DNA of 60,719 nt from positions 1 through 60,719 of IMG/VR virus record IMGVR_UViG_3300033143_005582; one strand, given 5' to 3'. Positions 1 through 60,719 of the stretch are shown here, piece by piece. The notes under the pieces are model-generated. The model was not told the DNA's origin. It saw nothing but the letters and a program-made list of their open reading frames with translations, and ran no database searches. The translations under genes were made by a program, and so were the position numbers. Each line of letters begins with the position of its first letter. The stretch's first letter is position 1. This stretch comes from a virus. Its lineage: Duplodnaviria; Caudoviricetes.

Positions 1-114
1 GAAAAGAAATAATTAATGATGATGACGAAAAAATATTAACAGAAAAAGAAAAAAGGTCAGGTATAAAATTAGTTCTCATAACTGGTTTACAAGATGATAC
101 TCAAAAATTTTATA
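1..114 (+). repeat. Terminal direct repeat (circular assembly overlap), copy 1
   Basis: Identical to 60606-60719. Confidence 0.97.
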
Positions 115-284
115 AAACTTTTGAAACTTTATTATTAAGAAAAGGTATTTGTTATGCGGGAGAAAATGAATTTTCTGAAACAGATTTAGCAGTATTAGAT
201 TACAAAGATTTTAAAGAATTGATTGTAGAGTATATTGCAAATTTTTTTTATACTTGCTGGATGAAAGTTCTAAACGGGAATTAA
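1..284 (+). CDS. Tail assembly chaperone, 3' part (gene starts at 60398 and crosses the junction)
   Basis: Frame continues from ATG 60398 to TAA 282-284; lies between tube and tape measure genes. Confidence 0.8.
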   Translation, partial: KEIINDDDEKILTEKEKRSGIKLVLITGLQDDTQKFYKTFETLLLRKGICYAGENEFSETDLAVLDYKDFKELIVEYIANFFYTCWMKVLNGN

Positions 285-427
285 AGTTAGTGTTCGGAAG
301 ATTAATGAGATTTTGGCAAGGAATGACTATAGAATATTTAGAAAATATACCAATTCCCGAAGTTTATAATTTAATTAATATAGCTGATATAGTAAATAAA
401 GAAGAGGTAAAAGCAAATGGCGGGTAA
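242..427 (+). CDS. -1 frameshift extension of the tail assembly chaperone (G-T / gpE+E' type)
   Basis: T8 run at 242-249; -1 frame open to TAA 425-427 (LYLLDESSKRELKLVFGRLMRFWQGMTIEYLENIP...), overlapping the tape measure start. Confidence 0.75.
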   Translation, partial: FFLYLLDESSKRELKLVFGRLMRFWQGMTIEYLENIPIPEVYNLINIADIVNKEEVKANGG

Positions 428-1775
428 TTTCAATATATCATACATCATACAAATTATAGATAAAATGAGTCCTACACTTACTAAAATTTCAAGTAAATTA
501 AAAAATTTTAGTAATCATATAAAAAACTCAAGTAAAAATTTAAAAAATTTTGGTTCTTTGATGACATCAGTTGGACAAAAAGCAACAAGACTTGGTAGAA
601 GTTTAGCTTTAAGAGTTTCTATTCCTATGACTCTTTTAGGAAGAAGTATTTTAAAAGCTGGTATGGAAATGGAAAATATAAATACAGCTTTTACTGCCAT
701 GCTTGGAAGTACTGAAAAAGCAAAAAAAATGATAGAAGAACTTTGGGAAATGTCAACAAAGACAACTTTGTCTTTTAACCAACTTTCAAGAAGTTCCAAA
801 CTTTTATTAAATTTTGGTGTTGAAGCTAAAAAAATTACACCACTTTTAAAAATGTTAGGGGATATTTCTGATGGAAATTCACAAAGATTTAATGTATTGT
901 CTTATAATTTAGCACAAGTTGCCTCTCTTGGTAGATTAACAGGTATAGATTTAAAATCACTTAGATTATCAGGATTTACACCATTAAAAATTATTGCAGA
1001 TGAAACTGGTAAAACAGTAGCAGAACTTGAAAAAATAATGTCTCAAGGTGGAATAACTTTTGAACATGTTGCAAAAGCAATGAAAATTGCAACATCAGAA
1101 GGAGGAAGGTTTTTTAATCGTATGGAAATAATGAGTAAAACTACAGAAGGAAGATTAAATGCACTAAAAAAAGAAATTTCCGCACTTGCAATCACATTTG
1201 GCGAAGAAGCACTCCCATCACTAAAATCTTTTATAGAAATTTTATTTAAATTGACAAAAAAAATGAAGGGTTTGTCTCCTAAAACTAAAAAAATTATTCT
1301 TTATATAATAGCTTTTGGTGTTGTAATTGCTCCATTATTAATAATTTTAGGAAGTTTATTATCAGTATTAGGATTTTTATTTACTTCTTTAGGGGTATTA
1401 ACGACAATTTTAGCATTAGTTGCAACTGCAATTGTTGCATTACCTGTTTCTTGGTTAGTAGGTGGATTAATAGCATTACTTTTACTTATTAAACCAATAA
1501 AAAAGTTTTTTAGTTGGATTTTTAAGAAACTTGGATTAATTAAACAAAAGTCTGCTGAGTCTATGACTAAATTTCCTAATATGAAATTAGAAGATATTAA
1601 TTCAAGTTACAGACAAACTCTTGATAAATCAATGAATTTAAATTCAAATTCAAAAGTTGATATAGGTGGAATGTTTACTTTTGCGAATGCTCCAAAAGGT
1701 TCAGATTTTCAAATGACACCAATGCCAAAAAATTCTAATGCCAATTTGGGCTATAATATGAGTTATGCGAGGTAA
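417..1775 (+). CDS. Tail tape measure protein (short, 452 aa)
   Basis: Tape-measure core (AFTAMLGSTEKAK...LKMLGDIS...GGITFE), hydrophobic segment, synteny. Confidence 0.9.
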   Translation: MAGNFNISYIIQIIDKMSPTLTKISSKLKNFSNHIKNSSKNLKNFGSLMTSVGQKATRLGRSLALRVSIPMTLLGRSILKAGMEMENINTAFTAMLGSTEKAKKMIEELWEMSTKTTLSFNQLSRSSKLLLNFGVEAKKITPLLKMLGDISDGNSQRFNVLSYNLAQVASLGRLTGIDLKSLRLSGFTPLKIIADETGKTVAELEKIMSQGGITFEHVAKAMKIATSEGGRFFNRMEIMSKTTEGRLNALKKEISALAITFGEEALPSLKSFIEILFKLTKKMKGLSPKTKKIILYIIAFGVVIAPLLIILGSLLSVLGFLFTSLGVLTTILALVATAIVALPVSWLVGGLIALLLLIKPIKKFFSWIFKKLGLIKQKSAESMTKFPNMKLEDINSSYRQTLDKSMNLNSNSKVDIGGMFTFANAPKGSDFQMTPMPKNSNANLGYNMSYAR

Positions 1776-1777
1776 AA

Positions 1778-3001
1778 ATGGTTAGACAATCAAAATTATT
1801 TAATTTCGGTCAAGTAGTTCAAGGATCTTTTCGTGGTATAAAATTCTTTATTCAAAATGATAGTGGAAAAGATACGGGTAAAAATGTAGCTATACATAGA
1901 TATCCTAATTCAAGTAAAGTTTTTATTGAAGATTTAGGACAATTAAAAGACTCATTTTCTTTTGTTTGTTGGGTTAAAAATTTAAGGTCTTTTAATGATA
2001 GAGATGTGTTAGAAACAGCATTACTTAAAGAAGGAGCTGGAGAATTTATACATCCTTTTTGGGGTTCAAAAAATGTTATAGCTATTAGTCATAATATTAT
2101 AAATGAATATGGACGTTCTATTTTTACAATAGATTTTAAAGAAACTGATAATGCAGTACTTCCAATTCAAACTGATAAAAATAAGGGTTTTGTTAATTTT
2201 GTAAAAAATACTTTAAAATCTTTACAAGAAAGTAAATTTGGACAAGGATTACAAATTGTTAAAAAAGGTATAAATGTTTTTCAAAAAGAAGTTGAAAAAG
2301 TTAATGATGGATTAGATTTAATTCTAAGAAGTGCTAATAGTGTTGTTAATACAACAAACGAACTCGCTGATTTACAAAACGAAGTATTTGATGTTTTTAA
2401 TAATATAAATGTTTTAGTAAAAACTCCATCAGATTTAGCAACAAGATTTACAACAATATTTAATAATATGGAAGTTATAGGTGCAAGCAATGCGGATACC
2501 TATAATGCTTTAAAAGATTTATTTGGTTTTGGTAGTGATGATGAAGAATTAATTAATGAATCAACGAGTAATACAATAATTAATGAAAATAATAGAATAA
2601 CAAATAATTTAATTCGTGTTAATGCTTTATCTATTGCCTATACAACATCTTTAAATATTAAATACGAAAATAACGAACAATTAGAAAATGTGAGAAATAC
2701 TATTGAGAATGAATACCAAGATTTATTTGGACAACTTGACGAAGATACTTCAAATGAATTGAAATCATTACGAGCTAATGCTAATGCAGTTTTTGATGAT
2801 TTAGAACAAAATATTCCAAAAATATTCATTGAAAATTTTTTAAATCCTGAAAGTTTACATCAAATAGTTTATAATTATTATGGAAACTTTACTAATTCTG
2901 ATGATTTTGAAATACAATTTAATAAAATATTAAATTTAAATCCTCAAATAACTAACTATGAATTTGTAGAAGGGGAGGTGAAATTATTAACAAATGAATA
3001 A
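1778..3001 (+). CDS. Mu gp43-like DNA circulation / tail initiator protein
   Basis: N-terminal GSFRGIKF...HRYP...IEDLG...GAGEFIHPFWG; LysM-like C-terminus. Confidence 0.88.
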   Translation: MVRQSKLFNFGQVVQGSFRGIKFFIQNDSGKDTGKNVAIHRYPNSSKVFIEDLGQLKDSFSFVCWVKNLRSFNDRDVLETALLKEGAGEFIHPFWGSKNVIAISHNIINEYGRSIFTIDFKETDNAVLPIQTDKNKGFVNFVKNTLKSLQESKFGQGLQIVKKGINVFQKEVEKVNDGLDLILRSANSVVNTTNELADLQNEVFDVFNNINVLVKTPSDLATRFTTIFNNMEVIGASNADTYNALKDLFGFGSDDEELINESTSNTIINENNRITNNLIRVNALSIAYTTSLNIKYENNEQLENVRNTIENEYQDLFGQLDEDTSNELKSLRANANAVFDDLEQNIPKIFIENFLNPESLHQIVYNYYGNFTNSDDFEIQFNKILNLNPQITNYEFVEGEVKLLTNE

Positions 3002-4079
3002 TATTATATCAATTTTAGTCAATGGTATTAAATATACTGGTTGGACAGCAAATACAATTTTTAAAAGTTTAGAAACATTGAGTAATAGTTTTAATATTTC
3101 TTTAACTCCAAAATTTAAAAGTGATGGTTTTATAGATAATATCCCTATAGATGTTAATGATGAAATACAAGTTCTTATTGACAATGAACTCGTTATAAAT
3201 GGATTTATTGATTCTCGCAAAACTTCTTATAGTCATAATAAACATTCTATAAATATAACAGGAAGAAGTAGAATCTGTGATTTAGTAGATAGTGATTTAG
3301 TAGGAAATTTAAATTTAAATAAAGGTTATAGAGTATCAACTTTAATTCAAAAAATATTAAATAATTTAGGATTAACAAATATAAAAATATTTTTTGTAAA
3401 TGTTAGTGATGATATTTATGATGAAGATTTTAATTGTGGACGTGGAGAAAATGCATGGAAAGTTCTAAATGATTATTTACAAAAAAAAAGTATTTATGCT
3501 ATGACAGATGGTAATAGTGATATACTTTTATATAGAGGAAGTTTTGGGAATACTAATAAATCATTATTTCATACTAAAAATAAACCTGAATTGAACAATA
3601 TTTTAAGTGGAGTAGAAAATAAAAATAATATTGATAGATTTTATTCAATAAAAGTGATAAGTCAATTAGAGGCTAATATTTCAAGTGATAACTTTGAAAA
3701 TCAAACGGGAACTGCTTTTGATAAAAATATAAGAACTACAAGAAAAAGAGAAATTTTATCAAGAAATAGTTTAACAAGTAAAGAATGTTTAGATTTGGCA
3801 AAATTTGAAACTAATATTAGAAAAGCAAAAGGTTTTAGTTATGATTATACTATTTATGGATATAGACAAAGTGAAAATGGTTTATTATGGTCTACAAATT
3901 ATTTAATTGGAGTTAAAGATGATTATTTTTTTATTGATGATTATTTTTTAATAGAATCAGTTGAATTTACAAAAGATTTAAATGGAGGAAGTATAACTAA
4001 TTTAACTCTTGTTGATAAAAACTCTTATACTATACTTGAACCAAAAATAGAAAAAAGTACTAACCAATTAATTTTTTAA
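2994..4079 (+). CDS. Baseplate hub protein (Mu gpP/gp44-like)
   Basis: VNGIKYTGW, GFID, ITGRSRICDLVD, DRFYSI motifs; synteny. Confidence 0.88.
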   Translation: MNNIISILVNGIKYTGWTANTIFKSLETLSNSFNISLTPKFKSDGFIDNIPIDVNDEIQVLIDNELVINGFIDSRKTSYSHNKHSINITGRSRICDLVDSDLVGNLNLNKGYRVSTLIQKILNNLGLTNIKIFFVNVSDDIYDEDFNCGRGENAWKVLNDYLQKKSIYAMTDGNSDILLYRGSFGNTNKSLFHTKNKPELNNILSGVENKNNIDRFYSIKVISQLEANISSDNFENQTGTAFDKNIRTTRKREILSRNSLTSKECLDLAKFETNIRKAKGFSYDYTIYGYRQSENGLLWSTNYLIGVKDDYFFIDDYFLIESVEFTKDLNGGSITNLTLVDKNSYTILEPKIEKSTNQLIF

Positions 4080-4080
4080 A

Positions 4081-4524
4081 ATGATTCTTACTGCATTATT
4101 AAAACTTATAACAAATTTTGGAAAAGTTTTTCAAGTTTCTTATAATGGAAAAACTAAAAATAATATTAGGAATTTAAATTCTTATGGATTTTGGAGTAGT
4201 CCACCAAAAGGAAGTAAAGTTGTTTTAATTAGAGATTTTCATAGAAATTACTATGGAATTGCTTATAAAAATGATAAAATTCCTGAATTAAAAGAAGGTG
4301 AAACAATAATAGGTAATTTTAGTTTAGAATCATTTATTAAATTTAGTAAAACTGGAAAAATAAATATTTCTAATGAAAATCAAGATTTATTAACTTCTTT
4401 AACAGAACTAAAAACAGTTTTAAAAACATCAACATTTTCAGATAATACAACACCAGTTTTTGGAACTACAACTCAAACAGCTTTAGAAACATTTTTAACT
4501 AATTTAGAAAAATTATTGGAGTAA
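4081..4524 (+). CDS. Baseplate spike / assembly protein (Mu gp45-like)
   Basis: YGFWSSPPKGS and LKEGE motifs; synteny. Confidence 0.8.
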   Translation: MILTALLKLITNFGKVFQVSYNGKTKNNIRNLNSYGFWSSPPKGSKVVLIRDFHRNYYGIAYKNDKIPELKEGETIIGNFSLESFIKFSKTGKINISNENQDLLTSLTELKTVLKTSTFSDNTTPVFGTTTQTALETFLTNLEKLLE

Positions 4525-4526
4525 AT

Positions 4527-4988
4527 ATGGCAAATTTAGCATTTAAAAAAATAGGTGATAATAAATATCTTGATATTTATGTAGAAAATAAAAGTTTAGC
4601 TATTACAAAAGGTTTATGGTCTCAAGTTTTAATGTCTTTATTAAATGATAAAAGAGCAACAAATAGTCAAATTGTTATAAAAAAAGCACAAAGAGGGTGG
4701 CTTGGAAATCAAATTATTGGTGATATTCCTAATTATGAAATTGGTTCATGGTTATGGTTAGAAATAGAACAAAATGCTATTACTGAAAATGGACTTAAAA
4801 ATATTGAGAGATACTCTAAAGATTGCTTAAAATGGTTAGTAGATGATGGTTATTTGCAAGAAACAAAAACAGAAGTTTCTTCTGATACAAATGGTATTGT
4901 GTATTTAGATATTATTTTAATAATTAATCAAAATAATATTATTAAAAAAAGATTTAATCTTTGGATTGCTACATTTGAAGATTTATAG
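4527..4988 (+). CDS. Mu gp46-like baseplate protein
   Basis: VLMSLLNDKRA, RGWLG, IGSWLWL, LKWLVDDG. Confidence 0.87.
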   Translation: MANLAFKKIGDNKYLDIYVENKSLAITKGLWSQVLMSLLNDKRATNSQIVIKKAQRGWLGNQIIGDIPNYEIGSWLWLEIEQNAITENGLKNIERYSKDCLKWLVDDGYLQETKTEVSSDTNGIVYLDIILIINQNNIIKKRFNLWIATFEDL

Positions 4989-5005
4989 TTTGGAATTATT
5001 CCAAA
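4989..5005. promoter_or_regulatory. Palindrome TTTGGAAT-T-ATTCCAAA, candidate operator
   Basis: Intergenic; related palindrome and similar downstream sequence at 58189-58205. Confidence 0.45.
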
Positions 5006-5074
5006 ATTAAATTTGTTTATTGTATTAAAAATAATTATTTATCAAAATATTATTATAAATAATTATATTGTATA

Positions 5075-6397
5075 ATGGATTTTACAATTCCTACATTAAA
5101 AGAAATACAAACAAGGAATATTACAGATTTTATTCTTGCGTATAATACTGGTCGTCCTAATGATGAAAAAATAGACCCATCAATAAGAAATAATCCCGAG
5201 GGAGCTTTAGTCTACACTGAAAGTCAACAAGCAAATAGTTTATATAAACTTATTAAATTTGCAGTTAAACAATTATTTTTGGACACCGCAACAGGTTCAT
5301 TTTTAGATAGATTGGCATCAGCAATTGGTATAACAAGAAATCCAGCGACTTCTTCAATTGGAAATATAACGACTATTGGTACAACAATAACTAATATTCC
5401 AATAAATACTAACTTTCTTCGTGGGAGTGGATTACAATATAAAACTATTGCAAATTCAACAATAGTTAATCTATCTTTTTCTGTTTCAAGTATAACAAGA
5501 AGTGGGACTATTGTTTCAGTTACAACATCAGGAAATCATGGGTTAAGTCCAACAATGCCATTTACAATTGCTGGTGCAAATGAAACTGATTATAATGGTT
5601 CTTGGGAAGTTGAAAGTGTTGTAAGTGATACAGAATTTACATATTTAATTACAACAACCCCAGCAACCCCAGCAACAGGTACTATTTTAATGGATTATGA
5701 TGGTGTTTTTATAGAACTTGAAAGCATTGATAAAGGTCAAGATGTAAATGCTTTAGGTGGAAGTGAATTAACTTTAGAAACACCAATATCAGGTGTAGAA
5801 ACTTCTTTTGTACAATTTTCTGAATTAACAGGCGGAACAGATGAAGAAAACGATGAAGATTTTAGAGCAAGAGCAATTTTTAGAAAACAAAATCCGAATG
5901 TTGCTTTCAATGTTGCCGAAATAATAAATCAAGCAAAATTAGTAGCTGGTGTTACTCGTGTTTGGGTAGAAGAAATAACACCAGATATAGGACAAGTTAC
6001 AGTTTATTTCACACGAGATAATGATGATGATCAAATACCTTCCTCAAGTGAAGTTTCTGCAGTAAAAACAAGTATTTTATTAAAAAAATATGCTGTTACT
6101 GATAGTGATGATGTAATTGTTTCAGCACCAACTCCAATTTCAGTTCCAATTACATTTTCAAATTTAAGTCCGAATACAACAGAAATGCAAACTGCTATAA
6201 GTTTAAGTTTGGATGATTTTTTTAAAACAAAAACTAATATTGGTGAAAATATTTTAAAAACACAAATTGAAAGTATTATTTATCAAACTATTGATGATAG
6301 TGGAAATAGTCCAATATTTATTTTAACTGCTCCAGCGGGAGATACAGCAATAAGTACTGGGGAATTAGGAATTTTAGGAACGATAACTTATCCATGA
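5075..6397 (+). CDS. Baseplate J / Mu gp47-like wedge protein with an inserted beta-domain
   Basis: FLDTATGSFLD, LTGGTDEENDEDFRAR, VAGVTRVWV; insert at about aa 135-207. Confidence 0.92.
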   Translation: MDFTIPTLKEIQTRNITDFILAYNTGRPNDEKIDPSIRNNPEGALVYTESQQANSLYKLIKFAVKQLFLDTATGSFLDRLASAIGITRNPATSSIGNITTIGTTITNIPINTNFLRGSGLQYKTIANSTIVNLSFSVSSITRSGTIVSVTTSGNHGLSPTMPFTIAGANETDYNGSWEVESVVSDTEFTYLITTTPATPATGTILMDYDGVFIELESIDKGQDVNALGGSELTLETPISGVETSFVQFSELTGGTDEENDEDFRARAIFRKQNPNVAFNVAEIINQAKLVAGVTRVWVEEITPDIGQVTVYFTRDNDDDQIPSSSEVSAVKTSILLKKYAVTDSDDVIVSAPTPISVPITFSNLSPNTTEMQTAISLSLDDFFKTKTNIGENILKTQIESIIYQTIDDSGNSPIFILTAPAGDTAISTGELGILGTITYP

Positions 6398-6398
6398 T

Positions 6399-7004
6399 AT
6401 GAGTTTTTTAAAAACAAGAACAGAAAACCAAATTTTAGATAGTATAACTCAAAGTTTACCGCGTGGAAAATTATTTTTTGCTAAAAATATTGAAGGTTCT
6501 AATTTAAGAGATTTATTAAAAGGGTTGATTTATGAAATAGCAAGAATTGAAAATAAAATAAGTAAGGAAGCTTATGAACAATATTTTATAAACGAGGGAA
6601 ATGGTGGAATGCTAACTGATTGGGAACGTGAGTATGGTATTCCCGATAATTGTTTTAAAGTAGATGGTGTTAGTGAAGAAAACAGAATTAATAATGTTAT
6701 TATTAAATCAGGTTTAAATGAAGTTGTTACTGAAGATGATTATATTGATTTAGGAAGTTTATTAGGAATAAATTTAAGATTAGAACATATGTCTAATTTT
6801 TTGTTTCCTCCTTATGATGTTCCATTTTTTCCAGTAAATGAAACAACTTCAAGATTTGTTTTAATAATTTATGGGGACGATATAGTTGGAGGTTTTCCTC
6901 CTTACGATGTCCCGTTTTTACCAGTTGGTTTTTTTTCTATTGTTGAATGCTTATTTAACAAAATTAAACCAGCTAATGCAAAATATTTATATTTAAATAA
7001 TTAA
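6399..7004 (+). CDS. Mu gp48 / DUF2313-like baseplate wedge protein
   Basis: LPRG, LTDWEREYGIPDNC, ECLFNKIKPAN. Confidence 0.85.
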   Translation: MSFLKTRTENQILDSITQSLPRGKLFFAKNIEGSNLRDLLKGLIYEIARIENKISKEAYEQYFINEGNGGMLTDWEREYGIPDNCFKVDGVSEENRINNVIIKSGLNEVVTEDDYIDLGSLLGINLRLEHMSNFLFPPYDVPFFPVNETTSRFVLIIYGDDIVGGFPPYDVPFLPVGFFSIVECLFNKIKPANAKYLYLNN

Positions 7005-7015
7005 AGGAAATAGTT

Positions 7016-7873
7016 ATGGCAGGAAAATCAAGTGTTTTTATAGACAACTCAGCTCCAGCGGTTGACGATGATTGGTTAAATCTTAGACAAAATGAGGTTA
7101 AAAATTTAATTGAAGCTGGTGGATTAACTTTGAATGATGGGGTATCTAATCAAGAAGTAATAGCAATTTCAAATATTATTTCAAATTTAACCTATTATAC
7201 CGATAGTGGAATTGCTGATGCATATGTTTTAAGTATTGTTTCTCCAAATGTTTCTCCTGATAGATTAAGAACAGGTATGGTTATTCGTTGGAGAACTTCA
7301 AATTCTAATACAGGAGCGAGTACAATAAATGTCGTAGGATTGGGTCTTAAAGATGTTAAAAGACAAGATGGAACAACAGACCCTTTTGTTGGAGAAATTT
7401 CAGATTCAAAAGAGAATAAAGCGGTTTATGATGGAACTGTATTTAGATTATTAAATACAAATGTTTATCCAGCATTTTTGGCTTCAATGAGTGGAGATCA
7501 AGTTCCAACCAGTACAGTTCTTACAACTGTAGAATTTGATACTGAAGCTTTTGATATCGGAGGATATTTTAATAATGGTACTTATATATTTACGCCATTG
7601 GTCGTAGGAAAATATTATGTTACGTGTAATTTACATTTTGTAAGTGATGCAGTATTCTCTGCGGATTTGAATATATCAAAAAATGGTACTGCAGTTAAAA
7701 GGATAAGTCAGGCATCGCTCCCTGCAGGACAAATTGGTTTTTCAATTAGTGCAATTTTAGAAATGAATGGAACTACAGATACGATAGAAATTGAAGCACA
7801 AATAACTTCTGGAGGAACGATTCGTTTTGAAGCTGATTTTAGTGAATTTTCAGCATTTAAATTATTAGAATAA
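7016..7873 (+). CDS. Tail fibre with C1q-like C-terminal domain
   Basis: N-terminal DWLNLRQNEVKNLIEAGG; NTGASTINV; FDTEAFDIGGYFNNGTYIFTPLVVGKYYV. Confidence 0.8.
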   Translation: MAGKSSVFIDNSAPAVDDDWLNLRQNEVKNLIEAGGLTLNDGVSNQEVIAISNIISNLTYYTDSGIADAYVLSIVSPNVSPDRLRTGMVIRWRTSNSNTGASTINVVGLGLKDVKRQDGTTDPFVGEISDSKENKAVYDGTVFRLLNTNVYPAFLASMSGDQVPTSTVLTTVEFDTEAFDIGGYFNNGTYIFTPLVVGKYYVTCNLHFVSDAVFSADLNISKNGTAVKRISQASLPAGQIGFSISAILEMNGTTDTIEIEAQITSGGTIRFEADFSEFSAFKLLE

Positions 7874-7891
7874 TAAAAAAAAAGGAAAAAT

Positions 7892-8230
7892 ATGCCAAAT
7901 TATAAAGTAGAAAGATTAAAAAGAGCAATTGCAACAATAGCAATATCTACAACAAAAAGTAATGCTATTAATTGTTTAGGCAAAGTATTAGTTGGCTTAA
8001 TAATGCCATCAGCTTTTACAACATTATCACTTACATTTGAGGGTTCAATTAATGGAACTGATTTTTTCCCTCTTCGTAATTCATCAGGAAATCTTGTTAC
8101 TGTAACTCCAGTTGTAAGTACATTAATGGGATTAGCCTCCGCGGATTTTCAAATGTTTAGATATTTAAAAATTGTCGCCGCTTCTCAAGCGGCAGAAAGA
8201 GAAATAATTTGTATTTTGAGAGGAATGTAA
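7892..8230 (+). CDS. Small virion / tail-associated beta-sandwich protein
   Basis: LTFEGSINGTDFFPL...FRYLKIV pattern; position; RBS. Confidence 0.55.
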   Translation: MPNYKVERLKRAIATIAISTTKSNAINCLGKVLVGLIMPSAFTTLSLTFEGSINGTDFFPLRNSSGNLVTVTPVVSTLMGLASADFQMFRYLKIVAASQAAEREIICILRGM

Positions 8231-8246
8231 ATAATGGAATTAAATT

Positions 8247-11200
8247 ATGGATTTATTGCCGAGTTATTTAAGACAAGCAAAAACACAAGCTTTTGATCCT
8301 ACAATTAAAGGTGTTTTAAGTGCTATTTGGACTCAAGATGCAATAGATGAATTAACAGATTTAATAACAAATTTAGGAAACATAAATGTTAAACAAACTA
8401 TTTGGGAAGAAATCACGGCAAAAGGCATTGACAACACAGTCAACCAATTTCAAGGAAAAACGTCTGTTGACACAACGATATGGGATACTTCCCCGTACAA
8501 TTCTGAAGCTAAAAAAGTCAATGCGGGAGGATCTTATACTGGAGAAGACATTTTTACAGCGAGTGGCACGCATATTAAATCAATAATAGATGCCAACGGA
8601 GATTATTTATTATCAGGAATACCAAATCCTGCTCTTTATCCACGATATTCAATAGTTTATGTTAGAAAAGGTACAGCAAAAGAATTTGGAGAAGAAGGAA
8701 TCCCATCAAGTCAAATTTTAGAGACTATAGAAACATCGTCAATGGTTCGTGATGTAGAAAATGCAGAAGTAAGACCAAAAAATGTTGGTGATAATTTAAA
8801 CATGGAAACAGGGGGTTTTAAAGATTTCTTTGTTTCAATTGCGATAAAATTAGGAGAAGTTGGAGAAACCGCTTTTAATACAATCAAAAAATCAATTGTT
8901 GGGGCAGTTAATGAAAACAAACTTAAAAAAGAAGTGGCAATAGGAACTTGTCTTTTATGGGGTGGGGAATTAAGCATAAATGCAGGGGATAATACCAAAT
9001 TTGATATTGAGGCTGGTTCTGCTCAATTTGAAGATGATTATACTGACTCTGAAAATCCAACATCAACAATAATCAATTGGGAAAAGCAAATAGGAATTTC
9101 CGTTACAAATATATCTATACAGATAGCTACTAATATTTCAGTTAATAGTTCAGGGGTTTTTTTGCAAAATGCAAGCGGGGTTCCAATTGAAGATTTGAAA
9201 AAATTCCTCCCTCTTGGTACACTCATTCATGCAAATTTAACAAGCTTATCTGATGCCGTACCAGTTCCTATATGGGGTTCAAGTTTGATGCAGACAATAG
9301 GAAACATATACGGGTCGCTTGGTTTTTCCATTAATGAATTTGGAAATGAATACACTGCTAATGGTTCAAATTTAAATATTAATAAATCTGAGGGTATAAC
9401 GGGTTCTAATGGAATTAATTATGGAATTAATAAAGAAGATCCAAATAGGAAAATTTCTGATGACTTGGAAGCCCTTTACTTCTTTACTTTATATCCAAAT
9501 ACTCCTGTTCCTACATTGGCGTTTACAAATGCTGTACCTAATACACATTATGACCCAAACGGCGATGGAACTCTGGTAGAAATTCCAGAAGGTTTTTTTG
9601 CAACGCCTCGGTTTTATCACGAGCCAATATCGGGTATTACAGTAATGCAATATGCACAGTTTGTGTATGACTCGCTAAAAAAAGCGTCTACCTCTTGGGA
9701 GCAAGAAGTTTTTTTGAAGGATCCTTTAATAGAAAGATTGCCGTTAAGAACAGTATTGGCAATTCAAAAAAATTGTACAGAGTTAAATAATGCTGATTGT
9801 ACGAAGTTTATTCAATTAGGGATTCTGGGCGATAAAACTCTAAATATAGTTGATGGATTTTCAGATTTTGCTGAAAATATAGAAGACATAGACACTATGA
9901 CTTATCAGAGACAAGCAATCAGTTATTATGATTCTGGTGGTGTATTATATTCGGACATTGCAGCAGAATTTAATTTTGAAAGGGATGATATATCTTTTGT
10001 AAATGCTGATAGCTCTATTAATACAGCTGGTGGAGATTTTGATAATGATTCTATGATTGCAGGAGATAAAATTATTATCTCAGGTTCAACAAATAATAAT
10101 GGAATATTCACAATAGTTTCTGTTGCTACAGCAAAAATTATTGTAAGTGAAACAGTAATAGATGAAAGTGCTGGAGATGATATTAAAATTGAAACACCAG
10201 GAAAAGGAAATATAACTTTTGTAATTGGTCAAAGAGAATTTGTGTTAAATTGCAAAACTGGAATTGGAAGAAATGGAAGAGCAAGAATTACTTTAAATGA
10301 AGGAACTGATGAAAATCCACAAGAGAATTGGGGTTATGCAATAAGAAGTGGCAATGAGATGATTTTGCAACAGTCAGACTCAGAACAAACAAGCGGGTCT
10401 TTTTCTAATATGTTCTCGGCTTTAATTCCAAGTGTGGCTACCACGATTGCAAAAGGGTTTTACAATTCAAGAAGATGGACAGATACGAAAAATGTTGATG
10501 GAAAGGGTGTCATTTCAACTATATTATCTAAATTAAGAGACATAACACCATACAAATCTGGTTTAGGTGCGAATATCACAATTGACACCGGACCTTCTCC
10601 TGATAGTGTAGATTTTACAATTGAAGCTGGAATTGTAAGAGAAATTTATTTACAAAATATCACTGCAAAACAATTATCTATTGATGGAGCAATTATTGTT
10701 AATGATTTTGATGAAAAATATAGAGAAATTACAAATTTAAATGAAATAACTAAAGATTCAACTGGAGCTACTTTAAACAATAGATATTTTCAGATATTGT
10801 GTGGATTATCATTAAATGCTGATGGTTATCCTGATAGAATAGTAATTAAAGTTCCGAATGGAAGTTATGGAAATGCAGTAAATGCCTTTTATGATACAAA
10901 AGGTTTTATGGATACAAGTTTTCCAGCAGAATTCAAATCAGTTTATTTGGCTTTTGCAGGGGTATTCAAATTACAGGGTGGTACTCAAATTTCAAATGAA
11001 GCTCTTGCTTTTGGAGTAAATAATATTGATTTGAGAACAAGAGAACCCGGGGCTTCTTCAAGTGGAGCTGGAACCAGTGCAATTACTACTTTTTCTGATG
11101 GTGATTTTGCTTTATATAATAATGTAGATAGTACAAAAAGAATGGTTTGGGATTTGTCAAATGTTTCTACAGGACAAACAAGAACTATAACTATGACTGA

Positions 11201-12635
11201 TAGAAATTTGGATTTAGAAAACCCAAGTTTCGCAAGTTTAGAAGTTGGATTGACTGGTTCTCCAGTTCATAGCAACTTTCTTATAGGTTGCACGTCTTTA
11301 GGTAAAGCGTGGGATGGCGGAGCTTATTTCGGAGAGACCACAGGGGACAGAGTTGTTTTAGGTGAGTTTGAAGGAAATGCCACGATTGGAGGACACAACT
11401 CAACATTAAGCGGTTGGGTTGATTTATATCTCAACCCCTATGGAAATGTATTCACTTCAAATTTGAATGTAGCTTCTTTGACAGCATCTCAAATTGTAGA
11501 GACAGATGGTTCAAAATTATTAGTTAGCGTTGCAAAAAATTCTGCATATAATAAAGCTTTTGGTAGTGGCTCTGGTAATGTTGCTGAAGGTGATGCAGTA
11601 GTTTTTGATACAGGGAATCAAAGTATAGATGGAATTAAAACATTTACAAGTTTTCCTATTACTCCGTCATCCGCACCAACAACAGACTACCAAGTCGCAA
11701 ATAAAAAATATGTTGATGACAATACAGGAAATCCTTTTGACCAAGATTTAAATACAACAGATAGTCCAACTTTTAATGGTTTAACCGCATCTTCTGTTAA
11801 TATAGATGGTGGTACTATAGACGGATTATCTCATCTTGCTATTGGAACAAATTCCCCCGAAACCGCAATAGATATTGTCAACACTATTCCATATATAACA
11901 TTACACAATAACACTCACGAAGACGCAGACGGTGGGCGTGAAAGCAAATTAATTTTTAAGGGCGAGCAATCTGGCGGGGAAATAAGTACATTAGCGAGAA
12001 TAGAAGTATCTCACGATGGCACGGGCGATGATGAAAAAGGCAAGATGGTTTTTTATGTTAATGATGGAAACGATGGAAACACCCCTGTAGAAAGAATGCG
12101 AATAGATGATGCAGTAGTTATTGAAGCAAGTACATATTTTTATTCATTACAAACATATAATCACGGGGAAACAACACAAAAAGGAAGAGACGTTTATGTC
12201 CAATCAAGCGGACGATTTGTATATGATGCCTCTACAGAAGAGGCAAAAGATAATATCGTGCCAATTGAAAACTGGCAAAGAATTTATGATTTAGAACCAA
12301 AACAATATCAAGGAAGAAAAAGAATATCTGATATTAGAGAATTAGAAATTGGCGAGAAAGATGATTATACTGATGAGTGTTTTGATGGAATTGCTTTTGG
12401 AAATATCGCGGAAACAATTCATTTAATTTTTCCTGAATTAACATTAAATTATAGAGACCCAATTTTTGATGAAAATGGAAATGTTATTGATTTTAAAATA
12501 GTTGGATATGATGAAAAAGGTCTAATACACCCGACTATTTTGGCAGTGCAGGATCATAGAAAAATACTTAATGAGTATGATTTAAAATTCATAGATATTA
12601 AAAAAAGATTAGACAATTTAGAAAATGTTGCTTAG
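8247..12635 (+). CDS. Large mosaic tail fibre/spike with C-terminal intramolecular chaperone (peptidase S74-like)
   Basis: GNQSIDGIKTF and VANKKYVDD fibre motifs; STEEAKDNI, GNIAE..FPEL and terminal coiled coil. Confidence 0.82.
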   Translation: MDLLPSYLRQAKTQAFDPTIKGVLSAIWTQDAIDELTDLITNLGNINVKQTIWEEITAKGIDNTVNQFQGKTSVDTTIWDTSPYNSEAKKVNAGGSYTGEDIFTASGTHIKSIIDANGDYLLSGIPNPALYPRYSIVYVRKGTAKEFGEEGIPSSQILETIETSSMVRDVENAEVRPKNVGDNLNMETGGFKDFFVSIAIKLGEVGETAFNTIKKSIVGAVNENKLKKEVAIGTCLLWGGELSINAGDNTKFDIEAGSAQFEDDYTDSENPTSTIINWEKQIGISVTNISIQIATNISVNSSGVFLQNASGVPIEDLKKFLPLGTLIHANLTSLSDAVPVPIWGSSLMQTIGNIYGSLGFSINEFGNEYTANGSNLNINKSEGITGSNGINYGINKEDPNRKISDDLEALYFFTLYPNTPVPTLAFTNAVPNTHYDPNGDGTLVEIPEGFFATPRFYHEPISGITVMQYAQFVYDSLKKASTSWEQEVFLKDPLIERLPLRTVLAIQKNCTELNNADCTKFIQLGILGDKTLNIVDGFSDFAENIEDIDTMTYQRQAISYYDSGGVLYSDIAAEFNFERDDISFVNADSSINTAGGDFDNDSMIAGDKIIISGSTNNNGIFTIVSVATAKIIVSETVIDESAGDDIKIETPGKGNITFVIGQREFVLNCKTGIGRNGRARITLNEGTDENPQENWGYAIRSGNEMILQQSDSEQTSGSFSNMFSALIPSVATTIAKGFYNSRRWTDTKNVDGKGVISTILSKLRDITPYKSGLGANITIDTGPSPDSVDFTIEAGIVREIYLQNITAKQLSIDGAIIVNDFDEKYREITNLNEITKDSTGATLNNRYFQILCGLSLNADGYPDRIVIKVPNGSYGNAVNAFYDTKGFMDTSFPAEFKSVYLAFAGVFKLQGGTQISNEALAFGVNNIDLRTREPGASSSGAGTSAITTFSDGDFALYNNVDSTKRMVWDLSNVSTGQTRTITMTDRNLDLENPSFASLEVGLTGSPVHSNFLIGCTSLGKAWDGGAYFGETTGDRVVLGEFEGNATIGGHNSTLSGWVDLYLNPYGNVFTSNLNVASLTASQIVETDGSKLLVSVAKNSAYNKAFGSGSGNVAEGDAVVFDTGNQSIDGIKTFTSFPITPSSAPTTDYQVANKKYVDDNTGNPFDQDLNTTDSPTFNGLTASSVNIDGGTIDGLSHLAIGTNSPETAIDIVNTIPYITLHNNTHEDADGGRESKLIFKGEQSGGEISTLARIEVSHDGTGDDEKGKMVFYVNDGNDGNTPVERMRIDDAVVIEASTYFYSLQTYNHGETTQKGRDVYVQSSGRFVYDASTEEAKDNIVPIENWQRIYDLEPKQYQGRKRISDIRELEIGEKDDYTDECFDGIAFGNIAETIHLIFPELTLNYRDPIFDENGNVIDFKIVGYDEKGLIHPTILAVQDHRKILNEYDLKFIDIKKRLDNLENVA

Positions 12636-12664
12636 TATTAAATTTATAAATTAAATAAAAATTT

Positions 12665-13105
12665 ATGTTTAAAAGTAAAAAAGAGAAAATAGAAATAACA
12701 TTACAAAAAATACAAGATTGTTATAATCATTTGATTCTTTTTGGTTCTCAAAATATTAGAGATGTTTATCTAAATTTTCATTTCGGAAAATTAATGCGAG
12801 ATGAAATAACACCTAATTACAAAAGTACAATAAAAGCATTAAAATCATTGCGTGATAAACATAATATTATAAAAATTGACAAAATAAAATTAAAAGGATT
12901 ACCTATAGACAGAGATAACTACTTAAAAGAAGAAGAGAAGTTTTTAAAAACAAAAGTTGAAATTAATCTCACAATGAAAATAAAATTGTCAACGATAAAA
13001 AAATTATTTAAAGATAATAAAGATTTTATATGTTCGCCAAACTTTTTTATAAATACCGAATGGCTAATTGATTTTGACGAAAAAGAAAAAAAAGAAAAAG
13101 AATAA
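12665..13105 (+). CDS. Hypothetical protein (possible fibre-associated)
   Basis: ORF immediately after the large fibre gene. Confidence 0.55.
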   Translation: MFKSKKEKIEITLQKIQDCYNHLILFGSQNIRDVYLNFHFGKLMRDEITPNYKSTIKALKSLRDKHNIIKIDKIKLKGLPIDRDNYLKEEEKFLKTKVEINLTMKIKLSTIKKLFKDNKDFICSPNFFINTEWLIDFDEKEKKEKE

Positions 13106-13107
13106 TT

Positions 13108-13236
13108 ATGAAAAAAATAAAGGAATTTGTTTTAACCAAAGATTTTATAATAAAATCATTATGTGGTATTACAGCATCATTATTTTTAATCTTATTGACT
13201 TTAGTTTTGTTTATAGTAAATAAAATTTTTAAATGA
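13108..13236 (+). CDS. 42-aa single-TM protein (lysis cassette; not in ORF track)
   Basis: MKKIKEFVLTKDFIIKSLCGITASLFLILLTLVLFIVNKIFK; ATGA overlap with the next gene. Confidence 0.55.
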   Translation: MKKIKEFVLTKDFIIKSLCGITASLFLILLTLVLFIVNKIFK

Positions 13237-13427
13237 AAAAAGACATATTCAGAGATAGAAATGGAAAACTTTCAAGTAAACGAATAATAGCTTATATTTA
13301 TTGTGCTACTTCAATTATATTAATACCTTTTTATATGTTTGGAATTATAGATATACAACTAATAGGAATATTTGCATTAGCTTCAACAGGGCAAGGTTTT
13401 GCTTGCAGTCTTGAAAAGAAAATTTAA
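13233..13427 (+). CDS. Putative holin
   Basis: Two TM segments, NGKLSSKR motif, lysis context. Confidence 0.65.
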   Translation: MKKDIFRDRNGKLSSKRIIAYIYCATSIILIPFYMFGIIDIQLIGIFALASTGQGFACSLEKKI

Positions 13428-13457
13428 TATTAAATTAGTTTAATAAACTTTCTGATT

Positions 13458-13682
13458 ATGGATTTATTATTAAGAATTTTAGGAGCTGGATTTCTTTATT
13501 TTATTATTAAAAATTTCTTTTCATATCTTTTAAATATTAACTCTGATAAAAAACTTGCGGAATTTAAAAGTGAAGCAACTGCAGAAAATATGAAAAATAT
13601 GATAGAATCAAATAAAAAATCAAATGAAACAGATGAAATTGTTAATAAGTCTCGTAAGTCTATTTTTGATAAGTTCTTGTAG
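13458..13682 (+). CDS. Putative i-spanin (Rz-like)
   Basis: N-terminal TM plus coiled coil, overlapped by a lipoprotein ORF. Confidence 0.6.
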   Translation: MDLLLRILGAGFLYFIIKNFFSYLLNINSDKKLAEFKSEATAENMKNMIESNKKSNETDEIVNKSRKSIFDKFL

Positions 13683-13917
13683 CCCTAAACAAAAACAACC
13701 CACAATAATTATTCTTACAAAGGATTGTAGATTTTATAGAATTGTAAAAAGTAAGGATTTACAAGGAAAATTTGAAGAATTAGAAAATATTAAAGCAAAT
13801 AATATTGATGCCTGTGAAAGATGTCCACAATTTAAAAATTCAATAGAATGTAAAAGAACTTTAAAATTAAGAGATTTAGAAAAAAAACGATTAGAAAATA
13901 AATTTTTAAACAAATAG
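13624..13917 (+). CDS. Putative o-spanin (Rz1-like lipoprotein)
   Basis: Signal peptide with lipobox-like LISSC; overlaps the upstream gene. Confidence 0.65.
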   Translation: MKQMKLLISLVSLFLISSCSPKQKQPTIIILTKDCRFYRIVKSKDLQGKFEELENIKANNIDACERCPQFKNSIECKRTLKLRDLEKKRLENKFLNK

Positions 13918-13945
13918 TATCACGACCTTGATACTATTTTCTTTA
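13912..13945 (+). terminator. Intrinsic terminator after the spanins
   Basis: AAATAGTATCA-CGACCT-TGATACTATTT followed by a T-rich tract. Confidence 0.55.
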
Positions 13946-14045
13946 TTTTTAAAATAATCACATAACCATCACATAAGATTTCATTGATTAATAAAGACTT
14001 TCAAGATATAATTAAATAAAACTTATTCAAAAAATCACATAAGAA

Positions 14046-14552
14046 ATGATTAAAAAATTATTTAAAATATTATACAATCTTCTTTTTCGCCAAAAACAGA
14101 CAGAAAAAGAGGTTATTTTAAAAGAGGCTTTTAAATCCAAAATAGCTCTTAAAAATGGTATTGATAATACCACAAATGATTTTGAAATATTAGAATGTAT
14201 TTATTATACAGATGAAATGTTTAAGGAAGTAGAGGAAATATTAATAACAAAATTAGGTATAAAAAAGGAAGATATTGAGAAAACAAGTTATTATCGTTGC
14301 AAAGAATTAAATAAATTAGTTAAAGGTTCTAAAACATCGGATCATATGAAAGGAAAAGCAATAGATTTTTATGTTAAAGGATTTACTCCTCAACAAGTTT
14401 GCAAAGCAATAAATGACGATTATTTACAATATAAACAGCTTATTATATATGAAACCAAAAAAATAACTCACATTTCTTTTGATGATTTTTATTTTAATTG
14501 TACAAGTGAGTTTTTAACAAAAACAAAAGATGGAGTTTATAAAAAGAATTGA
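14046..14552 (+). CDS. Endolysin, peptidase M15A-like
   Basis: SYYRC..LN..V.GSKTSDHMKGKAIDF...THISF zinc-peptidase motif. Confidence 0.87.
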   Translation: MIKKLFKILYNLLFRQKQTEKEVILKEAFKSKIALKNGIDNTTNDFEILECIYYTDEMFKEVEEILITKLGIKKEDIEKTSYYRCKELNKLVKGSKTSDHMKGKAIDFYVKGFTPQQVCKAINDDYLQYKQLIIYETKKITHISFDDFYFNCTSEFLTKTKDGVYKKN

Positions 14553-14602
14553 CAATATTAAAACTTAATATAATTATTATATCGTAAACTTACATTCTTT
14601 AT

Positions 14603-14633
14603 AGCCCTGTTTTCTTCTCCTGCAGGGTTTTTT
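14603..14633 (+). terminator. Terminator between convergent endolysin and par genes
   Basis: GCCCTG...CAGGGT followed by a T-run. Confidence 0.6.
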
Positions 14634-14860
14634 TATTTTACATAATTCTTTTTTATAATTTCCCAAAGAACATCTTGTCTATATCTCAATTTACAATCCT
14701 TAAGTATATATTTTTCATAAAAACTTTTAGGTAGAAGAATACTTACTCTAATCATTTCTTCTTTATAGGATTTTTTTCCTAAAGCTCTACCTATTTTTAG
14801 ATTACTTTTATTGTTATTGTATTGATTTAAGCTTTCTTTTAAAATTTTATTTTTACTCAT
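14633..14860 (-). CDS. Putative ribbon-helix-helix centromere-binding protein (type Ib ParB/ParG-like)
   Basis: Small ORF coupled to parA; IRVSILLPKSFYEK strand-helix pattern. Confidence 0.6.
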   Translation of the reverse strand: MSKNKILKESLNQYNNNKSNLKIGRALGKKSYKEEMIRVSILLPKSFYEKYILKDCKLRYRQDVLWEIIKKNYVK

Positions 14861-15648
14861 ATAATCTCCATTATTTCTTTTGATAAATTTAAATAGTCTT
14901 TAGCACCATGACATTTTGGACAATATTCAAAAATACTCTTGCCATAGTCTGGTGCTTCCTTTAATTTTACATTTTGTCTAATGTAAGTATCAAATACTTT
15001 GATATTATGTTCTTTGTTCTCATTTTTAGTAAAGACTTCTATTAATGCTCTTAAACAATCTTTAGCTTTATTGTTTCCATCGTGAAACGTCCCTAATATA
15101 CCTAAAATTTTCAAGTTTGGATTTAAGCCATTTTGTATTAAAGAAATTGAGTCTAATATACTGGCTGTTCCATCAAGTCCAAAGGGGGACAATTCAACAG
15201 GAATTAAAACATAATTTGAATATGCAAGAGAACTTGCTGATAAAATATTATCCGCAGGAGCATTATCTATAAAAATATAATCATATTTCCATTTCTCTAA
15301 ATCTTTTAATTTTCTTTTTAAAATTAATTCTCGTTGCTGTTCTGTAGAAACTAAAATATCAAAGTTTTTTAAATCTTGATGAGATGGGATAATTTCTAAG
15401 TTATTTTCTCTTAAAAAGATACATTCTTTTAAATAGCATTTATCAAATAAAAAAGCATTTATATTAAATTTGTCGTTATTTGCTCCCAAACTCGTTGACA
15501 AATTACATTGCGGATCTAAATCTATAATCAAAACTTTTTTATGTGCATTAGCAATAGCCTTTGCGAGGTTAAGAGTAGTGGTTGTTTTTCCAACTCCTCC
15601 TTTTAAGTTTAATACTGATATTATTTTTGTTTTCATTTTACTCCCCAT
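14857..15648 (-). CDS. parA: ParA/Soj partition ATPase
   Basis: KGGVGKTTT, LIIDLDPQ, YDYIFID, IRQNVKLKEAP. Confidence 0.95.
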   Translation of the reverse strand: MGSKMKTKIISVLNLKGGVGKTTTTLNLAKAIANAHKKVLIIDLDPQCNLSTSLGANNDKFNINAFLFDKCYLKECIFLRENNLEIIPSHQDLKNFDILVSTEQQRELILKRKLKDLEKWKYDYIFIDNAPADNILSASSLAYSNYVLIPVELSPFGLDGTASILDSISLIQNGLNPNLKILGILGTFHDGNNKAKDCLRALIEVFTKNENKEHNIKVFDTYIRQNVKLKEAPDYGKSIFEYCPKCHGAKDYLNLSKEIMEII

Positions 15649-15938
15649 ATTTTTGTTAATTTTTCTTTACTATAAGTTTTTAATAAATAATTCAAGCATT
15701 TTTGAGCGTTTTCTTTTGTGTTAAAATATACTTGATTAAATGAATTTCCTACACCTAATTCAACACCATTTAAAATTTCAAAAATATTATAACTATATAC
15801 TATATTATGACAGAAAATATTATCATTATCCCTCCAATCATTATCCTTTCTACTTTCACGTGCCATTTTCTTCATAATATAATCAACTTCTCTTCTATCT
15901 CTTTCAAGTTTTGACTTTTCTTTTATTTTTTTACTCAT
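15633..15938 (-). CDS. Hypothetical phage protein
   Basis: First ORF behind a consensus promoter; VYFNTKENAQK motif. Confidence 0.6.
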   Translation of the reverse strand: MSKKIKEKSKLERDRREVDYIMKKMARESRKDNDWRDNDNIFCHNIVYSYNIFEILNGVELGVGNSFNQVYFNTKENAQKCLNYLLKTYSKEKLTKIWGVK

Positions 15939-15947
15939 TTTATTTTT

Positions 15948-16080
15948 TTACATAATTAAATAAATAACATAATAAATTATTATACACTTTATATTTTTAT
16001 GTGTCAAATATTTTATTACACAATTAAATAAATAGCACAATAAAATATATTGTGTTATTTATTTTAATACACTTTATATT
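15948..16080. repeat. Direct repeats around the par promoter (candidate centromere/operator)
   Basis: TTACAYAATTAAATAAATARCAYAATAAA at 15948 and 16016; ATACACTTTATATT at 15982 and 16067. Confidence 0.55.
15979..16007 (-). promoter_or_regulatory. Consensus sigma70 promoter of the par operon
   Basis: TTGACA-17-TATAAT on the minus strand. Confidence 0.8.
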
Positions 16081-16171
16081 ATTTGACTTATTTAATTATT
16101 GATTTATTCTTGAATAGAGGCAATTTAGTCTCTGTTTCTAAAAATTGTAAGGATTTTTTAAATAAATTGTC

Positions 16172-16450
16172 TCAACCTTTGTTTTGATATTTTAATTTTA
16201 TATCTACAAACTCAAATAAATTCCCAGTTATTGCCTCACGTTTAACTTTTTTTGATTTTTTTATTAATATTGAATTTTTAGAAAGTTTAAATCCATTGAT
16301 TTGAACATGTGTTATTTCTCTTCCTTTGCAATATTTGATAATTTCATTATAGAAGTTGCTTTTTTCAAGAGTTAATTTTTTAATAGATATTTTATCATTA
16401 AAAAACTCAACTTCTTTTTCTATTAATATTTTTTGTTTCTTTTTTGACAT
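16172..16450 (-). CDS. Hypothetical protein
   Basis: ORF in operon. Confidence 0.55.
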   Translation of the reverse strand: MSKKKQKILIEKEVEFFNDKISIKKLTLEKSNFYNEIIKYCKGREITHVQINGFKLSKNSILIKKSKKVKREAITGNLFEFVDIKLKYQNKG

Positions 16451-16451
16451 A

Positions 16452-16970
16452 TTAACTGCTTTTAACTTCTCTAATTTTTTTATTCATATCACCAATTAAA
16501 CCAGCTTTATAAATTGCCTCATTATTTTTACTGCATAATCTTTTATTTAAAAATTTCAAAGCGTCATTTACAATTTTTGGATTTTCTAAATAATTATTTA
16601 TTCTTTCATTTTTTATTCTTATTGTAAAGATATTACGATGTTTTAAAATATATATTGCTTTTTTTAAGTCTCTAATTTTTTGTTCCTTTTGTGTTGAATG
16701 TTGCGGTCCATCAATTTCAAAAGAAATAAGATGATATTTAGTTTTAACAAGAATATCTATATAGAAATGATTAAACTCTGGAGCATTGATTTTATACTCA
16801 ATAACAAAAGGCAATCCTATCTCAATAATTAAATTGCAAATAAATCGTTGTTCTTTAGTTAAAAAACAGCCGTCTCTTATTATGGAGTTGTCAAAAGGAT
16901 ATTTATCATACAAAAGAATTAAATTCTTGTTTTTGAATGCTTTTTGGCATTTTTTGAGAAATTTATTCAT
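16452..16970 (-). CDS. DUF559/Vsr-like PD-(D/E)XK endonuclease
   Basis: FYIDIL...FEIDGPQH...RD...IRIKNE. Confidence 0.8.
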   Translation of the reverse strand: MNKFLKKCQKAFKNKNLILLYDKYPFDNSIIRDGCFLTKEQRFICNLIIEIGLPFVIEYKINAPEFNHFYIDILVKTKYHLISFEIDGPQHSTQKEQKIRDLKKAIYILKHRNIFTIRIKNERINNYLENPKIVNDALKFLNKRLCSKNNEAIYKAGLIGDMNKKIREVKSS

Positions 16971-16985
16971 ATTTTTAGTTTTGAG

Positions 16986-17088
16986 TGGGAGTAGCTATAG
17001 TAAATAGCATCAGTTTTTTTAAATTGCAACATTAATATTCCGATAACCCGTATTAGCTTACGAGTTGACAACATTGTCTTTACTCCCA
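16986..17088 (-). ncRNA. Candidate structured RNA (five-way junction)
   Basis: Closing stem UGGGAGUA/UACUCCCA enclosing four helices; G-U pairs favour the minus strand. Confidence 0.5.
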
Positions 17089-17092
17089 TTTT

Positions 17093-17719
17093 TTAAAATG
17101 GTATTTCGTCATCTATATTTTCATCAATAAATTCATCTTTATTTGAATTTTGTGAATAATCAACATTATCTTTATAAGTTTTGTCTCTTTTTTCAAAACT
17201 ATTCTGCCAATTTCTTTTTATCCAATAAATTTTACTAATACAAAAATCAATAAAATCTCTTAAAATATCTAATTCACTTGTATTTATTATTAAATCATTT
17301 TTTGTTTGTTGTGTTTTTCCATTTTCATCTGTATAACTTTTGACAAAACGAGTCAAATTTAAAGACATTTTCATTTCTTCTTTAGTAGGTTTGTCTTTGT
17401 CCTTCCATTTTAGTTTTTTTTCTTCATTTAAGATTTTATGTGCTATATAACAATTTTTTTCAAGTTGTGATGGATTTTGTCTTGGAATTAAATATTTAAC
17501 AAGAGTTTTTAAATAACATAAATCATCAATTTTGTTTAAACTTAATGATTGATTTTTATATTGCTCTCCTTCGGGTTTGTCTTTACCTAAGAAAACTTTA
17601 TGTTCAAGTTGATATTTAAACCAAGGTTTTCCGTCTTTACCTTCAGACAACCAAGCACTTAATTTATAATTTGTCCAATAAAATACATTTTTACATTCGC
17701 TTTTCTTTTCATCTGCCAT
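17093..17719 (-). CDS. Putative single-stranded DNA-binding protein (non-canonical)
   Basis: Acidic C-terminal tail DDEIPF; next to RecT. Confidence 0.6.
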   Translation of the reverse strand: MADEKKSECKNVFYWTNYKLSAWLSEGKDGKPWFKYQLEHKVFLGKDKPEGEQYKNQSLSLNKIDDLCYLKTLVKYLIPRQNPSQLEKNCYIAHKILNEEKKLKWKDKDKPTKEEMKMSLNLTRFVKSYTDENGKTQQTKNDLIINTSELDILRDFIDFCISKIYWIKRNWQNSFEKRDKTYKDNVDYSQNSNKDEFIDENIDDEIPF

Positions 17720-17720
17720 T

Positions 17721-18482
17721 TTATTTACCTTTTTTATTATTAAAATTTTTATTATTTAAACATACTTTTAATTGAACTGTATTATGTTCTAAATTATTAA
17801 GTATTTTTTGCAAACTTTCAAGATTATCTTTTGTAATGTCATTAACAATAATCTCTTTTGTATTCATATCTAAAAGTTTAATATCTTTTTGTATTTTGCC
17901 AATTAAATCGTTTTTAAAATTTTCTGTATTATCTAAAATAATTTCACTATCATCATCAAGAAGTATAACTTGATTTTTTAATTTGTTTTTTTTGGAAAAA
18001 TCCTCATTTCCTTTATACAAAATCGCATTAGTTGCCAATTCATCAGCTATTTCATTATATTTATTTCCATTATGGGCTTTTACCCATTGGAATTTAACAT
18101 TATGAACTTGTCTATGATAATCTAAATCTTCCCATAATTCCTTATTTTTAACAGGTTTTCTGTTAGATGTTTTCCAGCCGTTTAATTTCCAGTTTTTAAT
18201 CCATTTAGTAATACCATTTTTAACATATTGACTATCGGTATATATTAAAATATCTTTTTTAATTCGTTGAGTATTATTTATAAATTGTAAAGCTTTAATA
18301 ACTGCCGTTAATTCCATTTTGTTATTAGTGCTTTCTTTTTCATAACCGCTTAAATGATAGTCATCTGATTTTTTTTGTGTTTGTGTATCATTGTAAATAA
18401 TTATAGCTCCCCAACCGCCTTCCCCGGGGTTTGGGTTACAACCTCCATCTGTGTATATTTCTATGTCTATTTCTTTATTCAT
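17721..18482 (-). CDS. rnhA: Ribonuclease HI with C-terminal extension
   Basis: YTDGGCNPNPG, TNNKMEL, TDSQYV, WVKAHNG, NEIADELA. Confidence 0.95.
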   Translation of the reverse strand: MNKEIDIEIYTDGGCNPNPGEGGWGAIIIYNDTQTQKKSDDYHLSGYEKESTNNKMELTAVIKALQFINNTQRIKKDILIYTDSQYVKNGITKWIKNWKLNGWKTSNRKPVKNKELWEDLDYHRQVHNVKFQWVKAHNGNKYNEIADELATNAILYKGNEDFSKKNKLKNQVILLDDDSEIILDNTENFKNDLIGKIQKDIKLLDMNTKEIIVNDITKDNLESLQKILNNLEHNTVQLKVCLNNKNFNNKKGK

Positions 18483-19320
18483 TTTCAGTTTGATTGTTTA
18501 ATTCTTCTAATCCTGCGGTTTTGTTTAGTTTTTTGTTTAAATTAAAAAATTGATTATCAAAATCATCTAATTTTTTTGTTATACTCGCAAAATTTATTTT
18601 GCATATATTTCTTATAATTGTTTTTTTCATCATTTCAAATGGCCATTGTTTCCAAGTATAATCTTTCATTGTAGAAATATTTTTTGATTTATTTATTTTT
18701 TCAATAGACATAAAATTAGTTTGTTCACAAACTCTTTTTCCTTTTGTATAAGAAATTGTGCAATATGCTCCAATAATTGTATTTATTGTATTATTAAATA
18801 TATTTACTGGTTTATGACTTATATTTCTCATTCCGTTTACTAATTCTGTACTAAATTCATCTTCTTTTCTAACGAAACCTATATTATCAATATTAAAATC
18901 GGGATATTGTTGAGATACTTTATAAACATAACCACGCCAACCAATTTGAAGAGTTGCAGAATAACCCCCTATTTTATGTGTTCTTTTGCCATCTTTTTTT
19001 AAATACCAAGGTCTTGGAACCAAATAAGCATGTTCTCTTTTATCAATTGTTAAACCTAAATTTAAACAATCAACTACACTTTGTAATATTTGATTTTTTT
19101 TGCATTTTTGTAAATCTTTGCTTTTATAATATGCAGTTGAAACATCTTGAATTATTTTTTGAAATTCTTTACCGCTTTTAAAATATGGATTAAAAAATTT
19201 TCTAACATTAACTTTATTAAAATATTGCTTTACTGTATCATTTTCTTCCCAAGTTATTAATTGAACTTTTGTAGGTTCAATTGGTTTTTTTGGTGTCTTA
19301 ACCTTTAATTTTTCAGCCAT
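18475..19320 (-). CDS. recT: RecT-family single-strand annealing protein
   Basis: LGL..HAYLVP..LQIGWRGY..IGAY..WKQWPFEMMKKTIIR. Confidence 0.9.
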   Translation of the reverse strand: MAEKLKVKTPKKPIEPTKVQLITWEENDTVKQYFNKVNVRKFFNPYFKSGKEFQKIIQDVSTAYYKSKDLQKCKKNQILQSVVDCLNLGLTIDKREHAYLVPRPWYLKKDGKRTHKIGGYSATLQIGWRGYVYKVSQQYPDFNIDNIGFVRKEDEFSTELVNGMRNISHKPVNIFNNTINTIIGAYCTISYTKGKRVCEQTNFMSIEKINKSKNISTMKDYTWKQWPFEMMKKTIIRNICKINFASITKKLDDFDNQFFNLNKKLNKTAGLEELNNQTENE

Positions 19321-19480
19321 TTTTATTATCCTTTTTGTTTTTAATATAATCCATAACTATTTTTCTAACTAAATCAGACATTTTAACGAAATCAGATTTT
19401 TCTAAATCATTATTTAAAAAATCTTTAGCATTTTTAGTTACTCGTGTATTTAATTGTTCTGTTAATTTTTCTTTTTTCAT
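19313..19480 (-). CDS. 55-aa ribbon-helix-helix (Arc/CopG-like) regulator (not in ORF track)
   Basis: MKKEKLTEQLNTRVTKNAKDFLNNDLEKSDFVKMSDLVRKIVMDYIK; TTGACA-16-TATAAT promoter just upstream; overlaps the recT start. Confidence 0.7.
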   Translation of the reverse strand: MKKEKLTEQLNTRVTKNAKDFLNNDLEKSDFVKMSDLVRKIVMDYIKNKKDNKNG

Positions 19481-19533
19481 AAGTTTATTATATAATATAT
19501 GTTTAATTTGTCAACAAAATAAACAAAAAATAA

Positions 19534-19887
19534 CTAATTATTAAACCTCAACACCACTTCTTGCACGATTTCCACATTGAATTTAAAATCTTGATTTTCT
19601 AAAAACTTTATTGCATTTTTAAACAAAAAATAATCTTTTGAAAATATTTCTTTATTTAAGATAGGAAGTCCATTGCGACAATGCTTGCAATTGGTTTTTT
19701 TTAATATATTTACATTGCAATAACAACAAATATCTTTATTTTTTAAAGATATTTTATAAATATTGCTTATGTTAAAATAAGTATATCCTTTCTTTTCCTC
19801 AGATGTAGCAAAATTAATTGCTTTTAGATTAAAAAGGTTTTTCATATCCTTTTTTGAGAGTTTTAATATTCTATATTTTTTTGTCAT
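19534..19887 (-). CDS. Hypothetical Cys-rich (zinc-finger-like) protein
   Basis: CCYC...CKHC. Confidence 0.55.
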   Translation of the reverse strand: MTKKYRILKLSKKDMKNLFNLKAINFATSEEKKGYTYFNISNIYKISLKNKDICCYCNVNILKKTNCKHCRNGLPILNKEIFSKDYFLFKNAIKFLENQDFKFNVEIVQEVVLRFNN

Positions 19888-20092
19888 TTTTAATTTTGTT
19901 TTTTATAACTTTTAAATCTCTTAACATAACTGGTTCTGCGATATATCTTTTTTGTTCTTGATATACTTTTTTATTTTTATTTTCTACTTTAAAATTAATA
20001 TAAGCTAAATCATCTATAATATCCTCTATTATTCCGATTTCTTTTGTTAAAGTATAATAAACCTTGTCTCCAACTTTAAAATTTGTTTTCAT
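19871..20092 (-). CDS. Small SH3/KOW-like hypothetical protein
   Basis: FKVGDKV..GII pattern. Confidence 0.55.
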   Translation of the reverse strand: MKTNFKVGDKVYYTLTKEIGIIEDIIDDLAYINFKVENKNKKVYQEQKRYIAEPVMLRDLKVIKNKIKNDKKI

Positions 20093-20415
20093 AATTTATT
20101 TAATTTGTTTTTGTGATAAAGTTTTCTTTTTTGTCTATTTATTTTTTGTCTATTTTTTTTACGAAAATTTTTGTCATATTCAGGATTTTCTTTTTTCCAA
20201 TTTTTGGAATATTCAGGATTTTTTTCTCTCCAAACCTTTCCTGCTCTTAAATTAACTTCTTTCCCATTAGGGGTTTTAGAATATTCTTTAGCGTCTGTTC
20301 TGCAACAATCTTTACATTTACTACGATAATTATTTGAGTCATTACGCCAATAAAAATTACTAAAAGGCTGTGATTTCCCTTTGTGAATACATTTTGGATT
20401 ATTGCATTTTTTCAT
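20089..20415 (-). CDS. Zinc-finger protein resembling an HNH/EndoVII N-terminus without nuclease domain
   Basis: CNNPKC...FSNFY...SKCKDC and WxxxNPEY repeats. Confidence 0.6.
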   Translation of the reverse strand: MKKCNNPKCIHKGKSQPFSNFYWRNDSNNYRSKCKDCCRTDAKEYSKTPNGKEVNLRAGKVWREKNPEYSKNWKKENPEYDKNFRKKNRQKINRQKRKLYHKNKLNKL

Positions 20416-20705
20416 AACTTCAAAAATTCCTCTAAATTAATTTCTTTGCCATCTATTACACGAATTTTATCAGTATTATATTTTTGTGGAGGATTTTGAG
20501 AAGAAGAAATAGAATTAAATTTTTTATAAATAAATGGCTCTCCTCTTCTTTTAAGCTTTTCGGATGTATATTTTTTTAAATAAAATTCATATCCATTAAT
20601 TATATCCAAACTACAATAAAATTTAATACCCCAACCTTCTATTTTATTTTTGATTTTGTTAAAATCTTCTTGAGATAAAGGAATATCAACTTTTAAATAT
20701 TTCAT
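20412..20705 (-). CDS. Hypothetical protein
   Basis: Coupled ORF. Confidence 0.55.
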   Translation of the reverse strand: MKYLKVDIPLSQEDFNKIKNKIEGWGIKFYCSLDIINGYEFYLKKYTSEKLKRRGEPFIYKKFNSISSSQNPPQKYNTDKIRVIDGKEINLEEFLKL

Positions 20706-20899
20706 ACTTTATCCCAATCATTTTTTATACAGAACCAATCAACAATATCAACTTCAAAACTTTCCATAGTTTCATAATTATGTTCTATATCTTTAATACA
20801 GCCATTAGGCACCCATTTTATAACTTCAAATTCTTTAACTTCAAATTTTAATAACTTTGCTTTTAAAGTTTTTTTAATTAATTGTGCTTGTATAATCAT
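20702..20899 (-). CDS. Hypothetical protein
   Basis: Coupled ORF; KAKLL..WVP..W pattern. Confidence 0.55.
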   Translation of the reverse strand: MIIQAQLIKKTLKAKLLKFEVKEFEVIKWVPNGCIKDIEHNYETMESFEVDIVDWFCIKNDWDKV

Positions 20900-21477
20900 T
20901 TTTTTAACATTCCATATTTTTTCATATCTTTTATAACATCATTTGCCATTTTATTTTCTGAATTAGCTATGCTTCTTACAGAATTATCTGGGTTCATAAT
21001 AACAGTACATTTTAATATCTTACTATTTATTTTTATTTCCTTATTTTTTGCCCAATTTATCATATTTGGGAAAGGTTCGTGAATAGTAAAATCATATCCA
21101 CAATTTAAAATTCCTTTTATTAAATCTGTAAAATAACCCCTTCTAATCTTTTTTGACTCAATTAACAAAATTAATATATTATTTTTTAATAAAACTAATA
21201 ATGATATATTTTTATTAAATTTTTTAGAAGTATATCCTATTTTTTTTGCAAATTCACTATCAATATTTATTTTTTTTAAATCTTTATGAGATAATAAATA
21301 ATTAAAAGATAGCATAAAAGGTCTATCTTTTATTAATTCTTTTATATTCAGGGATAATTTTTTCCCTTTGTATTTTTTAATTACTGTATTGTATTCCTTT
21401 TTTCCTTTATCAGAATTAATCCAGTCTGATACTATACGAAAATTTTTCCATTCAGATTGTTTAAATTTGCTTTTCAT
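20896..21477 (-). CDS. Hypothetical protein
   Basis: Coupled ORF. Confidence 0.55.
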   Translation of the reverse strand: MKSKFKQSEWKNFRIVSDWINSDKGKKEYNTVIKKYKGKKLSLNIKELIKDRPFMLSFNYLLSHKDLKKINIDSEFAKKIGYTSKKFNKNISLLVLLKNNILILLIESKKIRRGYFTDLIKGILNCGYDFTIHEPFPNMINWAKNKEIKINSKILKCTVIMNPDNSVRSIANSENKMANDVIKDMKKYGMLKK

Positions 21478-21488
21478 TTTAATTTTAA

Positions 21489-22742
21489 TTAATACTTAAT
21501 TGATAAATGTCTAATTTGTTTTTTTGCAATGGCTTTAACAATTTCCTTAAGCATTTTTTTGTTTAAAGTTTTTTCACAATCTTTTATCCATTTTTCACAA
21601 TCTTTTTTATTTTTTAAATCAGAAGGTAAAGGTAATACTTCTTCAAGTAAAAGTCCTACACCATTAATTTTGATTAAATCCTCCAAAATCTCATTATTAA
21701 TCTTAGCTTGATGCTTTGTATTAGCCTCTCTTTTTTTTGCGTCTTCATCTATCTTTTTATTTTCTATATCAACTCGTTCTCTTTCTTTTTTTAATAATTC
21801 CTCTCTTTCTTTTTTAAACTTCTCTTCGGATTCACGGATAATTCTTTCTTTATCAATTTTAGCTTGTTTTTCAGTCTCTTTTCTCAAATGTTCTTGTTCT
21901 TTGGCTTTATTTTCTGCCTCCTCTTTTTCTTTTTTAACTTTTTCCTCTCGTTTTTTAGCCTCCTCTTCCTTTATTTCAGCCTCTTTTTTTATTGCCTCTT
22001 CTCTTTCTTTTGCTTCAATTTCCGCTTGTTTTTTTTCTTCTTCAACTCGTTGTTTTTCTTTTAAAGCTTTTTCTTCCGCCTCTTGTTTGGCTTTTTCTTC
22101 TGCTTCCTTTGCGATTTTTTCTTCACGTTCTTTAATTTCTCTTTCCTCTTTATCTTTTCTTAATTTTTCAAGTTCTAATCTTTCTTTTTCAGCTTTTAAA
22201 GTATTCTCTTTTTCTGATTTTAAAAATTCAACAACTTCTTTTGCTGTTGTTTCAGCTTTAGTTTTAAATTCTTCCCATTCATATTTTAATAATTTGTCAA
22301 CTTCTTTTATAAAATTTTCAATTATTTCTGAAGAAAAATTACTATTTATATTTTTCAATCTTTCAATTTCTTGAATTCTTAAATTACAATTATCAATTCT
22401 TTCTTTTTCCTTATTTTCCCAATCTGTTAATGGTTTTCTAACTTCCTCCTTAAGAGCATCTAATTCTTCTTTTACTTTTCTCCTTTCTATGTTTACAAGA
22501 CTTGTTTTTTCTCTCCATTCATCAGTTAAACTTTTTCCAGCCTTATCAAGCATAGTTTTTGCTTTAGTAATCTTATAAGCAAACGAGGCAATTTCCTCTC
22601 TTCCTTTTTTTGTTGTCATATCAGCAACAAAGTTTTTTGCTCTTTCTTTTATTTCTTCAATTATTTTATCAACTCCATTTGGAGCAAATATTTCTGTTAT
22701 AGTCATTTTTTTATCGTTTATTACGATTATTTCATTTGGCAT
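21489..22742 (-). CDS. Phage coiled-coil protein of recombination modules (often annotated TolA-like)
   Basis: GREEIASFAYKI..AGK..EVRKPLTDWE, E/K-rich middle, C-terminal IAK..I.H.SIKY. Confidence 0.75.
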   Translation of the reverse strand: MPNEIIVINDKKMTITEIFAPNGVDKIIEEIKERAKNFVADMTTKKGREEIASFAYKITKAKTMLDKAGKSLTDEWREKTSLVNIERRKVKEELDALKEEVRKPLTDWENKEKERIDNCNLRIQEIERLKNINSNFSSEIIENFIKEVDKLLKYEWEEFKTKAETTAKEVVEFLKSEKENTLKAEKERLELEKLRKDKEEREIKEREEKIAKEAEEKAKQEAEEKALKEKQRVEEEKKQAEIEAKEREEAIKKEAEIKEEEAKKREEKVKKEKEEAENKAKEQEHLRKETEKQAKIDKERIIRESEEKFKKEREELLKKERERVDIENKKIDEDAKKREANTKHQAKINNEILEDLIKINGVGLLLEEVLPLPSDLKNKKDCEKWIKDCEKTLNKKMLKEIVKAIAKKQIRHLSIKY

Positions 22743-23034
22743 CTTGATTTCCTTTTTGTTTAATAAAATTTTTAAAATATTTTACAGGCAATTTATTACC
22801 TATTTCTAATAGCATTTTCCTATCCTCAACTCCGTTGATTATTTCAGTAAGTCCATAATAAACTTGTATTTCTTTTGAAAAAATATCTTCTACTATTAAA
22901 ATTCCACTGGTTATTTTACTTCCAGTTAGTAATATCTGATGATTTTTTATAGCATTATATTGGTTTGGTGTATTTGATGACCAAAATTCATCTAAAATCT
23001 TTTTATTATTTATAATTTTTCCTATATATTGCAT
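22732..23034 (-). CDS. Hypothetical protein
   Basis: Coupled ORF with RBS. Confidence 0.55.
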   Translation of the reverse strand: MQYIGKIINNKKILDEFWSSNTPNQYNAIKNHQILLTGSKITSGILIVEDIFSKEIQVYYGLTEIINGVEDRKMLLEIGNKLPVKYFKNFIKQKGNQDAK

Positions 23035-23057
23035 TTTTCCTTTTTAATAATTAATAA

Positions 23058-24320
23058 TTAAACAAACATACTAACATCATAATCAATATCTTTGCTTATT
23101 TTCGCTTTGCCTCTTGTAGTCTCGTTTGTAGTTTTAAAGTTATTCATAAATCTCAAACCTTTTCCGTGTCTTTTCACGTGTGCAGTAAAATTATCAAAAT
23201 TATAACCAAAAATCCTTTCTTTAAAGAATATATCAATAAACTTAGCTTCGTTCTTTTTAATAGCTTTTTCTGCGTGTAATTTATCTTCTCTATTTTGTTT
23301 ATCAATTTTTAACTCATCGCTTAAATTTGGATACTTTTGTTGTAGTTCGGGTGTCATTTCAATAATACCTTTGTTTTCAATACCAAACTTTTTTTGACAT
23401 TCAATTAAAAATTCTTCCATGTGTTGCGACATTTTTTGTTTGTTTAATTTTGTATCTTTATCATTCTCATAGTTAGGTTTTGGTTCGCTACAATTTTGTA
23501 GCCTTTCTTCCCAACGATTTAAAGAACTTATGAAAAGTGTCTTTAAAGTTTCAAAAATAGGATAAATCCAAAGTTTAATATCATACCAACCACAAAGTTT
23601 TTCAAAGTTCTTTTGTGTTAAATTTTGGCATAATTCAACAGCACGACCTTTGTAGAAATCATTATCAAAATCTTTTTCATACGGAACTGCACAACCTATT
23701 ATTCCGTATTTGAAAGAATTATCTATTTTATTTTGTATTACATTTTGATATTGATTTTGATTTATGTATTTAAACATAACTTCTTGATTTTCTTCATCAA
23801 CTCCCCAATTATTTTGTTTAAATTTGAAAAGATTAGTAGTTTTTGCCTCACAAACTGATTGCTCGTCCTTTTTTGCAAAAATTGGATTACCGAGTCTTTT
23901 AATTAAAGTTTCAGAGTTAAATTCATAATCTTTTTTAAGTTTAATAAAAATATCAGGTGTATAACTTGCCAATTTATGAAATTCAGGACATTTTATTAAT
24001 TCTTGCGGTTGGCAAGTTGCCTCTAAATAATCGCCACATTTAAAATTAATATATTTAGCAACAAACTTTTCCATTTCGTGTCCGAACAAACTTAAACTTT
24101 CGGGAAATTTTGAAGGTAGTGCCTTTCCTTTTTTATAATTATAAAGTCCAAAAGGACTCATAAATAATTTATCTTTTATAAATTCATCAGCCGAACCACT
24201 CATTGCTTGTCTTATTTCTTCTTCGGTGCATTCGGATTTAATAACTGTTGATATTTCACTTGCACCAACATATTTTAAGCGTTCTTTCAGCCACCTTTCT
24301 TTTTGTTCTTCATTTTGCAT
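23058..24320 (-). CDS. YqaJ / lambda-exonuclease-family 5'-3' exonuclease
   Basis: WLKERLKYVGASE, GHEME, SYTPD, EAKTT, Y..Q.Q.Q; likely start ATG 24320 after a GAGGG RBS. Confidence 0.85.
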   Translation of the reverse strand: MQNEEQKERWLKERLKYVGASEISTVIKSECTEEEIRQAMSGSADEFIKDKLFMSPFGLYNYKKGKALPSKFPESLSLFGHEMEKFVAKYINFKCGDYLEATCQPQELIKCPEFHKLASYTPDIFIKLKKDYEFNSETLIKRLGNPIFAKKDEQSVCEAKTTNLFKFKQNNWGVDEENQEVMFKYINQNQYQNVIQNKIDNSFKYGIIGCAVPYEKDFDNDFYKGRAVELCQNLTQKNFEKLCGWYDIKLWIYPIFETLKTLFISSLNRWEERLQNCSEPKPNYENDKDTKLNKQKMSQHMEEFLIECQKKFGIENKGIIEMTPELQQKYPNLSDELKIDKQNREDKLHAEKAIKKNEAKFIDIFFKERIFGYNFDNFTAHVKRHGKGLRFMNNFKTTNETTRGKAKISKDIDYDVSMFV

Positions 24321-24483
24321 TTTTATATCCCTCTTTTTTATTTCTAAATAATCTTTCAACAAAGTAAACATTGTTTTTTTTCTTTTCTTCTCTTTCTTCG
24401 TTGAATTTTTTTAACCCCTTTTCTTTTCTTTCTAATTCTTCTTTAAGATAATTAGAAAAAATTTCTATTTTTAGTTTTCCCAT
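24310..24483 (-). CDS. Small hypothetical protein
   Basis: Likely start ATG 24483 after an AAGGG RBS. Confidence 0.45.
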   Translation of the reverse strand: MGKLKIEIFSNYLKEELERKEKGLKKFNEEREEKKKNNVYFVERLFRNKKEGYKNAK

Positions 24484-24517
24484 CGTTTTCCCTTTAGTTA
24501 TTAATAAATTTATAAAT

Positions 24518-24790
24518 TTAATTATTTTTAATATTGGTACAATCAAATACAATATTTGAATTTTTTTTATTTTCGTTTACAGTTTTATTAAATTGGTTTA
24601 AAAGTTTTTTTCTTGCATAATTATCATCTTTTCCATAAATAATTGAAAAAGTTTTTATAGATACATCAAATAAACCACTTGTTAAAGATAATAAAGTTGA
24701 TAAAAATTCTTCATCTTTTGGTATAGAGTCTATAATTTCTTTAGTTTTTTTTATTATCATTTCTGCTTTTATTTTAATTTTTTTATCCAT
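24518..24790 (-). CDS. Hypothetical protein
   Basis: RBS AAGGA. Confidence 0.55.
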   Translation of the reverse strand: MDKKIKIKAEMIIKKTKEIIDSIPKDEEFLSTLLSLTSGLFDVSIKTFSIIYGKDDNYARKKLLNQFNKTVNENKKNSNIVFDCTNIKNN

Positions 24791-24820
24791 TTTTCCTTTT
24801 AGTTATTAATAAATTATAAA

Positions 24821-25117
24821 TTATTCAAAAGCTTCATCACTACCCGAATGAATGCTGTCGTGATATTCGTCTATACTACAATCATCGCCATAATCTCCGT
24901 TTTTACCAAAATTTTCTCTAATACGATTATTTCTTTCTACATTATCTTTATTCCAAGTTGGTTTGTTTTTTTCTCTTAATTTAGCCCCGCAACTTTTATC
25001 ACAACATAATCCCCAACCTCTTTTTAAATTTCTATTGTCTGCAAAATATTCTTTGCCACAATTATTACAATTTCTTTTAGTAAATCCTTTTTTTTCAGTT
25101 TCCATTTTCAACCTCAT
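24821..25117 (-). CDS. Zinc-finger hypothetical phage protein
   Basis: CNNCGKEY...KRGWGLCCDKSC. Confidence 0.65.
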   Translation of the reverse strand: MRLKMETEKKGFTKRNCNNCGKEYFADNRNLKRGWGLCCDKSCGAKLREKNKPTWNKDNVERNNRIRENFGKNGDYGDDCSIDEYHDSIHSGSDEAFE

Positions 25118-25325
25118 TAATTTTTATACTCTCAATTTCTTTTAACCTTGATTGCATTAGTTCAAGGTCTTTTTTGTCTTGCCAATAACCTTCACTAAGC
25201 CTGCTTTTTTTAAAATCTATTTCTTTCTCAATTTCAGAAATGAAGTCTTTTTTAAATTCATTAGGATTTTGTAAAGACCATTTAAAATTATCGTAATTTT
25301 TATAAATATCATTTCTGTCTAACAT
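25095..25325 (-). CDS. Hypothetical protein
   Basis: Coupled ORF. Confidence 0.5.
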   Translation of the reverse strand: MLDRNDIYKNYDNFKWSLQNPNEFKKDFISEIEKEIDFKKSRLSEGYWQDKKDLELMQSRLKEIESIKINEVENGN

Positions 25326-25504
25326 TTTTGTACCTCATTAATTTTTTTTAATACAAAATTAGGATAAAGACGTATTAAGTTAAGAAATTTTTCTTTAGCT
25401 TTATTTTTATTCAAAGCTAATATTTCAAATGTAGTTTCTTTTAAATGTTTATTTTTTTGTAATAAATCTTTACATTTAAATAAATAAATTTTTTTAACTG
25501 ACAT
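25319..25504 (-). CDS. Hypothetical protein
   Basis: Coupled ORF. Confidence 0.5.
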   Translation of the reverse strand: MSVKKIYLFKCKDLLQKNKHLKETTFEILALNKNKAKEKFLNLIRLYPNFVLKKINEVQKC

Positions 25505-25910
25505 AAGTCCCTATTTTATTAATAAAATCTAAAAATTCTTGTGCTATTTTTTCGGTTGGTAATTCTTTTTCTATCAAAATATTATCTTTTGATTTATCTT
25601 TTCCCCAAAGATGCAACCAAAATTGATAATCTGAATAATCATCTAAGCAACCCATATATGAAATGCGAGGATAATCTAAACTTATAATATTAAATCTATG
25701 ATTTTCCCCTATTATTTTTTCGTGTCCACGTCCTTTTTTTACAAAGAATTTTTTTGTTTTTGGATTATATTCTTTATGAATACTTAAAGCCTCTTTTAAA
25801 GTTGGGATTGAAAACTCTGTGTTTGGAATTTTACCTTGTAAGGTTTTACCCGTTCTTATTATTGTATGTGTAAATTTTTTTATCATATTTTTAAAATGTT
25901 CGTTTTGCAT
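25494..25910 (-). CDS. Hypothetical protein
   Basis: Preceded by TTGACA-17-TAATAT. Confidence 0.55.
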   Translation of the reverse strand: MQNEHFKNMIKKFTHTIIRTGKTLQGKIPNTEFSIPTLKEALSIHKEYNPKTKKFFVKKGRGHEKIIGENHRFNIISLDYPRISYMGCLDDYSDYQFWLHLWGKDKSKDNILIEKELPTEKIAQEFLDFINKIGTYVS

Positions 25911-25945
25911 TTATAATATTAAAACAATAAAAATAAGATGTCAAC

Positions 25946-26004
25946 AAAAAAAGCCCCCAACTTGCAAAACGACCACTTTTTAGGGTGAGCATTAGTTGGG
26001 AGCT
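25946..26004 (-). terminator. Long-stem intrinsic terminator / sRNA 3' end
   Basis: AGCUCCCAACU...AGUUGGGGGCU followed by a U-run on the minus strand. Confidence 0.65.
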
Positions 26005-26061
26005 ATGTACTTCATAATACATTTTCATTATATCAAATGGTTTTAAAAAATCAATTATCAT

Positions 26062-27513
26062 TTAATCTCCACCTCTAAAATGGTCGTCATATTGTTGATT
26101 TGTTATATTATTGACTAAAGAGTATTCGGGTTCATAATTGAGTATACAATCCCCAGTTCTACCTCTTCTGTTTTTTCTAACCAATAATTCTATTTTATTT
26201 TTACAAACATTGTATTTACTTTTCGCAATTTCATAACTTGTTATTTCTTTTCTGTCTTTACTATTTTTATTAAATCTTTTCAAATCATTTTCTAAATAAT
26301 AAGCTTCTCTAAAGCAAAAGATAATCATATTTGCTATTTGTTCTATTTCTCCACTATCTCTAATATCCATTAAAAATGGGCGTTTATTTTCTCTATTTTC
26401 AACACCTCTGTTTAATTGTGATAAAATCAAAATAGGTATATTAAATTCCTTTGCTATTGTTTTTAAGTTATTCATAATTGAACCTAATTCTCGATTTGCA
26501 TTTTGTTTGTTTTTGCGAAACATTATTTGTAAATAATCAATTACAATAAAATCAATTGTTTTTTCATCTCTTTTGAATTTTTTTAAAGAATTTTTAATAC
26601 AATTACAATCAATATTTGGTTTATCATTTATTAACAAAAATTTGTTATTAAGAGTTTGTTCGTAAGAAGTAATTATTTTTTCAAAAGTTTCATTATTAAT
26701 ATTTCCTTGTTCTATATCCTCTGAATTTATACGACTACAATTTGCTAATAATTTTGTTGATATTTCACTTGAAGACATTTCAAGACTGAAAAACAAAGTG
26801 TTATAATCTTTAATTATTATATTTTTGATTATATTTATTGCTAAAGTAGATTTCCCCATTGCGGGACGACCAGCTAACAAAATTAATTCTCCTCGTTTAA
26901 AACCTTTAAATTTTTTATCAAAATCATAAAATCCAGTTTTTATATATCTTTTTGTTTTGTATGTGATATCTTTCATAGAAATTTCTAAATCGTTAATTTC
27001 TTTTATGATAAAATTAACTATATGTTGAGTTTTAATCTCAATTCCATTTTCATTTTCAAGTTCAAAAAGTTTTTCATTAGCTATTTTTAACTGCTCTCGT
27101 GCGGATACTTTTGTACTTTTTTTGTAAGCGTCTGTGACAATTTCCTCACCAATAAAAACTAATTTTCTTTTTAAAGCTAAATCTTGTATCATCTTTGCAT
27201 AGTCAACAATATCAACAATTCCTGCACCCATACTCAAAAGAATGGATAAATATTTACTTCCGCCGATTGTTTTTAAAAGGTCATCATGATCAAAAAAAGT
27301 TTTTAAAGTAATACTATCGGCAACTAAATTCGCTCTTTGTGTGGTATGAATTATATGTTCAAAAATAACTTGATGTGCAGGTTCATAAAAATATTCTTTT
27401 TTCAAAATTTCAATGACTTTTCCTAAATATTCATTATTGATTATAATTGTGCCTAATACAATTTGCTCTGCTTCTACATTGAACAGATTAGGTTTTTCAA
27501 TTTCACTTTCCAT
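26062..27513 (-). CDS. dnaB: Replicative DNA helicase DnaB
   Basis: NVEAEQIVLG, AGRPAMGKS, FFSLEM, IDYLQ, LSQLNR, RDSGEIEQ, KNRRG. Confidence 0.96.
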   Translation of the reverse strand: MESEIEKPNLFNVEAEQIVLGTIIINNEYLGKVIEILKKEYFYEPAHQVIFEHIIHTTQRANLVADSITLKTFFDHDDLLKTIGGSKYLSILLSMGAGIVDIVDYAKMIQDLALKRKLVFIGEEIVTDAYKKSTKVSAREQLKIANEKLFELENENGIEIKTQHIVNFIIKEINDLEISMKDITYKTKRYIKTGFYDFDKKFKGFKRGELILLAGRPAMGKSTLAINIIKNIIIKDYNTLFFSLEMSSSEISTKLLANCSRINSEDIEQGNINNETFEKIITSYEQTLNNKFLLINDKPNIDCNCIKNSLKKFKRDEKTIDFIVIDYLQIMFRKNKQNANRELGSIMNNLKTIAKEFNIPILILSQLNRGVENRENKRPFLMDIRDSGEIEQIANMIIFCFREAYYLENDLKRFNKNSKDRKEITSYEIAKSKYNVCKNKIELLVRKNRRGRTGDCILNYEPEYSLVNNITNQQYDDHFRGGD

Positions 27514-28322
27514 TAATTATTACCTCCATATTTTTTTATTAATTTTTCTTTTTCGGTTAGTTTTTTAGGATTTTTATCATTATAAGCTTTTTGTCGTGCT
27601 AAAAACTCGTTTTTCTTTTCAATCCAATCTTTCAAATATTTTGCTGGTTGGTTAATCCAAACTTCAAAATCAGCTTTTGCCCTATAATTTTCAATTAAAA
27701 TATAATTTAAATAGTTTTCTATTTGTTTTTCCATTTCTTCTTCTGAACCTAAAGTTTTTAAACATTTCTTAAATTTAGCTTTTAAAGAAGGATATAGCTT
27801 TTCTATCGTTTCATCTTTTATTTTTTGAGTTTCTTTATACCTTTTAATTATTTTTTTAAAAAAAAGAAAATCCTCTCTTTCTTTTTTAATAGAAGAATTT
27901 ATTTTAATAGAAGAATTAGTTTGGTCTCGCTTTTCGTCCATACGGGGGTCTTTATTTTCGTCCATACGGGGGTCTCGCTTTTCGTCCATACCCCTATTTG
28001 ATACCAAAACACCCATTTTATCAGTAAGTCGGACGTATGAAAATGAACCTTTCTTATTTTTAATACAAACTCTTTCAATAAAATCTTTTTTTTCTAATTT
28101 CTTTATTCTTTTAAATAAAGAAGCTTTATTTTTAGTAGGTAATATAGGTATATTTTTTAATAAAGAATTATAGCTTATCCAACCATATTCTTTTTTATTA
28201 ACAATTTCTTTCGTCATTGATGAATAAAAATCAGTTATATATCTAAGTATTAATAAATCAGTTAAATCTAACTTATGTTTAATAGCATTTTTTTGTGAAA
28301 ATCCAAATATTGTGTATTTCAT
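27513..28322 (-). CDS. Replication initiator (lambda O-like organisation) with internal iterons
   Basis: N-terminal wHTH-like region, central MDE(K/N)(R/K)DPR repeats, directly upstream of dnaB. Confidence 0.78.
   Translation of the reverse strand: MKYTIFGFSQKNAIKHKLDLTDLLILRYITDFYSSMTKEIVNKKEYGWISYNSLLKNIPILPTKNKASLFKRIKKLEKKDFIERVCIKNKKGSFSYVRLTDKMGVLVSNRGMDEKRDPRMDENKDPRMDEKRDQTNSSIKINSSIKKEREDFLFFKKIIKRYKETQKIKDETIEKLYPSLKAKFKKCLKTLGSEEEMEKQIENYLNYILIENYRAKADFEVWINQPAKYLKDWIEKKNEFLARQKAYNDKNPKKLTEKEKLIKKYGGNN
27884..27991. repeat. Probable replication origin: three 24-bp iterons plus AT-rich repeats
   Basis: GGTCT(CGC/TTA)TTTTCGTCCATAC(GGG) at 27923, 27947, 27971; TTTTAATAGAAGAATT at 27884 and 27902. 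Confidence 0.75.
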
Positions 28323-28612
28323 TTTGAAACCTCCGTATTTAAAGTTCTATTATGTGGAAGTTCATAATCTTGAGTTATCCAACCAAGTCTTATAAGTTCA
28401 CCAAAACAATTATTAATTACATTTGTTTTAATATTTAAGTCTTGCCTTATATTTTCATAAGTCTTTTTTTTCTCATCTTTTTTTGATAAAAGATAAATAT
28501 AAAAGCTTTTTGATGTTAGTGAAACTCTATTGTCATTGATTAATTTGTTAGGAATTGTAGTAAAACCGCTTTTTTGTTTAGTTATACTTGACTTTTTGTT
28601 TTTTTCTGTCAT
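28319..28612 (-). CDS. Helix-turn-helix protein resembling an initiator N-terminus
   Basis: GFTTIPNKLINDNRVS..K..YIYLLS...ELIRLGWI. Confidence 0.7.
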   Translation of the reverse strand: MTEKNKKSSITKQKSGFTTIPNKLINDNRVSLTSKSFYIYLLSKKDEKKKTYENIRQDLNIKTNVINNCFGELIRLGWITQDYELPHNRTLNTEVSK

Positions 28613-28840
28613 AATTACATTACTGAAATTTTTAGTTAAAAGTTAAACACCCGACACCCATCGGGTTCTCTTTTTTATTACTCCCCATTATTTCTCAAGG
28701 ATTAAAATAACAATAATAATAATTTTCGTTTAAATCTGTTTGTTTTTTTGATTGTTTTTGTTTTATAGGCATTTTAATTTAATTCTATTTTATAAAATAT
28801 TAACTCTACAGCAAATTAATTATTAAATATTCTTTTTAAA

Positions 28841-28881
28841 AAGTCAAATAAAATTGACTTATTAAAAAAAATATCTATAAT
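28841..28881. promoter_or_regulatory. Back-to-back divergent promoters at the left/right arm boundary
   Basis: AAGTCAA-ATAAAA-TTGACTT; plus strand TTGACT-16-TATAAT. Confidence 0.6.
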
Positions 28882-28997
28882 AATGATTAATATCACTCAA
28901 AAAGATATTAATTAAGATAATTCTACTCTATAGCAAGAAAAGAATTAAAATAAACTCCCTCTGTTCGCAGAGGGTTAAATTATAAAACATTATTTAT

Positions 28998-29285
28998 ATG
29001 ATTAAAAAAATTTTAAAAAAAATAAAATCTTTTTTCATAAGTCTTTTTAAAGGATTAAAAATAAAATCTTTTTATAAAAAAATAAAACCAAAATCAAAAA
29101 TATTAAAAGATATAAAAAGATTACAGGAAAATAAAATCAAAAAAGAAAAAGAAATCAAAGAATTACGAGTCTTTTTAAGAAAAGATAAGACTAATAATTG
29201 GCAAAACTTTTTAAAGACAAGAAAAAACTTAAATTTGAAAAGAAAATATATTCATACAAAATTCAATACTTATTTTATAGTATGA
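28998..29285 (+). CDS. Lys-rich hypothetical protein
   Basis: ORF downstream of a promoter and UUCG hairpin; low complexity. Confidence 0.4.
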   Translation: MIKKILKKIKSFFISLFKGLKIKSFYKKIKPKSKILKDIKRLQENKIKKEKEIKELRVFLRKDKTNNWQNFLKTRKNLNLKRKYIHTKFNTYFIV

Positions 29286-29344
29286 ATAAATTAAAAGAAA
29301 TTTCCATATGTTCACATAGGTTTTTAATAAATAAAGGGTTTAAA

Positions 29345-29998
29345 ATGGAAATAAATAATCAAAATATAGGTAAAATAAAATTAATTTCTCTAAAAAAGAC
29401 TAAAAAAGACTTTTTGTTTTTTAAAGAAATATTTGGTAATAAAGATATAATGAAAACTATATCATTATATGATCGCAAGGTTTCAAAGAAAAATTTTAGA
29501 AAAGATTTTGATTTAAGAAATTGTACTCATAAAAAGTATAATTTAGGGAGTTATAAAATAACTAATGATAAAAATGATATTATAGGTATAACCTCCTTAC
29601 TTTTGTTAAAAACAAATAAACAAAATCAACCAACAATTTTAGAATTTGAATATTTTATAAGTCCAAAATTTCAATCAAAAAGAATAGGGAGTGATACGGC
29701 AAAATTCCTTATAGACTATGCTTTTAAAAATTTCCTCAAAGTGAAAAGGATATATGCAACAGCTTTAACTGACAATTTTCCATCTCAAATCATCATGCAC
29801 AGATTAGGTTTTAAATATATTGGAAAAAAACAAAGAAAAGATGGTGGACTAGTTAATTTAAGATATATTACAAAATTTAGATTTTATTTAAACAAAATCA
29901 AACCTTTCAAAAGAAAAACCAATTATTATATTAAATTGATTAAAAAACTAAATAAAAAGAAATCAAAAATAAACTTATATAATACTCAAGATTTATAG
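29345..29998 (+). CDS. GNAT (RimJ/RimL-like) N-acetyltransferase
   Basis: EFEYFISPKFQSKRIG, IYATALTDNFPSQIIMHRLGF; likely start ATG 29345. Confidence 0.85.
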   Translation: MEINNQNIGKIKLISLKKTKKDFLFFKEIFGNKDIMKTISLYDRKVSKKNFRKDFDLRNCTHKKYNLGSYKITNDKNDIIGITSLLLLKTNKQNQPTILEFEYFISPKFQSKRIGSDTAKFLIDYAFKNFLKVKRIYATALTDNFPSQIIMHRLGFKYIGKKQRKDGGLVNLRYITKFRFYLNKIKPFKRKTNYYIKLIKKLNKKKSKINLYNTQDL

Positions 29999-30918
29999 TT
30001 TTTGATTAAATTAATTAAAAAATCAAGGTTTTCATCTATATATTTGCCTTTTTTAACCAAAATCGCATAATTAAATTCAGAAAAAAGTTCAGGACAATAT
30101 TTATAAATCAATTCTTTTTTATCAATTTCATTTATAAAAAAATCGCCAACAGAAGACAAACAAGTATTGGTTTTTACTATTTTTTTTGCTATATCCCAAT
30201 TTCCTTTGTCTAAATTGATATTAATTTTATTGTTATGCGTATTGATAAAGCTTTTGTACATATCTGATACCATGTAGTTGCTTATATGAAAAAATTTGAA
30301 GTCTTTTATTTCATTTATTGATATTGTATTTTTTTCAATTTCATTCAACTTATGTTTTTTATTTGCAATTATAACTAATTTGAATTTAAAAATTGGTATA
30401 AAGTTAAATTCAGGTATAATTTCTTCATTTTCTTTAAAAGGATAAATAAGAATGTCTAAATTATCATTTTGAAGTTTTTTTAAAGCTTCTATTTTTGGTA
30501 AATTGTAAATATTTATTTTTGTTTTTTGATATTTATCAGAGTGTAATTTTAAAAGATTAGGCAGTATATTTGAAATTGCTGTATAATGAACCCCAATATT
30601 TATATTTTGTAATTTTATATTTTTTACTTTTGTTAAAAATTCCTCAAAAATTCCGTCGGCATCTTGAATTAAACGAATTGCTTTATCATATAAAGCCTTT
30701 CCTTTATCATTTACTATTAATTTTTTACCCTTTCTTTTAAATAATTGCATTCCTAAATCAATCTCAAGCGACTTAATTTGTACTGAAATAGTTGATTGGT
30801 CTAAACCCATTCTTTCGGAAGCTTTTTTTGTTGTCCCTTCTTGAATTGTATAACAAAAGCCTTTTAACTGCTGTAATCGGCTTTTTTTGTAATAAAATTG
30901 TTTTAAATTACACTGCAT
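29986..30918 (-). CDS. LysR-family transcriptional regulator
   Basis: HTH ASERMGLDQSTISVQIKSLEIDLGMQLFKR plus substrate-binding domain; start ATG 30918 because TTGACA-16-TATATT overlaps the longer start. Confidence 0.93.
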   Translation of the reverse strand: MQCNLKQFYYKKSRLQQLKGFCYTIQEGTTKKASERMGLDQSTISVQIKSLEIDLGMQLFKRKGKKLIVNDKGKALYDKAIRLIQDADGIFEEFLTKVKNIKLQNINIGVHYTAISNILPNLLKLHSDKYQKTKINIYNLPKIEALKKLQNDNLDILIYPFKENEEIIPEFNFIPIFKFKLVIIANKKHKLNEIEKNTISINEIKDFKFFHISNYMVSDMYKSFINTHNNKININLDKGNWDIAKKIVKTNTCLSSVGDFFINEIDKKELIYKYCPELFSEFNYAILVKKGKYIDENLDFLINLIKNYKS

Positions 30919-31001
30919 ATTAATTTTATTAATTAATAAATTATTATTATTAATATAACTCACTTTACTTAATTGTCAATTAAATTAATATATTAATTAA
31001 C

Positions 31002-31111
31002 AAATGAATAAATTTCATTTTGTTATTTTAAATTGTGAATTATTATAAAGGATTTTGATTTTACTGATAAATTACCAAGATTTTTTCAAAGTACACTCAT
31101 ATTGAATGAGT
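31002..31111. promoter_or_regulatory. Two palindromic T-N11-A (LysR-box-like) sites
   Basis: AAATGAA-TAAAT-TTCATTT (31002-31020) and ACTCAT-ATTGA-ATGAGT (31095-31111) upstream of lysR. Confidence 0.5.
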
Positions 31112-31281
31112 TTTTGAGGAAAAAACAAGTATAATTCGGTACAATACATAATATACCTTATGAAGTCCTTTGTAATTTATTACTTGCTTTAAAGCAATGT
31201 ACGGGACAATTTATAATTGGAGTTGATATGGTAGGAGTTAATAGGAAATTATAAAATTTATTAACAATAAAAAATATAATT

Positions 31282-31794
31282 ATGAAGATTAAAACATCTG
31301 AATTAAAAAAAGATAAAAAATTAACAGAAATAAATAATACCATGTTAGAATCAATTAATTTTTTTAATGTAAAAGAAAAGAAAAAAGATATTATAGAAAA
31401 AAAATTTGATCCTATAGTTAAACCAAAAATAGCATTACAAAGTAAAAAAATAGAATTAGAAAATGAACTTGAAAAATTGAAAAAAGAAGTAAAAAGATTA
31501 AAAAAAGAAAAAAACAAACGAAAAAAGAAAATAAAAGAGTTGGATTATGATTTGAAGTTAAAAAAAGATAAATCAAAAAATTTAAGAAATAAAAAAATAT
31601 TATCTCATTATAGACCTCATAGTTTTAAAATCAAAAGAGAAGATTATAATTCATTATGTAAAAAAGTTGATATTATAGAAAAAAAAGAATTATCAAAAAA
31701 AGGAAATTGGCATAAATTTTTAAATAAAGTTGATTTTTTAGGATTTTTTAAGTGTTGTGATGCTCCTAATAATATAGATATAAAAATCTTATAA
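31282..31794 (+). CDS. Lys-rich coiled-coil hypothetical protein
   Basis: ORF divergent from lysR. Confidence 0.5.
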   Translation: MKIKTSELKKDKKLTEINNTMLESINFFNVKEKKKDIIEKKFDPIVKPKIALQSKKIELENELEKLKKEVKRLKKEKNKRKKKIKELDYDLKLKKDKSKNLRNKKILSHYRPHSFKIKREDYNSLCKKVDIIEKKELSKKGNWHKFLNKVDFLGFFKCCDAPNNIDIKIL

Positions 31795-31876
31795 TTTTAA
31801 AACCGAATAACAAAACTAAAAGCAACGAAAAGTGAATATTTAACAACACTATGGTTTAAAATAAAAAAGGATTTTT

Positions 31877-32071
31877 ATGGAAACAAAAAAATTAATTTTA
31901 AACTTTGAAAAAGAACTTTCTAATTTAGTAGAAAAATCTAAATCAGAAATTAAAACAATCAAAACTAAAAATCAAAAAGAAAAAGAGGACATTCGTAATA
32001 AATTATCTATTCAATGGGAAAGATTAATTGCTTCTGTTGAAATCATCAGACTAAAAATAGGCGAGTTATGA
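31877..32071 (+). CDS. Hypothetical protein
   Basis: RBS AAGGA. Confidence 0.55.
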   Translation: METKKLILNFEKELSNLVEKSKSEIKTIKTKNQKEKEDIRNKLSIQWERLIASVEIIRLKIGEL

Positions 32072-32286
32072 AAAAATTGACCTTTCAAGAATATGACTCA
32101 TTAATTCAAGCGATTAAATATAATAATGGGAAAATCTTTTTGTCATGTGTTAATGAAAATATTGTAAATTCATTATGTGATAAAGGCTTTGTTAATATCA
32201 ATAAAGATATTGCAATTGCAACAAAAAATGTTATAACATTATTTGAAATTGAAGGCGAGAAAGGATTTGAAAAATTATTGAAATAA
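32068..32286 (+). CDS. Hypothetical (wHTH-like) protein
   Basis: Coupled ORF; SLCDKGFV. Confidence 0.5.
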   Translation: MKKLTFQEYDSLIQAIKYNNGKIFLSCVNENIVNSLCDKGFVNINKDIAIATKNVITLFEIEGEKGFEKLLK

Positions 32287-32331
32287 TATTATTATATAAT
32301 AAATTATTAAATTATTAATTAAATAAAGAAA

Positions 32332-32745
32332 ATGATGGAAGATAGATTTAAGTTTAAAGTTTGGGATAAAGAAAATAAATGTTTTTTAATAGAAAGAAAA
32401 CAAGAATTTAACAAACAATTTTTTGCTGTTTATGAACTTGATGATAAAAGTGCTTTTAGTAGTTTGGGTTGGTGTTTAGAAAAAAAAGAATTTAAAGTAA
32501 TACAATCCATAGGCATAAGAGACTTAAACAAAAAATTAATATATGACGGTTTTATCTTAAAAGATATTAATTTTCCTCAATTTTTATATAAAGTAATTTG
32601 GGACAAAGATAAATGTAAGTTTAAATTTCAAATAGCTAATAAAACTAATATTGATTATAATTTAATAAAAGTTGATAAAGAATATAGCGAAAAGTATTTA
32701 GAAGTTATCGGAAATATTTATGAGAATAAAGATTTATTAAAATAA
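32332..32745 (+). CDS. YopX-family protein
   Basis: FKFKVWDK, QSIGIRDLNKKLIYDG, EVIGNIYENKDLL. Confidence 0.9.
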   Translation: MMEDRFKFKVWDKENKCFLIERKQEFNKQFFAVYELDDKSAFSSLGWCLEKKEFKVIQSIGIRDLNKKLIYDGFILKDINFPQFLYKVIWDKDKCKFKFQIANKTNIDYNLIKVDKEYSEKYLEVIGNIYENKDLLK

Positions 32746-32866
32746 TATATTATGGAATAATTTTAAAACTCAATATTTATAAGGGTTTTAATTATTAAAT
32801 TATAACAAAAACAAGTGTAAAGTTGCATAATTAATGTTATGGAATAATTAAAAAAAAGGAAAGGAT

Positions 32867-33112
32867 ATGATTTTAGATGTTAACAAAGTTCAAGAAAAAA
32901 TATATAAGAAGACTGTTCTAGTAGAAAAAGAAGGAATGACACCAAAACAATTTGAAGAAAAAATGAAAGAGATTTATAAACCTGATGAAGAAGGTTATGA
33001 TAAAGAAGGTTGTCATATAGAAGCAGATACTTTAATGCAAAATATATTGAAGAATTTAGGTTATAAAAAAGGAGTAGAAATCTTTGAAAAAGCCGACAAA
33101 TGGTATACTTAG
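32867..33112 (+). CDS. Small conserved phage protein (DxExxHxxAD...LGY...KWY)
   Basis: Motif recognisable from other phage hypotheticals; strong RBS. Confidence 0.65.
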   Translation: MILDVNKVQEKIYKKTVLVEKEGMTPKQFEEKMKEIYKPDEEGYDKEGCHIEADTLMQNILKNLGYKKGVEIFEKADKWYT

Positions 33113-33128
33113 CAATTAAAATATAATT

Positions 33129-33740
33129 ATGAAAAATAAAGCTTTTGAAAATTTATCACTACAAGATATAAAAGGCGAAATTTGGAAGGATATAAAAGAT
33201 TTTGAAGGATATTATCAAATCAGTAATTTTGGTAGAGTTAAGAGATTAGAAAGAGAAATATTGAAACAAGGACGTTATATAAAACTTCCATTAATGATAA
33301 GAAAATCTTATAGAAATTACAGAGGGAAGAACCAAACTACTACTCTTATTCTTATAATTTCTTTTGATAAAGTAAATTATCGTTATCGTACTAAAAAATT
33401 AGTAATAGACGCTTTCGGAAATAAGAAATGTAAAAGTAAAAAAAAATGGATTTTTCATAAAGATATGGATTACACCAATAATCATATTAATAATTTATAT
33501 TATGGTAATGAAGATGATATATCAAATATTGTTAATAAAAGAAAAAGAGAAAAAGGTAAATTAAGTAAATATAAAGGAGTTAGCAAACAATCAAATGGAA
33601 TATATCAAATGTCAATTAATATTAAAGGAAAAGTGATAAGAAAAGCATTTAAAAAAGAAATAGACGCAATGAAAAAATACGATTTTTATATTAAAAAATA
33701 TAATTTAAAAAGAGAAGGCAATTTTATTAACAAAAATTGA
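33129..33740 (+). CDS. NUMOD4 / degenerate HNH / AP2-like homing-endonuclease-type protein
   Basis: EIWKDIKDFEGYYQISNFGRVK, HKD..NNHINNL, SKYKGVS. Confidence 0.82.
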   Translation: MKNKAFENLSLQDIKGEIWKDIKDFEGYYQISNFGRVKRLEREILKQGRYIKLPLMIRKSYRNYRGKNQTTTLILIISFDKVNYRYRTKKLVIDAFGNKKCKSKKKWIFHKDMDYTNNHINNLYYGNEDDISNIVNKRKREKGKLSKYKGVSKQSNGIYQMSINIKGKVIRKAFKKEIDAMKKYDFYIKKYNLKREGNFINKN

Positions 33741-33745
33741 AATAA

Positions 33746-34072
33746 ATGCCAATTTATAAAGATAATAGCAAAGTAAACAGGTTTGATGTAGGTATTTACG
33801 CAACAACAAATAAAATATGGTGGACAAAGGGAAAAGAATTAAAAACAATAGAAATTAACAAAGTTTATAAAATTGTTGACTTTAGAGATACCAAAGAATT
33901 CAATGATTTTGATAAAATTTCTCTTTATGTAAAAAAACCTATGAAATCTGAAATTCACTTGTTTAATACTTGGAAAAATACTAAAATTGGGAAAGCAAGA
34001 AATGAAATTGAGTTAAAAAAATTAATTTTAAACTACCGATTTAAATATGACAAAAGAAAAAACAAAAGTTAA
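33746..34072 (+). CDS. Hypothetical protein
   Basis: ORF in operon. Confidence 0.5.
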   Translation: MPIYKDNSKVNRFDVGIYATTNKIWWTKGKELKTIEINKVYKIVDFRDTKEFNDFDKISLYVKKPMKSEIHLFNTWKNTKIGKARNEIELKKLILNYRFKYDKRKNKS

Positions 34073-35336
34073 AACTATATTATCATCTTTATTAAAGATG
34101 AAAAAAGAAAAAACAAAAGTTAAAACAATATTATTATCCTCATTAAAGCCAAACCCAAAAAATCCTCGTTCAATTACTGACGAAAATCTTGAAAAACTTT
34201 GTAAGTCTATTAAGAATTTTAATAGAATGCTAACATTAAGACCGATGATTGTTGACGAAAACAATATCGTACTTGGTGGTAATATGCGTTTGCAAGCATT
34301 AAAAAAGCTTGGTTATAAAGAAATTCCTGAAAATTGGGTTAAAAAAACTTTGGATTTAACCGAAGAAGAAAAAAGACAATTTTTAATAAAAGATAATATT
34401 GAGTACGGCGATTGGGAAGAGAAAATTTTAAAAGATAACTATGATATTTTTGAGTTAAAAGAATTTAATATTGATATAGATATTGAAATGGATTTTGGTG
34501 GTGATGACAATGAAGAAGAACCAAAAGAAGATGAATGCCCAGCGTTAAAAAAAGAAAGTATTGTTAAAATGGGTGATTTGTGGTTGTTGGGAAAACATCG
34601 CCTTCGTTGTGGTGATTCTACAATTATTTCACATATTGATGATTTAATAAATAACGAGAAAATCAATTTAGTTTTTTGTGATCCTCCGTATGGAATAAAT
34701 TATAGTGGTGGAAGAACTCAAGTTGTTAATAAAAAAGAATATGGAAAATTAAAAAACGATAATTTAAAAGGAAAAGAATTGGCAAATTTGATTTGTAATA
34801 TTTTTAATTTTGGTCAAAAAGAAACTTATATATGTGTATCTCCAATTAAAATAAAACCATTTTTAGATTTTATATATGATAATAAAAAAGAAGTTAATTC
34901 AGTTATTGTTTGGGATAAAGGAAATGCTGGATTAGGTTATATGCCTTATAGACGTCAATGTGAATTTATATTATATGTTAGAGATAAGCCATTTACTAAA
35001 AAAGACAAAAGCGATTTTGATTTATGGCAAATTAATCGGGATAATTCAAAAGATTATGTTCACGGAACACAAAAACCAGTTGGAGTCCCAGCAAGAGCTA
35101 TAAAAAATTCTTCTAAAAAGAATGATATAGTTTTGGATTTGTTTGGAGGTTCGGGTTCAACACTTATAGCATGCGAACAATTAAATCGTAAATGTTATAT
35201 GATGGAGTTGGACGAGATATATTGCCAAGTAATTTTGGATAGATACCTTAATTTCAAACAAAACAAAGGCAAAGATGTATTTTTATTAAAAGATGGGAAA
35301 AAGATACTTTATAAAGAAATTGTAAAAAAAATATAA
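34047..35336 (+). CDS. ParB-like N-domain + N6A/N4C DNA methyltransferase
   Basis: LKPNPKNPR..LGGNMR; CGDS, DPPY, HGTQKP, LDLFGGSGST. Confidence 0.92.
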   Translation: MTKEKTKVKTILSSLLKMKKEKTKVKTILLSSLKPNPKNPRSITDENLEKLCKSIKNFNRMLTLRPMIVDENNIVLGGNMRLQALKKLGYKEIPENWVKKTLDLTEEEKRQFLIKDNIEYGDWEEKILKDNYDIFELKEFNIDIDIEMDFGGDDNEEEPKEDECPALKKESIVKMGDLWLLGKHRLRCGDSTIISHIDDLINNEKINLVFCDPPYGINYSGGRTQVVNKKEYGKLKNDNLKGKELANLICNIFNFGQKETYICVSPIKIKPFLDFIYDNKKEVNSVIVWDKGNAGLGYMPYRRQCEFILYVRDKPFTKKDKSDFDLWQINRDNSKDYVHGTQKPVGVPARAIKNSSKKNDIVLDLFGGSGSTLIACEQLNRKCYMMELDEIYCQVILDRYLNFKQNKGKDVFLLKDGKKILYKEIVKKI

Positions 35337-35960
35337 GAAATATTCCCAAAATATTCCTACTTGACAAATGCTTGACAAAATATAAAGATTTTTATTGCAA
35401 AAATCCCGAACTCCGCATTAATTCCTAATCTCTGTGCTTGACGGGTACTTGATTTCTACTTGATGAGTACTTGCTAATTACTTGCTAATTACTTGCTAAT
35501 TACTTGCTGTTTACATAATTTGAAAAAAACACCAGTTGAAAACACTGATAAACATTGAGTTTTATTAAAAAGCAACTGGTGTTTTTTTTAAATAATATCA
35601 GTTAAAAGAAAAAAAACACCAGTTGATTCTTATTTGATAAATTGGCGACTGACATCAATGTCATTTGCAAAATACCCTTTATTAATCAATGTTTCTTTAT
35701 TTGATGGTTATTTGATTTTGTGAGGGACATTGATGTCCCTCACTAAATTTTACTTGCTAATTTACTTGCAAACGCTAATGCAAGTTAAAATTAAATCCAT
35801 ATTTTAAGCGGGTTTTGGGCAGTTTAACTTGCTTTTCATCTCTTTTTATGTGTTTTATGAGTATCTAAATGTTTTGTATGTGTTAGACGAGTAGCATATA
35901 GCAAAATCAACTTTATAATATGCTAATTTTTTAGCATAAAGTAGACAATATGCAAAAAAA
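35337..35960. repeat. Non-coding mosaic of phased iterons and inverted repeats
   Basis: Seven (A/G)CTTG units at 11-bp spacing (35436-35506); AAAAAAACACCAGTTG x3; GACATCAATGTC inverted pair; GCAAGTTAAA inverted pair. Confidence 0.85.
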
Positions 35961-35961
35961 C

Positions 35962-35989
35962 TTGACAATTAAATAAAAACTAATATTAT
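35962..35989 (+). promoter_or_regulatory. Sigma70 promoter
   Basis: TTGACA-16-TATTAT upstream of the HTH gene. Confidence 0.65.
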
Positions 35990-36029
35990 ATTTATATAAA
36001 ACGTGGTATACAATAATATTATATTAGTT

Positions 36030-36212
36030 ATGAAAGGAAAAGAATTTAAAGAAATACGATTAAGATTAGGTTTATCAATGCCAAAACTCGGTAAGGAAAT
36101 AGGTAAATCATCTAATCAGATATTTCTATATGAAAAAGATAAAGCTAAAATCCCATTATCAATTGAAAGATTAATGAGAAATTTTGATATTAATAATGTT
36201 AAAAAGAAATGA
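36030..36212 (+). CDS. XRE/Cro-like HTH regulator
   Basis: FKEIRLRLGLSMPKLGKEIG..IFLYE..IP. Confidence 0.85.
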   Translation: MKGKEFKEIRLRLGLSMPKLGKEIGKSSNQIFLYEKDKAKIPLSIERLMRNFDINNVKKK

Positions 36213-36766
36213 ACGAATATAGAAAAATCTTTAGAGAAATACAAGGATACAAACTATTTCCATCTTTTGAAAAAAAAGATAGTGAAAAAGCTATAAAATT
36301 AATAGAAAAATATTCTTGGGCTGTTCCTAATAAAAAAGCTATAAAAGAAATATGTAAATTTGGTGCTATTATTGAAATTGGAGCAGGTGGAGGATATTGG
36401 GCAAGTTTAATCAAAAAAGCTGGTGGTAATATTATTGCTTATGATAATTTATCAACTCATCAATTAAAAAATACAAAATATTGGTTTAAAGTAAAATATG
36501 GAAGTTTTGAGAAAATAAAACAACATAAAAATAGAATATTATTTTTATGTTTTCCTCCATGCAAAAGCAATATGGCTTTTGATTGTTTAAATAATTATAC
36601 AGGAGAATATTTTTTATATATTGGAGAGGAATTAGAAGGATGTAAAGGAAATGAAAGTTTTTTTAATGAAATTTTTGAAAATTGGAATTTAATAAAAACT
36701 ATTGATATACCTTCTTATGGTGGAGTTTTTGATAGTTTATTTATTTATAAAAGAAAAGTTAAATAG
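36209..36766 (+). CDS. Class I SAM-dependent methyltransferase-like protein
   Basis: YSWAVP, IEIGAGGGYWA, LFLCFPP, YIGE. Confidence 0.75.
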   Translation: MNEYRKIFREIQGYKLFPSFEKKDSEKAIKLIEKYSWAVPNKKAIKEICKFGAIIEIGAGGGYWASLIKKAGGNIIAYDNLSTHQLKNTKYWFKVKYGSFEKIKQHKNRILFLCFPPCKSNMAFDCLNNYTGEYFLYIGEELEGCKGNESFFNEIFENWNLIKTIDIPSYGGVFDSLFIYKRKVK

Positions 36767-36768
36767 AA

Positions 36769-36978
36769 ATGTACCAAAAACAAACTGACAAATTAAAATC
36801 TTTTTATACTCACCACTGGGTATTTTTTGACAAAAAAGGGCAAATCATAGAAAAATGTCCATGCACCATAAAAGAAAAAAACTCAAGTGCTGAAAGTTAT
36901 AAAAATGAAATATGTGCAGATAGTTTTGAAAAAGTAAAGAATACTCTTGAAAAAGGGATGCAAGTGGGTTTTTCTTAA
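36769..36978 (+). CDS. Hypothetical protein
   Basis: ORF in operon. Confidence 0.45.
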   Translation: MYQKQTDKLKSFYTHHWVFFDKKGQIIEKCPCTIKEKNSSAESYKNEICADSFEKVKNTLEKGMQVGFS

Positions 36979-37027
36979 TGTCGGGAAAAATCCTAATTAT
37001 TAAATATTAATTAAATGAAAGGACGAT

Positions 37028-37450
37028 ATGAAGAAAAAGACATTAGATGAATTTTTAAAAGAAATTAATAGAGAAGAAAGCGAAATTAAAACAATATACT
37101 CTTATGAAGAGTGTAAATTAGCAGTTCAACAAGACGGCTATATTTTGAGATATGTCAAAGAACAAACAGAAGAAATTTGTAAATTAGCAGTTCAACAAAA
37201 CGGCGATAGTTTGAGATATGTCAAAGAACAAACAGAAGAAATTTGTAAATTAGCAGTTCAACAAAACGGCGATAGTTTGCAATATGTCAAAGAACAAACA
37301 GAAGAAATTTGTAAATTAGCTGTTCAACAAGACGGCGATAGTTTGAGATATGTCAATAAAAATATTTTTGTTAAATATGGTTCTTGCGAGAAACAAAAGC
37401 GAATTAAAGAATTAGAGAAAGAATTGAAAGAACTAAAACAATCTAAATAA
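37028..37450 (+). CDS. DUF4116-type tandem-repeat protein
   Basis: About four 66-bp units CKLAVQQ(D/N)GDSL(R/Q)YVKEQTEEI from 37112. Confidence 0.8.
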   Translation: MKKKTLDEFLKEINREESEIKTIYSYEECKLAVQQDGYILRYVKEQTEEICKLAVQQNGDSLRYVKEQTEEICKLAVQQNGDSLQYVKEQTEEICKLAVQQDGDSLRYVNKNIFVKYGSCEKQKRIKELEKELKELKQSK

Positions 37451-37491
37451 CATTTAGTTATTTAGAGATAATAATTAAAAAGAAAAGTGAT

Positions 37492-37707
37492 ATGATAGAT
37501 ATAAACACTTATGATTATGATATAATTAAGTTGACCCTCTTAAATCCCAAAAAAGTAAAAGATGAGTTGATGAAAAAATTAGAAGATGAAAAAGACCCAT
37601 TTTACAATGAAGGATGCGAGGAAAATAGTGAAGAAGCAGAAAAAAAGAAAAAGGCTTATGCTGATATAGAAACAAAATTACAAGAATTAGAATTTATTAA
37701 TGTTTAA
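37492..37707 (+). CDS. Acidic hypothetical protein (cassette unit)
   Basis: Between stem-loops 1 and 2. Confidence 0.6.
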   Translation: MIDINTYDYDIIKLTLLNPKKVKDELMKKLEDEKDPFYNEGCEENSEEAEKKKKAYADIETKLQELEFINV

Positions 37708-37765
37708 GAAAATCTAAATAGAATTTATTTATTTAGAATAAATAATAATTAAATATAAGGTAAAA

Positions 37766-38056
37766 ATGTTAAAAATTGAAGAATTATTAAATGAATTAGA
37801 GAATAGTTATAGGATAAATAGAGAAATTATTGTTGTTAATAAAGAAATAGATACATTAAAAATAAAAAAAGAAAGTATAAAAAAGGCAATGGAAATTACA
37901 GATAGTAAAAAAGAACGAATGAGAAAAGATATTCTTGTTGTTGAGGGAGTAATAAAAGATAGAGAAGAAAATATAATAAATAAGTTAACTTTTTATGAAG
38001 ATGAGAAATTAGAAGAAATAAGAACTAAAATTATAAAGCTAAAACAATCTAAATAA
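37766..38056 (+). CDS. Coiled-coil hypothetical protein (cassette unit)
   Basis: Between stem-loops 2 and 3; ends LKQSK like 37028-37450. Confidence 0.6.
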   Translation: MLKIEELLNELENSYRINREIIVVNKEIDTLKIKKESIKKAMEITDSKKERMRKDILVVEGVIKDREENIINKLTFYEDEKLEEIRTKIIKLKQSK

Positions 38057-38091
38057 CAATTAAGTTATTTAGAGAGTAATAAAGGGAAACA

Positions 38092-38280
38092 ATGGAACAA
38101 AAAACAAATACCATAAAAAAACTTTTCTTTAATTACTTCTGCTTCAAAAAAGATAAAATTGAAGAAGAAAATATGGAAGAGCTCTTAAGAGAAGGGGAGA
38201 AAAGACGAGAAGCTTTTGTACAAAGCTTAATAAAAAAAGAATTTGAACAAAAAGATTTTCAAACCCTAAATAACAATTAA
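38092..38280 (+). CDS. Hypothetical protein (cassette unit)
   Basis: Between stem-loops 3 and 4; RBS AAGGG. Confidence 0.55.
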   Translation: MEQKTNTIKKLFFNYFCFKKDKIEEENMEELLREGEKRREAFVQSLIKKEFEQKDFQTLNNN

Positions 38281-38421
38281 GTTGTTTAGAGAATAAATAA
38301 AGAGAATTAAATGTTAGGAGATGCTTTAGATAAAAAAAATAAAGGAACTTATAAAAGAATTAAATAAACAATCTAAATAGGAACTTATCCTATTTAGAAT
38401 ATTAACAAACAATAAAGGGAA

Positions 38422-38676
38422 ATGATGAGTATAAAAACATTTGAAGAGTTAGAGAAAAAATTAGAAATATACGGATTTAGACATAATGATAGTTTACAAA
38501 ACCCAGCTTGTGTTGATGACAGCGGATTAAATTTAATTGAAAAAGGAAACGGCGAAGCTACTTTAAGATTGCATACAGACTTTGGTAAATTTTGGAGTTT
38601 CCCTAAGGCGAAGTATCATTTAATTTTTAATCTCATAAACTCAATTAAAGCATTAAAGGAGTGTGAAGATGAATGA
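38422..38676 (+). CDS. Hypothetical protein
   Basis: After stem-loop 5; RBS AAGGGA. Confidence 0.55.
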   Translation: MMSIKTFEELEKKLEIYGFRHNDSLQNPACVDDSGLNLIEKGNGEATLRLHTDFGKFWSFPKAKYHLIFNLINSIKALKECEDE

Positions 38677-38825
38677 AGAAGTATGTTTTTTAGCACAAAG
38701 TATTTTATTAAATTTGTATACATTTACATTATTATTAATTGCAATAAATTTATGTTTATGGATTTTTATAAAACAAATCAAAATAGCAAGGAAATTATTA
38801 AACAAACCAAAAGAGGATAAATAAT

Positions 38826-39221
38826 ATGACAATGTATACAAGCTTAAATTTGAACAAGGCTTTAAAAGAGGCTGGGTGTGAGTTAGAGAGTGAGATGAAA
38901 TGGGTTGGAAATAAATTAAAAAATGCTGATGTTGACGGATATAGGAATAATTGGGCAGATGATATTTACCCAGCTTACGATATTCTATGGGATATATGTG
39001 TAAGGTTTCCAATTGAATTTTTTGGACAAAAATATATTCTTGAAACAATCAACACAATAAATTCTTTTAATAATTTACCAACACAATTAAAGACAATAGC
39101 GTATGAATATTATCCTGAAAGGATTTTAAGAATGCTACAACAAAACAAACCACAGAAAGAAATTGAGGACTATATTCGGGAGAACACAATTTTTAATAAA
39201 AAAAATAAAAAGGGAAAATGA
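38826..39221 (+). CDS. Hypothetical phage protein
   Basis: TSLNLNKALKEAG...YPAYD pattern; RBS GAGG. Confidence 0.6.
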   Translation: MTMYTSLNLNKALKEAGCELESEMKWVGNKLKNADVDGYRNNWADDIYPAYDILWDICVRFPIEFFGQKYILETINTINSFNNLPTQLKTIAYEYYPERILRMLQQNKPQKEIEDYIRENTIFNKKNKKGK

Positions 39222-40577
39222 GAAAAGAAGACAAAGAATTTACAAAAAAATTCCAAAAGGAAAGTAAAGACTATTTAGAAAATTTACACAAAGAACCAAA
39301 AGAGAAAGATGGAAGCTTTTTTGCAATTGTAATTATAGGGTTATCGCTTATAGTAATATTATTTTTTGGGTTTTATCAAAATATTAAAATTAAATTATGA
39401 ACGCAAAAAAGAAAATAAGAATATCTTTAATATTAAAAACTTATAAACAATCAATATTTGATTTATTGATAACACCAATATTACAATTATTAGTGTTTAT
39501 TCCTCATACACTTTTTGTGATTTATGCCCTAATTTTAGTAGCAATTGGAAAAAATAATTATATAAAAAAAGATGTTGAGTAATTTAATGGTTTGTGTTAT
39601 AATAACAGTATGTATTATATGTGGTTTTCTTATTTACAATGACAAAGTTTATGATGATAAATCTGACCGTAATTTCAATAAAATATTTGGAAGTATTTTG
39701 ATTGGAGCAGGGAATTTGATAATATTATATTTTATTAATAATTGAAAAAAAAATGAAAGAGAAAAGAAAAGAAGTTTTAATCAAAAAATTAAAAATTATT
39801 TCTGTGAAAGCTTCAATGATTATTGTATTATTATTTATTTTTTCAAGTTTTCATAAACTTGAAGGATATTCTTTAGCAATGGGTATAGTAATCGGTTATG
39901 CCATAGAACAAACCGAAGATTTAATGGAAAAATATTTAAATAAAGAAATATGAAAAAACTATCAAAAATTTATTTAAAAAATTTAGAATCTCCAATAACA
40001 AACTTTTTATGTGGAATATTAGGTTTAATAATACTATCTTTTGCTCTTACTGCATTAGTATTATTCTTTGCTTTTTTAGAAAAATACCCTCGGCAAAGCT
40101 GTTTATATTTCTTCGGCGGTTGGGGTCTTTTAATATTAATAATTATTTTAATAAAGATTTTTATAGACTCTTATAAAGAATATAAAGAACAATAAGGAAA
40201 AAATGAAAAAATATTTAAAAATGTACTTTAAAAACTTATATAATGCTTTAAAATTAATTATTAAACATATTCCACAATTTTTATTAATAATATTTTTATT
40301 ACTACCAGCTATAACACCATTAATTTTAATTGAAAGAATAGCATATAAAAATAAAGAACTTATATCTTTAAAATGTATGATGTTATGGTTGTTATGGTGT
40401 TTAGTATATGGATTTTTAATAGTTAGTGCTTTAAATACTTATGAAGAATGGAAATCAATAAAAGAAAATAATAAAAGAAAAAACAATTCTTCTAAAGGCA
40501 AAGATTTAGCAAATGATAAAAATAGAGAATTAAAAAAAAGAAAGAATAGATATAGAAAAATAAAACAAAAAAAATGA
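39218..40577 (+). CDS. Cluster of small membrane proteins (39218-39400, 39397-39582, short ORF from 39572, 39753-39953, 39950-40195, 40203-40577)
   Basis: Each has one or two hydrophobic helices; overlapping start/stop codons. Confidence 0.6.
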
Positions 40578-40811
40578 AAAGTAAAAAGTTAAAAGTTAAA
40601 TAGACACGAAAGAAGAAAAGCAGAAAAACACTTAGGAAAATGTAAATTAATTTTTAAACATAAACAAACAAAGAAAAAAATAATTGTTAACTATACATTT
40701 AAAACAAAGCCAACAATTAATGAGATGTTAAGAGCAATAAAAATTGACAAAAAGCCAGTTGATAAGGCGGATTATGATTATAAGATTGTACCGATAAGGG
40801 GGTGTAAATGA
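40574..40811 (+). pseudogene. Small gene frameshifted by a 7-bp tandem duplication
   Basis: AAAAGTT x2 at 40584-40597; removing one copy restores a 76-aa ORF with ATGA overlaps at both ends. Confidence 0.6.
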
Positions 40812-41052
40812 AAAAATCTATTGCAAATAGAATTACCACAAAGAATAAAGGGATTACTACAAAGAAATTTTATGATAATAAAGGAAATTGGTTAAAGACA
40901 ACGCATACTTTTATTTATCAAAGAACTATTTGTGAAAAGATTTATAAATATTTAAAATCAAATCTCGTCCATTTTAGATTAAGTTAAAAAAACAATAGAC
41001 TTTTAAATCAATATATGAAATAAATAAACTATAATTAATAATTTGTTTGTTT

Positions 41053-41550
41053 ATGGCTAATGAGAAGAATTTAAAACCTCCTTTTTCAAAAGATAGCCCC
41101 GAGTGTAGCCCCGAGATTGCAAGAATAAATGGAAGAAAAGGAGGATTAAAATCAAGTAAAGTAAAAAAACAAAAAAAAGAAGAACAAAAAGAAAAGCAAA
41201 AATTCGCTGATATTTTTAATATAATATTAGAAACTGAAACAAAAGATGAAGAATTAAAAAAGAAAATTAAAGAAATATACCCTGATTTAAAACCGAACAA
41301 TAAGAATTTAGTTGTAATTGAGCATTTTACGAGAATGTTTAAAAAATCAAAAGAAAAGACTACAAAAGGAAAAGATGGCGAGATAATTATTACTAAAACC
41401 AAAGGAATAAGCGATAAAGACTTTTTAAATTTTGAAGAATTTTTGAGAGACTCCGTTGGTGAAAAACCTAAAGACGATTTTAACTTCAATCCTAATATCA
41501 ATATAATCGTTGATTCTAAAAAGAAAAAAGAGTTAATGGATAAAATTTAA
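41053..41550 (+). CDS. Putative terminase small subunit
   Basis: MANEKNLKP...ARINGRKGG N-terminus and LRDSVGEKP C-terminal motif typical of TerS-like proteins. Confidence 0.65.
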   Translation: MANEKNLKPPFSKDSPECSPEIARINGRKGGLKSSKVKKQKKEEQKEKQKFADIFNIILETETKDEELKKKIKEIYPDLKPNNKNLVVIEHFTRMFKKSKEKTTKGKDGEIIITKTKGISDKDFLNFEEFLRDSVGEKPKDDFNFNPNINIIVDSKKKKELMDKI

Positions 41551-41559
41551 TAAAAAATC

Positions 41560-41588
41560 TTGACAAATAACAAAATATTTTGTATATT
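41560..41588 (+). promoter_or_regulatory. Sigma70 promoter
   Basis: TTGACA-17-TATATT. Confidence 0.6.
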
Positions 41589-41627
41589 CTCTACTATAGA
41601 TGTCAAGTATCAAAAAAACGTATTTTA

Positions 41628-41810
41628 ATGCTAAAAAATAAAGAAATTAGAGAACTTTTAAGACAAAATAGAGGAGACTTTGTTAAGTTTCAAAAATTCT
41701 TAAAAGTAGAAAGTCGTCAAGCTTTAGAATATCGTTTGAAGGATAATAAAATTAAAAACAATCTTGACGGAGTTTATAAAGAGTTTTTAATTAATCAAAA
41801 AGGAATATAA
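41628..41810 (+). CDS. Small HTH-like protein
   Basis: FQKFLKVESRQALEYRLK; likely start ATG 41628. Confidence 0.5.
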   Translation: MLKNKEIRELLRQNRGDFVKFQKFLKVESRQALEYRLKDNKIKNNLDGVYKEFLINQKGI

Positions 41811-41811
41811 A

Positions 41812-42527
41812 ATGCTAAATATTATGAACAAATACGAGTTTATATCATTATTATTATTTATACCATTTGCAATATATTTTTTAAATATATTATCAAAATT
41901 TATTTATAGGAAATCAATAAATCCTACTTTGAAAAAATTATATAGAGCAAAAGCAATGTATGAAAATATAGAAAAATTTGACTCAAGTATAATAAGAATG
42001 GTTTTAGATTGTGATTTATATTGTTATTATATCAAAAAGGATAAGGATTTATTGGATTTTGTGAATAAGGTTTTAGTTAAGGTTGGGAGAAAGAAAATAT
42101 GAAAACAGATTTAAAAATATGGGAATATATATTTATAGGTATAATAATGCTTCCAATAGGTTTTTATTGTACATTGCAATTCACGATGTGGTTTTATTGG
42201 TTTATTAATATTTTTGATAAAACAATGAAAAAAGTTAATTTTTTAAAAAAATATTTAGAAATTGATTTTAATAAAATAAATAAAATAACTTATAAGAAAA
42301 TACAAAAAAAATTTGAAGAAATTGGAATAATAATAGACTGTTTTTCTATTTATGATAAAAAATATGCATCAATTTGCCTTTTTATAATAGAAAAAAATAG
42401 TAATAATTTAACTTCTTGTTTAAAAGAAGATTTTTATAGTGATATATGGCAAAATACAAAATTTATAGATGCTAAATATAAATTAAAAGAATTAGAAAAA
42501 ATAACTATTGAGGATTTTTTAAAATGA
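41812..42527 (+). CDS. Two N-terminally anchored membrane hypotheticals (41812-42102, 42099-42527)
   Basis: Single N-terminal TM each; ATGA overlap. Confidence 0.55.
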
Positions 42528-42727
42528 AACAAGTTAATTTTATAGAAGCAATTAAATATGCTAACCAAGGTAAAAAAGTTTATTCAGCAGGCTTTACTAA
42601 AAAATTTTATTTAGTAATTGAAATAAACAATAAAACTGATGTAGAAGTTTTTATTAAAGATGAAGAAGGAAACTCTTTTATTAACATAGAGTTTTACTTA
42701 AACAAATGGAGTGTTGAAAATGAGTAA
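42524..42727 (+). CDS. Small protein with DUF2829/Tad2-like termini
   Basis: NFIEAIKYANQGKKV...KWSV. Confidence 0.45.
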   Translation: MKQVNFIEAIKYANQGKKVYSAGFTKKFYLVIEINNKTDVEVFIKDEEGNSFINIEFYLNKWSVENE

Positions 42728-43055
42728 AAATAGAATGGATATGATACCGCTTAATGAAGAATTTACAATTGATAATTTAAAAAGCATTTGCAAACAATAT
42801 AAAATTAATGTTTTTATCTTAACAGAATTAGGTTCGGTCAATTATTTTGTTAAAACAGAAAAACAAAAATCAAAAGTTATTAAATTATGACTCTTTTAGA
42901 GGCTATTAAAGGTTCTTTTGAAAATATTAAAAAACATAATATAGATATATCTAATTTAAAAACTGATGGAATTTCAATAACTATATTGAAATCAATTGAT
43001 ACAAAAGTTGATGATAGAGTAATTATTGATTTAAAATTACAAAAAAAATTAAAAA

Positions 43056-43283
43056 ATGAGTAAAAAAATTAAACCACAAATAATAAGTATAGATACAGCG
43101 GTTAAACCAAACAAAAGAACAAAAACAAAAAGACCAATACCTCCGCCACCTCCGCCACCTCCGCCACCTCCGCCACCTCCGCCACCTCCGCCACCTGATA
43201 AAGGAGATGGAATAAATTTTAAAATTATGTTGTTATTGATAGTAGCAATGATTACTTTTATAATAATGAGTATAATGAATTGA
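43056..43283 (+). CDS. Polyproline (19 P) protein with C-terminal TM anchor
   Basis: (CCTCCGCCA)6+CCT at 43140-43196; hydrophobic C-terminus. Confidence 0.65.
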   Translation: MSKKIKPQIISIDTAVKPNKRTKTKRPIPPPPPPPPPPPPPPPPPPPDKGDGINFKIMLLLIVAMITFIIMSIMN

Positions 43284-43293
43284 ATGAGTTTAA

Positions 43294-43575
43294 ATGTCAG
43301 TATTAAAAGCAATAAAAAATCTAAAGGTAATAGAGAAAGTTCAAAGAATTAGTCTTGATTTTCTTGAAGAGAAGAATAGGGATTTAACTTTATTTTGTGC
43401 CGATAAACAAAATGTTAAAAAATGTTTTAAATGTATAATTGAGTTTTATAAAAAAATTGGTGTAGTAATGATATTTAAAAAAAATGACTTCACTATAATG
43501 AATGAACATAATAAAACTTTAAGTATTATTGATAAAAATGAAATTATTGATTTAGGAGAAATATGTTTAAACTAA
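43294..43575 (+). CDS. Hypothetical protein
   Basis: ORF in operon. Confidence 0.5.
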   Translation: MSVLKAIKNLKVIEKVQRISLDFLEEKNRDLTLFCADKQNVKKCFKCIIEFYKKIGVVMIFKKNDFTIMNEHNKTLSIIDKNEIIDLGEICLN

Positions 43576-43751
43576 TAAAATACATATTAATTCTAATACC
43601 GACTTATCCAATAATCTTTATTATGAGTATTCTTCAATTAATTTTATTGATTATGAAAGGTACGGCAAAGAGTGAGTTTAGTAAAGTTTCTTTTGGGTTA
43701 AGGTATCCGATAAGATTGTTTAATGTAATAGTAAAAAATTAGGGGAAAATT

Positions 43752-44012
43752 ATGCAAAAGAACGAAAAAAAAATAGAGAAACTTAAAGAACAGATAAAGG
43801 TTTTAGAAGAAAAAAAACCAAGAACTGATAGACAAATATTAGAGTCTATTGAAAATCTTTTAGAAAAAATATTGTATAGAATACCAATTAAACCTATCAA
43901 AAGTGAAGAAGAAATTTTAAGAGAAAGTTTACCTTTTGGAACTATTTTACAAAGTGATATAAACAAAAAACCATTAAATACAGAGCGTATTGGCTATGCA
44001 TTAGGGATATAA
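43752..44012 (+). CDS. Hypothetical protein
   Basis: RBS AGGGG. Confidence 0.55.
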   Translation: MQKNEKKIEKLKEQIKVLEEKKPRTDRQILESIENLLEKILYRIPIKPIKSEEEILRESLPFGTILQSDINKKPLNTERIGYALGI

Positions 44013-44046
44013 GAAGACCAGTTTATTAAAAATAAAAAAATAAAAT

Positions 44047-44337
44047 ATGAACATAAAACCACTAAATGAAAGAGTTTTAATTGAACTTAAACCAAAAGAA
44101 GAAATAATCAAAGGAGGAATTATTTTGACAAATCCAAGGAAAAAAGATTATAGAGAAGGTATTGTTAGAGCCATAGGAAAAGGTTATAGACTTAAAGATG
44201 GTACAATCAGACCTTTAGAGGTTAAAAAAGGCGATAAAGTCGTATTTGGCAAATTTGATGGATCAGAGGTTGTTTTAAAAGGAAAATCAACGGTTATTGT
44301 AAGTGAAAGGCATATTTTGGGGGTAATTGATGAGTGA
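44047..44337 (+). CDS. groES: Co-chaperonin GroES
   Basis: IKPLNERVLI, GGIIL mobile loop, PLEVKKGDKVVFGKFDGSEV, ILGVI. Confidence 0.96.
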   Translation: MNIKPLNERVLIELKPKEEIIKGGIILTNPRKKDYREGIVRAIGKGYRLKDGTIRPLEVKKGDKVVFGKFDGSEVVLKGKSTVIVSERHILGVIDE

Positions 44338-44445
44338 AATTAAAAATATAAATGATTTTAGAGAAAAAGATAATGAAATTGATGAGTTGAGAAAAATTAT
44401 ATATTTTTCTTTAAAAGAAAGAATTAAAAGATTTTTTAATAAATT

Positions 44446-44871
44446 ATGGAGAAAATAATAAATATAGAAATAATAGAAAATATATTTTATATAATTTGTT
44501 TTATTTTAGGAAGTATTATATTTATTTATATTGGTTATAATAAATATAAAGAGCTTAAAAGCTCTAATAAAATAATTAAAACAAATTTACTCTTTTCTTT
44601 AAAAAGACAATATGAAAATAAAAGTGAAATTAAAAGATTTGGGGATAAAGATTTGATTATAAAAAATATTTTAAAATATAGTAAATATGCTTATTTATCA
44701 AGATGTCAAGGATTGATAGATTTTGTTGAAAAAATTAAAAACAAAGAAGATGATATATTATTTTCAGGGAAAGAATGCAGAAAATTAAAAAAAGGTGAAA
44801 AAAATGGATTTACATGTTCTTCTTTTAAGATAGACAAACTTTTTAAAAAACTTTTTAAAAATGTTAGATAA
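44446..44871 (+). CDS. Membrane-anchored hypothetical protein
   Basis: N-terminal TM. Confidence 0.5.
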   Translation: MEKIINIEIIENIFYIICFILGSIIFIYIGYNKYKELKSSNKIIKTNLLFSLKRQYENKSEIKRFGDKDLIIKNILKYSKYAYLSRCQGLIDFVEKIKNKEDDILFSGKECRKLKKGEKNGFTCSSFKIDKLFKKLFKNVR

Positions 44872-45067
44872 AGACAAATTTATTCGTAAAAAAATGGAAC
44901 AGATTTGTTTAAAGAATGGCATAACTTTAGAAAAGGCGACTTTATCTGTTAGTTTTTGGATTGGAACTTATGCTAAAGTAGGAAAAATATCAGATGAAAA
45001 ACAAATTGAAATTGGCGATTTATTGAATAAGGGTTATCAAAGGGGATTGTTTGGGGAGGAATTGTGA
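44861..45067 (+). CDS. Hypothetical protein
   Basis: Coupled ORF. Confidence 0.5.
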   Translation: MLDKDKFIRKKMEQICLKNGITLEKATLSVSFWIGTYAKVGKISDEKQIEIGDLLNKGYQRGLFGEEL

Positions 45068-45417
45068 AGAAAAAAACCATAACAACATTTAGAAAAGCTT
45101 GTTTACAAAGCAATCCTTTTCTTTTTATAGACCCAGAAGGCAACAAAGAAGTTTATAGAATAAAGCACGGAGAATTAGAACAATTTAGTATAGAAGATGG
45201 AAATGTTTGGTTAGGGACTTTTATTCCTTGCACTCAATGGCTTATGGGAGTTTGTGTCAAAAAAGTTGAAATTTTTGATAAAGATGAGTGTGTTTTATGC
45301 AAAATATACAATAAACCTAATAAAGAAACTTTACAAGCTTTAAGAGACTCAAGAAGTGGAAAAAACCTTATTGAATGTAAAAGTATTAAAGAATTATTTA
45401 AAGAATGTTGGAAATGA
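45064..45417 (+). CDS. Protein with RelB/DinJ-like C-terminal antitoxin motif
   Basis: PNKETLQALRDSRSGKNLIECKSIKELFKE. Confidence 0.6.
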   Translation: MKKKTITTFRKACLQSNPFLFIDPEGNKEVYRIKHGELEQFSIEDGNVWLGTFIPCTQWLMGVCVKKVEIFDKDECVLCKIYNKPNKETLQALRDSRSGKNLIECKSIKELFKECWK

Positions 45418-45433
45418 ATGATATGAGGATAAA

Positions 45434-46060
45434 ATGAAACAATATAAAAAATTTGAGGAAGAATTTAATTATAGTCAACAAGTTTATTTTATTAAAGAAC
45501 AAATTTTAATGGCTCAAAACGAAATTAAAAAATATAATGGAAAAACTGAATTTGTAAAAGGTAAACAAGGTCATAAAAACGACAATGTGCAAACGCCAGT
45601 ACATATTGCCAAGAAAATAATAGATATATTCTATGTAGAACTTTATAGAAATTTTCATAATAGCGAACTTAAAGTTCTTGACCCGTTTAAAGGATTAGGA
45701 GCTTTTTATAATAATTTTCCTATACATACTAATAATTTATGGTGCGAAATAAAAGAAGGCAAAGATTTCTTTGATTTTCACGAAAAAGTAGACTGGATTA
45801 TATCCAATCCTCCTTATAGTATTTTTGATAAGGTTTTGGATCATTCTTTTGAAATTGCTGACAATGTTGTTTATTTAGTGCCTTTAAGTAAAGTAGTTTC
45901 AAGTATGGGAAGAATAAGAAAGATTGCAAAATATGGTGGAGTACCTTTTATTTGGATTATTGGAGCGAGTAAATGCGGTTTTCCTTTTGGATTTCCTGCT
46001 TGTGCAATACATTTCCAAAGAGGATATAAAGGTGAAACTGAAATAAAGATTGATAAATGA
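45434..46060 (+). CDS. Small N6-adenine DNA methyltransferase
   Basis: QTP, VLDPFKGLGAF, DFF, IISNPPYS. Confidence 0.85.
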   Translation: MKQYKKFEEEFNYSQQVYFIKEQILMAQNEIKKYNGKTEFVKGKQGHKNDNVQTPVHIAKKIIDIFYVELYRNFHNSELKVLDPFKGLGAFYNNFPIHTNNLWCEIKEGKDFFDFHEKVDWIISNPPYSIFDKVLDHSFEIADNVVYLVPLSKVVSSMGRIRKIAKYGGVPFIWIIGASKCGFPFGFPACAIHFQRGYKGETEIKIDK

Positions 46061-46683
46061 TAAATCTATACAAAATATTAGGAATTAAAAAAAGCGACAA
46101 CAAAACAACCATCAAAAAAGCTTATCATAAACTTTCTAAAATTCATCACCCTGACACGGGAGGAGATGCTGAAAAGTTTAAAATGATTGATAAAGCTTAT
46201 AAAATCTTAATAGACGATGATAAAAGAAAAAGATATGATAAAGGGGAAAATGTTGATAGTATTTTAAGAAGTAAAAATGATAACAATGAAGAAATTAAAA
46301 TAATAAATGATATTTTTTTTCAACTTATGGAAAAACAAAATTCCGAAAATGTCAATATAATAGAACAAATTGATGAAAGTATTGATTTAAATATCTCAAA
46401 TGTTAGTAAAACTATTTTAGAATTAAGTACGAGTATAGGAAATTATAAGACTTTTTTAAAGAAATTAAAACATAAAAATAAAAAAAATAATTTAATGATA
46501 CAAATTTCAAATGGACATATTATTATTAAAAATAAAAAATTAGAAATTTTTAAAAATAAAAAGAATAATCTTGAAAAAGCTAAAAAATTAATAAAAGATT
46601 ATGATTATGATATAGTTGAAGAAATAAAATTTATTGTTAATAGTTTTTCATCAGCAATTACGGGAGGAGATTTTATTATTTAA
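46057..46683 (+). CDS. J-domain (DnaJ-type) protein
   Basis: LYKILG..IKKAY..HHPDTGG..AYKIL..RKRYD. Confidence 0.92.
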   Translation: MINLYKILGIKKSDNKTTIKKAYHKLSKIHHPDTGGDAEKFKMIDKAYKILIDDDKRKRYDKGENVDSILRSKNDNNEEIKIINDIFFQLMEKQNSENVNIIEQIDESIDLNISNVSKTILELSTSIGNYKTFLKKLKHKNKKNNLMIQISNGHIIIKNKKLEIFKNKKNNLEKAKKLIKDYDYDIVEEIKFIVNSFSSAITGGDFII

Positions 46684-46726
46684 TATAATTTGTTATAACT
46701 CTTCCCACCTTATAAATTAATTAATT

Positions 46727-46966
46727 ATGCCAAGAAAAAAAATAATAAAAAATAAAATAAAATCATCTGCAGTAATGATCGCTGAGTTTTTTTTAAAAAA
46801 TAATATCTCAAAAGATGAATCAATAAATATAATAGCTTTTATTTTATGGGGAATGGAACAAAGTAAAGCTTTAAACATAAATAGAAAAGAAATTTTTGAT
46901 AAATTAAAATCTAATATTGAAGCTGTTGATAAAATAAATAAAACAAAAAAGAATGGAAAGTCTTAA
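46727..46966 (+). CDS. Hypothetical protein
   Basis: Overlaps the terL start. Confidence 0.5.
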   Translation: MPRKKIIKNKIKSSAVMIAEFFLKNNISKDESINIIAFILWGMEQSKALNINRKEIFDKLKSNIEAVDKINKTKKNGKS

Positions 46967-48125
46967 TATAAAACTTCTTTTATCAAGTGTATGGGAACGA
47001 AATGCACAAGCTTATATAGATTTATATAGATATATTGTAAATAAAGGCGGGACTTCCTCAACAAAAACTTTTTCAATACTTGAATTACTCGTAGAAATAG
47101 CACGCAAACACCCATTAAAAATAGATATAGTAGGACAAACCACACTTCATTTAAAAACAGGTGTTTTAACTGATATGATACACGTATGCAAACAATTTGG
47201 TATAAATTTTGATAATCATTACCAAAAAAGTGCAAAAATATTTAAATGGGGAAAAGGAACTATAAATTTCTTATCATTTGATAAAATAGGAAAAGCACAT
47301 GGTGGAAGAAGAGATATTTTATTTTTAAATGAAGCAAATCATATACCTTATAATATCGTTGAGCAATTAATGATAAGAACAAGAAAGACAATATTTATTG
47401 ATTTTAACCCGACAGGTAAGTTTTGGGTTAAAGATATAATAAAAAGAGAACCTGAAAAATGTTATATTATTAAATCAACTTATAAAGATAACCCATGGTT
47501 AGAACAATCAATTATTGATTCTATAGAAAGAAGAAAAGGAGATAATAATTTTTGGCGTGTTTATGGTTTGGGTGAAGATGGTATTGCCGAAGGTCTCGTA
47601 TTTGATAACTTTAAAGAACTTGAATTTGATAAGAATAGATTTGCAAAATATTATCATGGTCTTGATTGGGGATTTTCTAACGATCCATTTGCTTTTGTTA
47701 GATTTGCTATAGAACAGAATAATTTATATGTATGTCAAGAGATTTATCAAAAAGGATTGTTAAATAGCGACTCTGCACCTTTAGTTAAAGAAATAGTTGG
47801 TAGAGACTCTGTTATTTGCGATTGTGCTGAACCAAAATCAATAAAAGAATTTAGAAAGGTTTATAAAATAAATGCTATCGCTTGCAAAAAAGGAGATGGA
47901 AGTATTCAAAGAGGAATTAAAAAATTACAAGAGTTTGATAATATTTATATTCATCCTGATTGTCCTTGTACTTTGGAAGAGTTCCAAAATTATGAATGGT
48001 TAAAAAATAGAAACGAAATACAACAAAAAAAGCCTATAGACGCTTGGAATCATATAATGGATGGTTTGAGATATGGTAATGAAAAAAGAACAAATAAAAG
48101 AAAGTTAAGAGTGCGCTCGGCTTGA
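46953..48125 (+). CDS. terL: Terminase large subunit, PBSX family
   Basis: GGTSSTKT, LFLNEAN, DFNP, STYKDNP, GLDWG, NHIMDGLRY. Confidence 0.95.
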   Translation: MESLNIKLLLSSVWERNAQAYIDLYRYIVNKGGTSSTKTFSILELLVEIARKHPLKIDIVGQTTLHLKTGVLTDMIHVCKQFGINFDNHYQKSAKIFKWGKGTINFLSFDKIGKAHGGRRDILFLNEANHIPYNIVEQLMIRTRKTIFIDFNPTGKFWVKDIIKREPEKCYIIKSTYKDNPWLEQSIIDSIERRKGDNNFWRVYGLGEDGIAEGLVFDNFKELEFDKNRFAKYYHGLDWGFSNDPFAFVRFAIEQNNLYVCQEIYQKGLLNSDSAPLVKEIVGRDSVICDCAEPKSIKEFRKVYKINAIACKKGDGSIQRGIKKLQEFDNIYIHPDCPCTLEEFQNYEWLKNRNEIQQKKPIDAWNHIMDGLRYGNEKRTNKRKLRVRSA

Positions 48126-48156
48126 CAAATATTTATATTAATTCAATAATTTTCTT

Positions 48157-48342
48157 ATGAAAACAAATAAAGAAATCATTAAATATATTGGTAATAATGT
48201 AAGTACTATTCTTGAAATTATTTTTGTTATTTCAGTAATATATTGTATATGGGAACTTCCTTATTGTTTTAAAATATTAGGTACTATAGCAACATTGCTT
48301 ATATGCTATCTTTTTGCTTATTGGCTTAAAATAAAAAAATAA
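48157..48342 (+). CDS. Small two-TM protein between terL and portal
   Basis: Hydrophobic; a common position in HK97-type heads. Confidence 0.55.
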   Translation: MKTNKEIIKYIGNNVSTILEIIFVISVIYCIWELPYCFKILGTIATLLICYLFAYWLKIKK

Positions 48343-49731
48343 ATGCTAACAAAAGTATTAGATAATTTACAAAAAAAATCTACAATAGATAGTGGCGTTT
48401 TTTCTTCAAGAATATTAGGATATGGATTTTCACAAAATAGTCTTTGGAGTTGGCTTACTCCTTATATTGCTTGGAGGTATTATAATAAAGTTTCGCCTGT
48501 TGCCGATGCTTGTAATATGATAGCAAAAGAATTTGCTAATATTCCAATAGTTTTACAAAATATAAAATCAAAAGAATTTATAAAAGAAGTAGATCCTAAT
48601 ATTCCAGTGAGTAAAGTTTTAGAATTATTAGAAAATCCTAATAATGATTTAACTGGATCTGATTTAAAAAAACAAATTGCACTATCTTTTATTGTGACTG
48701 GAAATAATTATCTTATTGTAAATGCAAGAGATAAATTAAGTGAACCATTAGAATTATTATGGTTGCAACCTCAATCAGCTACTATAAGCAGAAGTAATTT
48801 TACAAAACATATTTATACCACAGAAGATGAATTAATAATAAATTTTAGCAATACTGCGTTAGATTATAGATTATATAACAATGTAGGAACTTTTGAAATT
48901 TGGCATACAAGAAACTTTAATTCTGATTATAGTGTAAATAATCCTTATGGTAGAAGTCCTTTAGATCCAATATACTATGAAATAGAGCAATTTTTAAATG
49001 GAAATATTCACAACAATAGTTTATTAAAAAATGGCGCAAGACCAAGTGGTGTATTAATTCCTGAGGTAGAAAGCAGTTTTGATTTATTTGATGATGTTAA
49101 TTATGAAAAAATAAAAAAAGAAATAAGAGATTATTACACAGGTTCAAATAATGCTGGAAATGTTTTAATTTTAGATGGTGCAAAAGATTTTAAAGAATTA
49201 TCCATAAATAATAAAGATATGGATTTTGAAAAGTTAAAAACTCAAGTTTCTCAACAAATTTATGCTAATTTAGATATTCCAAAGCCTCTTATAAGTGAAA
49301 GAACAATGACTTATAGTAATTTTAAAGAAGCTTTATACATGCTTTATTATTTAAATATTATTCCATTGACAAATTATTTATTACAACAATTAACTATGTT
49401 TTTAATGCATAGATATAAAAATGGTGAACAATATAAATTAACTTTTGACCCACGAGATATTCCAGCATTACAAGTTGTTCAAGATGTTCAACTTGAAAGA
49501 TTACATAAATTAGGAATAATTAATTTAAATGAGGCAAGATTATTAGCTGATTATGACGAAATAGGAACGGATGGCAATAAATATTATGTTAGTAAATCAG
49601 TAGTGCCTATAGATTCACCTGAAGTTAAAAAAGAAGAAAGCAAAGATTATTTTTTTAAAGAAATGGAGACTAAAGGATATAAAAAAGAAGAAATAAAAAA
49701 AATGTGGAGTCGCTATGGAAATATTATTTAA
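48343..49731 (+). CDS. Portal protein, HK97 family
   Basis: TGNNY, YGRSPL, KNGARPSG, NAGNVLIL, DMDF, NEAR. Confidence 0.94.
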   Translation: MLTKVLDNLQKKSTIDSGVFSSRILGYGFSQNSLWSWLTPYIAWRYYNKVSPVADACNMIAKEFANIPIVLQNIKSKEFIKEVDPNIPVSKVLELLENPNNDLTGSDLKKQIALSFIVTGNNYLIVNARDKLSEPLELLWLQPQSATISRSNFTKHIYTTEDELIINFSNTALDYRLYNNVGTFEIWHTRNFNSDYSVNNPYGRSPLDPIYYEIEQFLNGNIHNNSLLKNGARPSGVLIPEVESSFDLFDDVNYEKIKKEIRDYYTGSNNAGNVLILDGAKDFKELSINNKDMDFEKLKTQVSQQIYANLDIPKPLISERTMTYSNFKEALYMLYYLNIIPLTNYLLQQLTMFLMHRYKNGEQYKLTFDPRDIPALQVVQDVQLERLHKLGIINLNEARLLADYDEIGTDGNKYYVSKSVVPIDSPEVKKEESKDYFFKEMETKGYKKEEIKKMWSRYGNII

Positions 49732-50566
49732 TAGTTATTCTAAAAAAGAAACTGTTGAAAAGAAAATAGCACTTGAAAGTATTTTTGCTCCCGAAATTGC
49801 AAGATATCTAAATAAAATTAAAAATGATTTTAAAAAGGTTTATACGGCTACAGGATTACTTATTAATCCTGATGAGTATATAGATAGTACAACAGAATTA
49901 TTAAAAAAACATTATACAAGAGTTGCAAAAGTTTTTGATAAAAACTTGCGTGACAATATGACAGAAACAAAACAATTTGAAGAAGCAAAAGACAAAGAAT
50001 TAAAAAAAGTTGATAAAATAATAAGTGCATCTTTAATAATTTTTATACTTCAACAATCAAAAAAAAGAGCAAGATTTTTAATTAAAACAACAACAAAAGA
50101 AATAAGAGAAAAATTAAGAGATGTAAAACAAATTCTTTTTAAGGATAATGTTATAAATCCAACTAATAAACAAATTGCTGATGAAACAAGTAAATTATTA
50201 GACAAATCTTTTAAAGGTAGAAAAGAGACGATTGCTATTTCTGAAACTGAATTTATGGCAGAAAGTACAAAAACTATTGAATCTAATACTTTACAAGACA
50301 AACAACCATTCAAAGGTTTTACAATTCCTTTAGTTTTAAGTTTTTTCAATAAAACTGGGACAAAAGAATGGCGTGCTGTTTTAGATAGTAAAACTCGTCC
50401 TGCCCATGTAGTCGCTGATGGACAAGTTAAAAAAATTAATGAACCTTTTGAAGTTGATAATGAATTACTTATGTATCCTTCCGACTCGTCTCTTGGGGCA
50501 AGTATAGAAAATACTATTAATTGTCGTTGCGGACAAGATATTAAATTAAAATGGAGTAAAAAATGA
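49715..50566 (+). CDS. Minor head protein (Mu F / SPP1 gp7-like)
   Basis: KEW..VLDSKTRPAH..DGQ..INCRC. Confidence 0.88.
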   Translation: MEILFNSYSKKETVEKKIALESIFAPEIARYLNKIKNDFKKVYTATGLLINPDEYIDSTTELLKKHYTRVAKVFDKNLRDNMTETKQFEEAKDKELKKVDKIISASLIIFILQQSKKRARFLIKTTTKEIREKLRDVKQILFKDNVINPTNKQIADETSKLLDKSFKGRKETIAISETEFMAESTKTIESNTLQDKQPFKGFTIPLVLSFFNKTGTKEWRAVLDSKTRPAHVVADGQVKKINEPFEVDNELLMYPSDSSLGASIENTINCRCGQDIKLKWSKK

Positions 50567-51879
50567 AAAATAAAGAAAATAAATTTTTAAAGTTAGATGA
50601 TACAGATTTTTATTGGAATTCAATTATGATGTTTAATGAATTTAATAAAGATAGTAGTTTTGGAGTTTTTGCAAATATAATAAAAGCTTATAAAGATAAT
50701 GATAAAGATATAAATTTATTTATTAACTCTTATGGTGGAGTTGTTGATGATTTATTAGTAATGATTGATGCGATGAATCTTGTTAAAAACGATATTGCTA
50801 CGATAGGTTTGGGTTGTTGTGCAAGTTGCGGAGCCGTTCTTTTGGCAAGTGGTACTAAAGGAAAACGTTTTATGACTGAGAACGCAAGAGTTATGATACA
50901 TCAAGTATCTGCATGGGCTATTGGAAAAAATAGTGATATACAAATAAGAGCTAAAGAAGTTGACAGAATTAATAAACAAATAGCATCTATTTTAGCAAAA
51001 GCAACTGGAAAATCTAAAAAACAAATACTTGAAGATTTTAAAGAAGATAAATGGTTTACTGCAAAAGAGGCTCTTGAATATGGTTTAATTGATAAAATTA
51101 TTACTCCAAAAGATATTAAATCTCCTGAATTAGAAAAAAAGGATTTAAATAAAAATACAGATTCTAATTTTGTTTTTAATTATGAATTAAAATCTTTTGA
51201 AGAAGATGATGAATATTATAGATTAAAAGGTATTGCTTCAACTCCTGAAAAAGACTTATGTTATGATATAGTAAAACAAGAAGCTTTAATTGATTCTGTT
51301 GAAAAATACGGATTACCAAGTTTTCTACATTTACATAATCAATTAGAAGCTCCTTTAGGTAATATAGATGAAGTTTATTTAGAAAATGGTAAAACTGTTA
51401 TTGAAGCAAAAATGCCAAAAGGTGTTAAAGATAATGATGAAATTGCTATTTTAATTAAAGACGGAGCTTATAAAGGGCTTTCAATTGGTTATTCTGTTTT
51501 AAAATATCATCACGAAAATGATATAAGGGTTATAACTGAAATTATGTGGCACGAAACAAGTTTAGTATCTGTTCCTTGTAATCCTAATGCAAAATTACAA
51601 GAATTTAAAAATAAAGATTTAAAAAAGAAATCTGAAAATGTTAAATTTATTAAAAATATTAAATCTTTAAAAGAATTAGAAGAAGTATTAAAAAGTTATG
51701 GTTTAACAAATAGAGAAATTTTGGCTTGCATTTATAAAATTAAAGAGTTAGCTTTAAATAAAGATACTGCTCCGACAAGTGATTTGTCAGAAAATCCCCT
51801 GCCTGTAAGTGATTTACAAGCTCTAAACGAAAAAGCTAAAATTTTACAAAACACAATTAATAATATTATAGGTAAATAA
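50563..51879 (+). CDS. ClpP (S14) + HK97 prohead protease (S78) fusion
   Basis: INSYGG, ASCG, MIHQ, DKWFTAKEALEYGLID; then GIAS, LHNQ, GLSIGY, ETSLVSVPCN. Confidence 0.9.
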   Translation: MKNKENKFLKLDDTDFYWNSIMMFNEFNKDSSFGVFANIIKAYKDNDKDINLFINSYGGVVDDLLVMIDAMNLVKNDIATIGLGCCASCGAVLLASGTKGKRFMTENARVMIHQVSAWAIGKNSDIQIRAKEVDRINKQIASILAKATGKSKKQILEDFKEDKWFTAKEALEYGLIDKIITPKDIKSPELEKKDLNKNTDSNFVFNYELKSFEEDDEYYRLKGIASTPEKDLCYDIVKQEALIDSVEKYGLPSFLHLHNQLEAPLGNIDEVYLENGKTVIEAKMPKGVKDNDEIAILIKDGAYKGLSIGYSVLKYHHENDIRVITEIMWHETSLVSVPCNPNAKLQEFKNKDLKKKSENVKFIKNIKSLKELEEVLKSYGLTNREILACIYKIKELALNKDTAPTSDLSENPLPVSDLQALNEKAKILQNTINNIIGK

Positions 51880-51880
51880 A

Positions 51881-53215
51881 ATGGAAGAATTAAAAAATAC
51901 TATTGATGGATTGAACAAGTCTATTGCTGATATCCAAACAAAACATAAAGAAGAAATAAAAAGAAGTGAAGAAACAAACAAAATGGCTATTGATACAGCT
52001 ATTAGTGGTGCTAAAACAGAAGTTTCAGCAGAACATAAAATTACTATTGATAAAATGGTTAAAGATTTTGATGTAAAATTGACAAATCTTGAAAAAATCA
52101 ATAATAAAAGAAATGCTAATACTAATTTTGCTAAAGATTCTAAAAAACTTTTAGAATATAATAAAAAATATTTTAAGAGTGTACAAGAATATTCTAAGAA
52201 TAAAAAAGGTCTTGATGAACTTATCGCGTCTCCCGAAATGCAAGATACTTTAGTAACATCTTTAAAAAAATATATAACAGCACCAAACGAAATTGCATTA
52301 AATGGAAGTTTAACTCCTGAAGAGAAAAAAGCTTTTAATACTGTAATTTCTCCTGAAGGTGGTTATTTTGTTCACCCAGCATTTTTAACATCAGTTATTC
52401 AAAAAGAATTTGATGCACATCAAATTTTACAAGCAATAGAAAGTATAACAGTTGGTTCTGCTGAAATTTCCGAAGTTGCTGATTGGAATGAATACGATGA
52501 TGCACAAAATGTTAATGAACTTGCTAATGACGATACAGAAACAACTGATGATGATTATGAGAAAGTTTCTTGGCATGTAAAAGAAGTTTTATATCCAAAA
52601 AGATTTACTCGTAACTCATTAGAAGACTCTTTTTTGGATGTAGAAAGTTATGTTATACAGAAATTAAGAGAGGGTATGGCTCGTAAAGAAGCAGCTCAAA
52701 TAATTGCTGGTAATGGTGTAGATAAACCAAAAGGTTTTTTACAATATGCTAATGGAACGACAAGAACTACAATTGAACAAGTAACTTCTGAATCAGTTGG
52801 AGTTATTACTTGGGACGATGTTTTAAGTAATTTGCCTTCTGCTTTAAGAAGTGGTTATCATGGTAACGCATCTTTCGCTATGAAAAGACAAACATTTTTT
52901 GATTTATTAAAAGATGTTGATGGTGTTGGTAAATATCAAATTGGAAATCAAATTCAATTTTTATCAAGAGAAAGAGTTACGATGGCTATTCTTGGTTATC
53001 CAATTCTTTGGGAAGGATATTTAGAATCTGTAGCAACTTCAGGAAAATCTGTTTTATTTGGCGATTTCAAAAAAGCTTATAGAATGGTTAGAAAAGCTGG
53101 TGTTTCTTTAATTAGAGATGCTACAAGTGCTCGTTCAATAAAACTCACTTTAAGAGAAAGAAAGGACGGAAAATTAAAAGACGGTGAAGCCGTTAAAATG
53201 TTAGTTATTCAATAA
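51881..53215 (+). CDS. Major capsid protein, HK97 fold with delta domain
   Basis: Coiled-coil N-terminus, EGGYFV, GNGVDKPKG, LFGDFKKAY. Confidence 0.93.
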   Translation: MEELKNTIDGLNKSIADIQTKHKEEIKRSEETNKMAIDTAISGAKTEVSAEHKITIDKMVKDFDVKLTNLEKINNKRNANTNFAKDSKKLLEYNKKYFKSVQEYSKNKKGLDELIASPEMQDTLVTSLKKYITAPNEIALNGSLTPEEKKAFNTVISPEGGYFVHPAFLTSVIQKEFDAHQILQAIESITVGSAEISEVADWNEYDDAQNVNELANDDTETTDDDYEKVSWHVKEVLYPKRFTRNSLEDSFLDVESYVIQKLREGMARKEAAQIIAGNGVDKPKGFLQYANGTTRTTIEQVTSESVGVITWDDVLSNLPSALRSGYHGNASFAMKRQTFFDLLKDVDGVGKYQIGNQIQFLSRERVTMAILGYPILWEGYLESVATSGKSVLFGDFKKAYRMVRKAGVSLIRDATSARSIKLTLRERKDGKLKDGEAVKMLVIQ

Positions 53216-53233
53216 TAAAAAAAGGTAAAAAAT

Positions 53234-53629
53234 ATGCAAAAAGATTTAGTTAATAATAGTGAAAGTAAACTTGCTCTTGCTCCTATAGTTCTTAATAGTG
53301 ATGCTGATACAGAATTAGCCATTATTGATATATTAAATTATAGTAGTGGTAAAGTTGTTTTAAAAACTGGTGTAGTTACTACTGGTGATGTTATAATTAA
53401 AGAAATTCAAGAATCAGATGATTCAGGAATGTCAGGAGAAACTCCAATACCTATCGCAAGATTAATAGGCTCTTTAACACTTCTTGATGGAAGTGGAGAA
53501 ATTACAGAGTTAGGATTTATTACTACAAAAAGATATATAAGAGTAGTTATAACAACCGCAAATTCTGCGAATTTGCTTGCTGATTGTAATGTTGAGTTAG
53601 CAAATCCTGACCAAGCACCTACTAAATAA
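53234..53629 (+). CDS. Head decoration protein
   Basis: IQESDDSG...GFITTKRYIRV; follows the capsid gene. Confidence 0.7.
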   Translation: MQKDLVNNSESKLALAPIVLNSDADTELAIIDILNYSSGKVVLKTGVVTTGDVIIKEIQESDDSGMSGETPIPIARLIGSLTLLDGSGEITELGFITTKRYIRVVITTANSANLLADCNVELANPDQAPTK

Positions 53630-53635
53630 TTTTTC

Positions 53636-53653
53636 GGGGGATTTAATCCCCCC
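53636..53653 (+). terminator. Hairpin / terminator after capsid genes
   Basis: GGGGGATTTAATCCCCC. Confidence 0.55.
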
Positions 53654-53675
53654 TTAATAATAATGGAGATATACC

Positions 53676-54110
53676 ATGAATAAAATAAAAGAAAATATAG
53701 TTAAAGAACATATGAATAAAGTTAAAATTCTAATAGATTGTAAAGCTTATGTTTCTTTAGGAGTTTTGAAAGAATTTAAAAAAGGTGAAGTTTGCGAAGT
53801 AAATGATTTTATTTTTGAAAGTTTTACACAAAAATCTGCAAGAGCTAAATCTTATAAAGAAGAAATTGGAACAGAAGAAACAGAAGAAGAAACTTTAGAT
53901 CCTATTGAAGATGAAGAAACAGAAGAAGAAAATACACCTCCAACTAATACTGAAGGTGATGAAAATACAAAAATAGATTTAAATAAATTAAATAAAGTAA
54001 AACTCGTTGAATATGCTAAAGAAAAGTTAAATTTTGAATTAGACGAAACTTTAACTAAAAAATTAATGATTAAAAAAGTAATGGAGGTAGCAAATGAGAG
54101 TATTGAATAA
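53676..54110 (+). CDS. Acidic-linker protein with Rho_N/HeH-like C-terminus
   Basis: DLNKLNKVKLVEYAKE...TKKLMI; typical position after the capsid gene. Confidence 0.6.
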   Translation: MNKIKENIVKEHMNKVKILIDCKAYVSLGVLKEFKKGEVCEVNDFIFESFTQKSARAKSYKEEIGTEETEEETLDPIEDEETEEENTPPTNTEGDENTKIDLNKLNKVKLVEYAKEKLNFELDETLTKKLMIKKVMEVANESIE

Positions 54111-54882
54111 TATACGTAGACCAACCGCTCTTGGAGATAATGTTTATGATTTAGAGGGAACTGTTCTTATTAAAGGAACTTTCAAAGCCATTGGAGGGTC
54201 TTTTGTAGGTGAAAGAAATAGTGATGCTTATGGATATATATGGAATTTTTCTGGTGATATGTCAGGAGGTGCAGCACAAAAAACCTATTTACTTAATTTA
54301 GATGGGGAAAGAGTGGTTGGCGATGTCGCAAGTGGAGACTCTAACGACTCAATCATTAAATCATCTTATAATAACTATGCTCCAAATGACGCTAATTTTA
54401 TAATTAGAGGAATAAACTCTGTTGTAAATAACCGAAGTGGTGGAGAGTTAGGAATTTTAGAAGGTGGACAAATTGGTGCTCAAAATAAATCGGGTGGAGT
54501 TGCTTTAACTATTCGTGGTTTATCTGTTATACCTGAAAATTATGGAACTAATGCAGATGAATTTGGCGGTCTTGATGTTGTGCTTAAAAATGAATCTAAT
54601 GCGGCAACATTAACTTATGGTGCAAGAATAAGAAATATTGATGCTTCAGCACAATCAGCAATTCAAAGTGCTTTATTGATTAATAGTACAGCTACAAATG
54701 GATTTGATAATATTATGACAATTGGTGGAAAAGCTGATACTTTTGCTGATTTTGATGATGCAACTGGTGAAGTTTGTACTGAATCAGGTTCGGCGGCAAC
54801 AGGGTGGTCTGGTAGAATTAAAATAGTTACACCTGATGGTAATGATGCTTGGATTAATGTATACGATACTTCAAATGCTTAA
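54094..54882 (+). CDS. Gly/Asn-rich virion protein (possible head/neck fibre)
   Basis: Beta-rich composition within the head-tail joining region. Confidence 0.5.
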   Translation: MRVLNNIRRPTALGDNVYDLEGTVLIKGTFKAIGGSFVGERNSDAYGYIWNFSGDMSGGAAQKTYLLNLDGERVVGDVASGDSNDSIIKSSYNNYAPNDANFIIRGINSVVNNRSGGELGILEGGQIGAQNKSGGVALTIRGLSVIPENYGTNADEFGGLDVVLKNESNAATLTYGARIRNIDASAQSAIQSALLINSTATNGFDNIMTIGGKADTFADFDDATGEVCTESGSAATGWSGRIKIVTPDGNDAWINVYDTSNA

Positions 54883-54898
54883 TTAATTATATATTTAT

Positions 54899-55090
54899 AT
54901 GCAGATAGACAAAAAATATTTACAAGATACTATAAAAAAATTAGAATTACAAAAAAATAAACATATGTCAGATATGGATGCTGTTTGTGGAGGAATACAA
55001 GTTTGTAAGGCTTTTCTTTTAGAATTAAATAAAAAAGAAGATAAAAAAACAGAAAAGGAAGAAAAAAAGGAAGAAAAAAAAGATAAGTAA
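54899..55090 (+). CDS. Small coiled-coil protein
   Basis: ORF in late operon. Confidence 0.5.
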   Translation: MQIDKKYLQDTIKKLELQKNKHMSDMDAVCGGIQVCKAFLLELNKKEDKKTEKEEKKEEKKDK

Positions 55091-55095
55091 TAAAT

Positions 55096-55707
55096 ATGAT
55101 TTTAAGTGAATATGAAAGATTTGGAAATTTTCCTTATGAGATTACAGCCGAAGTTGATGCTTTAGCTGTTTCTCTTGTAAATGCAAAATTACAATTAAGA
55201 ATAACAGATTCAAACCAAGATGCTTTTATAACAGCTCTTATAAAAACAGCATCTTTATTTTTTGAATCCTTTACAAAAAAAACTCTCATTACAAAAACTT
55301 ATAAAACTTATAGAAATATTTGGGATTTTTATTCTTTAAGAAGATGTCCTTTACAATCTATAAGTAGTATAAAATATACTGATGAAGATGATGATTCTCA
55401 AACTGTTGATAGTGGGGATTATTATATTATAAAAGATAATGCATTTAGCCGTATTGGTTTTGTTGATGATTTTGATACTCCTTCTATAAGAAATAGACCT
55501 CAACAAATAGAAATAATTTTTAAAGCTGGTTTTGGCGATGCCGATATAGATATTCCTTTAGATATCCAACAAGGATTATTGGAACACATTACTTATATGT
55601 ATGAAAATAGGGGTGATTGTGTTGATGATAATTGTTCTAATATTGCAATTCCTAATTCAACTAAAATGGCTTATAGAAAATATAAAATTCAAGAAGTGGG
55701 GGTGTAA
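55096..55707 (+). CDS. Head-tail connector (gp6-like)
   Basis: VSLVNAKLQLRI, PLQSISSIKY, FKAGFG, YENRG. Confidence 0.88.
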   Translation: MILSEYERFGNFPYEITAEVDALAVSLVNAKLQLRITDSNQDAFITALIKTASLFFESFTKKTLITKTYKTYRNIWDFYSLRRCPLQSISSIKYTDEDDDSQTVDSGDYYIIKDNAFSRIGFVDDFDTPSIRNRPQQIEIIFKAGFGDADIDIPLDIQQGLLEHITYMYENRGDCVDDNCSNIAIPNSTKMAYRKYKIQEVGV

Positions 55708-56096
55708 TGGGAAAATGTAAATATTTAAAAGCACCTAATTATAAAATTTGTATAGGATCTTTAAAACATTCTTGTGAATTTTCAACAAGAAATGAAGTTT
55801 TTCAAAAAGATGAAGATATAGGAAGTGATGAGGAATTTACAATCATTTCAACTCAATATGTTGCTATTTCAACTACAAAAGGTATTGATATTTTTGATGG
55901 TGTTAATGTTATAGGAAATGCAAGTCATATTATAACAAGTCGGTATTTATCTATAATAAAAGAAATTAGATGGTTAAAAGTAAATGGAGAATATTATAAA
56001 GTTTTAAATGTTGTAAATAGTGGACAACAAAATAAATTTTTACAATTTTTCTGTTCTAAAAGAGGAATTACTACAAATAAAGCAAATAAAAGATGA
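55707..56096 (+). CDS. Head closure / head-tail adaptor
   Basis: IGSLKH, SHIITSRY; synteny. Confidence 0.75.
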   Translation: MGKCKYLKAPNYKICIGSLKHSCEFSTRNEVFQKDEDIGSDEEFTIISTQYVAISTTKGIDIFDGVNVIGNASHIITSRYLSIIKEIRWLKVNGEYYKVLNVVNSGQQNKFLQFFCSKRGITTNKANKR

Positions 56097-56542
56097 TGAT
56101 AGGTATATACCCTACACATTCTACACAAAAAGTTTTAATAAAAATACATAATTTAAAAAATGTTCCCAAAAGAGCTACAAGAAGAGCTTTATATGAATAT
56201 GGTAGTATATTGAGAAAAAAATTAAAAAATGCTATAAAGAAAAAAGGTAGAACTGGAAGAACTTATAATATTTATAGAAGAGGACGAAAAACAAAACATA
56301 TCGCATCAGCTCCTTTTGAAACTCCAGCAAATATAACTGGAAAATTAAAAAAATCAGTAGATTTTAAAGTTGAAGGTGATTATAAAATGAAATTTGGTTA
56401 TGATGATAGTGTTGATTATGGTAAACACCTTGAAAAAGGAACTAAAAAAATGAAACCAAGAACAGGTTTAAAAAATATAATTGACAAAACACAAAAACAA
56501 GGTAGAGATAAAATAAGAGAAGAAATAAATAAAAGGTTATAA
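56093..56542 (+). CDS. HK97 gp10-like neck/tail component
   Basis: HIASAPFETPANITGKLKKS, Y..HLEKGT..MKPR. Confidence 0.85.
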   Translation: MMIGIYPTHSTQKVLIKIHNLKNVPKRATRRALYEYGSILRKKLKNAIKKKGRTGRTYNIYRRGRKTKHIASAPFETPANITGKLKKSVDFKVEGDYKMKFGYDDSVDYGKHLEKGTKKMKPRTGLKNIIDKTQKQGRDKIREEINKRL

Positions 56543-56543
56543 T

Positions 56544-57878
56544 ATGAAAGCAAGCGATATAATAAATCAATTAAGAGCAGTATTACCAAAACATAGTACT
56601 AAATTTTCAACTTTTAAAAATGTTGTTAGTTTGAGTTCAAGTGGAACTTTAGCAAGTGCAAATGTTGTTGGACATGGTCTTTCTACTGGGGAAAATGCTT
56701 TAATTATTGGTGCAAAAATTCCATATTTAATTGATGATTTAACAAGAGTTGGTGAACAAGCAACTTGTATAACTGATACTATAAATGATATAACTTTTTT
56801 TAATCGTGATGATATTTTACAAGAAGTTGAAATTATAGGAGCTAATGAATCTGATTATAATGGAACAAAAACCTTAATAGTACCAAAAGTATTAAATATT
56901 TCAAGTTTAACAAAAGTTGGTGATGTTATTACTGCAATTACCACAGAGGAACATGGATTTGTTGTTAATTCAAATTTTAAAATAAGAATATGGAATGTAA
57001 ATCAAGGAATTTATAATCAAGAAGAAATAGAGGTTGTGAGTGTTCTATCTTCAACTTCATTTACTTATGAGGTGAAAGGGGAAACAACAAGCCCCGCAAC
57101 AACAAATTCTATTATTCAATGCCAAGCTTTATATAATAAATATACATTTTTCTTTGAAGTTAAAAACTCTCCAACGACCCCCGCGACAGGCACAATTTAT
57201 CAATTATTATATAAGAATGCTGGTTATAATGGTTTTAAAGAAATAACAAAAGTTGATGCTAATAATTTTACTTATGTTTTAGATAATGCTTTAAATTCTC
57301 CTGCACAAGGAACTATAACTTGTGATGTAGCAAGAAGAATTGATGGAGGAATAAGTATAGATACAATAGAAAAAGCTTATACAAAACAAAGTGAAAATAA
57401 TTATAATTTATATTTATTGATCAATGATACTTTATCATCAAAACAAAGAGCTGAATTAACTGACATAACTTATGTTTATAAGAAAGGTGCTACATATAGA
57501 CAAGATTTATATTATAATTTTGATTTAATAGCTTTTATACCTACTAAAAATGAATTGACGGCTATTAAAGTAATGGACGATATTGAAGATATTAGAAAAG
57601 CAATATTTAGAAGTATTTTAGGTGTTTTTTTTAATAGTGAACTTAATGAAGAAGATACGAATAAATTTGATGGTGTTGTTTTTGTTAGTGATGGTTTTGA
57701 AGATTACAATGGTTCTTTTTATGAACATAGGTTTTCATTTCAAGTAGCAGGTGAAATATTAACACCTGATATTGTTGATGAAAATGATAGTTCTGCATTC
57801 AATGAAATTATAGAAACTTATAAAGACAAAGATGATTCTATTGGTTCAGTTATTGGCAATCCATTATTAAGAGATTGA
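56544..57878 (+). CDS. Tail terminator (Mu gp37-like) with three nested beta-domain insertions
   Basis: Synteny before sheath; terminator-like N- and C-termini flank an insert at about aa 26-262. Confidence 0.65.
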   Translation: MKASDIINQLRAVLPKHSTKFSTFKNVVSLSSSGTLASANVVGHGLSTGENALIIGAKIPYLIDDLTRVGEQATCITDTINDITFFNRDDILQEVEIIGANESDYNGTKTLIVPKVLNISSLTKVGDVITAITTEEHGFVVNSNFKIRIWNVNQGIYNQEEIEVVSVLSSTSFTYEVKGETTSPATTNSIIQCQALYNKYTFFFEVKNSPTTPATGTIYQLLYKNAGYNGFKEITKVDANNFTYVLDNALNSPAQGTITCDVARRIDGGISIDTIEKAYTKQSENNYNLYLLINDTLSSKQRAELTDITYVYKKGATYRQDLYYNFDLIAFIPTKNELTAIKVMDDIEDIRKAIFRSILGVFFNSELNEEDTNKFDGVVFVSDGFEDYNGSFYEHRFSFQVAGEILTPDIVDENDSSAFNEIIETYKDKDDSIGSVIGNPLLRD

Positions 57879-58186
57879 TTTTTTAATTTTAAATTTTTAA
57901 TTAATTTTATTTGTTTTTTTATAACATTGCGAAATTTTTTAACTTCAATATTTTTTTGTTTATTTGAAGACCTTATTTTCTTAATTATTTGAAAAAAATA
58001 TATTTCTCTTTTTAAAGAATCATATTTATAGTAATCATTATCCTTACATAATTTATATAATTTAGATATAGAACATTTACATTCTTTTGATGCTTTATCT
58101 AAAATAGTATAAAAAGATTGTTTTTTCTTATTTTTGTCTGCGTAAATTTCAATAATTAAATTTTTTAATATTTCATTATTTTTCAT
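57818..58186 (-). CDS. Antisense moron-like ORF, possible HTH protein
   Basis: Opposite strand inside the late operon, own TTGACA at 58240-58245; ASKECKCSISKLYKL HTH-like. Confidence 0.5.
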   Translation of the reverse strand: MKNNEILKNLIIEIYADKNKKKQSFYTILDKASKECKCSISKLYKLCKDNDYYKYDSLKREIYFFQIIKKIRSSNKQKNIEVKKFRNVIKKQIKLIKNLKLKNQSLNNGLPITEPIESSLSL

Positions 58187-58277
58187 AATTTGGAGGTTTT
58201 CCAAAATTAATACTTTATTATTTTAAAATAAAATATATATGTCAATATTGCAATAGATAATTTAATTTAAATTAATT

Positions 58278-58487
58278 ATGAAAAAAGAAACTTCCAAAAC
58301 TATTAAAATAAAAGTCTTAAAGTCTATAATATATAAAAATAAAAATTTAAAAAACAAAACTATAAATATTAAGGTTGATTGCAATAAAATTCCTTTAGAA
58401 AAATTTTGGAGAGATATATTTAAAGATAGTAAAATGGATAATTCTATTAAAATTTTAATAAAACCCGAGGTACAAAATGGCGAATAA
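58278..58487 (+). CDS. Mu gp38 / DUF2635-like small tail protein
   Basis: FWRDIFKD motif immediately before the sheath gene. Confidence 0.65.
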   Translation: MKKETSKTIKIKVLKSIIYKNKNLKNKTINIKVDCNKIPLEKFWRDIFKDSKMDNSIKILIKPEVQNGE

Positions 58488-59997
58488 AAATCCAATAATT
58501 GATGCTTTTATTGTAAACGCAAGAATTCCTGCAGTTTTACCACAGAGAAAAGCTTTAATAATAGGTCAATCAAATGATGCCGATATTACATCAGGAGTTT
58601 TATATACAGAAATCTTAAATGACAAAGTTGTTATAAAAGCTCAATTTGGTGGAAATGAAAATTTAACAAAATCAATTTTAGCTTTTAGAGAAAATAACCC
58701 AGTAAATAGATTAGATGTAATTCCTTTAAATGATAATGGTGTTAATTATGCTGGTGGTTTAGTTGTATTTACAGGAAGCGCCGCAGAAGAAAATGGAACA
58801 TTAAAAATATCAATTGGAAGTTCGTATTTTAATAAATATGAGGTTTCAGTTTCAAAAGATGATACTCCTACAGAAATAGGCGATGCATTGGAAGCTTTAA
58901 TAACTGCTGATGATTTAGCTTGGGTTTCAGGTGTAAATACTGCTGGTTCAGTTGCTTTGACTGCGAATAATGCAGGAACAGTCGGTAATGATATAGGAAT
59001 ACGAGTTGAAGGGGAAATTGCAGGAATCACTTCAACAATTACAGCTATGACAGCAGGTTCTACCGACCCAGTTTTAACAAGTTTATTTGATGTTATAGCA
59101 AAAGAAAGATATGATGTTATAATTGCTCCATTATATGTACAATCAGTATTAGCAACAGAATTAGATTCAAGATTTAATCCTTCTAACACAATTTTAGATG
59201 GTATAGGTTATTTTTGTGAAATGGAAACAGCAACAAATCAAGGTACTTCTTTAGATGCAATTGCAACAAGAAATATAAACTATGAATGTAATAAAAAAAT
59301 AAATGATGCAGATTTAAAAGGTGGTGCTATTTTAGAGCAACCAACAGTCATTGCAGCAAGAAAGGGTGCTTTTAGAATTTTAAAAAGAACTCAAGATGCA
59401 AACATAGCTCGTTATATGCAAAATGGTTTAACAAGTGGTGGAGTTCCTTTAAATTCAATTCCATATTTCAATACAGAAATTGCAGAACTTCCAGTAATTC
59501 CAACAGGAAAAGAATATAGTGATTTAGAAATTGCAACACTTGAAGGAAAAGGTGGTAGTGTTATGACAAATAATGATACTAAAACAAAAATAATTATGAA
59601 TAAAGAATTTGTTGTTGATGTTTCTATAACTCCAAATAACAGAGTTCAAAGAGAAGATTTAATAAGAGAAGTTAGAGAAACAAGGTTTTTTAGAAATAAA
59701 TTAAGATATGTACAAAGCCGTTTAGTTTCTGACGGGCAAGAAAAAGATGGACAACCTGATGTAAGTCCTTCAAGTTATAAAGCTGATGCCTTAGGTGATT
59801 GGAAATTTTTTGTTAAACAATCTTTGGTAAGAACTAAATTAGAAAATGGAGAATCTGCAAAACAATTATTTATAGATACTATAGAAAGTTCATTTACAAT
59901 AAATTATTCAACAGGAACAATTACAAACGATTTCTTAGTAAGCGAAGTTGTAGCTTTAGACAAAATTATAGAAAGAATTATTCCTGATTTTCAATAA
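58477..59997 (+). CDS. Contractile tail sheath (Mu gpL-like)
   Basis: ALIIGQ, QFG, VALTANNAGTVGNDI, AMTAGSTDP. Confidence 0.9.
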   Translation: MANKNPIIDAFIVNARIPAVLPQRKALIIGQSNDADITSGVLYTEILNDKVVIKAQFGGNENLTKSILAFRENNPVNRLDVIPLNDNGVNYAGGLVVFTGSAAEENGTLKISIGSSYFNKYEVSVSKDDTPTEIGDALEALITADDLAWVSGVNTAGSVALTANNAGTVGNDIGIRVEGEIAGITSTITAMTAGSTDPVLTSLFDVIAKERYDVIIAPLYVQSVLATELDSRFNPSNTILDGIGYFCEMETATNQGTSLDAIATRNINYECNKKINDADLKGGAILEQPTVIAARKGAFRILKRTQDANIARYMQNGLTSGGVPLNSIPYFNTEIAELPVIPTGKEYSDLEIATLEGKGGSVMTNNDTKTKIIMNKEFVVDVSITPNNRVQREDLIREVRETRFFRNKLRYVQSRLVSDGQEKDGQPDVSPSSYKADALGDWKFFVKQSLVRTKLENGESAKQLFIDTIESSFTINYSTGTITNDFLVSEVVALDKIIERIIPDFQ

Positions 59998-60011
59998 ATA
60001 AAAGGTAAAAA

Positions 60012-60380
60012 ATGGCAAATAAAGACCCAGTTTTAAAAATAAACAAGAAAAAAGTAGATTATGAACCAAATTCTTTATGGTATCAAAAAGGAAATTCAAC
60101 AAGAAAATATTTTCCTACAACTGGTGGAGATGTTATTCAAACAGAGGATCTTTCAGAAGCAATTGGAAAAGTTGGTTTTAAATTAAGAACCATTGATAAA
60201 AGTGAAAAATTATTTAATGAATTTATAGATTTAGGTAGTTTAAATGTTATTACTATAAATACAGGGGATTTAAATAAAATTTATGATGGTATGAGTATTT
60301 CTAATTCAAATGAAAAAATTGAAAGAGGTTCAGATAGTACTTTTCCAGTTGAATTTGGTGGTGATCCAGCAAGTGAATAA
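60012..60380 (+). CDS. Tail tube protein
   Basis: Size and position after the sheath; VEFGG terminus. Confidence 0.8.
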   Translation: MANKDPVLKINKKKVDYEPNSLWYQKGNSTRKYFPTTGGDVIQTEDLSEAIGKVGFKLRTIDKSEKLFNEFIDLGSLNVITINTGDLNKIYDGMSISNSNEKIERGSDSTFPVEFGGDPASE

Positions 60381-60397
60381 TAATAAATAAAAAAATT

Positions 60398-60719
60398 ATG
60401 AAAGAAAAAAAAATAGAGTTTATTTTTAAATTAACAAAATCTTTTAAAGTTCAATCAGAAAAAACTGGAGGGGGTTTTGAAATTAAAGAGTGTAAAGAAT
60501 TAAGATTAGTTGCTCCATCTAAAAAAAATCAATATATAATTGGTGATAGATTACAAGGAATATATTCTGTAGCAATGATAAGAATGTCAAAAGAGGCTTC
60601 TACAGGAAAAGAAATAATTAATGATGATGACGAAAAAATATTAACAGAAAAAGAAAAAAGGTCAGGTATAAAATTAGTTCTCATAACTGGTTTACAAGAT
60701 GATACTCAAAAATTTTATA
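60398..60719 (+). CDS. Tail assembly chaperone, 5' part (continues at window start)
   Basis: ATG 60398, frame open across the circular junction. Confidence 0.8.
   Translation, partial: MKEKKIEFIFKLTKSFKVQSEKTGGGFEIKECKELRLVAPSKKNQYIIGDRLQGIYSVAMIRMSKEASTGKEIINDDDEKILTEKEKRSGIKLVLITGLQDDTQKFY
60606..60719 (+). repeat. Terminal direct repeat, copy 2
   Basis: Identical to 1-114. Confidence 0.97.

Follow-up and report, generated by a model that had tools for sequence, protein, structure and literature searches.

Five related stem-loops at consecutive gene ends within a single operon of a low-GC uncultured phage

In the genome of an uncultured low-GC phage, similar hairpins follow one another at the ends of small genes. 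A preliminary description of this DNA read them as an undescribed array for capturing and shuffling genes, likened them to integron attC sites and offered repeated mRNA processing or protein-binding sites as the alternative. Which of these readings does the locus favor? The window analyzed here is the complete 60.7-kb genome (60,719 bp). We found partial support for the preliminary description. The array is a well-supported feature of the sequence; its function is what we infer, and we favor the alternative of repeated mRNA processing or protein-binding sites.

A hairpin family in one operon

The five hairpins are AT-rich, measure 25–27 nt each and lie within 37442–38398. An outer stem, TCTAAATA/TATTTAGA, is common to the family. 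They are listed here with the free energy and z score of the RNA fold and with the score of a covariance model. The model was trained on the five copies, so their own scores of 44.8–58.9 bits hold by construction.

37442–37466, plus strand: hairpin 1, TCTAAATAAC-ATTTA-GTTATTTAGA, with the stop codon of the DUF4116 gene (37448–37450) within the 5′ arm; −9.2 kcal/mol, z −4.64, 54.1 bits
37713–37737, plus strand: hairpin 2, TCTAAATAGA-ATTTA-TTTATTTAGA, with one plus-strand G-U pair and the upstream stop at 37705–37707; −6.8 kcal/mol, z −1.73, 44.8 bits
38048–38073, plus strand: hairpin 3, TCTAAATAAC-AATTAA-GTTATTTAGA, with the stop of a 96-aa ORF (38054–38056) within the 5′ arm; −11.2 kcal/mol, z −6.12, 58.9 bits
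38265–38290, plus strand: hairpin 4, CCTAAATAAC-AATTAA-GTTGTTTAGA, with nine pairs including one U-G, the outermost C/A unpaired and the stop of a 62-aa ORF (38278–38280) within the loop; −8.3 kcal/mol, z −3.85, 51.4 bits
38372–38398, plus strand: hairpin 5, TCTAAATAGGA-ACTTA-TCCTATTTAGA, with 11 pairs and an inner stem altered on both sides; −12.7 kcal/mol, z −7.22, 50.9 bits

The preliminary description was exact in the sequences and coordinates of these stem-loops. Mean column identity among the copies is 80%. The outer 8 bp are nearly invariant, and the inner stem, loop and flanks vary, with half-site spacings of 9, 9, 10, 10 and 11 across hairpins 1–5. The pattern CTAAATA-N6-16-TRTTTAG has nine matches in the genome, namely the five plus-strand sites and four minus-strand re-reads of the same palindromes, all inside 37443–38397. 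The expectation is 0.09 (sd 0.49), and none of 100 shuffles reached nine. This confirms a real family, beyond chance. The covariance model found no further copy in the 60,719 bases, the best match elsewhere scoring 19.6 bits (E 0.22). A crude hairpin-family scan totaling 2.2 Mb, this window included, found only two in 221 other loci, both of them tandem repeats rather than junction hairpins.

Each hairpin lies at a gene end, and all are inside one co-directional plus-strand operon. Among the 15 junctions in 36003–40577, five consecutive ones measure 35–141 nt and all bear hairpins (one has two copies), and the other ten are compact (−14 to +7 nt). The operon has the following features.

35720–35743: GC-rich terminator, upstream of the promoter match
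35962–35989, plus strand: sigma-70-like promoter match, TTGACA-16-TATTAT, the best in the region, by consensus only
36003–36212: HTH gene with which the operon opens
36966–36993, plus strand: a further, sixth hairpin at a junction (GGGTTTTTC...GGAAAAATCC), unrelated in sequence to the five and just ahead of the array
37028–37450, plus strand: first gene of the block, a 140-aa DUF4116 repeat protein (PF13475, E 3.6e-26) that ends in LKQSK
37433–37441, plus strand: conserved A-rich 5′ flank of the repeat unit, CTAAAACAA
37492–37707, plus strand: second gene, a 71-aa orphan without a family, which found only itself among 5.77 billion clusters
37766–38056, plus strand: third gene, a 96-aa orphan without a family that ends in LKQSK, whose search returned only itself
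38092–38280, plus strand: fourth gene, a 62-aa orphan, for which an exhaustive HMMER search of 1.84 billion representatives returned only the protein itself
38311–38367, plus strand: 18-codon mini-ORF between hairpins 4 and 5, a possible remnant unit
38422–38676, plus strand: first gene 3′ of the array (84 aa), from which point genes are tightly packed or overlapping

The promoter match at 35962–35989 is likely to mark the start of the array-bearing operon. The sixth hairpin overlaps the stop of the 69-aa ORF at 36769–36978, looks like a terminator on the plus strand and folds at −12.6 kcal/mol in its junction. That the consecutive small genes are unrelated was borne out, all three cassette genes tested being orphans. 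The C-terminal 45 residues of the DUF4116 protein were common to no other protein in a protein search. Family searches with the operon proteins recognized no RNA-binding protein or RNase. We also noticed an iteron-like array at 35446–35508 and a near-perfect 66-nt triplication in the gene adjacent to the hairpin array.

The hairpins had been described as lying on or just after a stop codon and before a leader and an ATG, which agrees with what we see. The TAA is in the 5′ arm in hairpins 1 and 3 and in the loop in hairpin 4. It precedes the stem by 5 nt in hairpin 2, and in hairpin 5 the TAA of the mini-ORF lies 4 nt ahead of the stem. Between the stem and the next ATG lie 25, 28, 18, 20 and 23 nt (hairpins 1–5), with a purine-rich, Shine-Dalgarno-like stretch ahead of each ATG. 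Because the position of the stop relative to the stem varies in this way, there is no fixed translational geometry. Recoding signals were rejected on the same ground.

A 14-nt identity, AAACAATCTAAATA, is common to hairpins 1, 3 and 5 and reads K-Q-S-K-stop in one frame; this is the basis of the shared protein ends noted previously. The 5′ flank carries TAA in all three frames. The spacer between hairpins 4 and 5, 81 nt long and gene-less apart from the mini-ORF, had been called a decayed unit. The KQSK-stop core is present at hairpin 5, but outside this core the spacer shows no significant similarity to any of the other gene 3′ ends (p 0.21–0.89), so the decayed unit is weakly supported. Comparing the spacer with the DUF4116 gene's leader and start gave p 0.02, uncorrected over nine tests.

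Fold, strand and transcription signals

Folded in isolation as RNA, all five copies form the same hairpin, at −6.8 to −12.7 kcal/mol. Equal or better folds among 200 shuffles numbered 0, 12, 0, 1 and 0 for hairpins 1–5; hairpin 2 is a weak fold even as RNA. In a 1,081-nt RNA, every copy retains its hairpin, in the minimum-free-energy and centroid structures alike. With DNA parameters for a single strand, only three of the five copies fold convincingly: hairpin 2 is not the minimum-energy fold (z −0.65, 48 of 200 shuffles equal), and hairpin 4 reaches −3.3 (z −1.01, 32 of 200 shuffles equal).

Among the copies, 49 of 50 stem cells are paired, versus 34–54% in slid controls. Changes on both sides affect two of the ten pairs (three cells), both of them inner, and hairpin 5 gains one extra pair. 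This covariation was matched by 15 of 500 shuffles and is thin, given only five copies with shared ancestry. The one-sided changes, in hairpins 2 and 4, produce G-U on the sense strand and an A-C mismatch on the other strand, a plus-strand preference in two of two transitions (chance 0.25). Seven inner pairs would arise with a chance of about 0.0016 at local composition if pairs are independent. Since inner-stem complementarity is superfluous for a protein site in duplex DNA, it counts toward a single-stranded fold. The preliminary description cited compensatory inner-stem changes and G-U pairs on the plus strand, and proposed that a single-stranded structure is selected. The two covarying pairs, the G-U in hairpins 2 and 4 and the 49 of 50 paired cells agree with it, and a plus-strand (mRNA-sense) single-stranded fold looks to be under selection.

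The previous statement that the stems lack U-tracts and are not terminators holds on the plus strand, where the 8 nt after the stem contain 2, 2, 2, 2 and 3 T (hairpins 1–5). However, it missed the minus-strand reading, in which four of the five copies have a T-rich tail (6 of 8 T). A terminator scan flagged no copy on the plus strand and one of five, hairpin 5, on the minus strand. With AT-rich stems, 2–3 T in 8 nt and 0 of 5 flagged, we rejected a canonical plus-strand intrinsic (Rho-independent) terminator. Promoter-like sites in 36900–38480 number 10, versus 8.6 ± 2.9 in shuffles. Plus-strand promoter matches at the junctions are limited to weak ones (9 of 12) at hairpin 1, and hairpins 2–5 have none.

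Other candidates were also rejected. In T7 early mRNA, the RNase III sites between cistrons consist of about two helical turns of duplex RNA; stems of 9–11 bp are too short for RNase III. A CRISPR array does not fit the irregular hairpin spacings (271, 335, 217 and 107 nt) or the coding intervals, and Rfam gave no family at the gathering score and none at E ≤ 10, CRISPR repeat families included. Tandem iterons or an origin do not fit copies dispersed between genes, and the array at 35446–35508 is a better iteron array.

Relatives and comparable elements

A multi-copy occurrence outside this phage was not found among the IMG/VR matches listed, JGI metagenomes, the genomes of 185,579 species or a sample of 401 genomes from a single phylum. 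A loose pattern matched at least 112 stretches in IMG/VR, and among 199 loci scanned, only three had two separate sites, all of unrelated sequence. Stringent IMG/VR patterns gave nine single sites in one case and two in another, all inspected and unrelated. With a longer stringent pattern, the species genomes yielded two single matches and no multi-copy array. JGI metagenome contigs yielded five single sites and no multi-copy occurrence. Seven of the 401 sampled genomes had one site each, a smaller number of genomes than gave a match to the reversed control.

The proteins of the phage likewise led to no relative with the hairpins. The 185-aa neighbor protein had no match in IMG/VR. The 131-aa neighbor protein matched two loci at 38–39% identity, where genes are tightly packed and the hairpin family does not occur. 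A methylase search returned 80 loci, all at ≤ 41% identity, and a terminase search returned 13 loci at 48–62%, which differ in GC content and have no hairpin copy. Judged by its terminase (64%), Dulem virus 31 is the closest phage in GenBank; its gene order differs, and it has no hairpin copy. In DNA searches of phages and plasmids, matches were confined to the DUF4116 repeats.

Integron attC sites are about 57–141 nt long and have R″/L″-L′/R′ boxes, extrahelical bases and a GTT at the cassette boundary. A miniature attC array serviced by a site-specific recombinase would account for co-oriented, promoterless genes that are each followed by an imperfectly conserved palindrome folded from one strand, and AAC...GTT does occur in three of the five copies. 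However, these triplets adjoin the loop, at the stem apex and thus the wrong end for a cassette boundary, and are absent from hairpins 2 and 5. Sites of 25–27 nt are also far shorter than attC, with perfect stems and no extrahelical or bulged bases. The preliminary description was right that there is no integrase: the complete 60,719-bp genome has no match to the tyrosine recombinase family PF00589 (control positive in 14 of 14 genomes), none to the Y1 transposase family PF01797 (control positive in 6 of 14) and none to the serine recombinase family PF00239 (control positive in 12 of 14). The attC or integron reading fails because the genome lacks all three, and we put its probability close to nil. 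REP-type palindromes occur throughout the host genome and are linked to RAYT transposases. The hairpins differ from REP/RAYT systems in that there is no Y1 transposase and there are no copies outside 1 kb.

The hairpins resemble the repeated intergenic stem-loop modules of other phages more closely than an integron. The nearest are the promoter-early stem-loops (PeSLs) of T4-like phages (Arbiol et al. 2010, PMC2839356; Comeau et al. 2014, PMC4122927). Like the hairpins, PeSLs are short repeated intergenic modules concentrated among small ORFan genes, a context that this phage shares, and in them the upstream stop is followed by AT-rich sequence, a stem-loop in which some pairs are G-T, a Shine-Dalgarno sequence and the downstream start. 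By contrast, PeSLs have a strong sigma-70 promoter, whereas four of our five junctions have no promoter signal. Their stems are stable, often with a G/C tract, and terminate transcription, whereas ours are AT-rich (−6.8 to −12.7 kcal/mol) without a U-tract. A genome carries about 50 PeSLs, spread over several regions, compared with five copies in 1 kb here. Experiments in T4-like phages have shown PeSL-mediated indels and mini-circles.

The extended start-associated sequences (ESAS) of Cluster K mycobacteriophages, which have no assigned function (Pope et al. 2011, PMC3203893), are also imperfect inverted repeats with a variable short spacer, in one orientation, just upstream of some non-structural gene starts. 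However, ESAS arms are GC-rich, 17 bp long and coupled to SAS, a motif of 13 bp at the ribosome-binding site, whereas ours are 9–11 bp with an ordinary Shine-Dalgarno sequence only. ESAS also extend over half the genome, are conserved with gene families across relatives and are unrelated in sequence to our hairpins.

The stem-loops of Clostridium SRPS operons (PMC4423207, PMC8219983), like our hairpins, lack a U-tract and come right after stops in polycistronic operons. REP elements share this placement. The SRPS stem-loops differ individually in sequence, whereas our five belong to one sequence family. Viral solitary repeat units and RNA anti-CRISPRs (Racrs) (PMC10651486) are likewise phage-encoded intergenic hairpins with a conserved stem base. 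Unlike Racrs, our hairpins occur in several copies without individual promoters, and they match no curated CRISPR repeat family of Rfam at E ≤ 10.

Possible functions of the module

The module is neither a canonical terminator nor a promoter cassette, nor does it serve as a site for a recombinase. Our best explanation, which we hold tentatively and consider quite possible, is a locally amplified stop–hairpin–leader module that would act in the polycistronic mRNA, by processing, stability or binding, with PeSL-like recombination as a by-product. The five hairpins would be copies of one junction module of about 40 nt, in which an A-rich 5′ flank is followed by a 9–11-bp AT-rich stem-loop and an A-rich leader with a Shine-Dalgarno-like stretch. 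Amplified locally, this module may have come to stand between one orphan gene and the next within a single plus-strand operon. The genome around it is complete and low in GC, has no integrase and belongs to a phage or phage-plasmid. The stem-loop would most likely be an intercistronic element of the polycistronic mRNA. It might protect the RNA end after endonucleolytic cutting in the A-rich flank, insulate the downstream ribosome-binding site or bind a sequence-specific RNA-binding protein. A stability mechanism has precedent: in Clostridium SRPS operons, stem-loops at the 3′ ends of genes determine how stable each segment is (PMC4423207, PMC8219983). Counting against the mRNA reading are the thin covariation, the weak RNA fold of hairpin 2, the varying position of the stop and the family searches that recognized no RNA-binding protein or RNase in the operon. 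A nearly invariant outer stem would also be superfluous in a purely structural end-protector and suggests either that the copies duplicated recently or that a partner recognizes their sequence. With about 40 nt in common, the copies offer homology for annealing-type recombination, so gene gain or loss between them is a plausible by-product.

Recombination could instead be what the copies are for. Each would be a PeSL-like cassette, a patch of about 40 nt of homology where RecT annealing inserts, deletes, duplicates and circularizes promoterless orphan genes. We consider this fairly unlikely. It would suit copies that flank unrelated genes without any homologues, a unit that is read in three frames, depending on the gene end, and provides the stop in each case, the 81-nt gene-less spacer, the triplication next door and a genome that encodes RecT. 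PeSLs also share the layout of stop, AT-rich stretch, stem-loop, Shine-Dalgarno and start between ORFans (PMC2839356). However, PeSLs have both a strong promoter and a terminator and these copies show neither signal; shared homology leaves the compensated stem unexplained; the spacer does not resemble other gene ends significantly (p 0.21); and the searches found no repeat-bearing relative, hence no indel at a hairpin was observable. An improbable alternative is that the five look-alikes are neutral relics of recent local duplications of a gene end with its hairpin. Although all copies fall within 1 kb and nowhere else, are highly identical and lie next to a gene with active tandem duplication, the genes between them are unrelated, so simple tandem duplication would not yield this layout. 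The outer stem is spared by the changes, those in the inner stem are compensated, and five punctuated junctions contrast sharply with ten compact ones.

Other explanations place the function in duplex DNA, on the minus strand or in free RNA. Dispersed palindromic centromere sites are known in phage-plasmids, and this genome encodes ParA and has an HTH gene at the start of the operon. The copies might be operator- or centromere-like palindromes, TCTAAATA-N9-11-TATTTAGA, bound as duplex DNA by a dimeric protein such as the HTH protein (36003–36212) or a ParA partner, with the 8-bp outer half-sites as their best-conserved part. We doubt this strongly: the half-site spacing varies by 2 bp, the spacer is still self-complementary although a duplex site does not need it, the loop and flanks are asymmetric, all copies have one orientation, no half-sites cluster near any promoter and a better iteron-like array exists. 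There is only a small chance that the hairpins are minus-strand intrinsic terminators, or insulators, against antisense transcription through the block. On that strand, four of five stems have 6 T among the next 8 nt, the conserved 5′ flank would serve as the U-tract and hairpin 5 satisfies the terminator rule of the scan. Nevertheless, the strand is T-rich throughout (chance of at least 6 in 8, 0.135), three copies have the flank in common by descent, hairpins 2 and 4 are mismatched there (hairpin 2 folds at −4.4 kcal/mol, with 24 of 200 shuffles equal) and five within 1 kb would be redundant. Plus-strand ORFs also fill 31–47 kb, in a chain built from plus-strand frames only, and no minus-strand gene was called there. 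Decoy RNA hairpins, freed from the mRNA to titrate a host hairpin-binding protein, for example as a CRISPR-repeat mimic of the Racr/SRU kind, have a slim chance at best. The stem base and flank are conserved and the top is free, as in protein-recognized repeat hairpins, several copies lie among orphan accessory genes, and Racrs are phage-encoded repeat-like hairpins in intergenic regions (PMC10651486). By contrast, no Rfam family matched at E ≤ 10, the copies are neither solitary nor behind their own promoter, and neither the 401 genomes nor, with the longer pattern, the 185,579 species genomes yielded a multi-copy stem array.

The mRNA junction module and the recombination substrate might also be one: an integrase-free gene-cassette array, in which the module of about 40 nt is both the insulating punctuation of the mRNA and the RecT annealing substrate for capture, deletion and reordering of promoterless orphan genes. 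We regard this combination as unlikely. If true, PeSL shuffling would have a minimal counterpart that works without promoters, in a small phage or phage-plasmid of low GC. Among the few mechanisms proposed for the swapping of phage orphan genes and for the tuning of expression in long operons are repeated intergenic stem-loop modules. They have so far been documented mainly in T4-like phages, as PeSLs. The array described here is unusually compact and clean, with five copies in a single operon, among orphan genes alone, and with neither promoters nor a recombinase. If the hairpins set mRNA ends or mark recombination junctions, the RNA-fold and short-homology components would be separable from the promoter and terminator component, and the array, of about 1 kb, would also be a small, portable test bed.

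Two genes elsewhere in the genome are relevant to recombination.

18475–19320, minus strand: RecT-family annealing protein (PF03837, E 9.5e-23)
23058–24371: YqaJ-like domain, a weak match (E 3.8e-4, below the Pfam cut-off)

The RecT protein is a candidate agent of recombination between the repeats of about 40 nt.

Hairpins at consecutive gene junctions

The five hairpin sequences of the preliminary description (here hp1 to hp5) are present exactly where it had placed them, among a DUF4116 repeat gene and small open reading frames:

37028..37450 (+) DUF4116 gene, the first gene of the array
37442..37466 (+) hp1
37492..37707 (+) 71-aa ORF
37713..37737 (+) hp2
37766..38056 (+) 96-aa ORF
38048..38073 (+) hp3
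38092..38280 (+) 62-aa ORF
38265..38290 (+) hp4
38372..38398 (+) hp5

The pattern CTAAATA-N6-16-TRTTTAG has five (+) sites in the window, plus four (-) re-reads of the same palindromes, against an expectation of 0.09; this count was reached in 0 of 100 shuffles. We made a covariance model from the five copies and scanned both strands with filters off. By construction, the model gives its own copies high scores (44.8-58.9 bits). Minus-strand re-reads aside, it finds no sixth copy in the window (best other score 19.6 bits, E 0.22). The window contains exactly five copies, in a single orientation and spanning 957 bases.

Each copy has an AT-rich stem of 9-11 bp and a loop of 5-6 nt, and aligning the five defines a repeat unit of roughly 40 nt whose columns are on average 80% identical. 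The eight outermost pairs hardly vary, with both exceptions in hp4 (first base C, and one A changed to G). The inner 2-3 pairs, the loop and both flanks are variable. The stop codon lies in the 5′ arm for hp1 and hp3, in the loop for hp4 and 4-5 nt upstream for hp2 and hp5, and different gene ends read the repeat unit in different frames. The next gene starts 18-28 nt past the stem, after a Shine-Dalgarno-like stretch.

The K-Q-S-K-stop ending of two unrelated proteins and of one closed frame comes from the 14-mer AAACAATCTAAATA, which three of the copies have in common. The closed frame lies in the 81-nt hp4-hp5 spacer, which holds an 18-codon ORF and, in another frame lacking a start, the KQSK end. 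The shared ends had already been noticed and stand, but the proposal of a decayed unit with wider likeness is weakly supported, since outside the shared core the spacer does not significantly resemble the other gene ends (p 0.21). Its likeness to the leader and start of the DUF4116 gene is nominal only (p 0.02 before correction for 9 tests).

In a crude (+)-strand gene chain from 36003 to 40577, five of the 15 junctions are long (35-141 nt). These five are consecutive and each contains a hairpin: in order, an unrelated hairpin at 36966-36993, hp1, hp2, hp3, and then hp4 and hp5 sharing one junction. The remaining ten measure -14 to +7 nt. The unrelated hairpin, GGGTTTTTC...GGAAAAATCC, overlaps the stop of ORF 36769-36978 and is the only (+)-strand terminator-like site of the block; the leader downstream of it resembles that past hp2 (73-76% over 37 nt).

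Sequence and strand of the fold

As (+)-strand RNA, all five copies form the same hairpin, at -9.2, -6.8, -11.2, -8.3 and -12.7 kcal/mol for hp1 to hp5; 0, 12, 0, 1 and 0 of 200 shuffles, respectively, fold as well. All five are retained in the MFE and centroid structures when 1,081 nt of the block are folded. In the alignment, 49 of 50 cells are paired, versus 34-54% with slid partners. Six of ten pairs are invariant and two change on both sides (3 cells), with 15 of 500 column shuffles as good, so the covariation signal is modest, as expected with five related copies.

The compensatory or G-U stem changes of the preliminary description are borne out by these two pairs and by both one-sided changes, which are G-U on the (+) strand and mismatches on the (-) strand. 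There, hp2 reaches only -4.4 kcal/mol, a stability equalled or bettered by 24 of 200 shuffles. Under DNA parameters, the two G-T copies (hp2 and hp4) do not outperform shuffles (z -0.65 and -1.01); the hp2 hairpin is not the minimum-energy fold. The inner stem is self-complementary in all copies, which has a chance of about 0.0016 at local composition if the seven pairs are assumed independent. Taken together, the folding, pairing, G-U, DNA-parameter and inner-stem results favour a sense-strand structure, and RNA over DNA, although the evidence is thin.

Possible roles

Inverted repeats that recur upstream of non-structural genes have been described in phages before. Examples are the promoter-early stem-loops (PeSLs) of T4-like phages and the extended start-associated sequences (ESAS) of Cluster K mycobacteriophages; the role of ESAS is described as still unsettled (PMC3203893). 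Limited keyword searching of the open-access literature brought up neither this sequence family nor an array of this kind that lacks both promoters and terminators. The array is a real and tidy sequence feature, and its function is what we infer.

Our preferred but tentative reading is a locally amplified stop-hairpin-leader junction module. It would have spread locally at gene junctions and would then act within polycistronic mRNA. A precedent for the proposed mRNA role is selective RNA processing and stabilisation, in which stem-loops placed at the 3′ ends of genes are reported to govern how stable each segment of an operon is (PMC4423207, PMC8219983). End-protection alone leaves the nearly invariant outer stem unexplained, which suggests recent spread or a putative sequence-specific partner. 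In the main rival reading, distinctly less probable, the repeats would serve above all as patches for recombination. About 40 nt are sufficient for annealing-type recombination, and the phage encodes RecT. The layout also closely matches that of PeSLs, for which such a role has been shown (PMC2839356, PMC4122927), but the array hairpins show neither the promoter nor a recognisable terminator signal, the two components by which PeSLs are defined. The mRNA-module and recombination-patch readings are mutually compatible. As for gene shuffling, the array may be regarded as a candidate only.

The remaining explanations appear weaker. A duplex operator or centromere site is unlikely, and the same holds for neutral relics. 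Minus-strand terminators are somewhat more doubtful still. On that strand, the 8 nt past four of the five stems contain 6 T, which the preliminary description missed, and hp5 meets the terminator rule. However, we rate this reading low because the (-) strand is T-rich throughout (6 or more T in 8 nt have a chance of 0.135), the flank is common to three copies by descent, two stems are weaker there, and no (-) gene is called among the (+) ORFs filling 31-47 kb. Decoy RNAs, such as the CRISPR-repeat mimics of PMC10651486, seem improbable.

Sites like integron attC, to which the hairpins had been likened in miniature, are hardly credible: each site is 25-27 nt long and its stem is perfect, AAC/GTT is apical and missing in two copies, and there is no recombinase. 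In agreement with the earlier observation that no integrase is present, searches for tyrosine recombinase, Y1 transposase and serine recombinase found none in the complete genome (the same searches were positive in 14, 6 and 12 of 14 control genomes). ORF 29986-30963 was ruled out as an integrase, as it encodes a LysR-type regulator. The earlier argument that the hairpins lack U-tracts holds on the (+) strand, where none of five was flagged as an intrinsic terminator (2-3 T in 8 nt past the stem). Promoter cassettes were also rejected: the block has 10 promoter-like matches versus 8.6 +/- 2.9 in shuffles, with weak (+)-strand matches at the hp1 junction only. No Rfam family matched at gathering score or at E <= 10.

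Relatives and genome context

We found no repeat-bearing relative by pattern scans or protein-led searches. Scans of IMG/VR (among the matches listed) and of JGI metagenomes gave only single, unrelated sites. A host-wide repeat was rejected as far as searched: a stringent pattern had two sites, each single and unrelated, in 185,579 species genomes, and single sites occurred in 7 of 401 sampled genomes, a smaller number of genomes than the reversed control matched. Terminase kin (48-62% identity) lie on contigs of 30-44% GC, and kin of a 131-aa neighbour and of the methylase reach 38-39% and at most 41%. In 15 distant-kin loci (177,216 bases), the covariance model finds nothing at E <= 1 and a generic finder no hairpin family; at the locus that holds a homologue of the 131-aa gene, small genes are closely packed without hairpin punctuation. 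Among GenBank phages, Dulem virus 31 has the closest terminase (64%); its layout differs and it carries no hairpin copy.

A crude scan for at least three hairpins (at least 9 pairs, common outer 8-mer) covered 2.2 Mb including the 60.7-kb window, a non-random sample of loci. It returned two other families in 221 other loci, both tandem repeats rather than junction hairpins. In one metagenome contig (L222, 16% GC, extremely AT-rich), a short hairpin recurs at least six times within a ~58-bp repeat at 3343-4900; this is a chance pick-up with no relation to our family.

The 71-aa and 96-aa ORFs match only themselves among 5.77 billion clusters, as does the 62-aa ORF in an exhaustive search of 1.84 billion representatives, and the last 45 residues of the DUF4116 protein returned no match. 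All-against-all BLASTP of 17 local ORFs gave no convincing likeness among array genes; the best pair (E 0.002, in a 17-sequence database with no composition correction) consists of K/E-rich proteins. Adjoining the array, a 66-nt unit recurs 3.7 times within the DUF4116 gene (37112-37356, 94% identity), which points to a very recent internal duplication.

The window spans an entire IMG/VR virus record (60,719 bases, ~25% GC), which has direct terminal repeats and a completeness rating of 100%. Its layout is as follows:

(-) replication and recombination genes: ParA-type ATPase (14857..15648), RNase H, RecT, weak YqaJ-like domain, DnaB
(+) next, a long run of small genes: YopX, NUMOD4 protein, ParB-N/DNA methylase fusion
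35962..35989 promoter match TTGACA-16-TATTAT, the best in this region, downstream of a GC-rich terminator (35720..35743)
after the small-gene block: terminase, portal, ClpP-like prohead protease, capsid protein

An HTH gene, a methyltransferase-like gene and a 69-aa ORF follow the promoter match. The 185-aa protein at 36209-36766 has a glycine motif of the SAM-methyltransferase type, and its only relatives in phage databases are from haloarchaeal viruses (31-37% identity, one annotated AdoMet-MTase) and one uncultured phage. Between the methylase and the operon are 666 non-coding nt (35337-36002) that carry about 5.5 tandem 11-bp units (TACTTGCTAAT, 35446-35508), further TACTTG(A/C) copies and a long A/T-flanked hairpin, as well as the terminator and promoter match. 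This stretch resembles a region of iteron type, be it an origin, a centromere or an operator.

Given a ParA-type ATPase and the absence of an integrase in a complete genome, the phage may be maintained as a plasmid-like prophage. Upstream of the parA-like gene is a 39-nt palindrome (16026-16064, AAATAAATAGCACAATA...TATTGTGTTATTTATTT, 17-pair stem with G-U allowed) that could be an operator, centromere or bidirectional terminator. A GNAT acetyltransferase and the LysR-type regulator (29198-30963) are apparent cargo. The prohead protease ORF (50563-51879, 438 aa) combines a ClpP-family domain and a weak S78 prohead-protease match in one protein.
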